Shown in pieces: positions 1 through 64,000 of a stretch of DNA of 64,000 nucleotides (position 1 is the first letter of the stretch; every line of letters begins with the position of its first letter). The stretch is from the NCBI GenBank assembly GCA_973895155.1, contig OZ316896.1, positions 23,766,600-23,830,599 on the forward strand. The letters run 5' to 3'. The position numbers and the translations under genes are program-made. The notes under the pieces are model-generated. The model saw only the letters and a program-made list of their open reading frames with translations. It searched no databases and was not told the origin of the DNA. The DNA is from Marsupella aquatica (lineage: Eukaryota > Plantae > Marchantiophyta).

Positions 1-1144
1 GCCCCTTCTGTCGGCAACGCAACCCACGATCAGACTTGGAAAACCTGACTGATACTAACATAAAATGGAAAAGGTTACGAGGTGCACGAATTGTTTTTGG
101 TTTGAATACAACTTTGGTCCCTGCTCAGTGTAGCCTAAAACCAAAGTTGTGTTCAAAAGTGTGGTCCTGATCAACTTTGGTCCCTCGCTCCGTGTGGCCT
201 AAAACGGACCATATCCAACATTTTCATCTCTCCTCAACATTTTGTCGAGCGGCTTTCCAGGCATTTGCTCCCACCGAAGACCTCAGTCCCTGCAACCGAT
301 TGCCAAACCGTGGGCACGCGGGCAATCAGCTCGAGTCAACACCTCCCTGCTCTTTAACCCGAAATCCCTTGCATGTCAAATCTCTTCAAAACGGTGTCTC
401 TTCACTGCTCGACGAACCACAATGCTTCGAGAGCAATCAGAGTTGGTGGTGTCTACTGGTTGTGACATGACCAGCGAACTACCCTCAGCTGAAATCTTAC
501 AAGCTGAAGTGACAGGACCGAGTTCCCCGTCCGCGAAGGGACCCGCATGGTTTCGCTTTTGTTACTAGTAGGATGTGCATATCTCAACGCGAACCAAAAT
601 CTGAACCCAACAAACTATCTTCCAATCCTATCAGCTTGGAAGATCAAGAGGCGGAAAACGAACGACATGAGCTGCTGAGCTAGGCAGAAACAATGCAATC
701 GCAGGCAGTTAGGTTTCGACCAATTTGCAAGCAAACGGCGCAGAAACAATGCAATCGCAGGCAGTTAAGTGTCGACCAATTTGCAAGCATACGGGATCGC
801 TGCCAGAATCGACGGCACACGGATTGCCTCGTAGAGTAATACAAAGGCGCTCTTCGCCAATGCCAGAAATTCGGTCTCTGTCCGACAAACAACGTCCTTA
901 TCCGCAGCCAGATGCCTTTTCGTCTCCATCGACAACTGCTACACAGACAAGAACCACCTTCTCCACGGCCGATGGAGCTCCGAAACACTCCCCCACGCCG
1001 CAAGAAGCTCGATGGCTTTCCTCGCCTCCTTTCCCATCAGCAGCTACACCGCCTCGACCACATTCATTCCTGCATACGTACTCGGTCACAAGTCCCCAGC
1101 ACAAATCACGTCGCTAATATTAATGATCCTTCTCCATCCCCCCG
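1..1144. repeat. Segmental duplication, copy A (5' flank of a minus-strand PPR paralog whose body would lie left of the window)
   Basis: Aligns nearly base-for-base with 44682-45867. The first ~60 nt also match the PPR 5' region near 43760-43820 and, inverted, near 57705-57745. Contains an internal ~57-bp tandem duplication (683-790). Confidence 0.9.
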
Positions 1145-2003
1145 CAGGCAACAAGGTGCGAGAAGAAGCGATCTACTGAAAAGTTCAATAAAACGATAAT
1201 ACCCTACTCTGTGCTATTCTACGCACCATTCGGCGGAGAAGGAGGTAGTAAGGAAGAGAGCCAGCCAGGGAGAAAACTCTCCCCAAGGTCGTCGAGCGTC
1301 GAGCTCGATTGCGAGCGAAGGCGCTACTCAACTCCTACTACCTCGACTATCCCCAGCAAGTGAACAGGTTATCCCCGCCTTTTGAGGGGCTACTCGTTCG
1401 TTCCGGGACGGCCGCAAATTCCGCGCCTGTGACAGGAATCTCATTCGAAATATGGCTTTGGAGTCTATGAAGCGTGGCCTGGAGCTCCAAAGCCAACTTA
1501 TCACTCGATCGCAGCCTCGCGAGCTGATGACTCTGGATAGAGGACAGAAGCCACCGTTCGAAAACTCCGAATCTAAGAAAGACGGAGAACATCAGATGCA
1601 GAAAGTTCATCAAGTAGAGAGCTATCCGGCACCACCACTCTAGGCGATGGAAAGGGGCCGACAGGGCCAGATTTATAGTCAACTACGGGTTCGAACCACA
1701 GGCCGCGTCCCGTCTGTACAATTCTTCCCTGAAATTAGTGCCTAATTAGACGTATTAATTAAAAATTAGTGTTCAGGTTCATCATCCTGAAGCGGGACGT
1801 CGGATAAGTGCATTGTAGTGTGCAGTAGAGCTTCGGAGCAAGTTTTACTCTTTCCGAGTAGACTCCCCCGCTTGCTTGTTCGGCCATGGACAACTGACGG
1901 CGGTACTCCAGAAACCGATCTCAATTATTAGAGCGTTCTTCATTGCTACTGTGAATTGGTGATGGTACAGCAGATAGTGGTTGCACATGCTTCTTAGCCT
2001 TCA

Positions 2004-3899
2004 ATGACGATGTTGTGCCTACAGTCACTTGCTCTCCCGCACGTCGAAATCCATCGTGCAGCCTTGCAGCCATGTTCAATGTCCTTCAATGACAGGAGTT
2101 GGGTCTGTCTAAATTCCTGGGAATCGTGGCAGAGAAGCAGGGCGGATTCTTTGAAATTCTCCACCTCTGTGCAGAAGGTAGGAATAAAAAGATTGAAAGC
2201 TTGCGGGGAGTACAGCTCAGTTCGGATGTCGGCAGGGGAAGCGATGAGCAGGAGCGCAGAGGGGGAACCGCTGAAGGTGATGATATCGGGAGCACCAGCT
2301 TCGGGGAAGGGCACTCAATGCGAGCTGATCATAGAGAAATTCGGGCTATCGCATATCTCCACTGGAGATTTGCTTCGAGCGGAGGTGGCTGCTGGTTCGG
2401 ACTCTGGGAAGACCGCCAGAATATACATGGACTCTGGCCTGCTCGTTCCTAACGAGATTGTGGTGGCCATGGTGGAGAAGAAGCTGGCTGCGAGCGAGCG
2501 TGGATGGTTGCTGGATGGCTATCCTCGGAGTCTGGAACAGGCAGAAGCCCTGGAAGCCATAAAAGTTCGACCGCAGCTCTTCATTCTCCTGGACGTACCT
2601 GATGAGGTTCTAGTCCAAAGAATGGTGGGTAGAAGATTGGATCCCGTGACAGGAAAGATTTACCACATTACTTATTCTCCTCCTGAAACCGAGGAGATTG
2701 GCAGACGATTAATCCAGCGATTTGATGACACTGAAGAGAAGGCGAAAATTCGCCTAGCAACATATCACGCCAACGTAGAAGCTGTGATCGATGTGTACAA
2801 AGATAAAATCAAGCGTGTGGATGGCAACCGCCCAAAGAAGGATGTGTTTGCAGACATAGCTGGGATTCTGAAGGAGGTACAGGATAAAGACGATGTTGAG
2901 ATCAGCAATAACAGCAGATTAGCTGCAAAGCAACAAGCTGTGAATGGTTCTTCCTCGCCGGGGGTGACGACGACAGTGAACAAGCAGCGGCAAGATTCAT
3001 TTGTCAACGAGTCGCTTGGAGTAGCGAAGAAAAAAGAATGGATGGGGGTGCCGACGAAACTTAACACAACGCCACATTCGCGAGAAATTCGAGAGTACTT
3101 TTATGCAGATGTTTGCACCGCCGTGAAAAGAGCTGTGGAGGACGGGATTCACAAGCTTAGGGTGCAAGTCACTATTCCCGAGCTTAACCCTGAAATGGAC
3201 GTGTTCAGAATCGGTACCTTACTCGAGATAATCAGAGAGATTGCTTTCACATTTGCCAACGACGGAAGACGCGTCCGGGTGTGCGTGCAAGGATCCATGG
3301 GACAAGGCATATTTTCTGGAATGCCTTTGCAGCTGGCAGGAACAAGACAGTTGCTAGACAGGATGGACTGGGGCGAGTACAGAGCCAAGGGCACCTTCAT
3401 CAACATTGGGTCCGTTGGAGCTAAGGAAGTGAATCCCGATGATGACATGTTCATTCTCATAGCACCTCAGAACGCTGTGGGCAACTGCATCATTGACGAT
3501 TTGAAAGCCATGGTAGCTGCGGCCGGTGACAGGCCTGTGATTATAGTTAACCCCAGGCTGAAGGACATTCCTGGATCAGGCGGAGTGATGCAAGTGCAAG
3601 GGAGGGAGAAAAGGCTCGAGTTTGTAGGGTCGTTTTTCACATGCTACCATTTCCGCCTGCTCTACCAATCTGCAACCCTGTACCCCATTCTCGGAGCTCT
3701 TCGTAGGGCTTACCCGTCTCCATATCAAATCTACAAGAGGGTGGACACAGACACCAAGAGTAAAGAGGAGTATGTGCTTTTACCCGACACCTTCGAGACA
3801 GAGCCGAGCCGTACGGAGATTGGCGATGCCTACTATGGCCGATCTCGGACCAAAGCCAAGGAAGGCATTTGGAGTTTCTTTAATCGAATTCTCAACTAA
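2004..3899 (+). CDS. AMK5: Adenylate kinase 5-like, chloroplastic (ADK domain + C-terminal DUF1995-like domain), intronless
   Basis: 631-aa uninterrupted ORF. P-loop GAPASGKGTQ, HISTGDLLRAE, GWLLDGYPR, LID-region RRLDPVTGKIYH. S/R-rich N-terminal transit-like peptide. C-terminal domain (IPELNPEMDVFRIGTL, APQNAVG, NPRLKD) as in Arabidopsis At5g35170-type kinases. Confidence 0.92.
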   Translation: MTMLCLQSLALPHVEIHRAALQPCSMSFNDRSWVCLNSWESWQRSRADSLKFSTSVQKVGIKRLKACGEYSSVRMSAGEAMSRSAEGEPLKVMISGAPASGKGTQCELIIEKFGLSHISTGDLLRAEVAAGSDSGKTARIYMDSGLLVPNEIVVAMVEKKLAASERGWLLDGYPRSLEQAEALEAIKVRPQLFILLDVPDEVLVQRMVGRRLDPVTGKIYHITYSPPETEEIGRRLIQRFDDTEEKAKIRLATYHANVEAVIDVYKDKIKRVDGNRPKKDVFADIAGILKEVQDKDDVEISNNSRLAAKQQAVNGSSSPGVTTTVNKQRQDSFVNESLGVAKKKEWMGVPTKLNTTPHSREIREYFYADVCTAVKRAVEDGIHKLRVQVTIPELNPEMDVFRIGTLLEIIREIAFTFANDGRRVRVCVQGSMGQGIFSGMPLQLAGTRQLLDRMDWGEYRAKGTFINIGSVGAKEVNPDDDMFILIAPQNAVGNCIIDDLKAMVAAAGDRPVIIVNPRLKDIPGSGGVMQVQGREKRLEFVGSFFTCYHFRLLYQSATLYPILGALRRAYPSPYQIYKRVDTDTKSKEEYVLLPDTFETEPSRTEIGDAYYGRSRTKAKEGIWSFFNRILN

Positions 3900-4777
3900 G
3901 CACCCTGGATGTAGAGAAAGGTATTCTGTACGTAAATTGTTTATATGTATCGCTATTGTTGAACATCTTTTTGTACAAGGACTAAGATGAGAGAGGATAT
4001 CACTGTTTGACGAGATTATCCTATCAATAGCCATCCTATCCTAGCGTCAATTTGTACACCAATTCCAATTTGCAGAGATGGGAAAGGGCGTGCTACAACG
4101 TATACGGTTCTCACTGCCGTGCATTTCCCTGTTCTGCACATTGATGGAGAGCTTATCGTTAAACTTTCTAGATAGATAAAATTTTACCAATCTTGATAAT
4201 TTAGTAGCAAATTATACAGTAACTCGATACAGATCTCCTAGGCCTCATCGCTGTAAAAGGAGACTCCTAGAAAATTGAACTACATGGCTGCTCTGTTAAA
4301 TTGAACGATATGCTCTGTATTTTCTTGAGCACGCCACCAAGACGCTATGGCAAGAACACATTCGAAAAACGACGATTTGTCTGACTTGGCAACAGCATAA
4401 TCAGAAAACTGCACTATACGTGGACTCTGTAATGGATAAACGAAGATGCCAGAAAATTGAGGAGGAAGCACTAGATACGAGAGCAATTGATGGACTTGCT
4501 AGTGATATACAGTACAGTAGGTGGCTAAATATTTTGCATCTTTGCCGCAGATCTGTATTTAGTGTTAATGTGGAGAGCTTCCGAACTAGTCCTGAGTCTA
4601 CTGTTTCTGCCTCACCGACAACTAATTCTGCTGAAGCTCCATTCGTGATTCCGTGGTCTTTGGAAGATGATCACCCTCTGCTAATTTGTTAGTATCGTTG
4701 TGCTGCAGGAAGGAGATCCTAACAGATTTCCAATTCCTGACATGTTACCTAGCTTGTTCGTGTTGGGGCTTCAGTGC

Positions 4778-4942
4778 CATTGCACATATGTCCCGTACAC
4801 CATGGACTGAAAATCGATTCATTCATTCATTCATTCTCACTCTCAGACCTTTCAGATTTTCATTGCACATATGTCCCGTACACCATGGACTGAAAATCGA
4901 TTCATTCATTCATTCTCACTCTCAGACCTTTCAGATTTTCAT
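4778..4942. repeat. Tandem duplication, two ~83-bp units containing (TTCA)n
   Basis: cattgcacatatgtcccgtacaccatggactgaaaatcgattcattc...cagattttcat occurs twice in tandem. Confidence 0.9.
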
Positions 4943-6696
4943 CACCGAGGGATACGAGTCCCTGGAAAGTTTCGTATGCCCCTCGGACTGTCCGCTGCCC
5001 ATCCATGTCCGTCTGCTGCCCGCAAAAATAGGAAAGTTATTACTCTTCCTCAAAAGTTTCCTATGAAAATCACCTTTGGTGGAGTTTGTGTACAAACAAT
5101 ACGCAAACAGGGGGTTTCAAGCCTATACTTCTGCCTCCCTGGAGAGATGGTCTACCAAATGGTCGGCCACACTTCTAAAGCCTGCCGAATCCTAAGCCCT
5201 TTCCCCTCCCTTCATTGGGTTCCTTTGCCATTGGGATCTTGTCTCCAGGTTCAGAGTTTTTTGCCCTTGGGCAATGTGATATATAGTAGAGGTCACATCC
5301 CTGGTATTTATCTTGATCTTGTTGCGCAAGGATGGGCCAGCAACAGGCGGGCAGCAGGTGGGGACAACGTGACAATGTCATTTAAATGACATAACAGGGA
5401 TACGCTGCCCCAAATAAACCTGACAATGCCACAAATGACAATCCAAGGATATGCCACCCCAAATTACACCCACACATACACACTTACACACCTCTTCCAC
5501 AAAAAAGTGTCCCCATAATTGTACATCAAAATGTGTTAATATATAGTGTACTATGTCATTTCGTACCATGATTAACCTATTTGAGTTTGTTTAAAAACTG
5601 AGTGTTATTCTATATATTAAGTACCTGGCTGTCAGTTTTTGATGTGCAATTATCGGGACGCCGCAAAAACTAGGAGGCGAATATGCAGGGTCCAAGGACT
5701 ATGTAGAAAGATTTCTATCACAGGACACCTGGACTTTACAATGGACAGAACCTACAAGATTAAATGATCCTTCAAGGTCTGCATGTCCATTGAGAAAACC
5801 TCTATTAGGGCATTTCAAACGTCAGTTGGCAAAAAGTCTCGGGCAAATGCGTATTAAAAACTATAGTGAGAGGACCTTTCACTATCTACAGTGGTCGACT
5901 TACAAAGTACAGAGGTTTCTGTGCCAAAGAAGGAGGGAATCAAAAAGGGAGCCAACGAAGAAAGGAGAAAGGGGTGTAGAAGAAAGAGGGAAGCAAAAGA
6001 GGAGCCAAAGAAGAAATGGGAAAGGGGAGGGCTAGTGCAAAAGGGCATGGGAAAATGGGGAGGTCCATGGCACCTATGCATGAGGACCAACTAGGATCCT
6101 CCCAAGTCCCATTCATGAGCAGGTTGTGAGGGGGAGGGGTAAGACTCACCGGTCTGCAGTTGCACCCCTCTGTTAGGGCGTCTCAAATACCATATTTTTC
6201 TAGATTTCTAGCTCCCAGGAGTGTCGCTGCCTGGGCCAACGTGCAGGACTGGTCGTGCACCGATTGTGGAGCCCAACCAGTCACCACCGGGAATGGTGAA
6301 CAGAACACCCGCTAGACTGCGATTAAGTGTGGCTGCACATGTAGGGTTTACAATGGTCCAACCCACAAAGTAGCAGCGCAAAGTGGCACAGGGACCAGCA
6401 TTGTTTAGTCAACCTACTTTATTGACTTCCCAGCATGAATTCACCTTAGCTCCGGGTGATGCGAGCAGGGAGGTGACATTCCGTAGCATTCTCAATGGCA
6501 TCAGGCAGTCAATCAAGAGGTGCTTTGTAGAGGGTTGTTTGTCATTTGCGTTTGCTTGGGATAAGAGATTTACCTAAGGTAGTCCCGAACTACTCAACTC
6601 TACCTGCAATATGAAATGCAAAAATATGGACAATGGACAGATTCATCTAAACTAGATGATGTTGACATTGTGCCTGACGATGATCTTGGAATAAGG

Positions 6697-7911
6697 AGAG
6701 GCAAGTACTTCAAAGCAGAAGCAGGAGTGGACTATATCATTGCACACAGAGATGCAATCACTGAAGGATAACAAAACTTGGGAGTTGGTCAAGCTTCCTA
6801 AAGGCCAGCAAGTGCTAGACAATAAGTGGATTTACAAGCTGAAGGATCAATCCACGGGAGGTGGATCAAAGGTCTACAAGGCTAGGTTGGTAGCCAAGGG
6901 ATTCACACAGGAGAAAGGTGTGGATTACAATGAGGTCTTCTCACCAGTTTCTAAGTACTCTACAATATGGCTATTGTGTGTACTTGTTATTTTATTTGGT
7001 TTACTACTAGATCAGATGGATGTTGTCAAACGTACTTTCCTCTTTGGCATCTTGGAAGAGGTGATCTTCATGAGACAGTCACTAGGTTTTGTGAAGAAAG
7101 GACAAGAGGAATTGGTTTGTAGATTGCTGAGATCCTTGTACAGGTTGAAGCAGTCACCAAGGTAGTGGAATAAGCGGTTTGACGATTGGATCCATGCACA
7201 GGGTTTTCACATAAGCGTGTTTGATCCTTGTGTGTACATATTAAACCGGTGAAGAATGTTGCCTTTGGTTTCATTGTTTTAGTACTTTATGTGGATGACA
7301 TGCTTATCGCGGCCAAAGATAGATCTAAGATTGTTAAGCTCAAGGTACTGTTCAGTGCAAAGTTTAAGATGAAGGACTTAGGGCCAGCTAAGAGGATTTT
7401 GGGTATGAAGATCACTAGGGACTTGGAGGCTGGTAAGCTATGGTTGACGTAGAGCAGTTATGCAAGGAAGGTAATTGCAAGGTTCAGCATTGGGAATAGC
7501 AAGCCAGTAAATACCCTGTTGGCTCCACACTTCAAGTTGTCATCTTTCTGTCCTAGGGATGAGACAGAAAAGGGGTTGATGTCAAAGGTTCCTTATGACA
7601 AGGTAGTGGGGAGTCTCATGTATTTGATGACTTGCACTAGACCTGATCTTGCCATGGCTATGGGCAAGGTGAGCAGGTACATATATGTCGAATCCAAGGA
7701 AGGTACAGTGAAGTGGATTTTTTGGTACTTGAAGGATACCGTGGATCATGGTCTTTTGTTTGATGCACATGCTGATAATGTGAGATCTCGTGTGAGAACA
7801 TTGATGGGATATATAGATGCTGACTAGGATCTAGATTGGAGGAGATCAACCACTGGGTATGTGTTCACACTTGGTGGTGGATGCATAAGTTGGAGGTCTA
7901 CTACTTGCAGA
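6697..7911 (+). mobile_element. Ty1/Copia (Tnt1/Tork-like) reverse transcriptase and start of RNase H, degenerate
   Basis: EMQSLKDNKTWELV, KARLVAKGFTQEKGVDYNEVFSPV, LYVDDMLIA, MKDLG, GSLMYLMTCTRPD, GYIDAD, RRSTTGYVFTLGGGCISWRS; several stops and frameshifts. Confidence 0.9.
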
Positions 7912-10900
7912 CATAAGTTGGAGGTCTACTACTAAGCATCACATCCAAAAATCCTTAGATGTGAGTAATCTGCTGGACGCCCGTACCTCATTTCAAATGG
8001 CGTTTTGAATCCAATAGAATTGGATGGAGAAAAATTTACCAAATAAGCTGCAGTGTTGACAGCTTCAGCCCAAAACTCATGTGGTAAGCATGATTGAGTT
8101 AACATACTCCTCGAGCGATCCAATAGTGTTTGGTTGAGTCTCTCAAAAACACCATTCTGCTGAGAAGTATAACTTGTTGTGAGATGGCGGGTAATTCCCT
8201 GCTCCTTACAATACGTTCCAAATTCCTCGGAATTGTATTCATCGTCGTTATCCGATCAAAGATATCTCACCTTATTACCAGTTTGATTCTCAACTTGGGC
8301 TTTCCACTCCTTAAAAGTGGCAAAACATCAGACTTACTGTGTAAAAAGTATATCCACACATACCTTGAGTAATCGTCTATGAACGTGATATAGTATAACC
8401 GTCCAGAATGTGAGGGAGTAGGGACTGGACCCCACACATCACTATGTACATACTCAAGTACCTCCTTACTGGTGTGAGTTCCAACTCCGGAGGGTTTCCT
8501 ATGCTGTTTCCCAAGCACACAATGCTCACAAAATTCCAACTTACAAGATTGCAAATTAGAAAGTAATCCTTTCTTCTGAAGAATAACCAAACCTTTTTCA
8601 CTCATGTGGCCCAAATGGAAGTGCCACAGTCGGGCCGTCTCCTCATGAGATAAGGTTACATTGGCTTCATCACAAACTACACTGCCCTCCAAAACGTAAA
8701 GATTGTTATGTCTTTTTCCCTTCAATACAACTTTAGTACTAGTTGAAACCTGAAGGACACCATTAGTAGAACTCCACTGATGGCCATTTGCTTCTAAAAC
8801 TCCAAGTGAAATGAGATTTTGCATCATGTTGGGAATATGTCTCACATTCCTCAACGTTCTTACAGCACCATCAAACATCTGAAATCTTACAGATCCAAGT
8901 CCAACAACTTGACATGGGATTCCATTTCCCATCAACACTAACCCGTTGGAAACCGTGTAAGAACTGAAAAAATCTCTCTTAGAGAAAATGTGAAAAGTAC
9001 ATGCACTATCTAGAATCCAGTCATCGCTACTTGGATGTGACACTACGTTGAGAGCATAACCTTGACATCACAATATGTCATCATCATCGAGTAAATCTAC
9101 CTCATGCGAACTCGATGCCGCGTTGGCAGATGCAGTAGGGTTCTTTACTCGACAATCCCTTTTCATGTGGCCTGGCTTGCCACAATTCCAACATGCAAGA
9201 GGCTTCCTCTCTTGCGATTTCCCTCTGGATTTAGATCTCCCCCGTGATGTAGATCTAAACCTGTTTTGTTCATTCGTGCGTTGCGCTGCTCTCCCACGGT
9301 CCACGTTCAGCGCAGTGCCAGAAGAAAATATTGTCTGTGATTGACCCAACTTCTTCTGAGCATCATCAGACAGCAAGGAGCTCACCACGTCATTATACGA
9401 AATGGATTTAGATCTCGGTACAAGAGCACCTGTTTCAAGCCCTCATATGATGGCTGTAAGGAGCTTAGCAGAACAAGGCCTTATCCTCATCTTCAACTCC
9501 TTTTCCCAGGTTTGACAGATCCACTGCTAGACTGTCAAATTCATCCAGGTGATCCTGCAGCTTTCTCCCTTCCTTAAGCCTGAGGCTCATCAAGAGAAAC
9601 TTCTTGTAAAGCCGGTCTGACGCATCTTCCCGGTAGTACTTCTCTCTTAGAGCCTTGAACAATGACGCGCAATCCGCATAATCATCCAGCTGCTTGATGA
9701 TGTGCAGCTTGAGATATAGCATCACTGCATTAACAGCAATCACCTGCTCCTGTCTCCATTGCTTCTCTGAGATCTCCTCTTCTCCATCATACTACTCTCG
9801 CAAAGAGAGCAGATGAGCTAAGCCCATGGCCCGTAGAACACCCTTCACTTGTTTCTCCCACAACAAGTAATCAGTATGACCATCGTACTTCTCCACCTCA
9901 AACTTCACTCCTCCAAATCTAGCCATCTCCCTCTTCTTCCCCACTACCATCAGCTCTGGTAGTAACACAGCTTCCTCCACTGCACGCCGCACCAGTGATC
10001 GTACCGGTGTTACAAGTTCCTCCTCAAATGGTAGCAGCTCCTCCTTAGACTCTCCGTCTGATCGGCGCGATTCTGAAGCTCCACCGACGCCAATTCTTCC
10101 AGTATCCTCTGAGTCACTCAAATGAAACAATCACAAAAAAATGTCTTTTTTGGAAACTTCTCATAAAACTCAAAACTCAACACCGCCGCGTAGCCCACAA
10201 AGCTAGGAGTCCAATACTGAAAGCCAAAATCAAAATCAAAATTCCACGGAAAAGTTATTTAAATTTTGGTTGGGGTGGGTAAAACCTTGGGAAACTCCCC
10301 CGTTTTGACCACCTCGGAGAATAACCAAAATACCCAGTACAACCCGTCGTCGGAATCATGATGTGATTGGTGCACCGCGTTGCTAACTCCAGTGGCAACA
10401 TCCTCGCCAAAAAAGAAACAAAAAGTTACCGTTTGCAGGCGGAATCTTTGTCGGACGGCCAAAAAATAGCTCTCTATTTTTGCAGTTTGACAGGTCTAAC
10501 AGGGGGCCATTCCCCCTATCAGAGCGGTTAAAATGGAGGGTCACATGCCTGAGATGACCAATGAAAGGAGAGTCGGGAAAAAAACAAAAATTTGCCCTTA
10601 AAAGGGGGGTCTAAGCCCCTTTAAACAAGAATACACGTAAAAGGGCCGGGCCCGGGCCAAATACGCACGGTGGCGTACAGGCGGCCGTAGCCTGCCGTGT
10701 ACAGGCACGGGGGAGCGGGTGAGCAAGGGTGAGGGCAGGCGACCGGCTGCCATCGGCAGGTCACAGCCGCTTCGCGGCAGTAGGCAGCACGTGTGTATAC
10801 ACACAGAAAAAATCCCACTAAATTAACCAAACACAATTTTGCCAATTAAAGTGAAAAAAAGCATGGGTTTCACACCTTAATCGTCGCTCTTTTACACGAG

Positions 10901-11522
10901 AAAGTGACCGCCGCCGACGGGAAAAGGTGTTGAATTACACCGGCATAGTCTGCAGCTCCAGCAGAGTAAAAAAATTCCGTCGCGATGCCTTCACTCCGCG
11001 TCAAGTGCCAATCCCGGGCTCAAAACGACCGCCTCATCGCGATCAAACCCGTTGAGCCGTGGCACTTCACGTTTCTTCCACTGAGTTGGACGTCATGAAG
11101 AGAAACCCAATTCAGATGGGAACAAGTTTCATAGCTTGTGAAAAAACCTGAACGCCTCCTTCACTTGTCACGTCGCACTCGGTAACAACTCGGCAGCAAT
11201 CCAGCTACTGCAACGACCAGCTAGCTTCAACCTTCAACTTGAGCTATAATATGCGATCCCTCCCACACCGCATAGCTCACACCGTTGAAAAATGCAAACT
11301 CTGGTCTCTCCCCCGAAATACCGTCGAACACGAATAAACCCTGAACAATGCAAACTTTGATTCCTCCGCACCACGGATACCGATCAGCGAGTTCTAACCA
11401 TCGTTAGAAAGCCCTCTCACTAACCTATCCGCTCAACCACACACATTCAAGTTTCATGCGATGAAACTCTGAATGTACCATCGACACTAAACGTTGAAAA
11501 AACCTCGTCACCTCCCAGGCAT

Positions 11523-11534
11523 GCTTTGATACCA
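11523..11534 (-). other. Primer-binding site (tRNA-iMet type)
   Basis: Minus strand TGGTATCAAAGC, one mismatch to TGGTATCAGAGC, 2 nt after the LTR end ...TCAACA. Confidence 0.85.
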
Positions 11535-11536
11535 CT

Positions 11537-11872
11537 TGTTGAGCATAGATGACATTTGCAACGGCAAGCCCATGAACCATCCAACGCACAATAGTCAACA
11601 CAGAGAGATACGTGGTTCACCTCCACATGAGGCTACGTCCACGGGAACACACAAGAGCTTTACTGCACTCTAGGCCGACCGGCCATACCAAGCATCCATA
11701 GCACAAGCTCTCCCTATCTCTCAACTAGCTCTGTAACAATGAGCCTAAGTTCCACCAGGGTCTGGCTTCAGCCCTAGCTATATGCACAAAAGATAACATT
11801 AGCTAAGTCCTAACCCGAGTTAGACTAACTGTGGTTAGCTCATGAGTCACAAGACTAGAGCAATATCTAACA
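11537..11872 (-). repeat. 5' LTR of the Copia element (~336 bp)
   Basis: TGTT...AACA termini, adjacent to the PBS. No second copy seen in the window, so the distal end is inferred. Confidence 0.7.
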
Positions 11873-13091
11873 AACTCCCCCTCTCACAACTACCCCCTGC
11901 CTTCCCCTCTCGTGACTGCCCCGTCTCCCAGGCTTGATGTTTAGAGCTTCAAAATGTTTACGGCATTCTTTGTTACGACATTCAAAAACTACAGCATGGG
12001 AAGAGGGTCACATCGTTCTTTGTTTGAGTTGACCATGGTTGGGCCTGAACCCATTGGCATTAACGCCTACGACCCGTCTCATAATTAACTACCCCACAAA
12101 ACATTGGCCCGGATGAACCCTGTTGCGGTGCACCACTACAGCATATTTGACACTTTTGCGAAGGTATTTTTGTCGACGCTCTTGTATTTCTGATGGGCGG
12201 CGCTTGGCATAATTTGTGAATCAACCCGCATCGCAATTTGCGATTCTATCCCTATTGCAAAGATAATACTTGAAGCACATTATATCGCTAATACATTGCG
12301 AAGTAAATGATTTTGCAAGTTTTACCGAAACGCGCCGAATGGAAAGGCGCCTTCTGAAGACGCCGAAATCACTCGCCGACTCTGAAACTAACTGATGTAA
12401 AGATTTGTGAAGAAGGTTGGATTGAAATTGTTTTGCGATAGTATTTGTTTGACAAGTTTAAGAATGTCAGAGGATGGAAGATTTGCGAAACGGTGAGAAT
12501 ATGAAATTTGTGATTGAATTTGCATCACAAGGTTGCGAAGAGCATTGTATGGAAATATTGAGAAACGAAAAGCTTTGTAGAAATTGCAAGTCTGGTGAGA
12601 TTTTGTGAGCTTCGCAAATTGTTCGCAAACTAAAAATTAAGATTTTTGTGAGGTGAGACAATGAAGAGGGTGGATGGTCCAATATATGGATGGGGCAGGA
12701 GGGAAGAGGAAGGGAGGATGGAGGGAGGTACAATGAAGGATGGAAAAGGGAGGGAGTACAATGGAAGAGGAAGGAGGGAGGAGAAAGAGGAAGGGAGGAG
12801 GAGGGACAGACGTACCACGGAGGAGGGAAACACGAGGGTGACAATGAAAATTATGGAATAAGTAGGAAATAAAGTTATATTGAGCAACAGAGGTTAGATA
12901 GAAAGTTGCATGTAAAATTCACAAGTGATCACAATAAAACAATACAATACATATGTCATGAGTATGACTCTTCAAAAGTGAATGGCAAATCTAAATATAG
13001 ACAATACTTTTTTATATCACCAAACATGAACAAATCAAATATAACATGAACAAATGTGTAGGCTGGACCCAAGTGCATATAAATATGTCCC

Positions 13092-16000
13092 TCACACTTG
13101 GTCCTCATCGGCCTCAAGGTCATCTAGGTCTGATACAATAACATTTGGCTTCTCAGAAACAATGGAACGAGAATGTGGCACATAGGTGATGACAATTGAC
13201 CACTCGGTGTCTAAGGGGTATGGAATGTAGAAACATTGCTCCAAGTGTGATGGGAAAGCAAATGGTTCTGATGTTTGCCAATGAGATGCTTGAACACTAG
13301 TGGCACTTGTCTTCAACCGTGTAAACCCACTCTCATCTTGAAGTACAGTGCAATTTTGACCAACAAACTTGGTTCACTTTGAACCACTTGCACTTGAAAA
13401 CATATTCCTCAAACTTTGAATGGTTGTCATATGATACCACCAAGATCTCCACTATCTTCCCATAGTATGGCACAACATCTCTAACAATGTTCCTGTCATG
13501 GCGGTTGCTTCTGGAGTCTTGAGAAAATTCCCCTTGAACTCCACAATCAAAAGTACGACCCCTCTTCTCATCAAGGGAAGAAACCCTAAAATTAACAAAA
13601 CCCACAAATTTTTATTGCACAAAAGATACCATTAATGTAATAATCATCAAAATATGACACCCATCCCTAAATAGCCAAAACCCACATGGCCTATGGCATA
13701 AATATAGAAGCCAACATTACAGTTATGGATGTCATTAATTATAATAGAAAGTTTTTAAACAATAGAAATAACTAATCAAAATAAGGTCTACATGAATTAA
13801 TAGAGGAAGAAAGGTTAGGTACTAGTGGACCTGAAGTGTCTCCCTTGTGTCCACATAGCCGTCTTGGATGTCACCACTCTCAAAGGGCCATGAACAATGG
13901 TCCGAACGTCATCTGTGATGGTAGGAAAGTGGGACACATCTCCTCCTTGTGTCACCATGTCATCCAACTCAAGCAACTTTTGCTGCATATACTCATGCAT
14001 CTTAGGAAAAATTCTTGCTCTTTGACTTGTTCTCTTGGCATTCTCATAAAACTCTCTCCATTTCTCCATGATATTACTATTACTCAACATAAATGTTGTC
14101 AATTGTGACCACTCTGTTGATGTCAACATGCATGTTTTTGTGGCACCTGTTAAACGGTCCTCCTCCTCTTCTCTTTCCTCCATCCAAGTACGTGGACAAG
14201 TAGGATCAATGGTGGCCAAGATGTTACTACAATAAAACATACTCTCTGCTGCCAAGTATCCTGTGGCTATGCTTCCCTCCACCCGTGCACGGTTACGTAC
14301 ATAAGCCTTCAACACCGCCATATAACGCTCAAGCCAATACATCCATCTACAATGCACTGGACCAGCAATGGCAACCTCCCGCACAAGATGCACAAGTAAA
14401 TAAACCTGACAATCAAAGAAGGAAGGAGGAAGGGCTTTCTCCAACTTGCATACCACCTCAGCTGCCAATACCTCCATCCCAGGGATCTCTTCTACATATA
14501 TCTCCTTTGAGCATATCCATCTCAACAAACGACCCAATGACCAGATGGCATCTTGCACTTCTTCACTCCCTATACCTATAATTGCCACTGGCAATATATG
14601 CTGCAATAGGCGATGATAGTCATGTGTCTTCAGATATCGTGGCCACTTGTGATTGTCCTCCATCCCAAAATCTTTCCGAAGGTTGGCACCATAGCCTGTA
14701 GGAAACCGCATCTCTCCTATACGGTTTCAAAATTCACGTCTTTGACCAACACTCAACACCCAAGGAGCAGAAGGACGATTCTCCACACCTGTGATAGGAT
14801 CAGTTGTCACCCAAACATCTGGATGCATTTCCATCTCCTCGCATGCCTCTCTAAAATTAGTGTCCTTCTCCCCATAAAAATGCTTTATCAAAGCCTTCCC
14901 CACATTTCCCTCTATGTGCATGGGGTCTAAGAGATGGCGGATCTTTAACTCAGACCAATAGGGCAAAGTGGCTAGTATACTCCACCTGGTCAAACCTGTC
15001 CTATCAAAGGTGAAGGAATCATTTGGGTCTGCCACCCTATCAGCTAGTGACTTCCAATGTGCAAAACTTGTTGCATCAGGAATTTCACGCTCATCACCAA
15101 ATGGCATGTCAAAGGAGGAGAATAGAAGTGGGTCAAACCTCATCTCATGCCCCATGGGAAGAAACTTTGTATGCCCAATATAAACAATCTTTCTAATCCA
15201 TGAACAATATGTGGCCATGTCCTCTAAGCTTGGGCCACAAGTAGAGCAAGCTTTGTACCCCTGAGTTTGCAATCCAGAGACAAAACCAAACCCTGCTTAC
15301 ACAAAAGAAATCAAACCATGCAAACTTTATGTTAGGGTTGTCACATGAGAAACAACAATAGGAACTACACATTATCAAAGGGTTGCAAATGGCATGGAAG
15401 TCATCTTACTAGGATAGTCATGCATTGTCCAACAAATGATCCCTCTCAATTGAAAGACACGTGGAAAACCTCCTGTAATTTTCCTGCCATCATATGCCCA
15501 CACTCCATCCCATAATTTTTGAAGTTCTCCAACCAATAGTGCCAAGTAAGTGTCAAAGTTCTTCACCTTTTTTGGACCTAGGATAATCAACGACAATAAA
15601 AGGAACCCCTTCTTCATGGATAGCCATGGTGGGAGGTTATAATTCATGACAACCACAGGCCAAACTGATGTAGGTTGCCCCTTTCCTCCAAGTGAATGAG
15701 GGCTAACTCCATCAGATGCCTATCCTAGCCTCACGTGGCGAGGATCATGTGCAAAGTCTGGCCATGTTGCCTCAATATGTTTGTGAGCAGGGGAGTCAAC
15801 TGGCAACCGCATGACACCAGACTCTGATCGATGAGTAAGTGCCATACCATCAACTCTGCCCTGGGCCCTTACTCCGTGTATATTAATGGAACCGGCCTGT
15901 GAACGTCCCTCCCCTCCAAACCCCTTCAGTACTATTTTTTGCCCTTTTAAAAAGCTCTTATTAGTATTAATAAATTCCTTTTGGGTCATTAAAAAAGCCC

Positions 16001-17673
16001 TTTAGGCTATTATAATCTTCATCAAAATGACATTAAATATGCTCTTCAGGTGTTATAAAAAAAATTATATCATTGAGATTCTAAGTCAAACAGATTGGAA
16101 TAAACATTTCACATTATCACAAGCAAAAATAGGAACAACATATTCTTTATGTACACACTTCCTCGCAAGAAGGTAGGAGTCAAGGCATTTAAGAGTCAAA
16201 CAAACTCATACAAGTATCCAAATTTAAGCTGTAAACATCCTACGCTGTCATCTATGAAAACCGTAAGTCCACATTGCACTTAAGTTTGTCCCATAGTTTG
16301 TTGAGCATATTCATCATCGTTTATAGGAAAGTTATCCTTTGAGTCTAAAGCATTGGAAAACTTATTACATTTAAACCAATTCTTTGATCACTAGAAATGA
16401 TAAATATACACCGAGGTACATAAGTGACTCTGGATTGAGACTCGATCTCTCTCTATCACTTGTGGCATCACAGAATCCCCATCTGACGCAACACGCATTG
16501 AACAACGGTGTCTACTTGACCTCCTCCTTCTTTGGGGGCCCTCAAGGCCATATATACCCCTACACCGTTTGATATAGAGCATCAAAGAGATCAACGGCAG
16601 ACCATTTTGGTCATCCATAAATGGTACACGAGACCCCCTAAAGGCAAAATTTCCCCTATCCCCCAAAAATTCAAATGTGTTTGCACACCCCAAACCAAGG
16701 ATGTAATGACACGTGGATGAATGAGTTATTGACGTGTGGCGGCCCTATATGCTTTACCCTTACATAAAACTACTTGAACCCTATTTTTTAGATCACCTTG
16801 GTTCATTATAACATGGAACCCAATAAAACAAAGGGTTGTTACATTATAAGCGATTATAACTATTATTCAAAAAAAGGATTTAAAAACCCCTTGAGTTGTT
16901 CGCACGGGTGGTCCCATATTAGTTAAGCTAAGGGCCCAGGGCAACTCTTCCAAGTCAGAACACCGATACATGTGCAACAACCAAGGAATGATGGGAAACC
17001 AACGAACAGCCTTCCTTGGCACCTTCTTTGTTAGCATGTTGGGGTCATAGCGAGGCTCATCACATGTTGTACATTGTGTCATGTTTGCATTGGCCCCATG
17101 AAATAACATGCAATCATTCACACATGCATGAAAAATATGATATTCCATGCCAATAGATGAGAGAACACTCTTTGCCTCCTTCCAAGTTGCTGGCAACACA
17201 TTCTCAGTGGGTAACATAAGGTCATGGCAAAGTGCAAACATATCAGATAACAAGGCATTGCTTGCCTTGTGTTTGGCCTGTAGGTTCATCAACCCCAAGA
17301 TGGCTGAAAGACGACTCAAACAAGCACCCTCATAGATAGGTGTTCGGGCATGTTCCTCTGCTTCTTCCCATTGGCGTTGTCCCTCAGGGGTATGTCTTGG
17401 GCGTGGATCATTGGGGGGCACCTGTCCTTCATTGGGAAGGTCATCACCAGGGTTGTCGGCACCAAACCAATCAATCATAAAGTCATCCATGGCTCTATCC
17501 TGGTCATCAGTTACTTGTTCATCCGTCCGAGGTACCTCTTCATCAGGGTTACTGCTTCCACTAGCACTTGATGAGGAGTGTGACTCTGATCCATGTCCTT
17601 CTTCTGGCATACCCATTTCTTGATATGTTGCTCTCAATCTCCGTGATAACATATTTGGAGAGGGTCGCACATT
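13092..17673 (-). pseudogene. CACTA TnpD/Tnp2-type transposase (Transposase_21, DUF4218, DUF4216-like regions), multi-exon, disrupted
   Basis: HACVNDCMLF...CTTCDEPRY, RWFPIIP, ASDG, YNLPPW, TMHDYP, GYKAC, LDPMHIEGNV, LKTHDYHRLLQ, PPSFFD, RWMYWLERYM, RARVEGSI, YYGKI, FKCKWF, EPFAFPS. Introns ~15293-15409 and ~13587-13829. Stop near 15720, frameshifts, and a nested insertion. Confidence 0.9.
15858..16942. mobile_element. Non-autonomous TIR element (~1.09 kb) nested in the CACTA transposase
   Basis: Perfect 14-bp TIR GCCCTGGGCCCTTA / TAAGGGCCCAGGGC with AACTCT directly repeated on both flanks. Removing it rejoins ...SDLEEL|MVWH. Confidence 0.88.
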
Positions 17674-17849
17674 CTAAAAACAAAGCAAACAATTGAAAGT
17701 TATATTGCAAAGAGAACACACACAAAAATGGGCTAGGGGTGTGCAAAAATGAAATAATATTGGTTGTGGTGAAAATACAAAACATGGCCAAAGGCCATAT
17801 GTAGTGTCATTTTATATGCAACATACCACCTACGACCCTTAACTTAACC

Positions 17850-18664
17850 CTAATCCCACTCATAGTGAGTAAATAACTCATCCCCTGAGTTAATGGTCCT
17901 TGTCGCTATAACTAGGCAATGGTCATGATGATATGTCTGGCCATAAGGTGCTGGCGGAGGACCCTCAATGAAAACCCACTCACAATTTTGCCTACGCTTA
18001 GGGCGAGTCCCCACGGTACTGTTTATGAAACCAGCAATATTCCCAGTCCGTATGGGGTCCCCATCTATGACACGTTGCTCACTATACCTTCTAGTGTTTC
18101 CATCAAAAGTATCCATGTCCAATGCATAAGTCTTCCACTCAGGGTGTTGTGCAAGGATCATGTTCCAATGTCTTCTCTTGTAGATGGGTCCACCATAAGG
18201 AAACAAAGTAGGCCCCTCTCGGCCGCGTCCACCTCTACCACTCTCGGCGTCCACAATGATGTCCTCACAGCAAAAACTCCATAGCCATGTCTATCCCCAA
18301 GTGTGGAAGGGTTGATAACCCAACGTCTACCCCAAACCTCTACCTCCTCACCATAGGAAAGTTGTTGTGGCAAACCAAGAATCTCAGGATCCCAGTCCTT
18401 GATGATAGGGACACATCTGCCAGTGAACTCGCAATCACCCCACCTACTCGTAACCACTGCCTTGTACAAATCAGTATCCCCTCGGGCCCGCCTCTTGGAA
18501 CGCTTTCTCCCTCTTGGGACAATAGCCTCAACCCCAACTTCCCTAGGACTGGTGGGCCTTGCCGCTAGACCCAAGGCTTGTGAGAATGCATTGCCTATAG
18601 CATCTAGAACACCTTGTGATGGGACATAGGGTGCTTGTGCCGCAGGTCTAGGCCTATTGGATAC
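17850..18664 (-). CDS. SET-domain (lysine-methyltransferase-like) exon inside the CACTA element; one 1-nt frameshift near 18268
   Basis: Corrected reading: NPSTLGDRHGYGVFA/CEDII...LFPYGGPIY...IDGDPIRTGNIAGFINS...NCEWV...CLVIATRTINSGDELFTHYEWD*. This gives the SET motifs GxGVFA, YxG, (R)FIN(H) and ELxxxY in order. AG acceptor at 18666-18665. Confidence 0.8.
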
Positions 18665-18767
18665 CTATTCCACCGAAACCAAAACAAACAAAAGTAGGTG
18701 TGAAATTAAAAACCTTCAACCATTGAGTAATGGGAATAGGGTAGGAAAACTAAGGCATAACACTTAC

Positions 18768-19001
18768 CATATGAGATGAAGAAGCCCCTGCCGTATGACG
18801 TCCACAACGCCCATATCTCTCAATATGTTGGGCACATATGTAAGATTTTTGGGAAACTTGACCCACACATCTGGAACATTCACAAAGTTGACGGGGTGGA
18901 CCACGAGGAGGAGGTGCGGTCGTGTGATGTTGAGGTGGAGGTGGTGTATCTTCATCAGAGGAGGACGAGTCTGTGGTGGAGATTTCAGAAGATGAAGACA
19001 T
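18768..19001 (-). CDS. First coding exon of the CACTA transposase locus (Transpos_assoc-like Cys/His motif)
   Basis: ATG at 19001; LCECSRC...ICAQHIERYG resembles the N-terminal C-x-C-x2-C...H motif of CACTA transposases; ends at a phase-0 GTAAGT donor (18767). Confidence 0.75.
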
Positions 19002-20305
19002 ATCCCCTGTAACAACATATAATTAAAATGGGCATGTTATGACCAAAACATACCACAAAATGATATAAATCAAAGTTCCCAAATAATGATGATAAGAAAC
19101 CCAAACCAAAATGACCATAGCAATAAAAAAGGTACCTTTATGAGACCCGGGCTCAGCAGTGCCAACAGGTCTTGTGGCTCTAAGATAATTAATGAACCCA
19201 ATCTGAAAATATGAGGGAAAAGCTGCAAGCATTCCATGTATATGTAAGCACAATAATCTGGACCAGACATAAACAAAAAACCCTATATACATGTCCCCTT
19301 TATACATAGTGGCAACCAAAAGTGTTAAGTACATGAAAGGAACACTTGAGCCAGTCATGCAATGTTTACCTTTCAGATGCCCGGGCTCTCACAATGCATA
19401 TGCACTAGTATCAAATCATCAAAAAGTGCCGCACCCTGCAAACTATCATATATTCCCCTCCTTTGTTAGCAAAACCCATGCCAATCCCTTTTTGATTCAT
19501 AAACCCAATGAACCTCTCTTAAACCCAAAAGGCTGCAATATAAATCTCATGAAACCTTGCTTTGTCTTATCCAAACCTTCAACCCCAAACCGCATCCTAC
19601 CTATTAAACCTAAATCTGACTTACACATAAAACCAAACCTTTCTTCAACCCTAGAGACCTTTCTATTTAAAAACCCCAAACCCTAAAACCCTAAACCCAA
19701 ACCTTACTTATTTCTTGTAAACCAAATCCCACACCTTTATTATTTTTTCTAAACTAATGTAAACCCAAACCTTAGCCTAAACCAACACCATACATAACCC
19801 ATTAACCTGAAATCTGCCTAACCCTTCAAACCCGCCTTCAAGTATTATCTAACACCCAAAACATGGCCAAAAAGCATTCCAAGTATGAGTATAGAGGGGT
19901 CCACTTTACCTTTGAAAAAAACCCTTTCAAATGAAACCAACATTCCCCCCAAGACGAGTTGCCAATGTCTTGCGAAGCCACTTCCTTCGCAAATACCATC
20001 ACAAATTAGAATTGAGTTTTGCAAAGCGTATGCTTTCGCACGACCTTCAGAAAAACAGAGCCCGAGAGCATTTCTACGAGAGAGCGAAGGTGTTGCGAAA
20101 CCTTTCACGTTGCAATGGTTTCGCAAAATTGAGAAACTACATGCAAAACGAGAAGGATTGCAAATTGCGAAACGGGTTGCTTCGCAAGTCTTTCCCGCTT
20201 GTACTTTAGCACTCGGCCGCGGCGTACTCAACGGCATTTGACAAATTTCAAGCGTAGGGAGGGAGAAGGGAGCTTGCACGCGCTTGGGGGGGGGGTGGCT
20301 TAGCT

Positions 20306-22270
20306 ATGGATTCCAGTGGAGCAAATGGAGGTGATGGGGCAGGGGTGAGTGACAGTGGCAATGGGAATGAAGGCAATGGGGAGCAGGAGAGGAATCGATG
20401 GACCGATTTGATGGCTGAGCACCTCAATGCAGCACAGTTGAGCCGCTTAGATTTGACTACACCAGCAGGGATTGCTTCTTTGAGTGCAATCCTAGGGCAA
20501 GCCTTGCAAACGGGAGTAGCTGCAGGGAACATTGCAAGGGAGGAGGAGCAAAGGAGTGCAGCTCAACAGAAGGCAAGAGAGAAGAAGCATAAGAAGGAGG
20601 AGAGGGCCAAGGCAAGAGTGGTCTCACCTGCTGCCCTGGAAAAGAAGAGGAGGAGAGAGGAACGAGATGAGATAAGAGCACAGCGGGAGGAGCAGCGAAA
20701 GAAGGAGGAAGAGAGGAAGAAGCTGCCTATGATTGCCTTGATCGAAGGCATTCCTACTGAACTGGCCTACACCGGGGCAAAGAGCACTATTAGGCTTATG
20801 GTGCGCTCCAATTTTGCACGAGGAGTTGAGTGGGGGAAACTCAGCAAGGCAGACCAGAGGAAAGTAATGAGTCAAATCAAAGATTCATTTCAAAATGGAG
20901 CAGAGATTGATGAATAGTGGCTTGCAGATAGAATTTCCAATTCAATGTCTCAAGCACGGTACCATGATAGGAAGAAGGTAAGGGCCTACCTGGCAAACTT
21001 GGAGGAGTACAGAAACGTGAGGAGGCCATTGCAATTCACTGAGGACGTGTGGAATGCCTTTTACAAAGTGGAGGTGCAGATGAGAGCTGCCAGAAACCTT
21101 CTCTTCTGGAAGGAGATGGAAGCCAAGGCACAGAAGGCCGGGAAGTCCGACCGAGAGCTCAAGGCAATGGCTGAGAAGGTGTCTCACATGCAGCACATTG
21201 TGGATGAAGTGGGGGCACCACCCCAAAAATTCATCCTTGCAGTTGAGCGAGTCAGCAAACGGCCCAAGACCACGCACAAGATGGGCCAAGGTGGACTTCC
21301 CGGCCAAGGTGCACACTTTGTGAGTGGGCCCTCTCCTCCCCTGCTTCTGTTTCCTTGCTTTCAATTGCTATCCAAACCTGCAATGCCCCCCTGCATACCT
21401 CTTCTTTCTTTCTTACGGCCTGCCTTGTACTTTAGGTCACCCTGACACATTGCGTGCCTTAGAGATTTCTCGGAATTTTTTAAAAACAGAGTTTGCGAAG
21501 CTTTTGCGATGCGGGTTGCTTTGCAAATGTTTCACAAAGTCTATTATGGCATTTTTTAAAGTTATAGATGCGAAGCTATTGCGAACTAACCCGCTTCGCA
21601 AACTACTTCGCAAACAGCCAATTTATTTGAATTTGCAAAGCGGGGAGTTTCGCAAGTGTGTATTATGTTTAAAAAATACCGCTAAGGGTTATTGAGCCCA
21701 GTTTTGTGTTAGGGAGCACCCTATTAGCACCTCCATGCATTTTTCTTGGGTTTATGGCATATTAACCCCAATCTATTTTGGTTTTGGAATGTTTGGTTGT
21801 GGTAGTATAAGAGGTACCGCAGGAAGATAACAGCAAAAGAGATGGAGATAGGAGCTGCGCATGGAGCCAAACATCTCTTTGACTTGGTTGACGCAGAGTT
21901 GGCGACTGTAAGTGCATGTATCCCCTTCACTTTTTCCCACCCAATCCACTTATCTTTTCATTCCGTAAACCTAAACCAATTTGGCGTTGTGCTGTGCAAA
22001 CAGGATGATGAGGATGCCAGTGATACCAACAGCACCGATGAGAACAATGAGGGGACCACGACAAAGGGGCCCAAGGTAGGAGGGAGTAGTGGATCTGGAC
22101 CAGTAGGAGGAGTTTCCCAGCAGGAGGGGGAGGAAGAGGAGGACGAGGAGGACGAGGAGGAACCAGATGTGGAGGAGCAGCCAGCACCACCTCCTGTGCC
22201 ACGTCCGGATCGTCGCAAGAGGGACAAGGGGAAGAGGCCGGCGACAAGGAGTAGGAGGACCCCATTCTAG
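20306..22270 (+). pseudogene. CACTA TnpA/Ptta-like accessory gene, 3 predicted exons (20306-21319, 21806-21907, 22004-22270), one in-frame stop
   Basis: Divergent from the transposase. Coiled-coil, W..LS...Q helix, HKMGQGG followed after splicing by F|YKRYRRKITAKE (Ptta-like), acidic tail with basic NLS-like end. GT/AG sites at 21320, 21805, 21908, 22003. TAG at 20915 interrupts an otherwise continuous frame. Confidence 0.65.
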
Positions 22271-23097
22271 AGCTTGGTGGTGTAGTGCCCATGGGATGCC
22301 CATTTACTTAGTGTAGTATATAGTTTTGATATGGGTAGTCTTATAGGGACCTAGCTTGTCACATGACACCCATCTAGGGTTTAGGGTTTAGGAAACCCTA
22401 ATTTCTGTGTACCTATCAATTTTCTATAAAGCAATTTTGATTCAGACCTCATTCTCCGTGTTGGACAACAAGACCCCAACCATAATTCAAAACTCTAAAT
22501 CTAAACCCTAGCCTCAAGACAGCTTGCGAAACCTATGCGAACAACCCAAATCGCATATTTACCATACTGAAGGTATCGCAAACATTATGCGAACCACATA
22601 AGTTCACACAAATGCGAAGCGAATTTCATGGCATAACTACGGTCATTCATTGAATATCGCAAACATATTACCAAACTCGTGGAATCGCAAATATTGAACT
22701 GGTCGATTATTATCGCAAGCCTATCGCGACGCCCACGGAGTAGCTTAAATGTGAGTCCTTTGCGATTCTATTCGTGTCGCAAGTTGCGAAGGTCTTGCGA
22801 AGGTCTTGCAAAAGACCGGGTGCGAACCTTTGGGCTTCGCAGTTTGCGATTCTATTGCGATGCGCGATACTTCGCAAAGGCGAGTTTTGTTTTTCGATTT
22901 CCTTTGTTGTTTGCGATGCTTTCAAGTTCGCTAGCTAAAGGTGTAGGTAGTGTTGTAGTGCACCCGACTGCCTCGTGGGCCGCCCGTGTTTGAAATTATT
23001 ATTTTACATATGAGACACCCAATTGGAGAAAGTTAGTGACTGATACAAATAGTAAAATAAAATCTAAATCACTAATAAAAATCCACAAAAACAAACT

Positions 23098-23506
23098 AAA
23101 GCCCAGATGGACCCTCCACTTGGTCTATGAAGCCCAGATGGACTTGGCAAAGCTTGGATGGACTTGCTCAAAACATTTAAATTGACTCAGATAACACTGT
23201 TTACACTTTTGACTGGAATGTGGCCTTTAATTGGTCCCCTTATTGTTTGCAGCCGGTTTCAATTACATTACCAAACCGGTTTCCTCAGTAACTTGACGAT
23301 TTGACGACCTTGAACCTGAAAGACATCAAGATGTCATGTCATTACTCAGGATTACCATGACATCTTAACTACTTTCTCCCCAAGGTAGTCAAAGTTGTCA
23401 AGTGCAATCGGCGACCGGTTCCTTTTTCTTTTCGGTGTAGAAGCAACAATCATTTTATGCAGTCCATGGGGATGACACGGACAATGTCTTGGTCCATCTG
23501 GGCTTT
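23098..23506. repeat. MITE-like element with 16-bp inverted repeats
   Basis: AAAGCCCAGATGGACC (23098-23113) and its perfect reverse complement (23491-23506); further partial copy at 23130. No clear TSD. Confidence 0.55.
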
Positions 23507-23559
23507 TGTTTCAAGAAAAAAAGGTCTGAAATAATTTAAAATAAAATGGGAGCAAACAT

Positions 23560-23910
23560 CCAGGAACATCTTTTTGACAAACAGTGCAACATCATCTTTT
23601 CCACAAACAACATCTTTTATTGTAACATCAATCTTTGAGCAACAACATATTCTCTACAAACACCATCTTTTTGCCCACCCTCAATTTTTTATACAACCGA
23701 CATTGCTTACTCATTGACATCTTGTGCACGACAAGTTCTTCTCCACAAACATCTTTTGCACATGTCTTTTTACACAGCTTACTCATTGACATCTTGTGCA
23801 CGACAAGTTCTTCTCCACAAACATCTTTTGCACATGTCTTTTTACACAGCGACATCATTCTGCACAACATGTTTCCCACAAACAACTCTTTTGTGCAATG
23901 ACATCTTGTT
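23560..23910. repeat. Degenerate CAACATCTT-type repeat array including a 72-bp tandem duplication
   Basis: Recurrent acatcttt motif; 23705-23776 repeated at 23777-23848. Confidence 0.8.
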
Positions 23911-25045
23911 TGTAATGCACGGGTGTTTTGAACTAGTCCATTTAGAAAGCCTCTATGAGGGTGTCTGGTCCCCAAAATGTCCTGGGTAGATGTGGGTGGA
24001 ATCTCCAGGCTGATAGTCTAATGCCAGTCACATTTTCAGCCCAATGGTGTTTCACTGGGGTCACCAACTGTATAAAGTCTGGGGACAGCCTCGTGTTGGC
24101 ACTATCACCTCATGATGGGAAATAATTACTGAGTGTTAAAGGGAACAGGTAGAGAGTGTTTGTAAGTAGGTTGCGAGAAATCTGTTGCATTGAATTCTTT
24201 CCTCAAACAAAAATGCCAAGCGAGTACGATGATTTGCTCCTTGTGCATCTGAGATTTACGAACCTCAGAGCAGCTAGATATAAACCCTTCGAAGAAAGTT
24301 TCAATTATTTCCCTAAAGAGCTGCTGTTACTCGAGCCTCTAGAGTCGATCATATGCAAGTTTACCAAAGCCGCAGTCTTGGCCAACCCCAAAAAAGTCCA
24401 GTGTAGATGTACACAAAACCCCAGTCATTCATCCCTTCAGAATGGCCAACAGTAAACGTATCCACACCTTGCAGTTGTACCGTGCATGATCATCAGGCTG
24501 ATCAAAACTGCGAAGGGATGATCGGAATGCGAGAAGACAAGGAAACATGTCAGATACACTGTAGGAGGTTGAACTTGATACAAATGATGGAATTCACGTG
24601 AGGAAGCTTGAGCTCTATTGGGTCTCCCCTTTATGGACGCAGACGTGGCAGTCAATCAGTACATATAGGAATGACATGCCGAATGCCTCTGCCGTCAAAA
24701 GACACAAATTCCTTAGGAGCACTCATAACAATTGCAAAACTGAATGGATATAAATGAATCATTAGATACCTCAACACATGGAAGAAAATCATCATAAAGG
24801 CCCCCTTTAGACCTGAATGGGCTCTACCTGCAATTATTCGTGCGGTAGATGTGATTTCAAGGGGTTACGTTAAGAGTGGTAAAGCCCACAATACTCCTGA
24901 AGGAGTGGACTGTTCTTGAACGATAAGGTACCTAACTTGTGCTAGAACCACGTTACATGGGAATTCAAGGAACCCAATACCAAATAGAACATCTACTCCT
25001 AATGGAAAGTCACGGAGAGCCCAGCCAGATAGTAGCTCTGCTCCT

Positions 25046-28000
25046 CTAGAAAAACACAAGCCCCTTTCCAGCTGTGGCGAATAAACTGTACTCAGCAGTA
25101 GTTGTACTGACGGCTGTGCTCCCACCTGAAGTTTCGTTCAAGGGTCCACATTTGCTAATATCTGACAGACTTTCCATTCCCTTGTCAAATGTAGTCTCGT
25201 TCGATGGAGCGACTAAAGCAGAAGGTTCTAGGTCGTTTTGAGTCACTGCTACAGGACCACCAAAATGGAACAGGGAGAAGCCTGTTGTGTCCACTTGGAC
25301 CGGGGAGTCATTCAAATCGTCCTTTTCCCCTTCAGCAACATTTGAGGTTGTAGAGGCAGCTGTCTCAGCTGGTACAGAAAGATTGTCTCTACTTTGGATG
25401 ACAGTAATTGTTTCAGCAACTGGCACGGAAGATATTCCTTTACTCTCCCCAGGATCGGGTTCCTTACCATCAATCCCACCAGCAGGTCCACCACCAAATC
25501 TTGAGAGGAATATAGAGTCGCGTAAATGTAGTGTATTGAGACAGTTTGGGAGGTGTCCGATACCTGTACCTTGTGCACCACTTGGTGGAAGGCAAAGGGG
25601 TGACAAACACCCCATAGATTGCGCCAAGCTATTAGTTCCAGGTATCAAGAAACCTCCTGGCTGAGGTAGAGGTAGTACACCGTTTCTTGCTCCCCATGAT
25701 ACATGTCCCTGATAGTAGCCAAAACTGGAATGAGGATGCACGTGAATCGGAGCTGGCATCATGGTGGGAATGTGGACATGTCGGACAGAACTTTGCGACA
25801 ACATCTCCGTGGAAGACAATACGTTTTGAACCACTATTGATTCATTACCGTGCTTTCCTTCGGGCGTTATAAACTGAGATCCTGTAACATCATTAGGTTG
25901 ATTACAAGAGGTTTCTTCAACCTCTGGTGATCGGAGACACTTTCCAAACACTATCCCGCAATTTGCATCAGCACCGTTCACCCCTAACTTGGCCTGCACG
26001 TTGACATTGACGCTTTGCTCACTTCCCCTGTCGTTTACAACCAAGTCTAACGCCGAAACTAGACCTGCTTGGCCTGGAGGATCACCACCCAGCGTACTGT
26101 GGGTCTTAGCCAAGTTTTTACTACTGCTAGGCTCTGCATTTCCAATTCCAACAGGAGTGGGAGAGTTTTGTTGGCCTTGCCCATGTTCCTGAGCCTGTCG
26201 AAAATCACTCACTAGACTTTCCGTGGATGCTATGGCCACCCCTGGCTTTCCTTGATCGACAATATCTGGTGGTCTCGCCCTTCCTGTTGGTCTAATTGAT
26301 ATCCCATTATTGTTTCCATGAGAGAGGGTGCGATCTACAAAAGAAGCACTTCGTGAAATTGGACCTGCTAGTGTATTTGAATTATGCAGAATCCAAGGCG
26401 ACTTGCTGGACACACCATTTTCATTAGCAGAATGTACAAAAGCACGATTTGGTGGCTGATGCCTACCGTTTGGCGTGCTCCCAGGAAGCTCCCCAACAGA
26501 TGCACTCCTACTGTGACCTTGCCTTGCCACCTCCATAACATCTGAATCAATCTTTTCCTGTTGCCTCTCTCCCTTTCTCTCAGAAGAGAGTACTGTATAT
26601 ACCTTGCCTTTAGACCCATCAAGTTTATCTTGCGGGCGTACCAAATTATAGTTAACATTAATGGACAATCCCCTTCCACCAAAATCTACCGTCTCCCCAA
26701 TCTTACTTGGAATCTCCTTACCGCCTACTTTCGACGCGCTTCGATGGTTTTCCTTTGCTCTCAAATTCGTTTGTGATCCCCCACATCCACACTGCGGGAA
26801 GTCATCCAAACTAAGTGGTGCATCACCATTGCGGCGGTGCCAGCTATCCAGACATTTCGGTCCATCTGCCTCGTATCTATGACCAGTGTTCTTTGCCTGT
26901 AATAGCCGACTTGGAACCTTATGCTGGATAGGGCTATTTTCCACACCTGGTGCTGGTGCTACCCTTGTAGGATTTCGGGCCTCAACTGGGTCCAGAGTTT
27001 CTCTTCTGGACTGTCCCATTCGATTTCCTTCTGATGTCTGAGCTTGTCTACCTTGAGACCTCCTTTTGGATGACTTCGTCCGCTCTACAATAAAAGCTCC
27101 ATTGCCATCTCTCAAGCTCAGGGTATCTTCAATATCAAGCGCAGTAGACGAGAAATCGAGATTGTCTCCACGTCGAGTTTCACTATCAGCTCCATCAGCT
27201 GAAGGCCTCGCCTCTGCCATGTCTGGTGACGGGGGTCTTGCAGAGAGGATATCTATATCACATAGGGAACTCTCTTCATCCAGATCAGCAGAATTCTGCT
27301 CTGGGTCTTCAATGTCAGCGGATACTCCCGAGACAGACCCATTCGGGGTTGTCTTTGAAGAATGACTCTTGCACTTCTCTTTCTCTCGATCTTTTCCTTT
27401 AAGTTTCTCTTTCCTCCTAAGCTTCTTCTCTTTTTCTTTCAATTTTCTGCGTTCTCTCCTTTCCTCCTCTTCACGCTTTTCATCTTCTTCCTCCTCTAGA
27501 AGCTTGTTCTGTAGGGGCAAGCAAAGAAGACCACCCATCAGATTTTAGTGATGCTAACTGTGCACTGAAATTCGCAGCTCAATCGCTTCATTGTAGTATT
27601 CAGATGTTTGACGGGTTAGATATTAATGACATAACATCCTGCTCTGCAAAACAAGAACATAAGGCGGACCTGCTTTTCCAGTGTGGTGATCTCTTTGCAA
27701 GCCACACGAACACGTTCTTCTAGCAGGCTAAGGGCAAGACAGACAAAAATGCTATGAGCATTTTGCCTTGCAGTACCCTCTCGGAATGCCTTCTCCACCT
27801 GATATAAACAGTGCACAACAGCTGAGTAACAGTACGAAGTGGACAGGCGTCATAAGCTAAAAACATAACAAATATGCAGGTAATGAGCTCGAAAGCCCGT
27901 CCTGTAATCGGAATACCAAGCCCAAGTAGGTCTGCACATTTGAATCCTGTAGAGAGCTGGTGTGTTTAGATCCCAGCAGATCTATCATATAACTTCACCT

Positions 28001-31000
28001 GCTCTTTAAAAATCACTGTAGCAGCATCTAGAAGGAAATCTCGCGCGAGCTCAGGACTCTTTGCATGCTTCTGTGGTCGGGTTCCTTCGCCATCTAATTC
28101 ATTTCCATCCTTGTCCATGGAGTCATCATCCTACAAGTCAAAGAAACAAATACTTAACCCTCATTCATGTCTTACGATATTCTAGATAACATCTCCCAAC
28201 TCCGAAGCAAACAGTCAATAATGGACGACACTGGGACCGTCATCTCACCTCTTCCTCTTCTATCTCCTCAGCACGTTCGAAAAAACGCTGAATGCTCTCT
28301 CCTTTCGTGATTGATACATAACCATCACCCACAATAAGACGCCGATGAACACAAAGTTGCCCCTTCACGGCATGGGCTTTCGCTTGCAGCTCGGTATATC
28401 GCCCATCACGTTTGCAGCCTCTAACTGTGATGTAACAAGCTGCAGTGTTACCCAGATCAAGACCTTCAACGTGAATACTCTCGGACAGGCCAACATTCTC
28501 GAACCCCAAGATATCTGATTTTCCTTCTGCAGTCCCAAGAGCCCACTCAAAGTGTTGGTACACGCTACCACCATCCCCTGCAAAACAATCCCGCCAGTCC
28601 ACTTGTACCACACTATCTGAAACCTGCAGAAAGCAATGTCCTGAAGTCAAGTAAAGCCATAACAAAGTTCTTACAGAATGCAGCAAATGACGAATCAGCT
28701 ACCGATGAAGAATGCTTGTAAATGGGAACAGAAGAAGACGACAGATCTCTTACGCAAACAAAAGATAGGAATGCACCTCGTATCTAAATGCAATGTCGGC
28801 AGCACAAAACCACCGGGTACACCTTGGCTCTTTTCGAGTTCGCTTCAGCTCTTTCATCTCCTTAAACTCCCGCAAGACATTTCGCCGGCAATCTCGACAG
28901 AATCGCTTACTATCAAATCTGTAGCGAACACACGCACTAAGACATGGATCAACGCTTTACAACTCTCTTCAGAATTATTGCACGAATTACAACAAAAAAC
29001 AGACAAAGCGACTCAACACGCCAGGCAAATTTTATTATTCACCTAAAATGGGCACAAAATCTAGAAAACTCAAACATTGCTATGGCACCCTCAAATGATA
29101 ACTACCGCACAGAGCCATGACTTTCGAGAGGAAAGGGCTGCTCTGATGAATTATAGACACCAGGTTCGGAGTCCAGTTCATACTCTGGGTAAACACACTG
29201 TACCATGTCATAAGATTAACATATTGAAACTTTACTAAGAGTTTCTGAATTTAAAGTCGTTATCATGTTGATCATTTTGAGGCACTGATCCTTGTTGATT
29301 CCTCCGCAATTCCAGCCCCTTTTGTGTAAGTATAGAAGGGATGTCTTAACTACCTGAACATAAGTCTTTCAATAAAATCTTCCTCTTTCATTCGCAACAG
29401 TGAGCGTCTGGTTTCTTCTCCCAACGCAGACCAGAAGTCAACTAAAGCCTCACAAGAGAGTCTCGCAGTATGAAGAGCACAAGTCTCTTTCATCCCGTGG
29501 CCTCTTCCATTACCTCCAAAACTTCCACTGCTCTGGCTAATCCAACCTCTTCCTCCTCCTCCACAAGCATCGGGATAGAGCAGTTCCCGTTCACGCTCTC
29601 TTGCACGTGCACTTTCAAAAACCTAACAAAAACCATACAAATTAGGTGCCTACCATGGCAAGAACATAAACCTCAAACCAAAATCTGGAAACCCTAGAAA
29701 GTTCCTGAAGTCGACGAGCATCCAAATGTGAACGACTTGCTCCAGAAAAAACTTTCCGAGTCTTTTAGCCCTAGAGGAAAATCCAAAAGTTTCTTGACAT
29801 TCAAACAACAATCAAGGAATCTGGTAGGTACATTCTGCAGCACCTCAAGCGGTGTCCCATCCAGGAAGCAGTCCAAAACTGTAAGCATACTGTCACGAGT
29901 GGCTGCCAGCCCACCCCAAGGGTGAACTGAAGGATCCCTGGTCTCATCCTGTAAGCTTGACTTTTCTCCGTTGGTGCCAACCTCTGATAGGTGTTTGTTG
30001 CATGCACTTGAACCATTTCTATAGCCAAGTAGACCCGCTTGCAAATTCTTCCCGTATGAAACTATCTGAGCATACCCTTCCACTAAAAGGCCATGGCACC
30101 GTGAGCAGTACAAGTTTTTGCGAACTTGCTCAAAAAGTGACTGCTTATCAATTCGAAGAAGCTCGCGACGTGCAGCTGAAGAGAGTCCGCTCCAAAACTG
30201 CTCACAAGGAAGCATGATTTCATGGTTAAATACTAGAGAGAGCAAGATGAGCACAAACTTCAAAAACCCCAGCCACAGACTAACTTGCGAGAAATGACAA
30301 AAGATGTGCAGATTCAAATTCACTAGTCAGTTCCAATACTGGATACTATATTTCAAGTACTTTTCAAATATGCCTTGTCCTTGCGGATGAGTACTGTATG
30401 TACAGCTAGGTACACCGCAATTAAATATGGGGATCCTAATGTCCAAAGTTAAAGAACAAAGGTCTCCAGTTTCCACTAGTACCCAATAAAAGGCCCATTT
30501 GACTTGCAAACACATCAATCACACATCTAATAATCTTTCCAATGAGGTTTTTGGCACTTCCTGTAAGGCTTCTTCAGTCTAATATCTCCAACAGTTTCAA
30601 GCTCAAACTCCGATCCACTAATACTTATCTACTAGTGCAAAGACGGTGTACGATAGAAAAATTCGTCATTTAGACGAATCGCAAAAACATTCGATGCGTG
30701 ATCCATCCTTTCGATCGTCAATTTTGGTGCATAACATTAGGGACAGTCAACAGCAGTTACGCTGCAGATGCATTGCAGAACGGTAGGAAACTGATCAAAT
30801 AGTATAAGATAAGAGCGAATGCGGCGACGAATAACACCAACTCTACAACAGCGGGGTTTGATGATCAATGGCGCAGCATCCTAGGAAACTAATGTAGCTG
30901 TCAGATTCACAAACCCCACAAGATAGCAACCTTGTTTTCCGTGTTGCAGTAAGTTTAGGACTACTAAGAAACGAAGTGTACACATTGTAATCCAACTGCC

Positions 31001-31641
31001 CACACAAAAGGAACGGAGAAACCAAATCATGAATTAGACGGTTGCCTGACTGAAGCTGAGAATGATTAATTGGACCTCGGAGACCGCATCAAATGACCAT
31101 GCAACCAAAAAGTGAATCAGCCTATCAATTCGTCTGTCACATGACAAAATCAATCTCTTCGCCGCTACTCACAAAAGGAACTCATTAGATTATGATGACG
31201 CAGCAGGCCCACAATTAAAAACTACAATCAGTGCTTGTTCTGCTCTTGATGATTATTGCACAAAGTCGCATAGAACCCTAATTGCTAGATAATCCACACG
31301 TCAAGTGTCGTGGAGAATAGTAGCTCATATATTCATTCAGGCACTCTCAAAGGCACGACGCAGGATTTATCAACTGACATCGTCGGATCCCCTTTCAGGA
31401 CGACGAAAACCCTCGGCCTGAAGCGGGCTGCGTATCTTTTCATTTTTCAAAAACGAAAGAAGGGGGCAAAGATACTTGGCAAGTGAACATTCTCTAGGAA
31501 TTTGAAATCCACCTTATGCAGCTGCGACAGGCTGACATCATCGGTGGTAGAGCGAGCCCATACAGCGGAACGGCCATCAGCCACAAACAACTGTGACGGA
31601 GAAGATGCACGATGCGAATGTAGAGCCTTCAGACTCGGCAT
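25046..31641 (-). CDS. Conserved plant protein of unknown function (At3g58050/At2g41960-like), 8 exons
   Basis: Exons 31513-31641, 29832-30197, 29354-29622, 28777-28918, 28249-28623, 27999-28130, 27670-27798, 25046-27508, all with GT-AG borders in frame. Motifs ELLRIDKQSLFEQ, YCSRCHGLL, RELLYPDACGGGGRGW, RFCRDCRRN, AFREGTARQNAHSIF, FSLFHFGGP, EYSLFA. Confidence 0.88.
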
Positions 31642-34099
31642 CTTCATGTCCTTCAATCTCCGCTCTTCCTTCTAGCCATCTGCTCTTCCCTCCCATACAC
31701 CTACCTTCAGTAGAACTTCCTTTCAACTCTTCGGCCAGATCTTCAGCAACAAACCCTCCTCTGACTACACTGGCAATCGAAGGCTTTTCGACGAATGCTG
31801 CTGCCGACAAGAAATGATTCCAGCTCTCCAGATCCTAATGTGCCTGCGGACATAATCATCCGATTAACCTATCGGTTTAGTAGGGGGCACATATACTCTC
31901 CTCTCACATACGTCGCCGTCACCAGGATCGCATTCAAACGAGCACACGTTTATCAACCTCCGAAAGGAACCACATCCAGGCTCTAAATAGCTCCCGCGTA
32001 TTGCAAAGCGTATATCAGATCCATCCCAAGCTCTTGACAGAATCCGACCAAACGAACCGATCCAAGACCATTCGCATGGAAAAACACAAAATCCGGCCTC
32101 GATTCCTCTCGCAAACTTCAATCCGCCAATTTCGGCTGCTCTCAGATCCTCATATCCTTCACCTTGCTTCGCTCCAAGAGAGGCACAACGTCTGACCGGA
32201 TTCTCTCTGATTGAATTCCTCCTCACCACAGCTCTGCGCTGCCAAAACGAGACCGATTAAAAGCTGGCAAGGTGTCTGTTCCGATGGTAAATCTCGTCTG
32301 TGGCAAATCTCCACCAAAGAGTAGCAGCGCAATCGGGAGGAGAAGCGAGGAGAGGAGAGGAAGGGGAGGAAGAGAGAGGAGGGAATAAGCGAGGAGAAGA
32401 GCAGCACAGAGTTAGAAATACCATCCAGGGCAAGAGGAAGGAGAGAGAATTGGTGCCTGCCATGACGACATGAGACACGACATGATACCAATGTGTCGAT
32501 AAACAAAGTCACTTTCACCAAGAGCAAGGAGAGGAGAGGAGGAAAATGAGAGAAGAGAAGAACAGGACCGAGCAGGAATAGGATCCAGGGCAGGAAGAGC
32601 AGAGGGAGGCCAGAGAATTGGTGCTTGCCATGACGACATGAGACAATGGGCAGGTAAACAAAGTTACTTTTACCACAGGTAAATTCTAGCCGGGTAATTC
32701 CATGTGCTACTTCCTTCCACCTGACGGGTAAACTGGCGAGTGGTTTCCCGGTCCCGGGAAGACCCAGGAAGACCCGGGAAGACAAAAACTATCACGGCAT
32801 TTCGCATTTGCCTTCCGTTACTGCACTCCCCTCTTCCCTTCTGTGAAGTGTGTGTGAAGGCCAGGCCCTTCTCTTAGGTTCGCCTACATTGTTACTCCCT
32901 AATACATAGTTAGTGGATTTCCTTAGAGTGTAAGATCTTGAAGGTACTCCAGTTCTTCTCCTCCACCTATAGGATAATTAATTTTTAGGGGGTCTCAAAT
33001 ATTGGGTCAGAGCAGTCCGTCGGGGCCTCTGTCCAACTCTCATAACTCAGCCCACGGGAGAGATCCGTGGGTCTACCAACCTTTGTGGACCTAAATTTTA
33101 AGGTCCCGTAAGAGTTAGCCTGCAGACAGTTGAGGTCCTTGTGGCCAAACCTGCATATCGCCAAATTTTGAACACCACTAACCTATCGCGCCAAGACATA
33201 AACAGCCAAGACACAAAGATGATTAAGACTTGAATGTTTGGTGGGATGCGGATTTGAAAAGCATGGAGATGGAGCATTTTCTGCCAGAGGAGTCGAGCAA
33301 TGTTGAGAGTTTGATTGTAGGAATGGGCTCTAGATCTGCTTTCGTCACACGTGGTTCGCAGTCCTATGTCTGTGTAGGAGCTCATGACACAACCAATCTG
33401 TGCGTACCAATCTTCACCTGCACATCTAGGCATGGCAACAACCAAGGCACACGAGGAGGAGGAGGAGGAGGTAACCAGGCAATAGGGATGAAGTTAACTA
33501 GGAAAGATTATGCTCTCAGTGTGGATTACTTAGGGTAGGTTCCCACCAAAAGTTAGGGATAGTTAGAGTGACTGAGAGTTAACTATCATGAATTATAGAA
33601 AGTTGTGACACAGGCAATGTGTCAGTTACACTTGATCAACTAGTAGATTAGGACATGATATACAGTCATTAGGATCATATACGTCATATAGAAAGGAAAA
33701 TATGTAGTGATTTAGCAATTATGATTAGGCTAGGAATAGGATAGTCAGCATATTGAGTGTTGATTAGGATGCGCACTATTATGTCCATTTGTTGTACCTT
33801 GGCGACGGCAGAGTGAAAGACAGTTTGTTATGGCTAATCATGCTTGGACTCAAGGCAATCACCTCAACCAGGAGATGGCGGCTGAGAGTACGAAGCGATG
33901 TCATGTCCAAGTCCCCTTGTGAGCACCCATAAGAACCCCTTTGGTGGCTCGTCAGCTCATTCGTTACTTTGCGCCTTGCCATTTTTTGCCTATTCCGCCT
34001 TCTGCTCACACTTACGTTCAACTATCACTCAAGTAGACATTGTTTTTCTTCAAGTAGACATTGTTTTTCTTCAAGGGAAACCAAAGGTTATTGTGCATT

Positions 34100-35700
34100 G
34101 TAACAGAATCCAACTAGTACACGCAATATAAGGCAATCGCTGGAGGTACCTACGGGACGAGTGCAAACCTACCAAGAGGAGGAGCAAGTGTTGCAAGGCA
34201 AACGATCACTACCAACAGTGAAGGTTAGTATGACCCTTACCGCTCTTGGATTCTGGACCCTGTTTGGGGAGATAGCAGCCAAGTTATCTGAGACTTATTG
34301 GTATTCTTACCCCGAGAAGGTTGTTTATGAACAAAGGTATGCTAAGTTGGTGATCAAGGTAGCACATCAACTGCAATAAGGCAGCTCTCACCACAGGTTT
34401 GGGCTACAACAAAACCTGGGACTACATTACCAAGCTATTCATCGGCGAGGATGGATTTTGGTTTGTGACATAGGCAATTTTGGAGATGCTGAACAAGTTT
34501 TACAAGATTGACCTAGGCAGAATTCGACAAGATTCCGGGCTACATTGATCAGCAGCTCATAGCCGAGCAAAGAGAGGAGATCAACAATCCAAGAGAGACA
34601 GCGCAGAACCTCACTCTCCTTGGTGAAAGCTTGAACGCTTTTAGCTTGGAAATGGCTACTCCCACCAGCCGAATTCCTGTTACCAGACCTCCACCTCCCT
34701 TGACTAAAAGAATACCAATCATTCTGGCTCAGGTACACTCTGCGGACAATGCAGAGTACTATGCAGGGTTATCCCAAGAGAATAGTCTGCGTCTGAATAA
34801 GCAGGCACAAAAGAAGAAGAAGAAGACAATGTATGGTCCTGACCAGCCAGTGTGGGCTACGCCTACCCCGCCCAACTTGGGGCCTCCTACTCTGATGCTA
34901 GTCCCCGGCCCGACGCACCCCAGCCCAACCCAACCGGCCCCCCTTCCAAGAAGAATCTTGCCCCCTTGGAGCAACCCTTACTGGGCATAATCTGTGTCCT
35001 TGAAGCCCAATGGGAGGCGATCAAGTCCGCAGCCCATACGGACTACCTGAAGGAGCATCACCTGGATAAATTTACTCACTTAAATTGGCGGTCTACCGCA
35101 TTTGGGCCACGGGAGATTCGGGAGTTCATTGAGAACTTCAACATGAAGACCCAAACTACAAAGGTGGTGGGACAAACCTTGTCCCTCATAGAGTACTGGT
35201 TAGCCCAAATATTTTCTCTACCGACAGGAGCAGTGTCTATGGATTTAAGGATTCAGGATAAGGAGTACGTGCCCCAACATTTCAACCCGATGGGTAAAAC
35301 GGACAATGGGTACAACCAGGCTGGGGTTGTGTACCAACCTGACCTGCATGGAGTAGCTTAACTTCATCAGGTCTACACTACACATGATTGAGCCTTGGTC
35401 CGAGATCTCCCTCTGGCATGATTATGCAGGTGGAGGAGTACAAGAATCAGACTTGGGCGCAATTCTTTAGCCGCCAATTCTTGGGGGAGCTAAAGCGTGC
35501 TAAGACAGGCTTGCACATTGGAGGAAAGATTTTGGCTTTTGATGTGTTCTACATCAGAGCAATGAAGTACCCAACCTGTTGTCGCTCATTGCAATACTCA
35601 ATTCTTGGGCACTCATTCCAAGAAGTATGCCAACATCCCACAAGTTCACATGGAGAGGGGCAGGGCATCCGTGAATGATATCAAATATAACTAACCTACA
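34100..35700 (+). mobile_element. Degenerate retrotransposon-associated ORF remnant
   Basis: Broken ORFs; IREFIENF...VVGQTLSL...LAQIFSLPTG resembles accessory ORFs of plant LTR elements. Boundaries uncertain. Confidence 0.4.
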
Positions 35701-37319
35701 TTTCAACACCGGGGCCTCTGCATGTGTGGTACATGTACATTCAACACACTTGGAGTGGATGCAACCACTTGGGAGCCGATGAGGACGTGCCTAATAGATA
35801 AACTTGTGTGGGTTAGGCTTAGGAGCAACATAGTTGCCAATCCATATTAATGCTGGAGGAAATGACACACTCACCCTTGTCTCTACTATCCTTGACTTGT
35901 GAAAGGCAGGTCCACTCTCGCATCTTTCCCCATGAGAACATCACTTACTTTCAGACCATATAAATGTTGAGCAAAGGGATTCCACACAAGCTATATGCCA
36001 TAGCAAAACTCACCAAAAGATCATTTTTTTGAGCTTAGAACTCAAATCTGTAGAGCAATTGATATTTGTAGTAAGAGCCCACAAAACTTGGCTGCTGTCC
36101 CTCTGACTTGTCGCAAGCTTGAGCTATGTCATTTGTAGAGCCCACAAAACCTAATTGTTGTTCCTCTTCATTGCCGCAAGCTTGAGCTATGGCATTCGTG
36201 GCCCACATCACGCATGAAAGTGGGGCAAAGATTTTGGCCATAGCGGGTTTGAAAGTGTTTGGACTGTTTGGGCCAAAAACAACCACCAGGAAATAGTCAT
36301 ATCCGACGACAAAGCTGTTCAGGCGACACCTGGGAGTGCAGCACAAAGTTGCAGCTACGTCTACCCAAACCTAACACGACAGTTCGTGAAAACACCCTGG
36401 TCCGATATTTGAGACCCCCTATTAAGGTCTGGGCAAGGGGTTACTAGGCTGTAACCCTATGACTAGAAAGTGAGGTCTGGGCAAGGGGTTACTAGGCTTT
36501 AAACATGTGACAGAAAGTGAAAGAACAATTGACTGGCTAGCTAGGAAGCTTTGCTAAGCATTATGGAAGCAGGGTTCAGACTAGAACCCTCACCTAGATC
36601 ATCTTTATATTACATACATTAGCCCAATTACTTGTTCCTTGAACATAAATAGTTTCAAAAACACAAAAAAATCTTGAAATCAAATAATTATATACTATTT
36701 CCCTTCATTTTTGCCCCATCCTTGGTTTTTGTTCACCCTTATTTTATTTTTGTCTTTATGAGAATCAATGTCACTTTTGTTCATCTTTGCTCCTGTCCCT
36801 ATTTTTTGTCCACCCTCATTTTAAGTGTTGTACTTATTAACAATCAATGTCAATTTTGTCTTTATTAAGAGTTCCGATCTAGAGCCCGGTCTAGAGGCTT
36901 CACTCTAGATCATAGGCCTTGAAAGTAGTTTCCCTTGGCTAATTATTAGTAAGATGTGGTTCGGGATAAAATAACTGATCACAAGTTTTAGGGCAACAGA
37001 TTATGGATATGGGAAGGACTTCCAAAAGTGATCATATATTGGGAGCCTGTACTTTGTATTGCATTAATGTTTATTTCTACTTTTCAGGGAAATCTTTACT
37101 GAAATGTTGAAAGCTCCTCCACAGTTACGACTCACCACCATTCCAGAAATGAGTGGTACTGGATTGGAGTATTCAGTCAAAGTGTTGTGACTTGCAAAGA
37201 AGGTGTTTGGTGGTCAGAGCTTGCCATAGGTAATGGGACAACGTGAGCCGTTACAAGTTGACTGACAACTGTCAAGCTTTCCTTCGAGAAGATGTACTCT
37301 ATGGTAGTGCTTCTCCCAA

Positions 37320-37645
37320 ATGTTTTTGATTATATTTCACTTGCAAAGTTGTTCAAAGAGTAAACAATGTTTTTTAGTTGTAAGCTATCTCCACCCCAAA
37401 ACCTGTTGCTTGGTATTAATGTTAAAATTGTTGAACTTGCAACTGATTTACGTGAGTTCTAAGTACCAAGGATTATATGGATTTTTAGTGAAAAGTTCTA
37501 CTTTGACACCAAAACATTTTTTAATTGTATTTCTCTTGCAAGGCTATTCAAAGAGTGAACAACGTTTTTAAGTTGTAAGCTATCTTAATCCCAAAGTTGT
37601 AGCTTGGTATTATTGTTAAATTGTTAACTTGCAAACGATTCACCT
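37320..37645. repeat. Diverged tandem duplication, period ~195 bp
   Basis: ttgcaa...ttcaaagagt...gttgtaagctatct...gcttggtatta...gttaaa...aacttgcaa occurs near 37340 and 37535. Confidence 0.75.
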
Positions 37646-37728
37646 TGGTTTTCATTACTTAAGATGATAGTGATTTTCCTCCTAACCCTCCCTCCAATTA
37701 TATTACAACACAACTGACCCAATGCTCA

Positions 37729-37965
37729 GGGGGGTCACTTTCATGGAAGCTACATATCACGTGCGATGAAGTATAGGGCCATTTAAATGGTTTTGGCGGA
37801 AGACTTATTAAGTCTTCAATGGAAACATAGGGTTATTTAATTGCAAAATGCATATGTGTCATCACATGATTGGTGTCGTACAACTTTATAGAAAGTGACT
37901 GAAGGGGGTCATAAATGACCCAAACCGTCGCAGGTGATGTATGACCCTTCATACAGTGACCCCCC
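37729..37965. repeat. Small MITE-like element
   Basis: GGGGGGTCACT...AGTGACCCCCC inverted termini, imperfectly extended by ...GAAG / CTTC... Confidence 0.5.
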
Positions 37966-37999
37966 CCGCCCCAGACCCAATGACCATGCGTTGCATGAA

Positions 38000-38480
38000 A
38001 GATTTTGAGGTGAGGGCTAGATGTCGAGGAGAGGGTTAGATGTCAAGGAGAGGACCAGATGTTGAGGACAAAGGAAAGACGGTGAGGTGAGGGGAAATAT
38101 GTTGAGGTGAAGGCAACAAGTTGAGGCAATGGCAAGATGTTGAGGTGATCAAGGGCAAGATGTGGAGGTGAGACAAAGATGTCAAGGTGAGGTCAAGATG
38201 TCGAGGAGAGGCAAATATGTTGAGCAAAGGGAAAGATGTGGAGCAGAGAGAAAGATGTAGAGGTGAGGGCAAGATGTCAAGGCGAGGCGAGGGAAAGATG
38301 TCGAGACCAGGGAAAGATGGTGAGGTGAGAGCAAGATGTCAGAGTGACACAAAGATGTTGAGGAAAATGTAGACGCTAAGATGATGCAAAGATGTAGAGG
38401 CAAGGCCAAAATGCAGAAGACAAGTTTAGATGTAGAGGTGAGACAAAGATGTGGGGGTGAGGCAACATTGTCAAGGTGAG
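38000..38480. repeat. Degenerate tandem array of ~18-20-bp AAGATGT(T/C)GAGG units
   Basis: Roughly 20 or more imperfect copies of caagatgt.gagg.gag. Confidence 0.85.
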
Positions 38481-40003
38481 GCTCAATACTGCCAACAACC
38501 ATAAGGTGAGGCTCAATCACCCCTGTGCACAGAAATTGTCCCTGCCTTTGGGTCAATGCCGTTGAGAGGAAGTGTTGTTGAGAGAGAGTGTTTTCAAAAG
38601 AGAGCGTTGTGGATGCAAAATGATTGTATTTGAATAGTAAATCTAAAAATACCGTCAAACAAAAACTTTTCTGAGAGATATAGTTGATTGGAAATCTTTT
38701 TCAAGCAAAAGTGATGATGCATGAAAATGTTATCATTTGAAAATGTTGTTGTAGTCTTGAAAATCTTGCTTTTGGTTACACATTGTTGATGAAGAAGATA
38801 GTAAAAAAATAGCAAAATATATACAGACCATGGGAAGGGCAGAAGTTTAATTCTTTTATTTTTTTCTTTTAGAAAAGGTGGGGCTGGATTCCAGAACACA
38901 ATCAGGGGATGGAAGCCGCCCAGGGGAGGGGGAGAGCCCAAAGGTCCAACCCAACCAGGCACAACAGGTCAGAAGTTTGACTAATGGGAAGCAAAATAAG
39001 CCATAGGGGGCATTAGAAGGGAGACATAAAATGAATGACCTATATATAAATGTCTAAAAAATGGGAGAACCAATTTAATGGTGTGCCAACCCAATGCAAA
39101 GTGAGAGGGTGGTGGATGATTTGCCATGAAATTCAATCCCCCACCTCTCCAAAATAAATGCAATGTGGGAGGGGCTAGGGTGAACAGACAATAAACCCTA
39201 AACACCTTATGTTTATAGGCTAAAAACAATTTTCAACCATTACGAAATAAAGCTAATTTCCCAAGAAAACAGAAACCCCTCACCCCTCTACCAAAAAAAC
39301 AGTTGGGTTGCAACTTTTCTTGGAGGAACTTCACCATGTGTCCTTTCTTAAAAAAAATTTGAAGTTGGTAGGAATGCTTGAAAGAAAGAGGATCTAGAAA
39401 AAGAACATTAGTTGCCTTGTGTTGTTGGAGAGTTTCACCATGTGATAAGAATAAAATCAATACTTCAAAAATATAGTGAAAACGAACACTCAGATAGAGG
39501 ACTGTACTTGTTGCACAATGCTTGAGACAACACGATGATCAAGGTCATGAGAAAGTGAGCTAATTGTGCCAGAGAGTACAGTCCTCTCAAGGACCAGGAT
39601 AAGTACCCTCACCTTTCCTTGTGGAAATCTGTACTCCTTACCAAAGCATGAGGGTGTGAGAATCTGTACTCCTTACCAAAGAAGGAGGGTGTATGGAGGG
39701 GTTTTTTTTTTTAATCAAACGGTTGGAAATAAACACCAGTAGATTGAAAGACATCATTCCTGCCCAAACTCATTTTTGTAAGGGTATTTTTGTAGGGGGA
39801 TTGAGTATTATAGTAGTTTGATAGTGAAGTCTCCCGTGGGATTACCAATGGGCTGGCTAAGGTGGTCTTGGGATGCCGGTTGTTTTATCAGCACACGGTT
39901 CAGCAAGAGGTTAGCCTGGAGGGGCCAAGACAGCAGTCCAGTACAGAAAACCAATGATCACAGTGAAGGTATTCACTGGCTTTGAGGTGCAATGAAACGC
40001 CCC

Positions 40004-40345
40004 TTGACTTTTCTTCTCGATAAGATTGGTCATTCTGTTTGTGAGGGCAACCTTGGCAGTTTGACTTTTCTTCTCGGTAAGATTGGTCATTCTGTTTGTA
40101 AGGGCAACCTTGGCAGTTTCTGATATTATGTGGCAGTTCTTAAACTTGTCGGTGAACAAAAGTACCATTGACACCTACAGATACAAGAGAACAGTGAGAC
40201 AAAATCAGCAGAAAAATGGATCCCAAACAACAAGGAGTTCCAAACTAAAATGGATCCCAACAGATTAGCCAGCGACAGCGAGTCCCAAACTCAAATGGAT
40301 CCCAAACAGATTAGCTAGCGACAAAGAGTCCCAAACTCAAACTAG
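40004..40345. repeat. Local tandem repeats (57-bp duplication; AAATGGATCCCAAACA units)
   Basis: ttgactttt cttctcg.taagattggtcattctgtttgt.agggcaaccttggcagttt occurs twice; aaatggatcccaaaca occurs three times. Confidence 0.8.
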
Positions 40346-41807
40346 TCAGTGTGCAGTAGGGGAATTTAGAAGTAAGAGGAACTGGAAGGGATCTTCAGGA
40401 CCAGAGAAAGTCAACCAGAGAAAGAGTCCTCCCATAGACATCCCATGCATGAGTTGAAATTGTTACACAAAGATGAAAAGGAAAACAAGAGAAACTGTTC
40501 TCCCCTAGACACCAGGAATGAGTTGTTCTTGCTTTTCTCTCGATCTCCAGGATGTACACCTGAGAGTCGTTACTTCTACCATCGCCGCCATAGTTTACCA
40601 CCTTAGCTCCGCTGCAGCAGACACAGTCAGCTGGTTTTTGCTGTGCAGAATTTGCGGAAGAAAAAGATCACATTAGCGGCGGAGGAGGAGGACAAGCCGC
40701 ACCTTGAAGATACTGCTTCGGTAGTGTGGGTTTATGGGTAGCGCGCCGTTGATGGTGTAGGATACGACGACGCCATGTTATTGAGCCATTTAGCAGCAAA
40801 ATAAAAAGAAGAGTGGGACTGAGCACGGTCTAAGTGACCTGATCTGAAACAAACTTAATTGTTTAATTTTTTATCTCTCAAGACGGTCGTCAGCGAATCC
40901 TACCGGAGTAGAAGCTGACTGCGAGCTAGCAAATACGAGCTAATTGATAGGTTCAATGCTCCCGACGCGAGTCAAAGGAACGTTAATAAAACTCCGTACT
41001 TCACCACTCTCCTCCGAAACTAGGAAAAAAATATCAGTCGGAGAGAACCAAGACCCTGGCAAACACATGAAGGAATTGTTTACAGATTGGACTCAAACAT
41101 TTAACAGAATCTAAATGTATAATCAAACACCTTACCAAAACTCGCAAAAGTAGATAACTCAATGTTCATTCTTTTCCGAAAACTTTCATTCATGATAAAC
41201 CTGCACAGAGACATTACGTGTCAAGTACCTAGCTTCAGTCAACGAGAATTATTCTCTCAAGCTCTTCTCCACGACAAGAAAACTACTGGAGGGCATATGC
41301 AAAATAATTCTTCACCTAAGCTAACGAGGAAATTTGAAGGAGTTATAAGAGAATTTTTTAACAGATCAAGCCAATCGCTTCATTTCGCACATCTGTGATT
41401 TCGACTGTCAAGAAGCAACTCAAAGAGCTTTATTTTCCATGTTATCTACTAAACCTAGCAATAGAATTTTTGTCAATTCTCACTATGACCAACGATATCC
41501 TTACCAATTATTTCTCAGTGAGAGTACCTGAGTGTTGGGAATGGTAGCTCCATTGGTGGCAAAATTGGTGAATGGATGAAATAGTCTTTCAGCCTGGCAA
41601 CGGCAAGATACACGCCAGATTGCACAACCTCAAACTTCCTTTCTCAGAATTACCCTCGTTGATGGCTGCAATAAAAACGTCCGGATATGGTGCTTTCCCA
41701 ACGTATGCCCTTCCTTGATCAAGCAAAAAAAGAAAACCTGATGATAGCTGGGCTGGCAGTACTGCCTTCGTCACTTTCCAGCCGCGACAACACAGCTTGC
41801 AATCTTG

Positions 41808-43863
41808 TCACCAGTAATCACCACAAGTACACACGCCATCTTTAAAATGGTGAAAGCGATTTGCATCCCTGGCTATTATCTCGCGACCGGTCACCTTAGA
41901 GATAATCTTGGTTGCCGTATGGCAATCTGAACACACCCGAAGGTTCTTATACACGCGAATCGGTTTTCCCCGAGGTATGCGCATAAGTCCGTACGTAATA
42001 GTCAACTTCTCGCTATGAGAGCAAAGAGCAAGTTCTTTATCCACCTCATCTATATTCTGCAACACAAGCTCAGTATCAGGAATGTAGCCTCCAGCCTTGA
42101 TTTTTTCAGTCAATTTCTTCAGCTCAGTATATATGGACTTCGCTTCTGGGTGAGATACATCCCCTACGACAAAGTCATGGATCTTGTTATCAACTTCAAT
42201 CCAGGTACGCCCTGGCTCCTTCCGAAGACCTATCTCTTGCATCATAGTGCGCACCAAAGACTTCTTCTTCCAATTACCAGCAGCAGCATAGATGTTCGAG
42301 AGAAGCACATATCAACTTCCCTCAACTTACCGTAAGTTCGCGCTTCTCCATTCTGTCAAAAAATTGTCTGGCGTCATCTATACTGCCAGTCCTCGCATAC
42401 ATGTGAACAAGCGCATTGCCCACACGCAAATCCGACACTAGCCCCGCTTTCCGAGCATGGCCATGAACTGCCTGAACCCACTCCGAAGCCCCCGCACTTG
42501 CAGAGGCAGAGGCATTTAGGATGGTTATGTAAGTGATTGCATTTGGCTGGTACCCTTCCAGCTTCATTTCGAGAAACAGCCGATATGCTTCCACACCATC
42601 ACCACGTTCTGCATAGAATCATGGTATTCCATGTGATAACATCGAGTATCTTCAATCTGTCAAAAATCAATCGGGCATCATCAATGCTACCACTTTTCGC
42701 GTACATGTGAACAAGAGCATTGCCAGTCCCGCTTTGCGAGCATGGCCATGAATTTCCTTCACCCACTCCAAAGCCCCGGCACTTGCAGATGCATTCAGGA
42801 TGCTCATATAAGTGATTGCATCTGGTTCGAAGCCTTCCAGTCTCATTTCGAGAAACAGTCGATATGCTTCCACACCACGACCAATTTCTGCATATGCTCC
42901 AATCATTCTGTTCCATGTCATTAGATCCCGGTTTTGCATTCTGTCGAACATAAGTCGGGCATCATCCATATTGCCACTTGAGGCATACGCACCAATCATC
43001 ACACTCCAAGTGATGAAGTTTCGATTAGTCAAATTTGCAAAAATTCGCCTTGCCTCCGTGATGCACCCACACTTCGCATACATCTGAACGAGGGCAGTCC
43101 CCACACGCACATCTGATTCGAAGCCGGCATGTCGAATGCACTCATGAACTTCTTTTCCCCATTTGAGAGCTAGCGGGCTTGTACATGCCTTCAGGATGCA
43201 GAGATATGTGACCTCATCAGGCCGCGCACCTTCTTGGCGCATTAATTTAAAAAGTTGCAATGCGGATTCACCGTGATCACTCTTAGAATATCCTGCAATC
43301 ATCATGTTCCAAGTAATAACATTCTTCTTCTGAAGTTGATCAAACACACGACGTGCATCCTGAAATTCCCCGCATTTGATATACACATTCAGGAGAGTGT
43401 TCGCCACATATGGATTCCTATCCATTCCACTCTCGATGATGCAGTCGTGAACCTGCTTGGCCGCTAAGAGGTCTTTTAGTTTCAAGCACATTTGCAGAAC
43501 TTTAACAAAAGTGTACGAGTCTGTCGTAATGCCTCGCTCTAGACGATTCAAATCAGAAATTGCTTCACAGGTGGTACGAGCACTATGCATGTGCCTACTC
43601 CCTTGTGCAGCTCCTTGACACCAATCTCTGGTGCCATCACTAGCACGAGATTGGAATCCGTTTTGAGTAATCAGTTTGAGCCTTGGGTTCACCGATGCTG
43701 GAGTTGACCAGTCATTCCAAAGTGATTTCCTTTTCATCGTACAATTCAAGTCTGGTCCTCTAGGCTTCTTCTGTCGGCACCACAACCCACGATCAGAGCT
43801 GGAAAACCTGACTGATACCAGCAAGAAATACAAGAGATTCCACGAGTCGAAATGGTTTTTCAT
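41808..43863 (-). pseudogene. PLS-E-DYW PPR pseudogene
   Basis: PLS motifs plus KEPGRTWIEV, HSEKL, CSDCH and C-terminal GDYW. Frameshifting deletions near 42722 and 42612, and a large deletion near 42330 removing P2-L2-S2 and part of E1. Homologous start ATG at 43737 (MKRKSLW). Confidence 0.9.
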
Positions 43864-44100
43864 TTTTGTTTCTTAGTCACGACCGTATTCAAGCAACAAA
43901 ACGCTCAGCAAAAGATAGCAGACCGGCATAGCTCAAATTCAGATTTAGACGGGGCTAGGATCCTACCTTGTGCACACTTTCAACACCACCTTGTACAATA
44001 TGGCTGAACTCTGGTGCACTAGAAGTCACAGCATTTGCTTTTCGGTTGTCGCGCATGACAAGTCTGAATCATCAGTGTATTTTTCATTAGAACCTTGATT

Positions 44101-44290
44101 AAAAAGGACACTAGCACACACATGGAAGGGTATACCAGGCTAATGCCCTAAACTCATATGTTCCAGTATACACAAGAAATGCACACATTTTTTGCAATCT
44201 GAACTTACAAAAAGGACACTAGCACACAATGGAAGGGTGAAGCAGGCTAATGCCCTAAACTCATATGTTCCAGTATACACAAGAAAGGGA
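44101..44290. repeat. Tandem duplication (~108-bp period)
   Basis: aaaaaggacactagcacaca...caggctaatgccctaaactcatatgttccagtatacacaagaaa occurs twice. Confidence 0.85.
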
Positions 44291-44499
44291 ACACATTCCT
44301 TTCCAATCTGAACAGCACTGACATATATCGCACTTCTTTCGAACATCATACTGCTATGACTGACTCAGAAAAGTAATGAATGCTAAGCGCATGTTGCACA
44401 AACCAAATCCTGAAACTGAGTCAAATCATAATTTTATGGCTGCACCTACTTCTTGTCACTTAGGAAAGGAGACAATTCAATTTCTAGAGCACTTATGCC

Positions 44500-44655
44500 A
44501 CTACCTACTCCCTGCTGCAGTGTCTTAAGACCACTGGGTGGTCTGCTGCCATAACTAGCACGAGATTGCAATCTGCGTTGAGAAATCAATTTGAGCCTTG
44601 TCTTCACCCATACTAGAGTTGACCAGCCATCCACCCAAAGTGCTTTTCTTGCCAT
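44500..44655 (-). pseudogene. Truncated PPR paralog: only the N-terminal targeting-peptide-like region remains
   Basis: MARKALWVDGWSTLVWVKTRLKLISQRRLQSRASYGSR aligns to the N-termini of the PPR genes at 43737 and 57771; no PPR motifs follow. Confidence 0.8.
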
Positions 44656-44681
44656 CGTATGATTAAACTCAAGTGCTCTGG

Positions 44682-45867
44682 GCCACTTCTATCGGCACCG
44701 CAACCCACGATCAGACTTGGAAAACCTGACTGATACTAGCATAAAATGGAAAAGCTTACGAGGTGCATGAATTGTTTTTGGTTTCAATACAACTTTGGTC
44801 CCTGCTCCGTGTAGCCTAAAACCAAAGTTGTATCCAAAAGTGTGGTCCTGATCAAACTTTTGAACCAAAGCTGTATTCAAAAGTGTGGTCCTGATCAACT
44901 TTGGTCCCTGGCTCCATGTGGCCTAAAACGGACCATATCCAAAATTTTCATCTCTCCTCAACATTTTGTCGAGCGGCTTTCCAGGCATTTGCTCCCACCG
45001 AAGGCCTCAGTCCCTGCAACCGATCGCCAAACCGTGGGCACGCGGGCAATCAGCTCGAGTCAACACCTCCCTGCTCTTTAACCCGAAATCCCTTGCATGT
45101 CAAATCTCTTCAAAACGGTGTCTTCACTGCTCGACGAACCACAATGCTTCGAGAGCAATCAGAGTTGGTGGTGTCTACTGGTTGTGACATGACCAGCGAA
45201 CTACCCTCAGCTGAAATCTTACAAGCTGTAGTGACAGGACCGAGTTCCCCGTCCGCGAGGCACCCGTATGGTTTCGCATTTGTCGCCAGTAGGATGTGCA
45301 TATCTCAACGCGAACCAAAATCTGAACCCAACAAACTATCTTCCAATCCTATCAGCTTGGAAGATCAAGAGGCGGAAAACGAACGACATGAGCTGCTGAG
45401 CTAGGCAGAAACAATGCAATCGCAGGCAGTTAGGTTTCGACCAATTTGCAAGCAAACGGGGCAGAAACAATGCAATCGCAGGCAGTTAAGTGTCGACCAA
45501 TTTGCAAGCATACGGGGTCGCTGCCAGCATCGACGGCACACGGATTGCCTCGTAGACTAATACAAACGCGGCATTTCGCCAATGCCAGAAATTCGGTCTC
45601 TGTCCGACAAACAACGTCCTTATCCGCAGCCAGATGCCTTTTCGTCTCCATCGACAACTACTACACAGACAAGAACCACCTTCTCCACGGCCGATGGAGC
45701 TCCGAAACACTCCTCCACGCCGCAAGCAGCTAGATGGCTTCCCTCGCCTCCTTTCCAATCAGCACCTACACCGCCTCGACCACATTCATTCCTGCATACG
45801 TACACGGTCACAAAGTCCCCAGCACAAATCACGTCGCTAATATTAATGATCCTTCTCCATCCCCCCG
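44682..45867. repeat. Segmental duplication, copy B (of 1-1144)
   Basis: Direct-orientation near-identity to 1-1144, with an extra ~42-bp duplication at 44821-44903. Similarity ends at ...ctccatcccccc. Confidence 0.9.
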
Positions 45868-46398
45868 ACAGGATTCAGCACGATTGGCAATATCGATGCA
45901 CATTAATGCATGGACATTGCCCATTGACAGTCAGGCTCCGGGTGTTACACCTTATTAATCCTTATTAGCGTCTTGGGCAGTTTGGGGACGGTTCGGGCAG
46001 ACTGTCCCTCCCGGACCATTGGCCCAAGCCACCTCCCCTGAAAGGCAGGACCCGGCTGTCCCTATCGCCGAGCCCCCCAAGTCCGGCCACCGGTGCCGGG
46101 CCACTTCTGCGCGACCGGCGACCATCCCTCTTCTCGGGTCGGCTCACGCAATGCCCTGGAATGGCCGTATCTCTCATACTTACTCCCCTTCTTCTCATTC
46201 AAAATTGTTTGTCAATACGCTTTGAAATGTTTGAGCGGGATGTACTGTCATCGGGGGAACCTAACCTGTGCACATTCCCTGGCAGTTCATTCTGTACTCA
46301 GGAATGGAGTGGAATGTCGTGCAATTACCGAATTTCCGTTTGCCTCATGCAATCTGCCACCTTGTGTTTGTCTCGTGCGTAACCTCAGGATTGCTGTC

Positions 46399-49300
46399 AT
46401 GTCCAATTTTAATCCAACTTCCGTGTTTGATCTTGCAAACTTGGAAGCCCGCCTCGATGCTTTCAAGCCACAACATGCTCCGCCTGTGCCAGTTACGAAC
46501 GGTGATCCAGACGCCCTAGATGTTGTCTTGGATGAACTGCGTGGCCTCAATATCGATGATGATGTTCATGATGTACATTCTGACAGTTTTGCGTTGCCAC
46601 AGAAATTGCCCTCTTTGCGCAAAAGCCACTCCAAATACACCAAATGCGATAACATCCAGATTCCTCCTCCAGGGGAATTTGAGTACACTACTCTTCAGTG
46701 GTATGGATCCAAGAGCAATTATGCTTGGATTCCCAAAGCCAGGCTTCAAGATTTCATATGGGGCGAGAACATGAGGCAGGATTGTCATACACAATTTGCC
46801 ACCCGACAAATGCTAGAGAACCGTATTACAAAACTGGGCCTTTGGTGAAGACCACAACTCTGTACTGTTGTTGTTTTGGCCTGGAAGACTATCGAGGTTG
46901 GAAATCAACGAAAGTCCCTGAGAATCTTAAATCCAAGGAGGGAACGGTGTTCCTCAAGAGAAAAACAGTGACATGTAATTTTTTTTACTCTTTACCCCTT
47001 TGGTGATTGTTGCTGCAGCGCACTCATACTCACTTTATCGCATCCTAGTATTTTTAGTATGCCTGTTTATTTTGTTCCCATGATCCATATATTCTGTTTT
47101 TGCAGGCATGTCTGTACGTCGCGGTTATAGATGCTCCTTCACTTGCACTAAATACAAGGACCGCCCAGGGGCTGTGATGCTAAAATGGATACGCAAAGAG
47201 CATCTGGACAGGGAGAACAAGGTCTGCCACGACCTCCAAGACCCCACAGCTTTCCAGGCAAATGCACACATTGCGCCAAGAATATCATTGAAGCTACGTC
47301 GCAAAATTGAGCGGTACCTTCGGGCAGGGTTGACTGCCCGGACAATTGTTGATGCCCACTTTGAAGAAATTCTTACAAGATGGTGGAAAGAACACCCAGA
47401 TGAAGATGCCGATGTCATCATGTCCAGGGATATGCAGCTGACGCCAAGAGATGTGCAAACAGTGAGGGATTCTATGAGACGACGGCAACCAGATTACTGC
47501 TCTGACGAAGCTCAAGCCACTAAAATGTGGGTCCTTCAAAACGAGGACCAAGTTCTATTATATCAACCACAAATCACATCTGAAAATCAGCCTTTCATTC
47601 TCATGTGGTCATCTCCCTAGCAACAAAAGAAGCTAGCGAAACTCAGGCACGATGGACCAGTAGCATTCGATGCTACTTTTGGCACCAACCACCTTGGTGT
47701 AAGGAGTGTTGCCTTACGTGTTTCTCCTTTTGCCTTCAGTCCTTACTCATCGTCACACACCATCATTGACACCACAACATGCTTATGGAATAAGAACTAA
47801 TTAACGTCAGTTGTGTATATTTGGCAGTTCCCATTTTACACGGTCGTTGTTTTCAACAGATTCCATAATGCTATTCCTGTAGCATTTGCTCTGTTGCAAA
47901 TGTACAAAGCACTGCAAGTGAGCCAGGTGTTGACCGCCTTGAAGGATTGTGCAAATACCCCAAGGTCACAAGTCAATTTGCCACTCCCTTGGACTCCTAA
48001 CTACTGGATTGTGGATGTAGCAGACGAGGAGCAACTTGCCATCAGGTACAAAAATCCCATATTCATATTAATGTGTTCATAATTGCTACATCCAGACTCG
48101 CTGAGTCATGATAGACTGCTACATGCACACACTGAGTGACAGACAAACTGAATATTAATATGTCATGTTTACAGGCAAGTATTCCCGGATGTGCATATCA
48201 CCTATTGTACATGGCACGTTCGAAGAGCGTGGACAAAAATTATTATATCGAAGGTGTTTTGTCCATTCGCCAAAGCCCAAATCAATTCGAATTTGGGAGC
48301 AATCATGTATTCAAACACTGATGTCACTGGTGAGTTTCCTGTACAATTGCACTCATACACACTGGTCCCATTGATGACAGGTTGCAGTTGGGCACTTTGC
48401 CTCTTCATATGTACAGTGCTGAAAGAATTGTGTTTTTGTACAGACATCACTGAAGAGTCTCAAGCCTTCATGGATTGATGGATACACTCCCAACCTATGT
48501 TCGTTGCCTATTATAGAAGAGAATGGCACGGGAAGGTTTGCAGTTGGGCAATAAAGTTGAGAGCATACTGTCATGCTAACCAGAATACAAACGGTGGTAT
48601 TGAGCGTTGGCATCACACTCTGGAGATGGAGTTAAAGGCCGGCAGGTATAGCATTACAGGTCGATCTATACCGTGGCTGCTAGGTTGTTTGAGGGTGCTG
48701 GAGAATCATTACTGGTGTATTGGTGCCGAGAAATTCCAGGGACGTATCAAGAACAAGACAATTGAAGGCCATGTGCATAAGTCTTTGAATAGGGCCAAGG
48801 CAATCCCAGATGATTTTGTACAAATCTTTCAGTGCGGGCTGGCCCAATGTGCATGCGTTCGAAGCACCTCTTCCAAAAATTTGGCCACAAAGGAGCACCT
48901 TGTTACTGACTGGGACAAAGATGCTTGTCGTTGTACATGTGGCTATTTGCTTCAAGGAAACGCCTGCAAACATCAGGTAAGTACAGCACCTCTATTGGAG
49001 CCACCATAACATTGGGACAATCGGGAATGCTCTCCTGCTTATGGACGGTGCCTTGTTTGTCCGTGCAGATAAAAGTTTTGTTGTTTACAAAGAAGATGAC
49101 TGAATTGGAAGTACTCCATCAACCCCGCCATCAACTTGGGACAAAGATGGGGTCATTTGCAGGTGGTCTTGACTACCATTTCAATGTTGTGCATGGCGAA
49201 ACCTCGCAATTGCCGAGTGCAGTTGCCAATATCACTCTGTGCTCAAATAATGACGACATTTGGGACACATCGCAGCCCGAGGCAACTGAGGACATTGAAG

Positions 49301-50025
49301 TTGCTCCGCCTCTAGAGAAATTCAAAGCAATTATAACCAAATGTTATATGCAGATTTCATACCACCCGACTTTTGCAAAACAAGCGTTCATTGAACTTGG
49401 TCATTGGATGGAGTCAATGTTGAAACGAGAAGCTCAACTTAATGTGGCAAAGCTTGAGCGGGAGTCGGCATGTGAGGCACTCACGGCTGCAGCAGGAACA
49501 GACAAGACTACTGTCAGGAAACAAGGATGGGTCGACAAATTGATGGGATCAAGGAGGACAACCAAGCGCAAGGGGGTGCCGTTCAATAACGCTGCCAACA
49601 ACGGGATGGCCGCGTCAAACTGTGCAAACAAAGAAAATGAAGCCCCATTTGCGCAGGGGGACTTGCGCAATTTGGTCAGTGGACCCAATGTGCTAGAGAA
49701 ACTCCACATCAAACGTAAGCCAAAGCAACTATCTTTCCAAGCTAAATTCGAGTCTGAATCCATGGGCGCCTTGGTAGACAAGTGCCAAGCCATCTCAAAT
49801 CGCCCTCATATGGTAGGCGACAAAGCAAATGGCCCCCCCGTCAAAGGCAAGAAGGACGAGAAAGAACCAAGCAACGCCACCATTTCCACCAAGCGAATTA
49901 CTAACCCAACCTTTACAGTCACCCCTGGGCCTGACAGTGCCGCTCAGCCAGTCAACCGTGGACACGATTGGGAAAATCCAGATTGGGCCCAGCCAAGCCT
50001 GGGCCATGTCACCAAACTTCAATGA
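46399..50025 (+). pseudogene. MULE-type transposase with SWIM zinc finger (At1g60560/At4g13970-like), multi-exon, degenerate
   Basis: YCCCFGLEDY, RRGYRCSF, FDATFGTN, NAIPVAF, IVDVADEE, YCTWHVRRAW, TNGGIERWHHTL, SWIM CTCGYLLQGNACKH. Frameshift near 46840 and TAG at 47618. Confidence 0.8.
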
Positions 50026-50041
50026 GCTTGTTCAGGCGAGA

Positions 50042-52788
50042 GCCCAATCAAAATACTGAGGGTCGACAATGCAGGGGAATTTACCTCGAAGACCTTTGAT
50101 GATTTATGCCTGGCTGCAGGCATCGATGTACAATACCCAGTGGCTTACGTCCACTTTCAGAATGGGATTGCTAAATCCCTTATAAAACTCCTACAAATTG
50201 GGCCTTCAACTTCATTATGTGTGCTAAAATCCTTGGGAATACTAAGTTTCTTGTGGACAGAAGTGATACTTGAGACCATTTCGATGAGGCGTCTATTATG
50301 GCCAGAAAGAATCGGAATGGTCCGCTCTGTGGGTCGATCGGCCCACAGACATCGGCATGTAATCTTTCTAAAAAATTGGGGATTTTTGTTTTTGTTGTTG
50401 CAGGTGATGGTCTCATAATCAGTTTGCCTTCGGAACATGCTAGGCAGGGGCCTTTGAGTTGAGTGGGGTGGACGGAAGGTGGTATCCCTAGCCCTTCTGT
50501 GTCTCTCAGTATTTTCTGGAACATGCTTGTGCCTGGGTGGCCTAGCCTCCTGTGCCATATTTTGGTCAGTGTTTGCCCAGGAGTGTCAGTGTGATAACTG
50601 TATGCTATGGTGATGTAGAATCCCAGGGGATAAGCCTCCGTCGTTTCTTTTATCTCTGTGCCATTTGGTGTTCTGGCGGTGATGTACAGTACCTCGCCAG
50701 TTTTACTAATGCCTGTATGTATATGCAGGTTGTTGGCTCTGATGTCTCTAAAGCTGAGGAGGTTCCAAGTGGCTTTAGGGGCAAATATTGCTGATGTGAT
50801 TTCAATTGTAGTTCCTCTAGGGAGGACTATCGTGGCTGGGCCATGACCCTAGCTCCTCGATTTGGTTTCTGCCCATAATCGTGGTAACTTCCCGGTGTGA
50901 GGGGGTTATCTCTTTGAAGTATTCCCTCTTTTTCAGGATTGAGTGGGTGGTACCACTGTTCACAATGCATGTGTTGGGGTCTTCTAAGGTGAGGTGTGTG
51001 CTTTTGTGCTCGAGCATGTGTGTTTCTGGTTGGATTTTTGGGGCGTCCAGGAATGCTCCATAGGCCTCCGATTGTGGTGGTTGGAGGCTCTTCTTGTATA
51101 AATCTACTAGGTGTATGGGGGCTCTACAGTTCTTTTGGATGTGGCCCTTTGTCCCACATCTGTAGCATGTGGGTGAGTACTCACTTCTCTCTTGTTGGTT
51201 TCCAGAGTACTGGGGTCTTGGGGCTGATCTATTGTTAATTCCCCTTTTCCAGTTGCCTCTGGTACTTCCAAAATGGGGTCTGTCACGGCCTCTACTTCTG
51301 GATGTGGGCTCTCGACTGTTCCGGTGGGGGAAGCTCCCCCTGCGGCCGCTAAAGGAGCCTCTCCCCTGAACCTTCCGCTGCCCCTTGAGTAATTACTCTC
51401 TCGAACGTTGTTGTAATATGTTTCTGTGTTTGGGCGGGGTTGTATGGAGCCAAGGGGTCTCTGTTGGGTGTTCTGGAGTAGTAGGAGCTGGTGTTTTTTT
51501 GCCAATAGCATGTGTGCTATTAGCTCCGAGTACTTGGTAAATCTCATATTCTATACTGAGTTGATAATACTAAGTTTGTGGAGTGCAGGGTGGAAAGTGT
51601 TTTCTCAATTTGTTCTTCGTCGGTTACAGGTTGTCTGCAGATGGCTAGTTGGGCCACTATTTTGAAGAGCTTGTTGTTATATTCAGCTATGGACTTGTGA
51701 TCTTGCACTCAGAGGTTCACTCAGTCATGGCGTGCAGCAGGCAGGAAAATTGTTCGGGTGTGGTCAAATCTGGAGTGGAGGTCATCCCAGAGTATTTTGG
51801 GATTATACTCGTTCATATATTGTCGCTTAAGGGAATCACTCAGGTGGTGTGTGATAAGGATAAGGGCCTTTGCCTTATCTTGGAGGGAGGGGCCAGCATC
51901 TGTTAGGATAGTGTCTTGTAAATTCTTGGCAACTAAGTGCGCTTCGGCATCTAATGCCCAGGAGAGGAAGTTGGAGCCGTCGATACTTAAGGCCTGGAAA
52001 TTGAGTTTCTCTATGGTATTAGTTGCCATTTCAGATTGAATTCAGAGGTGGTTCGTATGTTCGCTCCCTCTGTTTGTTCCTTAGAATTTTATTTAATAAA
52101 TTCCAGTCGGTATATTGGATCTTGAATTTGAATTGAGAATCGCAGAGTGATAGATAGGTTCAGGGATGCAAATCTTATGGCCGGTTCGGTCCGCGTTTGT
52201 TCATATGCCCTGTTGTCTCTTGGTGTTTTGTTGTGGTCGGATCGTTCTCCTTTCCCGTCCCCTGCTCAGCTGTTGATGGTGTGCTTTAACGTTGGCCTCC
52301 GTTCCTCTCACTTGATGTCCGTCTCAATTGGATCAGGCTTCGTTTGCGGTTTTTGGTACATCAATGTTGGCTTATGATCGCGCGCGCCTTATCTCTTGGG
52401 TTCTGCCTTTTCGTGTGTGATTTGGTAATCCTTTTTTCCCGTGGTTGGGATCCCGATTTGTGAAGTGTTCAAAGGTGGGGGGGACTGGGAAATCTATCGG
52501 GGCTATGTCCTCTCCTTCAATTGCGCGTGTAGGGATAAAATCATAAGGCGATGGCTGAAGAATCGTTTAAAAAAAATCCCTCGAGTTCTCTGGTGCTGAC
52601 AACGTGTTAAATACACCATAACATCAACACTTCCTCATTTCTCCAAGATATATAAGTACATGCTTGGTAGTACATCCAGGTGGTTGGTATAACTGCCTAT
52701 GGGTTAATCACCTAAGAATTAGGGGATTAACATAGTGGTTAGGAGATTAATCCAAGGTTAGGAGACTAAATCCTTTGGGGTTATAACA
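50042..52788 (-). mobile_element. Ty1/Copia element (Bianca-like): 5' LTR, PBS, gag, protease, part of integrase; truncated with an inverted tail
   Basis: gag EKLNFQALSIDGSNFLSWALDAEAHL, CIVNSGTTHSIL, CLACSEGK, FLERLHADVCGPI. LTR TGTTA...TAACA at 52605-52788, PBS CGTTGTCAGCAC. Integrase continuation (LRVDNAGEF) lies on the + strand at 50042-50197. Confidence 0.87.
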
Positions 52789-53992
52789 AAAACTTCATAA
52801 ACTTATAACTCCTTCCATATACTACTCAAATATTGAGCAAACTTCAGAAATTTATAACCCCTTCTCACATTTCCAGTTTGGGGTACTCTTGAACCACATT
52901 GAGCAAACAAGATCTCGTTGATTCACTTCGATCAACTATGAATAGCACATGTTGTCTCACATAAGCTACAAACCAATATTCTTTTCAATCTCCTACAATC
53001 TGTCCCCTATGTCTCATCCTTGCAAGATGGCGTACAGCCCCAAGAGAAGAGGGTTGAGCTGGCTCTTCACCTGGTTCACCAATATCAAGAGCCACTTCAA
53101 CAGTAGCATCAATGTCAAGGCCAACTCGACTCCCTTAAAAATTCACTTGATACTTCGCTATGATATTCTGAAGCTCAGGTGTAAGTTGATTTTCAAACTA
53201 TAAGCCATTGGCATTTAGAGAAAACCAGTGTTTATCATTGAATTTTGTGCATAAGACATGTCATGTATGTCAACAGAACTGTTCACCTCAGCTACAGAGT
53301 CCCTTGCCAATGTCAAAAATCAATGTTTGCCCTCGTGTTTTCCTGAATTTATCATTTTCCCAAATGTGCCCCGTGTCCCAGTCGATCCCACATTTTGGGT
53401 CTTCATTTATAATTTTTTGAAATGCAGCAAGGATAAGCCAAACGAGATGCAGATTAATTACCAGTGACATTTTGACATAGTCTTGATTCTCATTCCCTTG
53501 TGCTAGCAAATCCAACTATGATGGCCAACCCATTCCCACCATGTTATAAATCTATCAACCTCCATTCACAAAGACTGACAAGGTAAAACACAAAGGAACT
53601 TTCTAAGAAGATACATACAAAGAAATGTTGTTGGTAGTTTGGATAACTTTGGAGTGAGAGTAGTTTAGGGTAATAACATTGTCACCTCTAATTATCATAT
53701 TTTTCAATATATTAATTTATTTCCAAAATTAAGGGTGGCGTTAAATAGTGTCACTTGGCTGAAAATCAAGAGCTACCCCTAATTAGTGTGTGACACTAAT
53801 TGTTTCATGACACTAAATACTGTAAAGAGTGTAATTTTCTGGAATAAAAAGCAATATTGCTTGGAGAAGGCTCTTTCAAATTTGCTATATCTCGAATCCC
53901 AATCCTGCCACAAGTCCTGCTAATAGCAGAAATAATAGCATCTGCTTGGTATACCACGACCCCTTTCTTGCTTTGGCGCGAATAATCTGAAA

Positions 53993-55550
53993 TCACTTGA
54001 AGCTGGCAGGGTCGATGATCGGCTTGTAGGCGTCCAGGTCATGTGTTAGAATCCGATTGATTCTATCAGCGTCGAGAATCCATGACGGTTCCACCACTGC
54101 TTGGCCTAACCTGAAAGAGATACTGTAAATTAACAGTGCCTGGCTTATTGGGTCTTCCTCATGTGTAAAGGACTCTCTGATTTCTTCTTTAAAACTCTCA
54201 TCAGACTCTAAAATTTCAGCTCCATCTTCTATTCTATCATCCAAACCCATTAATCTTTCTAGTCTTGGCAGCAATTCACTTTGTTGATGTTGTCGGATTT
54301 GTTCTCCTATGTCTCGTGTTGTGGCGTCCAATTGTTCCCAACTGGTACTCAGTACTCCACTCGTGGACTGTAGAGCTAACACGATTGGTGGCTCTACCTG
54401 TTGTGACCTAGTCACTATATTCACATCCATTGTCTGAATTCTTACATGATTAACTGGTGCTTTAGTTTGTGCTTCGGTTCTTTCTTTATTATGTTGTACC
54501 CATAATTCACACTTAGCCCCTCTTATATGTCTGGGCTTCCCACAATAATAGCAAGTAAGGGGAGGTCTTTGTGACGCCCCCAGCACGGCTGGTAATGAGT
54601 AATTCTGCTTAATCCGTGTTAAGCACGTATGAAGTAGATGTACGAATCCGTAGTTATTAGCATAACGATACAAAATTAGCTAGTCATGATTCTTAGGACA
54701 GGTTTTAGTAATAATGGGAGTTCACGCTTGGGCTGGCGGCGCAGCACGTGACGTATTGCCGGATTAGGGGCGCGTTATGGTCGTCAGCCTCGGATCCGTA
54801 TAACTGATCCGGAGGCAGCTCTCTGCCACACTCTGACCCGGACTGAAGGAGTGATCGGTAAGCCTCGAGCGTGACAAGCTCGGCCTATCGTGAGCAAGAG
54901 GAGCCGATCGATCGATGCAAGGCAGAGGTATAAAAGGTGGACCCTTCCCCGTTTCAGGTTTACCAGTTCTCTCCTTGCGCAAGCTTTAACCTAGCGAAAA
55001 TCAATAGAATCAAATTTAAAAGCGTTTATGCAACTGAAGGATGACTTACTGGTTCACCTTGTGCATAGCCGCTTCAAGCTCAACTAGAAAACCTCGATCT
55101 CCCTTAAAGACAGTGCATTGAACACGCGGATGGTACTTGATATTCTCTGGGTTCTCATTTGTAGTGATGAATCATTAAGGGAAGAACCATTGAGAACTGA
55201 ACAAATCAGAGCGAAAAGTGAGCAAGAGATAATAATGAAATTGGTAGAGGTTATTTCAAAGGCTAAAGTTGACTGTTGAAGAATTGTTATGTATAGCTCC
55301 ACAATGCACAGAAGCACGGTTCAAGAAAATGAGTGAGGGAGCACAAGAGACAGCAATACCAAATACCAGTGAGGTAAGGGAAAGGACAACTACAACAAGA
55401 AACGAAGAAGATAATCAGCAGGAATTACCACGAACACCAACTTATAAGTTGGAAAAGACAGTATTAGCTGATTAGGGAGCAATGGTAGAGTTAAATATAA
55501 AAGGAACCAAGATTAAGAATGTATTATTGGATGGTAGTTCAGCAGTAATC
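53993..55550. mobile_element. Gypsy-like gag/protease remnants in both orientations
   Basis: Minus: zinc knuckle CYYCGKPRH..C and VNIVTRSQ (53993-54673). Plus: LTVEELLCIAP and protease-like IKNVLLDGSSAV (~55270-55545). Possible LTR-like segment with TATAAAA near 54929. Confidence 0.55.
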
Positions 55551-57770
55551 CTTGTAGAATTCACAATCTGCTAAGAATTACTTGTCGTAGTGGCTTCGGA
55601 TTGCTGAATTGCTATAGTTGCTTCTCGGGGAGTTGGTATCGAGCTGTGCGTAGCTACATGCTGACGAATCCATTGATCCCTGTTAGGTTCGCGTTACCAC
55701 TTTTACACGGCCTCTCGTCATGTCCTGTGGGCAGAGAATCCCTAGTAAGGCCCTAGCTGTACTGGATGTTCTTCTCCGTTTCGACCTTAGATTGCTGGGC
55801 AACTATACTTCTCACCTCTGAGCGCCCAAGGAAGCGGGACAGAATCTCTTTTTCAGCCCGGGATACTGTCCATCCTGGTTCAAGTCCTGCTCATTTCTTG
55901 CATGACGTCTCCTGCTGCCCGTCTCCTGATTTCTCGTCACAATCTAGATCAATTTTGTTGCCACTTGCTTCAACTTCTTGTTCTGAACGAATTGTCGAGC
56001 CTGCCCAATTTGCTACTTATACGGTCTGCATAACACTTGTTCACAAGTTCTTCGTTTGGTATGCAGGACACTTCAGTTGGAAAGGGTTCTTTCTTGGAGG
56101 GCGATAAACAAGAGCACTCGCGCCATAGTTTTTCAGAGGGCAATGTGCAGGTATGACGGTGGGTTGCTTTGGGGTTTGGATGGAAGATCTTCTCAAAACT
56201 TCTTCTCAAAACTTGTAGTTTTGATTCTCAAGTTTTGATGGCAAAGCTGGGATGATTCGTAAAAGAGTCCAGCAGGAGAATTGATCCTGGAGAAGATACC
56301 GCTACTGCTATGCTTCTAGGGCTTCCTCCAACTGTTACGCTGAGCTGAGATTCCTCTGCCCCCGGGCAAGGTTTCCCCAACAGAGCCTTCGCGTAATGAA
56401 TATTCTTTCCTTAGTCCATGGGAAGGAAAGATGAGACTTGAAATTTGAGGGCTCTGCAAGATTGCACTACTTAGACTGATTTGAACCTTTGTCAAACAGG
56501 TAAGATCGTATTTCTCAAAACTGTACCATTGAGCTCCGTATTCCCGGCACGGGAAGGGAGCTGACTCAATGGAACTTTTGGATATGGACCGCTTTAGGCA
56601 GCAGTCCTCAGCCAGGTATGATTAATTTTGTATGCATGTCATTTTGTTGGATTTGATGTGACCAAACAACCTTGAATACATTCTCAACAAAGACGTTTGA
56701 TTTGCAGAGTTTATCCTTCATCTTCCGGTTTGATTGGTATTGGCATCCGCCATTGTTCTTGTACACGACCTTCAAGTAAGGAGACTGAAGAGCGATTTCA
56801 ACGTTGTGCGTACCTACTTTTAAACAGAAACTCTTGTTCCAGCACCACGGTGTGACATTTATAGTTGCGGGAGTTTCCTGCTATGAGGCTTATGTGATCA
56901 AGACTTGAGTTGAACTTCAAGTTTGATTCCTTTTTCGTGTTAAGAAGCACAGGGTGGGTTGGGGGGAGGGGAGGGGAGGCTGTTACATTCATGTCGTATG
57001 TGTCTCTTCACGGATTGTATAAGAGCCAAGTTCAAGAATGATGGATAGCCTTTATTTCTGAATTGTAGAAGAGGGAGGGAAGCGCTTTCACGTTCATGTC
57101 ATCTGTGTCTAATCACGATGGATTCTACAGATGATGGCTAGGCTTTATTTCTAAGTAGTCTCTTTTCAGAAACCTGAGATTCTGGTTTGTGTATAGCGCA
57201 GAAAGGACAGTGTAGGCAACTTACAAATGAACGCCTGTCAAGATGCCCTAAGAGTCTGTCCTGTACACAACCCAAGGATAACATGTGACTTCTGGCTGAA
57301 GTATTTTAGTACAAATTCGATAGGCTCTTGACTCTGACCTTTCTGTGGGTACAGTGAAATACGGGAGAAGGAACGAGCTTGTTGATACCTGGATATGCCT
57401 TTCACAATTAGTTCGATATTCTATTCTAAGATCATTGCATTCTTGACAGATAGCCGTTACTCTCAGTTGGAAAGGAGTCATTTAACTTTTGCAAGTTATC
57501 TGTACCAAAGATCACAGCAGAGCAAGGGAGACAAGAAAATACATCTTTGGACGGAGGTAGGAATGCACCCTAGAACTCGAGAGGCTTACCGGTCTGCGAT
57601 CCATTTCTGAACACTCATTGTAGAAAGATCACTGGAAACATAGTCGTCAAGAAATAACTACAAATTCATGGCACCTCGTGAAATCTCCTGGATTTTATTC
57701 TGGTAGCAGATCTGATCGTGGGTTGTGGTGCTGACAGAGGAAGCCCAGAGCACCTGAGTTCAATCAGAAG

Positions 57771-60635
57771 TTGACAAGACTAGCATTTTGGGTGGATGGA
57801 TGGTCAACCCCAGCGTGGGTTAAGGCAAGGGCGAATTTGGTTACTCACTGCAGATTTCCATCTAATGTTAGTTATTGCACGAGAGATCGGTCTCAAGTCA
57901 CTACAAAAGGAATTGGCAGTAGGCATATGCATCCTGGTACCACGGGTCAAACAATTGCTATGTTGAAAGACCGCCTACAGCGAGGCATTGCTATAGACTC
58001 GTACACATATGTTAAAGTTCTGCAAATGTGCTTGCAACAGAAAGACCTTTCAGGAGCCAAGCAAATTCATGATTGCATCATCGAGAGTGGAATTCACGAA
58101 AATCCATATGTGGCAGTCACGCTTTTGAATGTGTATATCAAATGCGGAGGTTTATCGGATGCACGTAGAGTTTTTGATCAAATTCAGAAGAAGAGTGTTA
58201 TTACTTGGACCAGCATGATTGCGGGATACGCTAGGAGTGATCAAGCTGAATCTGCCCTCGAAATTTTCAATCTAATGCGCCAAGAAGGCGTGAAGCCGAA
58301 TGAGATCACGTATCTGAGCATCCTGAATGCATGTTCAAGCCCATTAGCTCTCAATTGGGGAAAAGAAATTCATCAGGGTATTCGACATGCCGGCTTTGAA
58401 TCGGACGTGCGTGTAGGGTCTGCTCTCGTACTGATGTACGCTAAATGTGGGTGCATCACCGAGGCAAGGAATGTTTTTGAAAAGTTGACTAATCGAAATG
58501 TCATTACATGGAATGTTATGATTGGAGCATGTGCAGAACGTGGTGATGGTGTGGAAGCATATCGACTATTCCTCCAAATGAGACGGGATGGCTTCGAACC
58601 AAATGCAATCACCTATACGAGCATCCTGAATGCATCCGCATGTGATGGGGGTTTGGCATGGGTGAAGGACGTTCATGGCCACGCTAGGAAAGCGGGACTG
58701 GAGTCAGATTTGCGTGTGGGCTCTGCGCTGGTTCACATGTATGCAGAGAGTGGCAGGATAGGTGACGCCCGACTGGTTTTTGACAGAATGGAGAAACGCG
58801 ATGTAGTCACATGGACTGTAATGATCGGTGGACTTGCACAACAAGGATGTGGGCATGAAGCATATCGACTGTTTCTCCAAATGAGACTTGAAGGCTTCGA
58901 ACCAGATGCAATCACTTATCTGAGCATCCTGAATGCATCTGCAAGTGCGGGGGCTTTGGAGTGGGTGAAGGAGATTCATGGCCATGCTGCCGAAGCAGGA
59001 CTGGAGTCAGACTTGCGTGTGGGCACTGCACTGGTCCACATGTATGCAAAGAGTGGCAGTATAGATGACGCCCGACTTGTTTTTGAGAGAATGGAGAAAC
59101 ACAATGTAGTCACATGGAACGTAATGATCGGGGGACTTGCACAACATGGATGTGGGCATGAAGCATATCGAATGTTTCTTGAAATGAGACGCCAAGGCTT
59201 CGAACCAGATGAAATCACTTATGTGACCATCCTGAATGCATCTGCAAGTGCGGGGGCTTTGGAGTGGGTGAAGGAGGTTCATGGCCACGCTAGCAAAGCC
59301 GGACTGGAGTCGGATTTGCGTCTGGGCAATGCACTCGTTCACATGTATGCGAAGATTGGCAGTATAGATGATGCCCGACTGGTCTTTGACAGAATGGAGA
59401 AACGCGATGTAATCACATGGAATGTTATGATAGCAGGGCTTGCACAACATGGATCTGGGCATGAAGCATATCGAATGTTTCTTGAAATGAGACGCCAAGG
59501 CTTCGAACCAAATGAAATCACTTATGTGACCATCCTGAATGCATCTGCAAGTGCGGGGGCTTTGGAGTGGGTGAAGGAGGTTCATGCCCACGCTAGCAAA
59601 GCCGGAGTGGAGTCGGATTTGCGTGTGGGTAGTGCACTCGTTCACATGTATGCAGAGAGTGGCAGTATAGCTGACGCCCGACTTGTTTTTAACAGAATGG
59701 AGAAACGCGATGTAGTCACTTGGAACATAATGATCGGTGGACTTGCACAACACGGATATGGGCAGGAAGCCCTGGAACTTTTCAGACAAATGAATGCAGA
59801 CCATGTGAAGCCCACCGAGACGTCATTCACAGCTGTGTTGTCAGCCTGTTCTCATGGAGGCCTTGTTGATGATGGCCGTAGAATCTTTTCTGCTATGACG
59901 CAAGATTATGGTATCGAGCGTACTGTTTTTCACTATACCCTCATGGTGGATATTCTTGGGCGGGCGGGACACGTGGAAGAAGCAAAGCAGTTGATCAGTG
60001 AGATGCCGATCGAACCAGATGATGTAACTTGGACAGCCTTGCTTGGGGCTTGTAGAACTTACGGTAACGTGGAGCTGGGTGAACTGGCCGCTAACGAGCT
60101 TTTCAAGTTGGAACCCGGTAAGGCCTCTACATATGTGCTACTCTCCAATATCTATGCTGCAGCTGGGAAGTGGGAGAAGGTGTCATCTGTGCGCACTATG
60201 ATGCAAGAGAGAGGTGTTCGGAAGGAGCCAGGACGTAGCTGGATCGAAGTTCATAACAAGATCCATGAATTTGTGGTGGGGGATACATCTCACCCAGAAG
60301 CGGAAGCGATCTATACTGAGTTGAATAAATTGAGTGAGAAACTCAAGGCGGAAGGCTACATTCCGGATACCCAGCTTGTATTGCATGATATCAATGAAGA
60401 GGATAAAGAGCTAGCCCTTTGCTCTCATAGTGAGAAGTTGGCTATTGCTTACGGACTTATGCACCTACCTTGGGGAGAACCTATTCGTGTAAGTAAGAAC
60501 CTTCGGGTGTGTTCAGATTGCCACTCAGCAACCAAGTATATCTCTAAGGTGACCGGACGAGAGATTATTGCAAGGGATGCAAATCGGTTTCACCATTTTA
60601 AAGATGGAATGTGTTCTTGTGGTGATTACTGGTGA
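57771..60635 (+). CDS. PLS-class PPR protein with E1-E2-DYW (PG-box) deaminase domain; putative organellar C-to-U editing factor
   Basis: Intronless open frame; 20 PPR motifs L-S-(P-L-S)x5-P2-L2-S2, then E1, E2, KEPGRSWIEV, HSEKLA, CSDCH, CSCGDYW. Position 57771 is TTG; the first in-frame ATG is at 57927. Confidence 0.93.
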   Translation: MTRLAFWVDGWSTPAWVKARANLVTHCRFPSNVSYCTRDRSQVTTKGIGSRHMHPGTTGQTIAMLKDRLQRGIAIDSYTYVKVLQMCLQQKDLSGAKQIHDCIIESGIHENPYVAVTLLNVYIKCGGLSDARRVFDQIQKKSVITWTSMIAGYARSDQAESALEIFNLMRQEGVKPNEITYLSILNACSSPLALNWGKEIHQGIRHAGFESDVRVGSALVLMYAKCGCITEARNVFEKLTNRNVITWNVMIGACAERGDGVEAYRLFLQMRRDGFEPNAITYTSILNASACDGGLAWVKDVHGHARKAGLESDLRVGSALVHMYAESGRIGDARLVFDRMEKRDVVTWTVMIGGLAQQGCGHEAYRLFLQMRLEGFEPDAITYLSILNASASAGALEWVKEIHGHAAEAGLESDLRVGTALVHMYAKSGSIDDARLVFERMEKHNVVTWNVMIGGLAQHGCGHEAYRMFLEMRRQGFEPDEITYVTILNASASAGALEWVKEVHGHASKAGLESDLRLGNALVHMYAKIGSIDDARLVFDRMEKRDVITWNVMIAGLAQHGSGHEAYRMFLEMRRQGFEPNEITYVTILNASASAGALEWVKEVHAHASKAGVESDLRVGSALVHMYAESGSIADARLVFNRMEKRDVVTWNIMIGGLAQHGYGQEALELFRQMNADHVKPTETSFTAVLSACSHGGLVDDGRRIFSAMTQDYGIERTVFHYTLMVDILGRAGHVEEAKQLISEMPIEPDDVTWTALLGACRTYGNVELGELAANELFKLEPGKASTYVLLSNIYAAAGKWEKVSSVRTMMQERGVRKEPGRSWIEVHNKIHEFVVGDTSHPEAEAIYTELNKLSEKLKAEGYIPDTQLVLHDINEEDKELALCSHSEKLAIAYGLMHLPWGEPIRVSKNLRVCSDCHSATKYISKVTGREIIARDANRFHHFKDGMCSCGDYW

Positions 60636-61962
60636 ACCCAGATTGAAAGCTGTGTTGGGCTGGCTGGAAAGTGACTTCAAATCAGTAGTCACTGGCGATA
60701 CAATCAGGTTTTGGGTGTCGCAATTCTGTAACATTAATTTGAGATTCTGCAATTGGGGGTTGTACCTAGCCCTCTCCTGGCTGAAAGACCATTTCATGTA
60801 AGAGAAATGTCACGCAAGTTTCGTTTTGAGTGTCAAAATTATAGGTGCGTGAAATCAAGCTGTTGGCTTGATATGTAGAAACCTCTTTTGACATCTTAGT
60901 TGAGTATTGTCCTTAGATCAAAAGAAGAGTTTGCATACAGTAGCTGCTTGCTGTGAACATCGTACTGGACGGGAACTCACATTGGTGACAGGAGACGAAA
61001 ATTAAGGGCATCAAGATCAAATGCGCGAATGGCGACCTCCACCAGCAGAAAACTTCAAGCAATGATTCTTCGAGTTCATCGACTTGCAGGAAACCTTTGG
61101 CCGAGACTGATGGATGTATTCAGATCCTCGAATACATCCATGTCGAAGATTAGATAATTCAATTCTAGTAAAGTGGTCATGTTCTTCTGCTTCAAAGGGA
61201 GTTGACAGTCTGGATTCGACCAAAACGATAGGAAGTTCCATCTGCGTCTCAACTGTCTGAGCTTCTCAGATTCGCAAGATATGGTCGTGAAACGTGCTCG
61301 AAAGCTTGTTAGCTACTTTGGGGTTAGGGAAGGCGTAAGGGAATAATTCTCAAATGACGCGAGAATGGAATGATGCACTGTACAGTACTATCGTGAAGGA
61401 TCGGACAAGGCAGGAAAGTGGACTGTATTTGCAGTAGAAACTTTGCTACGTTGACGGCATGATTGAATCCGAAAGCTCATAGACCGTGCGCGTGAACGTA
61501 GAAGGGAGCATAGTTCTGCAAGGAATAGTGGAGTAGCTTGCGTATGTTGCTGCTGCTGGGCCCATGCCTACTTCAAGAAAATAGGTTCATGTCTAGAAGG
61601 TCTTGAGAGAGACGTAATAACAATCAGAACATTAGGTAAGTACTCAAATGAAGGAGAACACCTTGCTATCATAAAAACTCCTGCTGTTACCATAGTAGCT
61701 GCGCCTAATCTGTTATCTTTTCTTTTTGGCTTGAATTTGCTTGGGTGACATGTTGAAGACGTCTGGTGGAAAGACACCATTCTTCCTTTGAATTAATCCA
61801 AAAACAGTCAGGCAGCAATCAACCACTAAATTTAATGTTCTTGACACTGGAATGCCAATCTGGCAGTTGTTTTCCTCAATCCTCGGCTGTCAATTCAACG
61901 AGAAAACAGGAAATTTTGCTAGCCACACTGGAAATGGCTCGCGAGGCGGACCTGATTGGTCG

Positions 61963-62038
61963 GGAAATAAGTCATGATGACCAATATCCGATTAATCCAA
62001 TCAGGAAATAAGTCATGATGACCAATATCCGATTAATC
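61963..62038. repeat. 35-bp direct repeat (41-bp period)
   Basis: ggaaataagtcatgatgaccaatatccgattaatc occurs twice. Confidence 0.9.
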
Positions 62039-62071
62039 TTTGACCTTCGTCTGAACAATTCTCATTGCCAA

Positions 62072-63500
62072 TGTGGACCTAAGGTTAAGTCTACTCCAAA
62101 TCGTGGTGTAACCACTAACCTAAGGTAGTTACTACAACCACCTGAGTAACTACCTCTATGTATATATGTTTCCCTACATGAATGAGAAGACTATTCTATG
62201 TAGTACTCAACATGTTATCAGCATGAGTGGGCTCGACATTCAATTTTTTCCTTTAAAGTGAGAATTAGATGTGGAGGGGTCTCCTTACGAAATTATACAC
62301 AGATCTCTGTAAATCTCTGTCAAAAATTGGCATGGGATTTGGATTGCAAATTAGTCCATTGCCCACATAGGCGATTCCATCCCACCAAACATTCACCGCC
62401 TAATGATATCGCCAACCAATTTCACCAATCTCCATAACTTTATTCAAGGATACAATCAAAACATCCGAGCAATCTCCCCGAGCACATCCAAGGCAGCCAA
62501 TCCTCAAATCCGGACAGCGTTGAATGCTACTACAAACAGCTGAGCGAGAAATGTCTACCCAATAATAACTCCGGGACAAGGGAACGAGAAAGGTGCAAGC
62601 GCAAATTTAGATAAGTGACTTTCCCATTTTACCATATCTCATACAGTGATCATTCAATTGAGAATCACAAATTCCCCTCAATCTTTGGACACCCACAATG
62701 ACCACAAATACTATCGGAAAACTCTACTTCCAAGCGTTGAATATAGACGGATCATCCAACTATCTATCTTGGTCTCTAGATATTGAAGCACACCTTGCCT
62801 CCAAAGATCTGCAAGACACCATTCTAACGGATGCCGGTCCAACTTTGCAGCAGAAGGCTAAAGCCTTAATTCTAATTAGACATCACCTTGTAGACTCCCT
62901 AAAATGCCAGTACATGAATGAATAGATTCCCCGCATCCTCTGGATGACCTACACTCAAGATTTGACCACACGTGCACAATTTTTCTACTTGTAGCAAGGC
63001 ATGATTGGGTTAATCTTAGAGTTCAAGACCACAAAACTATTGCGATTACAACATCGAACTATTCAGAATTGTTGCACAATTGGCCATCTGTGGACAACCA
63101 GTGGGAGATGAAGAGCATTGAGAAAACATTGTCCACATTCCACTCCACCAACCTAGTCCTATCCACACAATACAGGAACATGAACTTCACTAAATATTCT
63201 GAGTTGATCGCACATATGTTGTTGGCCAAAAAACATCAACTATTACTACTACAGAACACAAAAACAAGACCCCCATGCACACTCCCACCACAACCAAATA
63301 CAGAAACACATTACAATGTACAAGGGAGGGAAAACGGGACCTCATTTGGTGGGAGAGGGGGAAGTAGAGGGAGAGCACTCCAAACGGGCCGAGGAAACAA
63401 CTTCAGACGCGGTGGCAGAAGCAATACATACCAAGGAAGGGGTCGCGGAAGACCCAGGTTCAGCGGCAACAATTATCGGAATACCTGGAGAAGAGATACA
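62072..63500 (+). mobile_element. Truncated Ty1/Copia element (Bianca-like): LTR, PBS, degenerate gag
   Basis: LTR ending CTCAACA (62212), similar to 52605-52788; PBS TGTTATCAGCATG; gag MTTNTIGKLYFQALNIDG paralogous to the gag starting at 52029; stops and frameshifts. Confidence 0.85.
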
Positions 63501-63759
63501 TACATTTTTGTGCAGCCCAGCAATCACAATGCCCGGTCTTTGCAATCTTTATCGTGGTCTTTTTGCCATGAGTGCCCAAAAAAGACCGTCCCGCCATGAA
63601 AATACAAAGGAACCAATATTACAAAGTAAGTCGATCCCCATGCCATTCTTTAAATGTCACTACGTCGAGAGCCCGAATAGCACTGCGACCATCTTCCCGT
63701 TGTCATAAGGAAATTAAAATAATATGAAGAATGACTTGGTTTTGTATGAAAATATAAAA

Positions 63760-64000
63760 GTAGAAATTTTCAGTAAGATTTATATGATAACAAGTAGATT
63801 TTGGGTTTTACCAAGTAAAATTGTAAGTCTTGGTAATTTTCAAAATCTACCATAGTAAATAGTAATTTCTAGAATTTACCATAGTTAAAAGGTAAATTCC
63901 GGTAACTTCTAGAATGTACCATTGTAAATAGTAATTTCTAGTATTTACCATAGTAAAAGGTAAATTTTGGTAACTTCTAGAATTTACCATGGTAAAAAAG
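63760..64000. repeat. AT-rich tandem repeats (TTCTAGAATTTACCATAGTAAA-type)
   Basis: Several ~30-40-bp units running off the end of the window; possibly subterminal repeats of a DNA transposon. Confidence 0.75.

What the first reader, a model, noticed from the sequence alone, without database searches (positions are those of the whole stretch)
17673..19006. CACTA transposon encoding a SET-domain protein as an alternative splice partner of its own transposase
Seen: coding exon 1 (19001-18768, Cys/His motif) ends at a phase-0 GTAAGT donor. Two downstream pyrimidine-rich AG acceptors are both in frame with it: 18664 gives a ~350-aa Cys/His-linker-SET protein ending GDELFTHYEWD*, and 17673 gives the TnpD transposase. 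The SET exon therefore sits in the first intron of the transposase, on the same strand, inside a TIR/TSD-bounded element. Known: maize En/Spm makes TnpA and TnpD by alternative splicing, and some plant DNA transposons encode anti-silencing proteins (VANC of VANDAL elements). SET domains methylate lysines. I do not know of SET cargo integrated this way in plant CACTAs. Inference: a transposon-encoded chromatin writer or decoy that alters silencing of the element, rather than a passive gene capture.
Basis: partly seen in the sequence, partly recalled or inferred. Interest (0 to 1): 0.9.

Follow-up and report, generated by a model that had tools for sequence, protein, structure and literature searches.

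The report
Bryophyte CACTA transposon carrying SET exon
A cut-and-paste jumping gene, whose relatives occur in mosses and liverworts, carries a conserved exon with the fold of a lysine-methylating (SET) enzyme just ahead of its transposase exons; it likely makes this protein from the same transcript and may use it to mark its own chromatin, though this copy is broken.

Summary
Confirmed. A 10.8-kb CACTA element (12134-22960) has a SET-domain exon (17850-18664, minus strand) between a Cys/His coding exon and the TnpD exons. Donor and both acceptors are in phase and conserved. In 33 related loci, all 20 with a complete SET end and enough flank have the transposase right behind it. Gene models from Riccia show the same pairing in two further SET clades, about 35-45% identical. 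The SET core is under purifying selection (dN/dS 0.11, like the transposase). It folds as a SET domain and keeps the SAM-site Asn and the catalytic Tyr positions. It matches no host subfamily, lacks the NHS histidine and has almost no post-SET. This copy is dead: a frameshift in SET, an insertion and stops in TnpD. No RNA was available, so both splice products are inferred, and activity and substrate are untested. A separate, opposite-strand gene is the likely TnpA, so SET is a third product. SET cargo is known in oomycete and red-algal transposons; my searches found none for land plants. The scan noted this family before in peat moss DNA (five notes). New variant of a known kind.

The parts
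12134..22960 (.). CACTA/EnSpm element, 10,827 bp, decayed copy; TSD CAC at 12131-12133 and 22961-22963
   Evidence: termini, TSD; transposase domains; relatives cover all 30 bins
12134..12650 (.). Left TIR and subterminal TCGCAA(A) cluster (9 sites, 17 per kb)
22501..22960 (.). Right subterminal cluster (18 sites, 39 per kb) and right TIR
19901..20305 (.). Motif cluster (7 sites) between the two divergent genes; likely the promoter region
   Evidence: role inferred
18768..19001 (-). Coding exon 1: Ser-rich start plus Cys/His motif (CxCxxC...H); likely the transposase's own N-terminal module
   Evidence: dN/dS 0.15-0.21 in 12 loci; the motif in relative P0113 hits PF13963 below cut-off, E 0.031
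18665..18767 (-). 103-nt GT-AG intron between exon 1 and the SET exon
   Evidence: 116-118 nt in relatives, same phase
17850..18664 (-). SET exon: linker, N-SET region and minimal SET domain ending YEWD*; 1-nt deletion near 18268 in this copy
17674..17849 (-). 176-nt AT-rich spacer: likely the SET 3' end plus the polypyrimidine tract of the TnpD acceptor; not alignable to relatives
13092..17673 (-). TnpD transposase exons (Transposase_21, DUF4218, DUF4216), broken by an insertion, stops at 15720 and 14727 and a 4-nt shift near 13367
15857..16943 (.). 1,087-bp nested insertion with 15-bp terminal inverted repeats and a 4-bp duplication, inside TnpD
20306..22270 (+). Divergent second gene (ORF2), likely TnpA-like; premature stop at 20915 that other copies lack
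   Evidence: no relevant Pfam hit; likeness to TnpA rests on a recalled motif
21320..21805 (.). Motif cluster (7 sites) in the first intron of ORF2
   Evidence: same four-cluster spacing upstream in L005 and L007

Best explanation
This is a decayed copy of a bryophyte CACTA transposon family that carries a conserved SET-fold exon between its first coding exon and its transposase exons; the exon is likely used as an alternative last exon to make a small lysine methyltransferase that would help keep the element's chromatin active. Shown: the anatomy, the conserved linkage and splice sites, selection and the SET fold. Inferred steps: (1) one promoter near 19.9-20.3 kb drives a pre-mRNA; (2) splicing 18768>18664 with 3' end formation in the 176-nt spacer gives a 349-aa Cys/His-linker-SET protein, and skipping to 17673 gives Cys/His-TnpD (about 70%); (3) the SET protein binds SAM and methylates a lysine (about 65%), perhaps with a partner or a second subunit closing the site that a post-SET normally closes; (4) the target is a histone on the element, reached with the TnpA-like ORF2 protein bound to the TCGCAAA clusters, and the effect opposes host silencing (about 40%).
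For: Linkage: 20 of 20 loci with a complete SET end and at least 250 nt downstream have TnpD behind it (33 examined). L005 and L007 share one CACTAC terminus with different flanks. Riccia models join SET-family parts to Transposase_21 in two further clades. Splice sites: the donor H[VM]|GTAAGT is found in 12 loci and the acceptor AG|N[IV]RPS in 12; DNA similarity stops at the SET stop and resumes at the 17673 acceptor. Annotated Sphagnum and Calypogeia models join exon 1 to the SET exon. This copy's SET exon has no Met in the 130 codons before the break, so it needs an upstream coding exon. Selection: SET core dN/dS 0.114 (CI 0.057-0.195) against 0.123 for the TnpD core, window versus L010. 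Fold: SETD8, ATXR5, MLL1 at E about 1e-7; VIA Z up to 12.1, rmsd 2.6 A over 124 residues. In 40 aligned proteins: GxG 39 and 40, Asn295 36, Glu343 37, Tyr348 35. TCGCAAA occurs 19 times in the element and 8 times in the other 53 kb. It is the core of the motif CCVTCGCAAA bound by Arabidopsis TnpA-Spm1, an anti-silencing factor (bioRxiv 10.64898/2026.08.24.746577, section 4).
Against: No RNA run was listed and no spliced joint was seen in 7 runs laid as contigs. Sphagnum-type copies have their own Met just after the acceptor. The His of the NHS motif is Ser in 39 of 40, and the window's clade ends 3 residues after the Tyr; very short post-SET regions go with lack of activity in PRDM constructs (PMC3178901). 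No structural hit singles out a substrate class: H3K4, K27, K36, K9 and H4K20 enzymes lie within about 2 Z units. The N-SET part is under weaker constraint (0.37-0.76). ORF2 has no TnpA family hit. The metagenome loci are mostly one family, so dN/dS rests on about two independent comparisons.
Confidence: 0.5

Rival explanations
1. The SET protein is an active methyltransferase, but its target is non-histone (TnpD, ORF2 or a host silencing protein), or it writes a repressive mark that dampens the element or host genes.
For: No substrate class stands out. The nearest outside look-alikes by features include a giant-virus SET cluster (0.96). No reader domain appears in 30 relatives scanned.
Against: All top fold matches are histone methyltransferases. 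Transposon cargoes described so far tend to oppose silencing. Neither is a direct test.
Confidence: 0.2
2. The SET protein is a catalytically dead reader or decoy that binds histone tails or host partners and shields the element.
For: His of NHS replaced by Ser in 39 of 40; almost no post-SET.
Against: GxG, the cofactor Asn position and the catalytic Tyr position are kept across proteins about 30% identical. PMC3178901 names the Asn side chain and backbone atoms, not the His side chain, as the SAM contacts.
Confidence: 0.12
3. The SET gene is a separate transcription unit nested in the transposase intron, or is read from a retained intron, and does not share exon 1 as protein.
For: Many Sphagnum and metagenome entries are 263-aa ORFs starting at a Met just after the acceptor. 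An unchecked note saw no exon 1-SET reads in peat moss.
Against: No Met before the break in this copy. The acceptor phase is conserved, the intron is only 103-118 nt, and the Cys/His motif precedes SET in distant relatives such as P0085, P0099, P0113.
Confidence: 0.1
4. The working product is a SET-transposase fusion made through a donor inside the SET exon, a transposon-borne counterpart of SETMAR.
For: Gene models P0043, P0046, P0057 join HCL to NIRPS; P0119 has a whole SET followed by Transposase_21.
Against: The internal donor is weak and variable (GTTATA, GTGTTA, GTTTTA). Models join at different places, and most drop the final Tyr. The stop right after Tyr-x-Trp is conserved.
Confidence: 0.06
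5. A passively captured host gene fragment evolving neutrally.
For: This copy is frameshifted; dN/dS between near-identical metagenome copies is 0.18-1.22.
Against: Between families dN/dS is 0.11-0.19 in 25 comparisons. TnpD decays alike between copies (0.55, 0.93). The linkage is kept in three clades, and no close host donor was found.
Confidence: 0.02

Closest known systems
Plavaka elements (EnSpm/CACTA superfamily) of red algae, accessory gene PAG2 (bioRxiv 10.1101/2025.02.11.637652; passages read)
   Same: An EnSpm-superfamily DNA transposon carrying a SET domain as a stable accessory gene.
   Different: PAG2 also has a DNA methylase domain and is one of three accessory genes. Here a minimal SET exon lies inside the TnpD unit of a classical Tnp2 element; no DNA methylase domain was found.
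HarbingerS, MuDR and proto-Helentron elements of Phytophthora with SET genes (PMC12730594 and PMC4067079; passages read; the Repbase Reports cited there not seen)
   Same: DNA transposons carrying a SET methyltransferase-like gene.
   Different: Other superfamilies and another kingdom; the proto-Helentron SET is a separate intronless ORF likened to Clr4; no shared first exon is described in the passages seen.
En/Spm TnpA and TnpD of maize and Arabidopsis (PMC13547354, passages; bioRxiv 10.64898/2026.08.24.746577, abstract, passages and section 4)
   Same: CACTA termini, TnpD domains, two products from one gene by alternative splicing in some families, clustered motifs with the TCGCAAA core.
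   Different: The alternative product there is a DNA-binding TnpA that recruits host demethylases. Here it would be an enzyme, and the likely TnpA is a separate gene placed head to head rather than head to tail.
VANC of VANDAL transposons (passages)
   Same: A transposon-encoded accessory protein tied to motif clusters and proposed to counter silencing.
   Different: Mutator superfamily; VANC is not a SET protein; anti-silencing is shown there and only inferred here.
Minimal SET enzymes (SETD8, SET7/9, ATXR5, MLL1 SET; viral vSET recalled)
   Same: Core fold and motif positions.
   Different: 15-28% identity, no NHS histidine, 3-residue tail, own N-SET region; no subfamily assignment.

Membership tests
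CACTA/EnSpm | Termini CACTA...TAGTG with short TIR | tested here: met
   9 of 11 match, weak alone
CACTA/EnSpm | 3-bp target-site duplication | tested here: met
   CAC on both sides; empty site not seen
CACTA/EnSpm | Tnp2-type transposase (Transposase_21, DUF4218, DUF4216) | tested here: met
CACTA/EnSpm | Subterminal repeats | tested here: met
   17 and 39 sites per kb against 0.3-0.6 in the flanks
CACTA/EnSpm | TnpA-like second protein | tested here: inconclusive
   ORF2 conserved upstream in L002, L005, L007, L009; no relevant Pfam hit; fold not tested
CACTA/EnSpm | N-terminal transposase-associated Cys/His module (domain order recalled) | tested here: inconclusive
   window exon 1 has no hit; relative P0113 hits PF13963 at 14.9 bits, cut-off 27.7; no Atlas hit
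SET-domain lysine methyltransferase | SET profile above cut-off | tested here: met
   27.1 against 22.4 bits; 4 of 5 intact relatives pass
SET-domain lysine methyltransferase | SET fold | tested here: met
   model of relative P0001, 161 residues at pLDDT 90 or more; Foldseek prob 1.0; VIA Z 12.1
SET-domain lysine methyltransferase | Cofactor-site GxG and Asn, C-terminal catalytic Tyr | tested here: met
   39-40, 36 and 35 of 40; assigned by motif position (recalled motifs), not by residue-level superposition
SET-domain lysine methyltransferase | His of the NHS motif (recalled) | tested here: not met
   Ser in 39 of 40
SET-domain lysine methyltransferase | Post-SET region closing the active site | tested here: not met
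   3 residues after the Tyr in the window's clade, 2-18 in most others; PMC3178901
SET-domain lysine methyltransferase | Methyl transfer to a lysine | not testable with these tools
   needs an assay
Host SET subfamilies (E(z), Trx, ASH, SUVH, ATXR5/6, SETD8) | Clear best match and the subfamily's flanking domains | tested here: inconclusive
   several classes tied; best sequence E to a eukaryotic one about 0.01; no flanking domains found
Plavaka PAG2 | DNA methylase domain with SET | tested here: not met
   no such Pfam hit
Alternatively spliced En/Spm unit | Two mRNAs sharing the first exon | tested here: inconclusive
   sites conserved; no RNA available
VANC/TnpA-type anti-silencing factor | Trans-acting loss of silencing at cognate copies | not testable with these tools
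   needs transgenic or epigenomic data

The most novel reading that the evidence does not exclude
An old lineage of land-plant CACTA transposons encodes its own histone methyltransferase of an undescribed SET class as an alternative last exon of the transposase gene. A splice and poly(A) choice switches between writing an activating mark on the element and making transposase, and the element's TnpA aims the enzyme at its TCGCAAA clusters: a self-contained epigenetic switch.
Probability: 0.3. Interest if true: 0.88.

Novelty: new variant of a known kind. Interest (0 to 1): 0.68.

Why it matters
The plant transposon anti-silencing factors in the papers read (VANC, TnpA) are DNA-binding proteins; TnpA-Spm1 borrows host demethylases. 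A transposon-encoded histone writer in land plants would be a different strategy, in a group where some transposons carry H3K27me3 rather than H3K9 methylation (PMC8616336). The function of SET cargo in oomycete and red-algal transposons is not reported in the passages I read. Bryophytes are transformable and intact natural members exist, so the question becomes testable. The family also inflates SET gene counts in Sphagnum annotations (clusters of 360 and 112 sequences) and may be a compact methyltransferase with a new specificity.

Tried and rejected
No whole genome is held, so copies in the host could not be counted. No RNA holder was listed. Seven runs laid as contigs showed no clean splice joint among the joints printed (43 and 2 more not shown); this is no evidence on expression. 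A search for proteins carrying exon 1 found no candidates, so no exon 1-TnpD model was seen; my protein set was chosen through SET or the TnpD piece and could not show one. The Atlas gave no hit for exon 1. Foldseek against viral models found nothing at E 0.001 or better. The narrow profile found no SET in the PDB. NCBIfam gave no hit for 6 proteins. One row pair (N-SET, dN/dS 1.46) was cut out of frame by my error; it was dropped and redone. A SETMAR-like fusion as main product and passive capture were considered and ranked low. Paper searches for SET cargo in land-plant CACTAs listed none. Repbase, subscription journals and bioRxiv supplements (for example the Bostrychia table of accessory-gene elements) were not seen and may hold such a record.
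Full report
Observation. The coordinates hold. On the minus strand an ATG at 19001 opens a 78-codon exon with a CxCxxC...H motif that ends at a phase-0 GTAAGT donor. Two T-rich TAG acceptors follow, at 18664 and 17673, each in phase 0 with a long open frame. The end of the first frame hits Pfam SET above its cut-off; the second leads into Transposase_21, DUF4218 and DUF4216. The unit lies in an element at 12134-22960 with CACTAC ends and a CAC duplication. The TIR alone is no better than 12 chance pairs in the window, but TCGCAA(A) motifs cluster at both ends, between the two genes and in an intron of the second gene (14-39 per kb against 0.3-0.6 outside).

State of this copy. It is dead. The SET exon lacks one base near 18268, which relatives carry in nearly all runs laid. 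TnpD has a 1,087-bp insertion, two stops and a 4-nt shift; ORF2 has a stop that other copies lack. All statements on function refer to the family.

Family and linkage. The SET piece found 13 longer proteins: Calypogeia fissa (87% identical), several Sphagnum species and metagenome entries, with clusters of up to 360 sequences. Annotated models join exon 1 to the SET exon as predicted; they are predictions of unknown evidence base. Of 33 metagenome loci, 20 have a complete SET end and at least 250 nt downstream, and all 20 continue into TnpD about 140-150 nt later. Nine are cut by a contig end or too short, and 4 have an internally truncated SET and no transposase. ORF2 lies upstream on the opposite strand in 4 of the 6 loci with exon 1 and 2 kb or more upstream. 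L005 and L007 share a CACTAC terminus with different flanks, so the unit has moved as an element. A profile search of 1.84 billion proteins gave 106 hits. Among those looked up, the named ones are from Riccia sorocarpa and Calypogeia. Riccia models fuse SET-family parts to Transposase_21 in two other clades, 35-45% identical to the window's SET. Distant members also keep the Cys/His motif in front. The pairing therefore likely predates these clades. The tree's base is unresolved and its bootstrap had not settled.

Selection. Window against loci: SET core dN/dS 0.11-0.19 in 25 comparisons, exon 1 0.15-0.21, TnpD pieces 0.06-0.21. The bootstrap interval for the SET core is 0.057-0.195 against L010 and 0.064-0.217 against L001. 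The N-SET part is looser (0.37-0.76). Between near-identical copies both SET and TnpD drift towards 1, as expected after insertion. Most loci are one family, so the independent comparisons are few.

Splicing. The donor is found in 12 loci and the TnpD acceptor context in 12 (one with AA for AG), all in phase. DNA similarity ends at the SET stop and resumes at the TnpD acceptor. The codons between that acceptor and the first Met (N[VI]RPS) are conserved, which implies an upstream coding exon. In this copy the SET exon has no Met before the break, whereas Sphagnum-type copies have one. Exon 1 resembles the N-terminal Cys/His module of CACTA transposases (recalled; one relative hits PF13963 below cut-off). 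This suggests that the SET exon entered the first coding intron of TnpD. No RNA was available here. One unchecked note from peat moss reports exon 1 spliced to the transposase but not to SET, and another speaks of two proteins from one transcript. I tested neither.

The SET protein. The model of P0001 is confident over about residues 150-351 and disordered before. It matches SET domains of all classes about equally and no host subfamily by sequence. The GxG, LFPYxGxxY, GNxAGYINS and ELxxxY motifs are kept across 40 proteins; the His of NHS is Ser, and the chain ends 3 residues after the Tyr. By PMC3178901 (passages) the SAM contacts are backbone atoms and one Asn, which are kept, but a post-SET normally closes the site. 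Activity is thus likely but may need a partner. The substrate cannot be read from these data.

Mechanism. Most likely one pre-mRNA yields a Cys/His-SET protein by use of a proximal last exon and Cys/His-TnpD by skipping it. The divergent ORF2 is the likely TnpA: the element's clustered motif shares its TCGCAAA core with the motif bound by Arabidopsis TnpA-Spm1, which lifts silencing at its own family. The SET enzyme would add a histone mark at these sites in favour of the element. Rivals are a non-histone or repressive target, a dead decoy, a separate nested gene, and a fusion.

Known systems. SET cargo is on record for HarbingerS, MuDR and proto-Helentron elements of Phytophthora and for PAG2 of red-algal Plavaka elements (passages only). 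Alternative splicing and split genes are both known in En/Spm. Six searches listed no land-plant CACTA with SET; Repbase and closed supplements were not seen. The scan has five notes on the same family in peat moss; the layout, selection and fold reported here come from my own calls.

Verdict. A real, old, selected feature: a new variant of a known kind. Interest 0.68; 0.88 if the enzyme proves to be a histone writer switched by splicing.

Noticed in passing
window 15857-16943: 1,087-bp non-coding insertion in TnpD with perfect 15-bp TG...CA inverted ends and a 4-bp duplication; present at lower depth in the runs than the CACTA itself; MITE or solo-LTR-like, class unknown.
   Followed up: partly
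window 6500-11900, minus strand: Decayed Copia gag-pol (ORFs) with a primer-binding site near 11530; the LTR at about 11540-11875 is preceded by a purine tract, which suggests tandem elements sharing an LTR (read by eye). The CACTA sits just upstream.
   Followed up: no
window 17850-18450 against P0001, P0006 and L001-L033: SET core about 77% identical in DNA (dS about 0.8) to Sphagnum-type copies and 87% in protein to a liverwort copy. High for a moss-liverwort split (age recalled); horizontal transfer is possible. dS in SET is also lower than in TnpD (1.1-2.2), which may mean module exchange.
   Followed up: no
window 19007-19440, minus strand: Likely two non-coding 5' exons: donors near 19135 and 19370, acceptor 6 nt before the ATG; relatives break alignment at these places.
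   Followed up: partly
P0147 (Calypogeia), P0143, P0165, P0166: The most distant members lack the transposon-type N-terminus; P0147 has a weak DUF5763 hit, and a giant-virus SET cluster is a near look-alike in the Atlas. A lead on the origin of the exon only.
   Followed up: no
window 41500-45800 and 57700-60800: Two PPR-like repeat genes in opposite orientation, about 80% alike, with 303-nt units; window 1-1091 recurs at 44682-45813 at 94-99%.
   Followed up: no
window 25046-30326, minus strand: Intron-containing host gene next to the element, not identified (ORFs).
   Followed up: no
window 37968-38476: Degenerate 19-nt tandem array.
   Followed up: no
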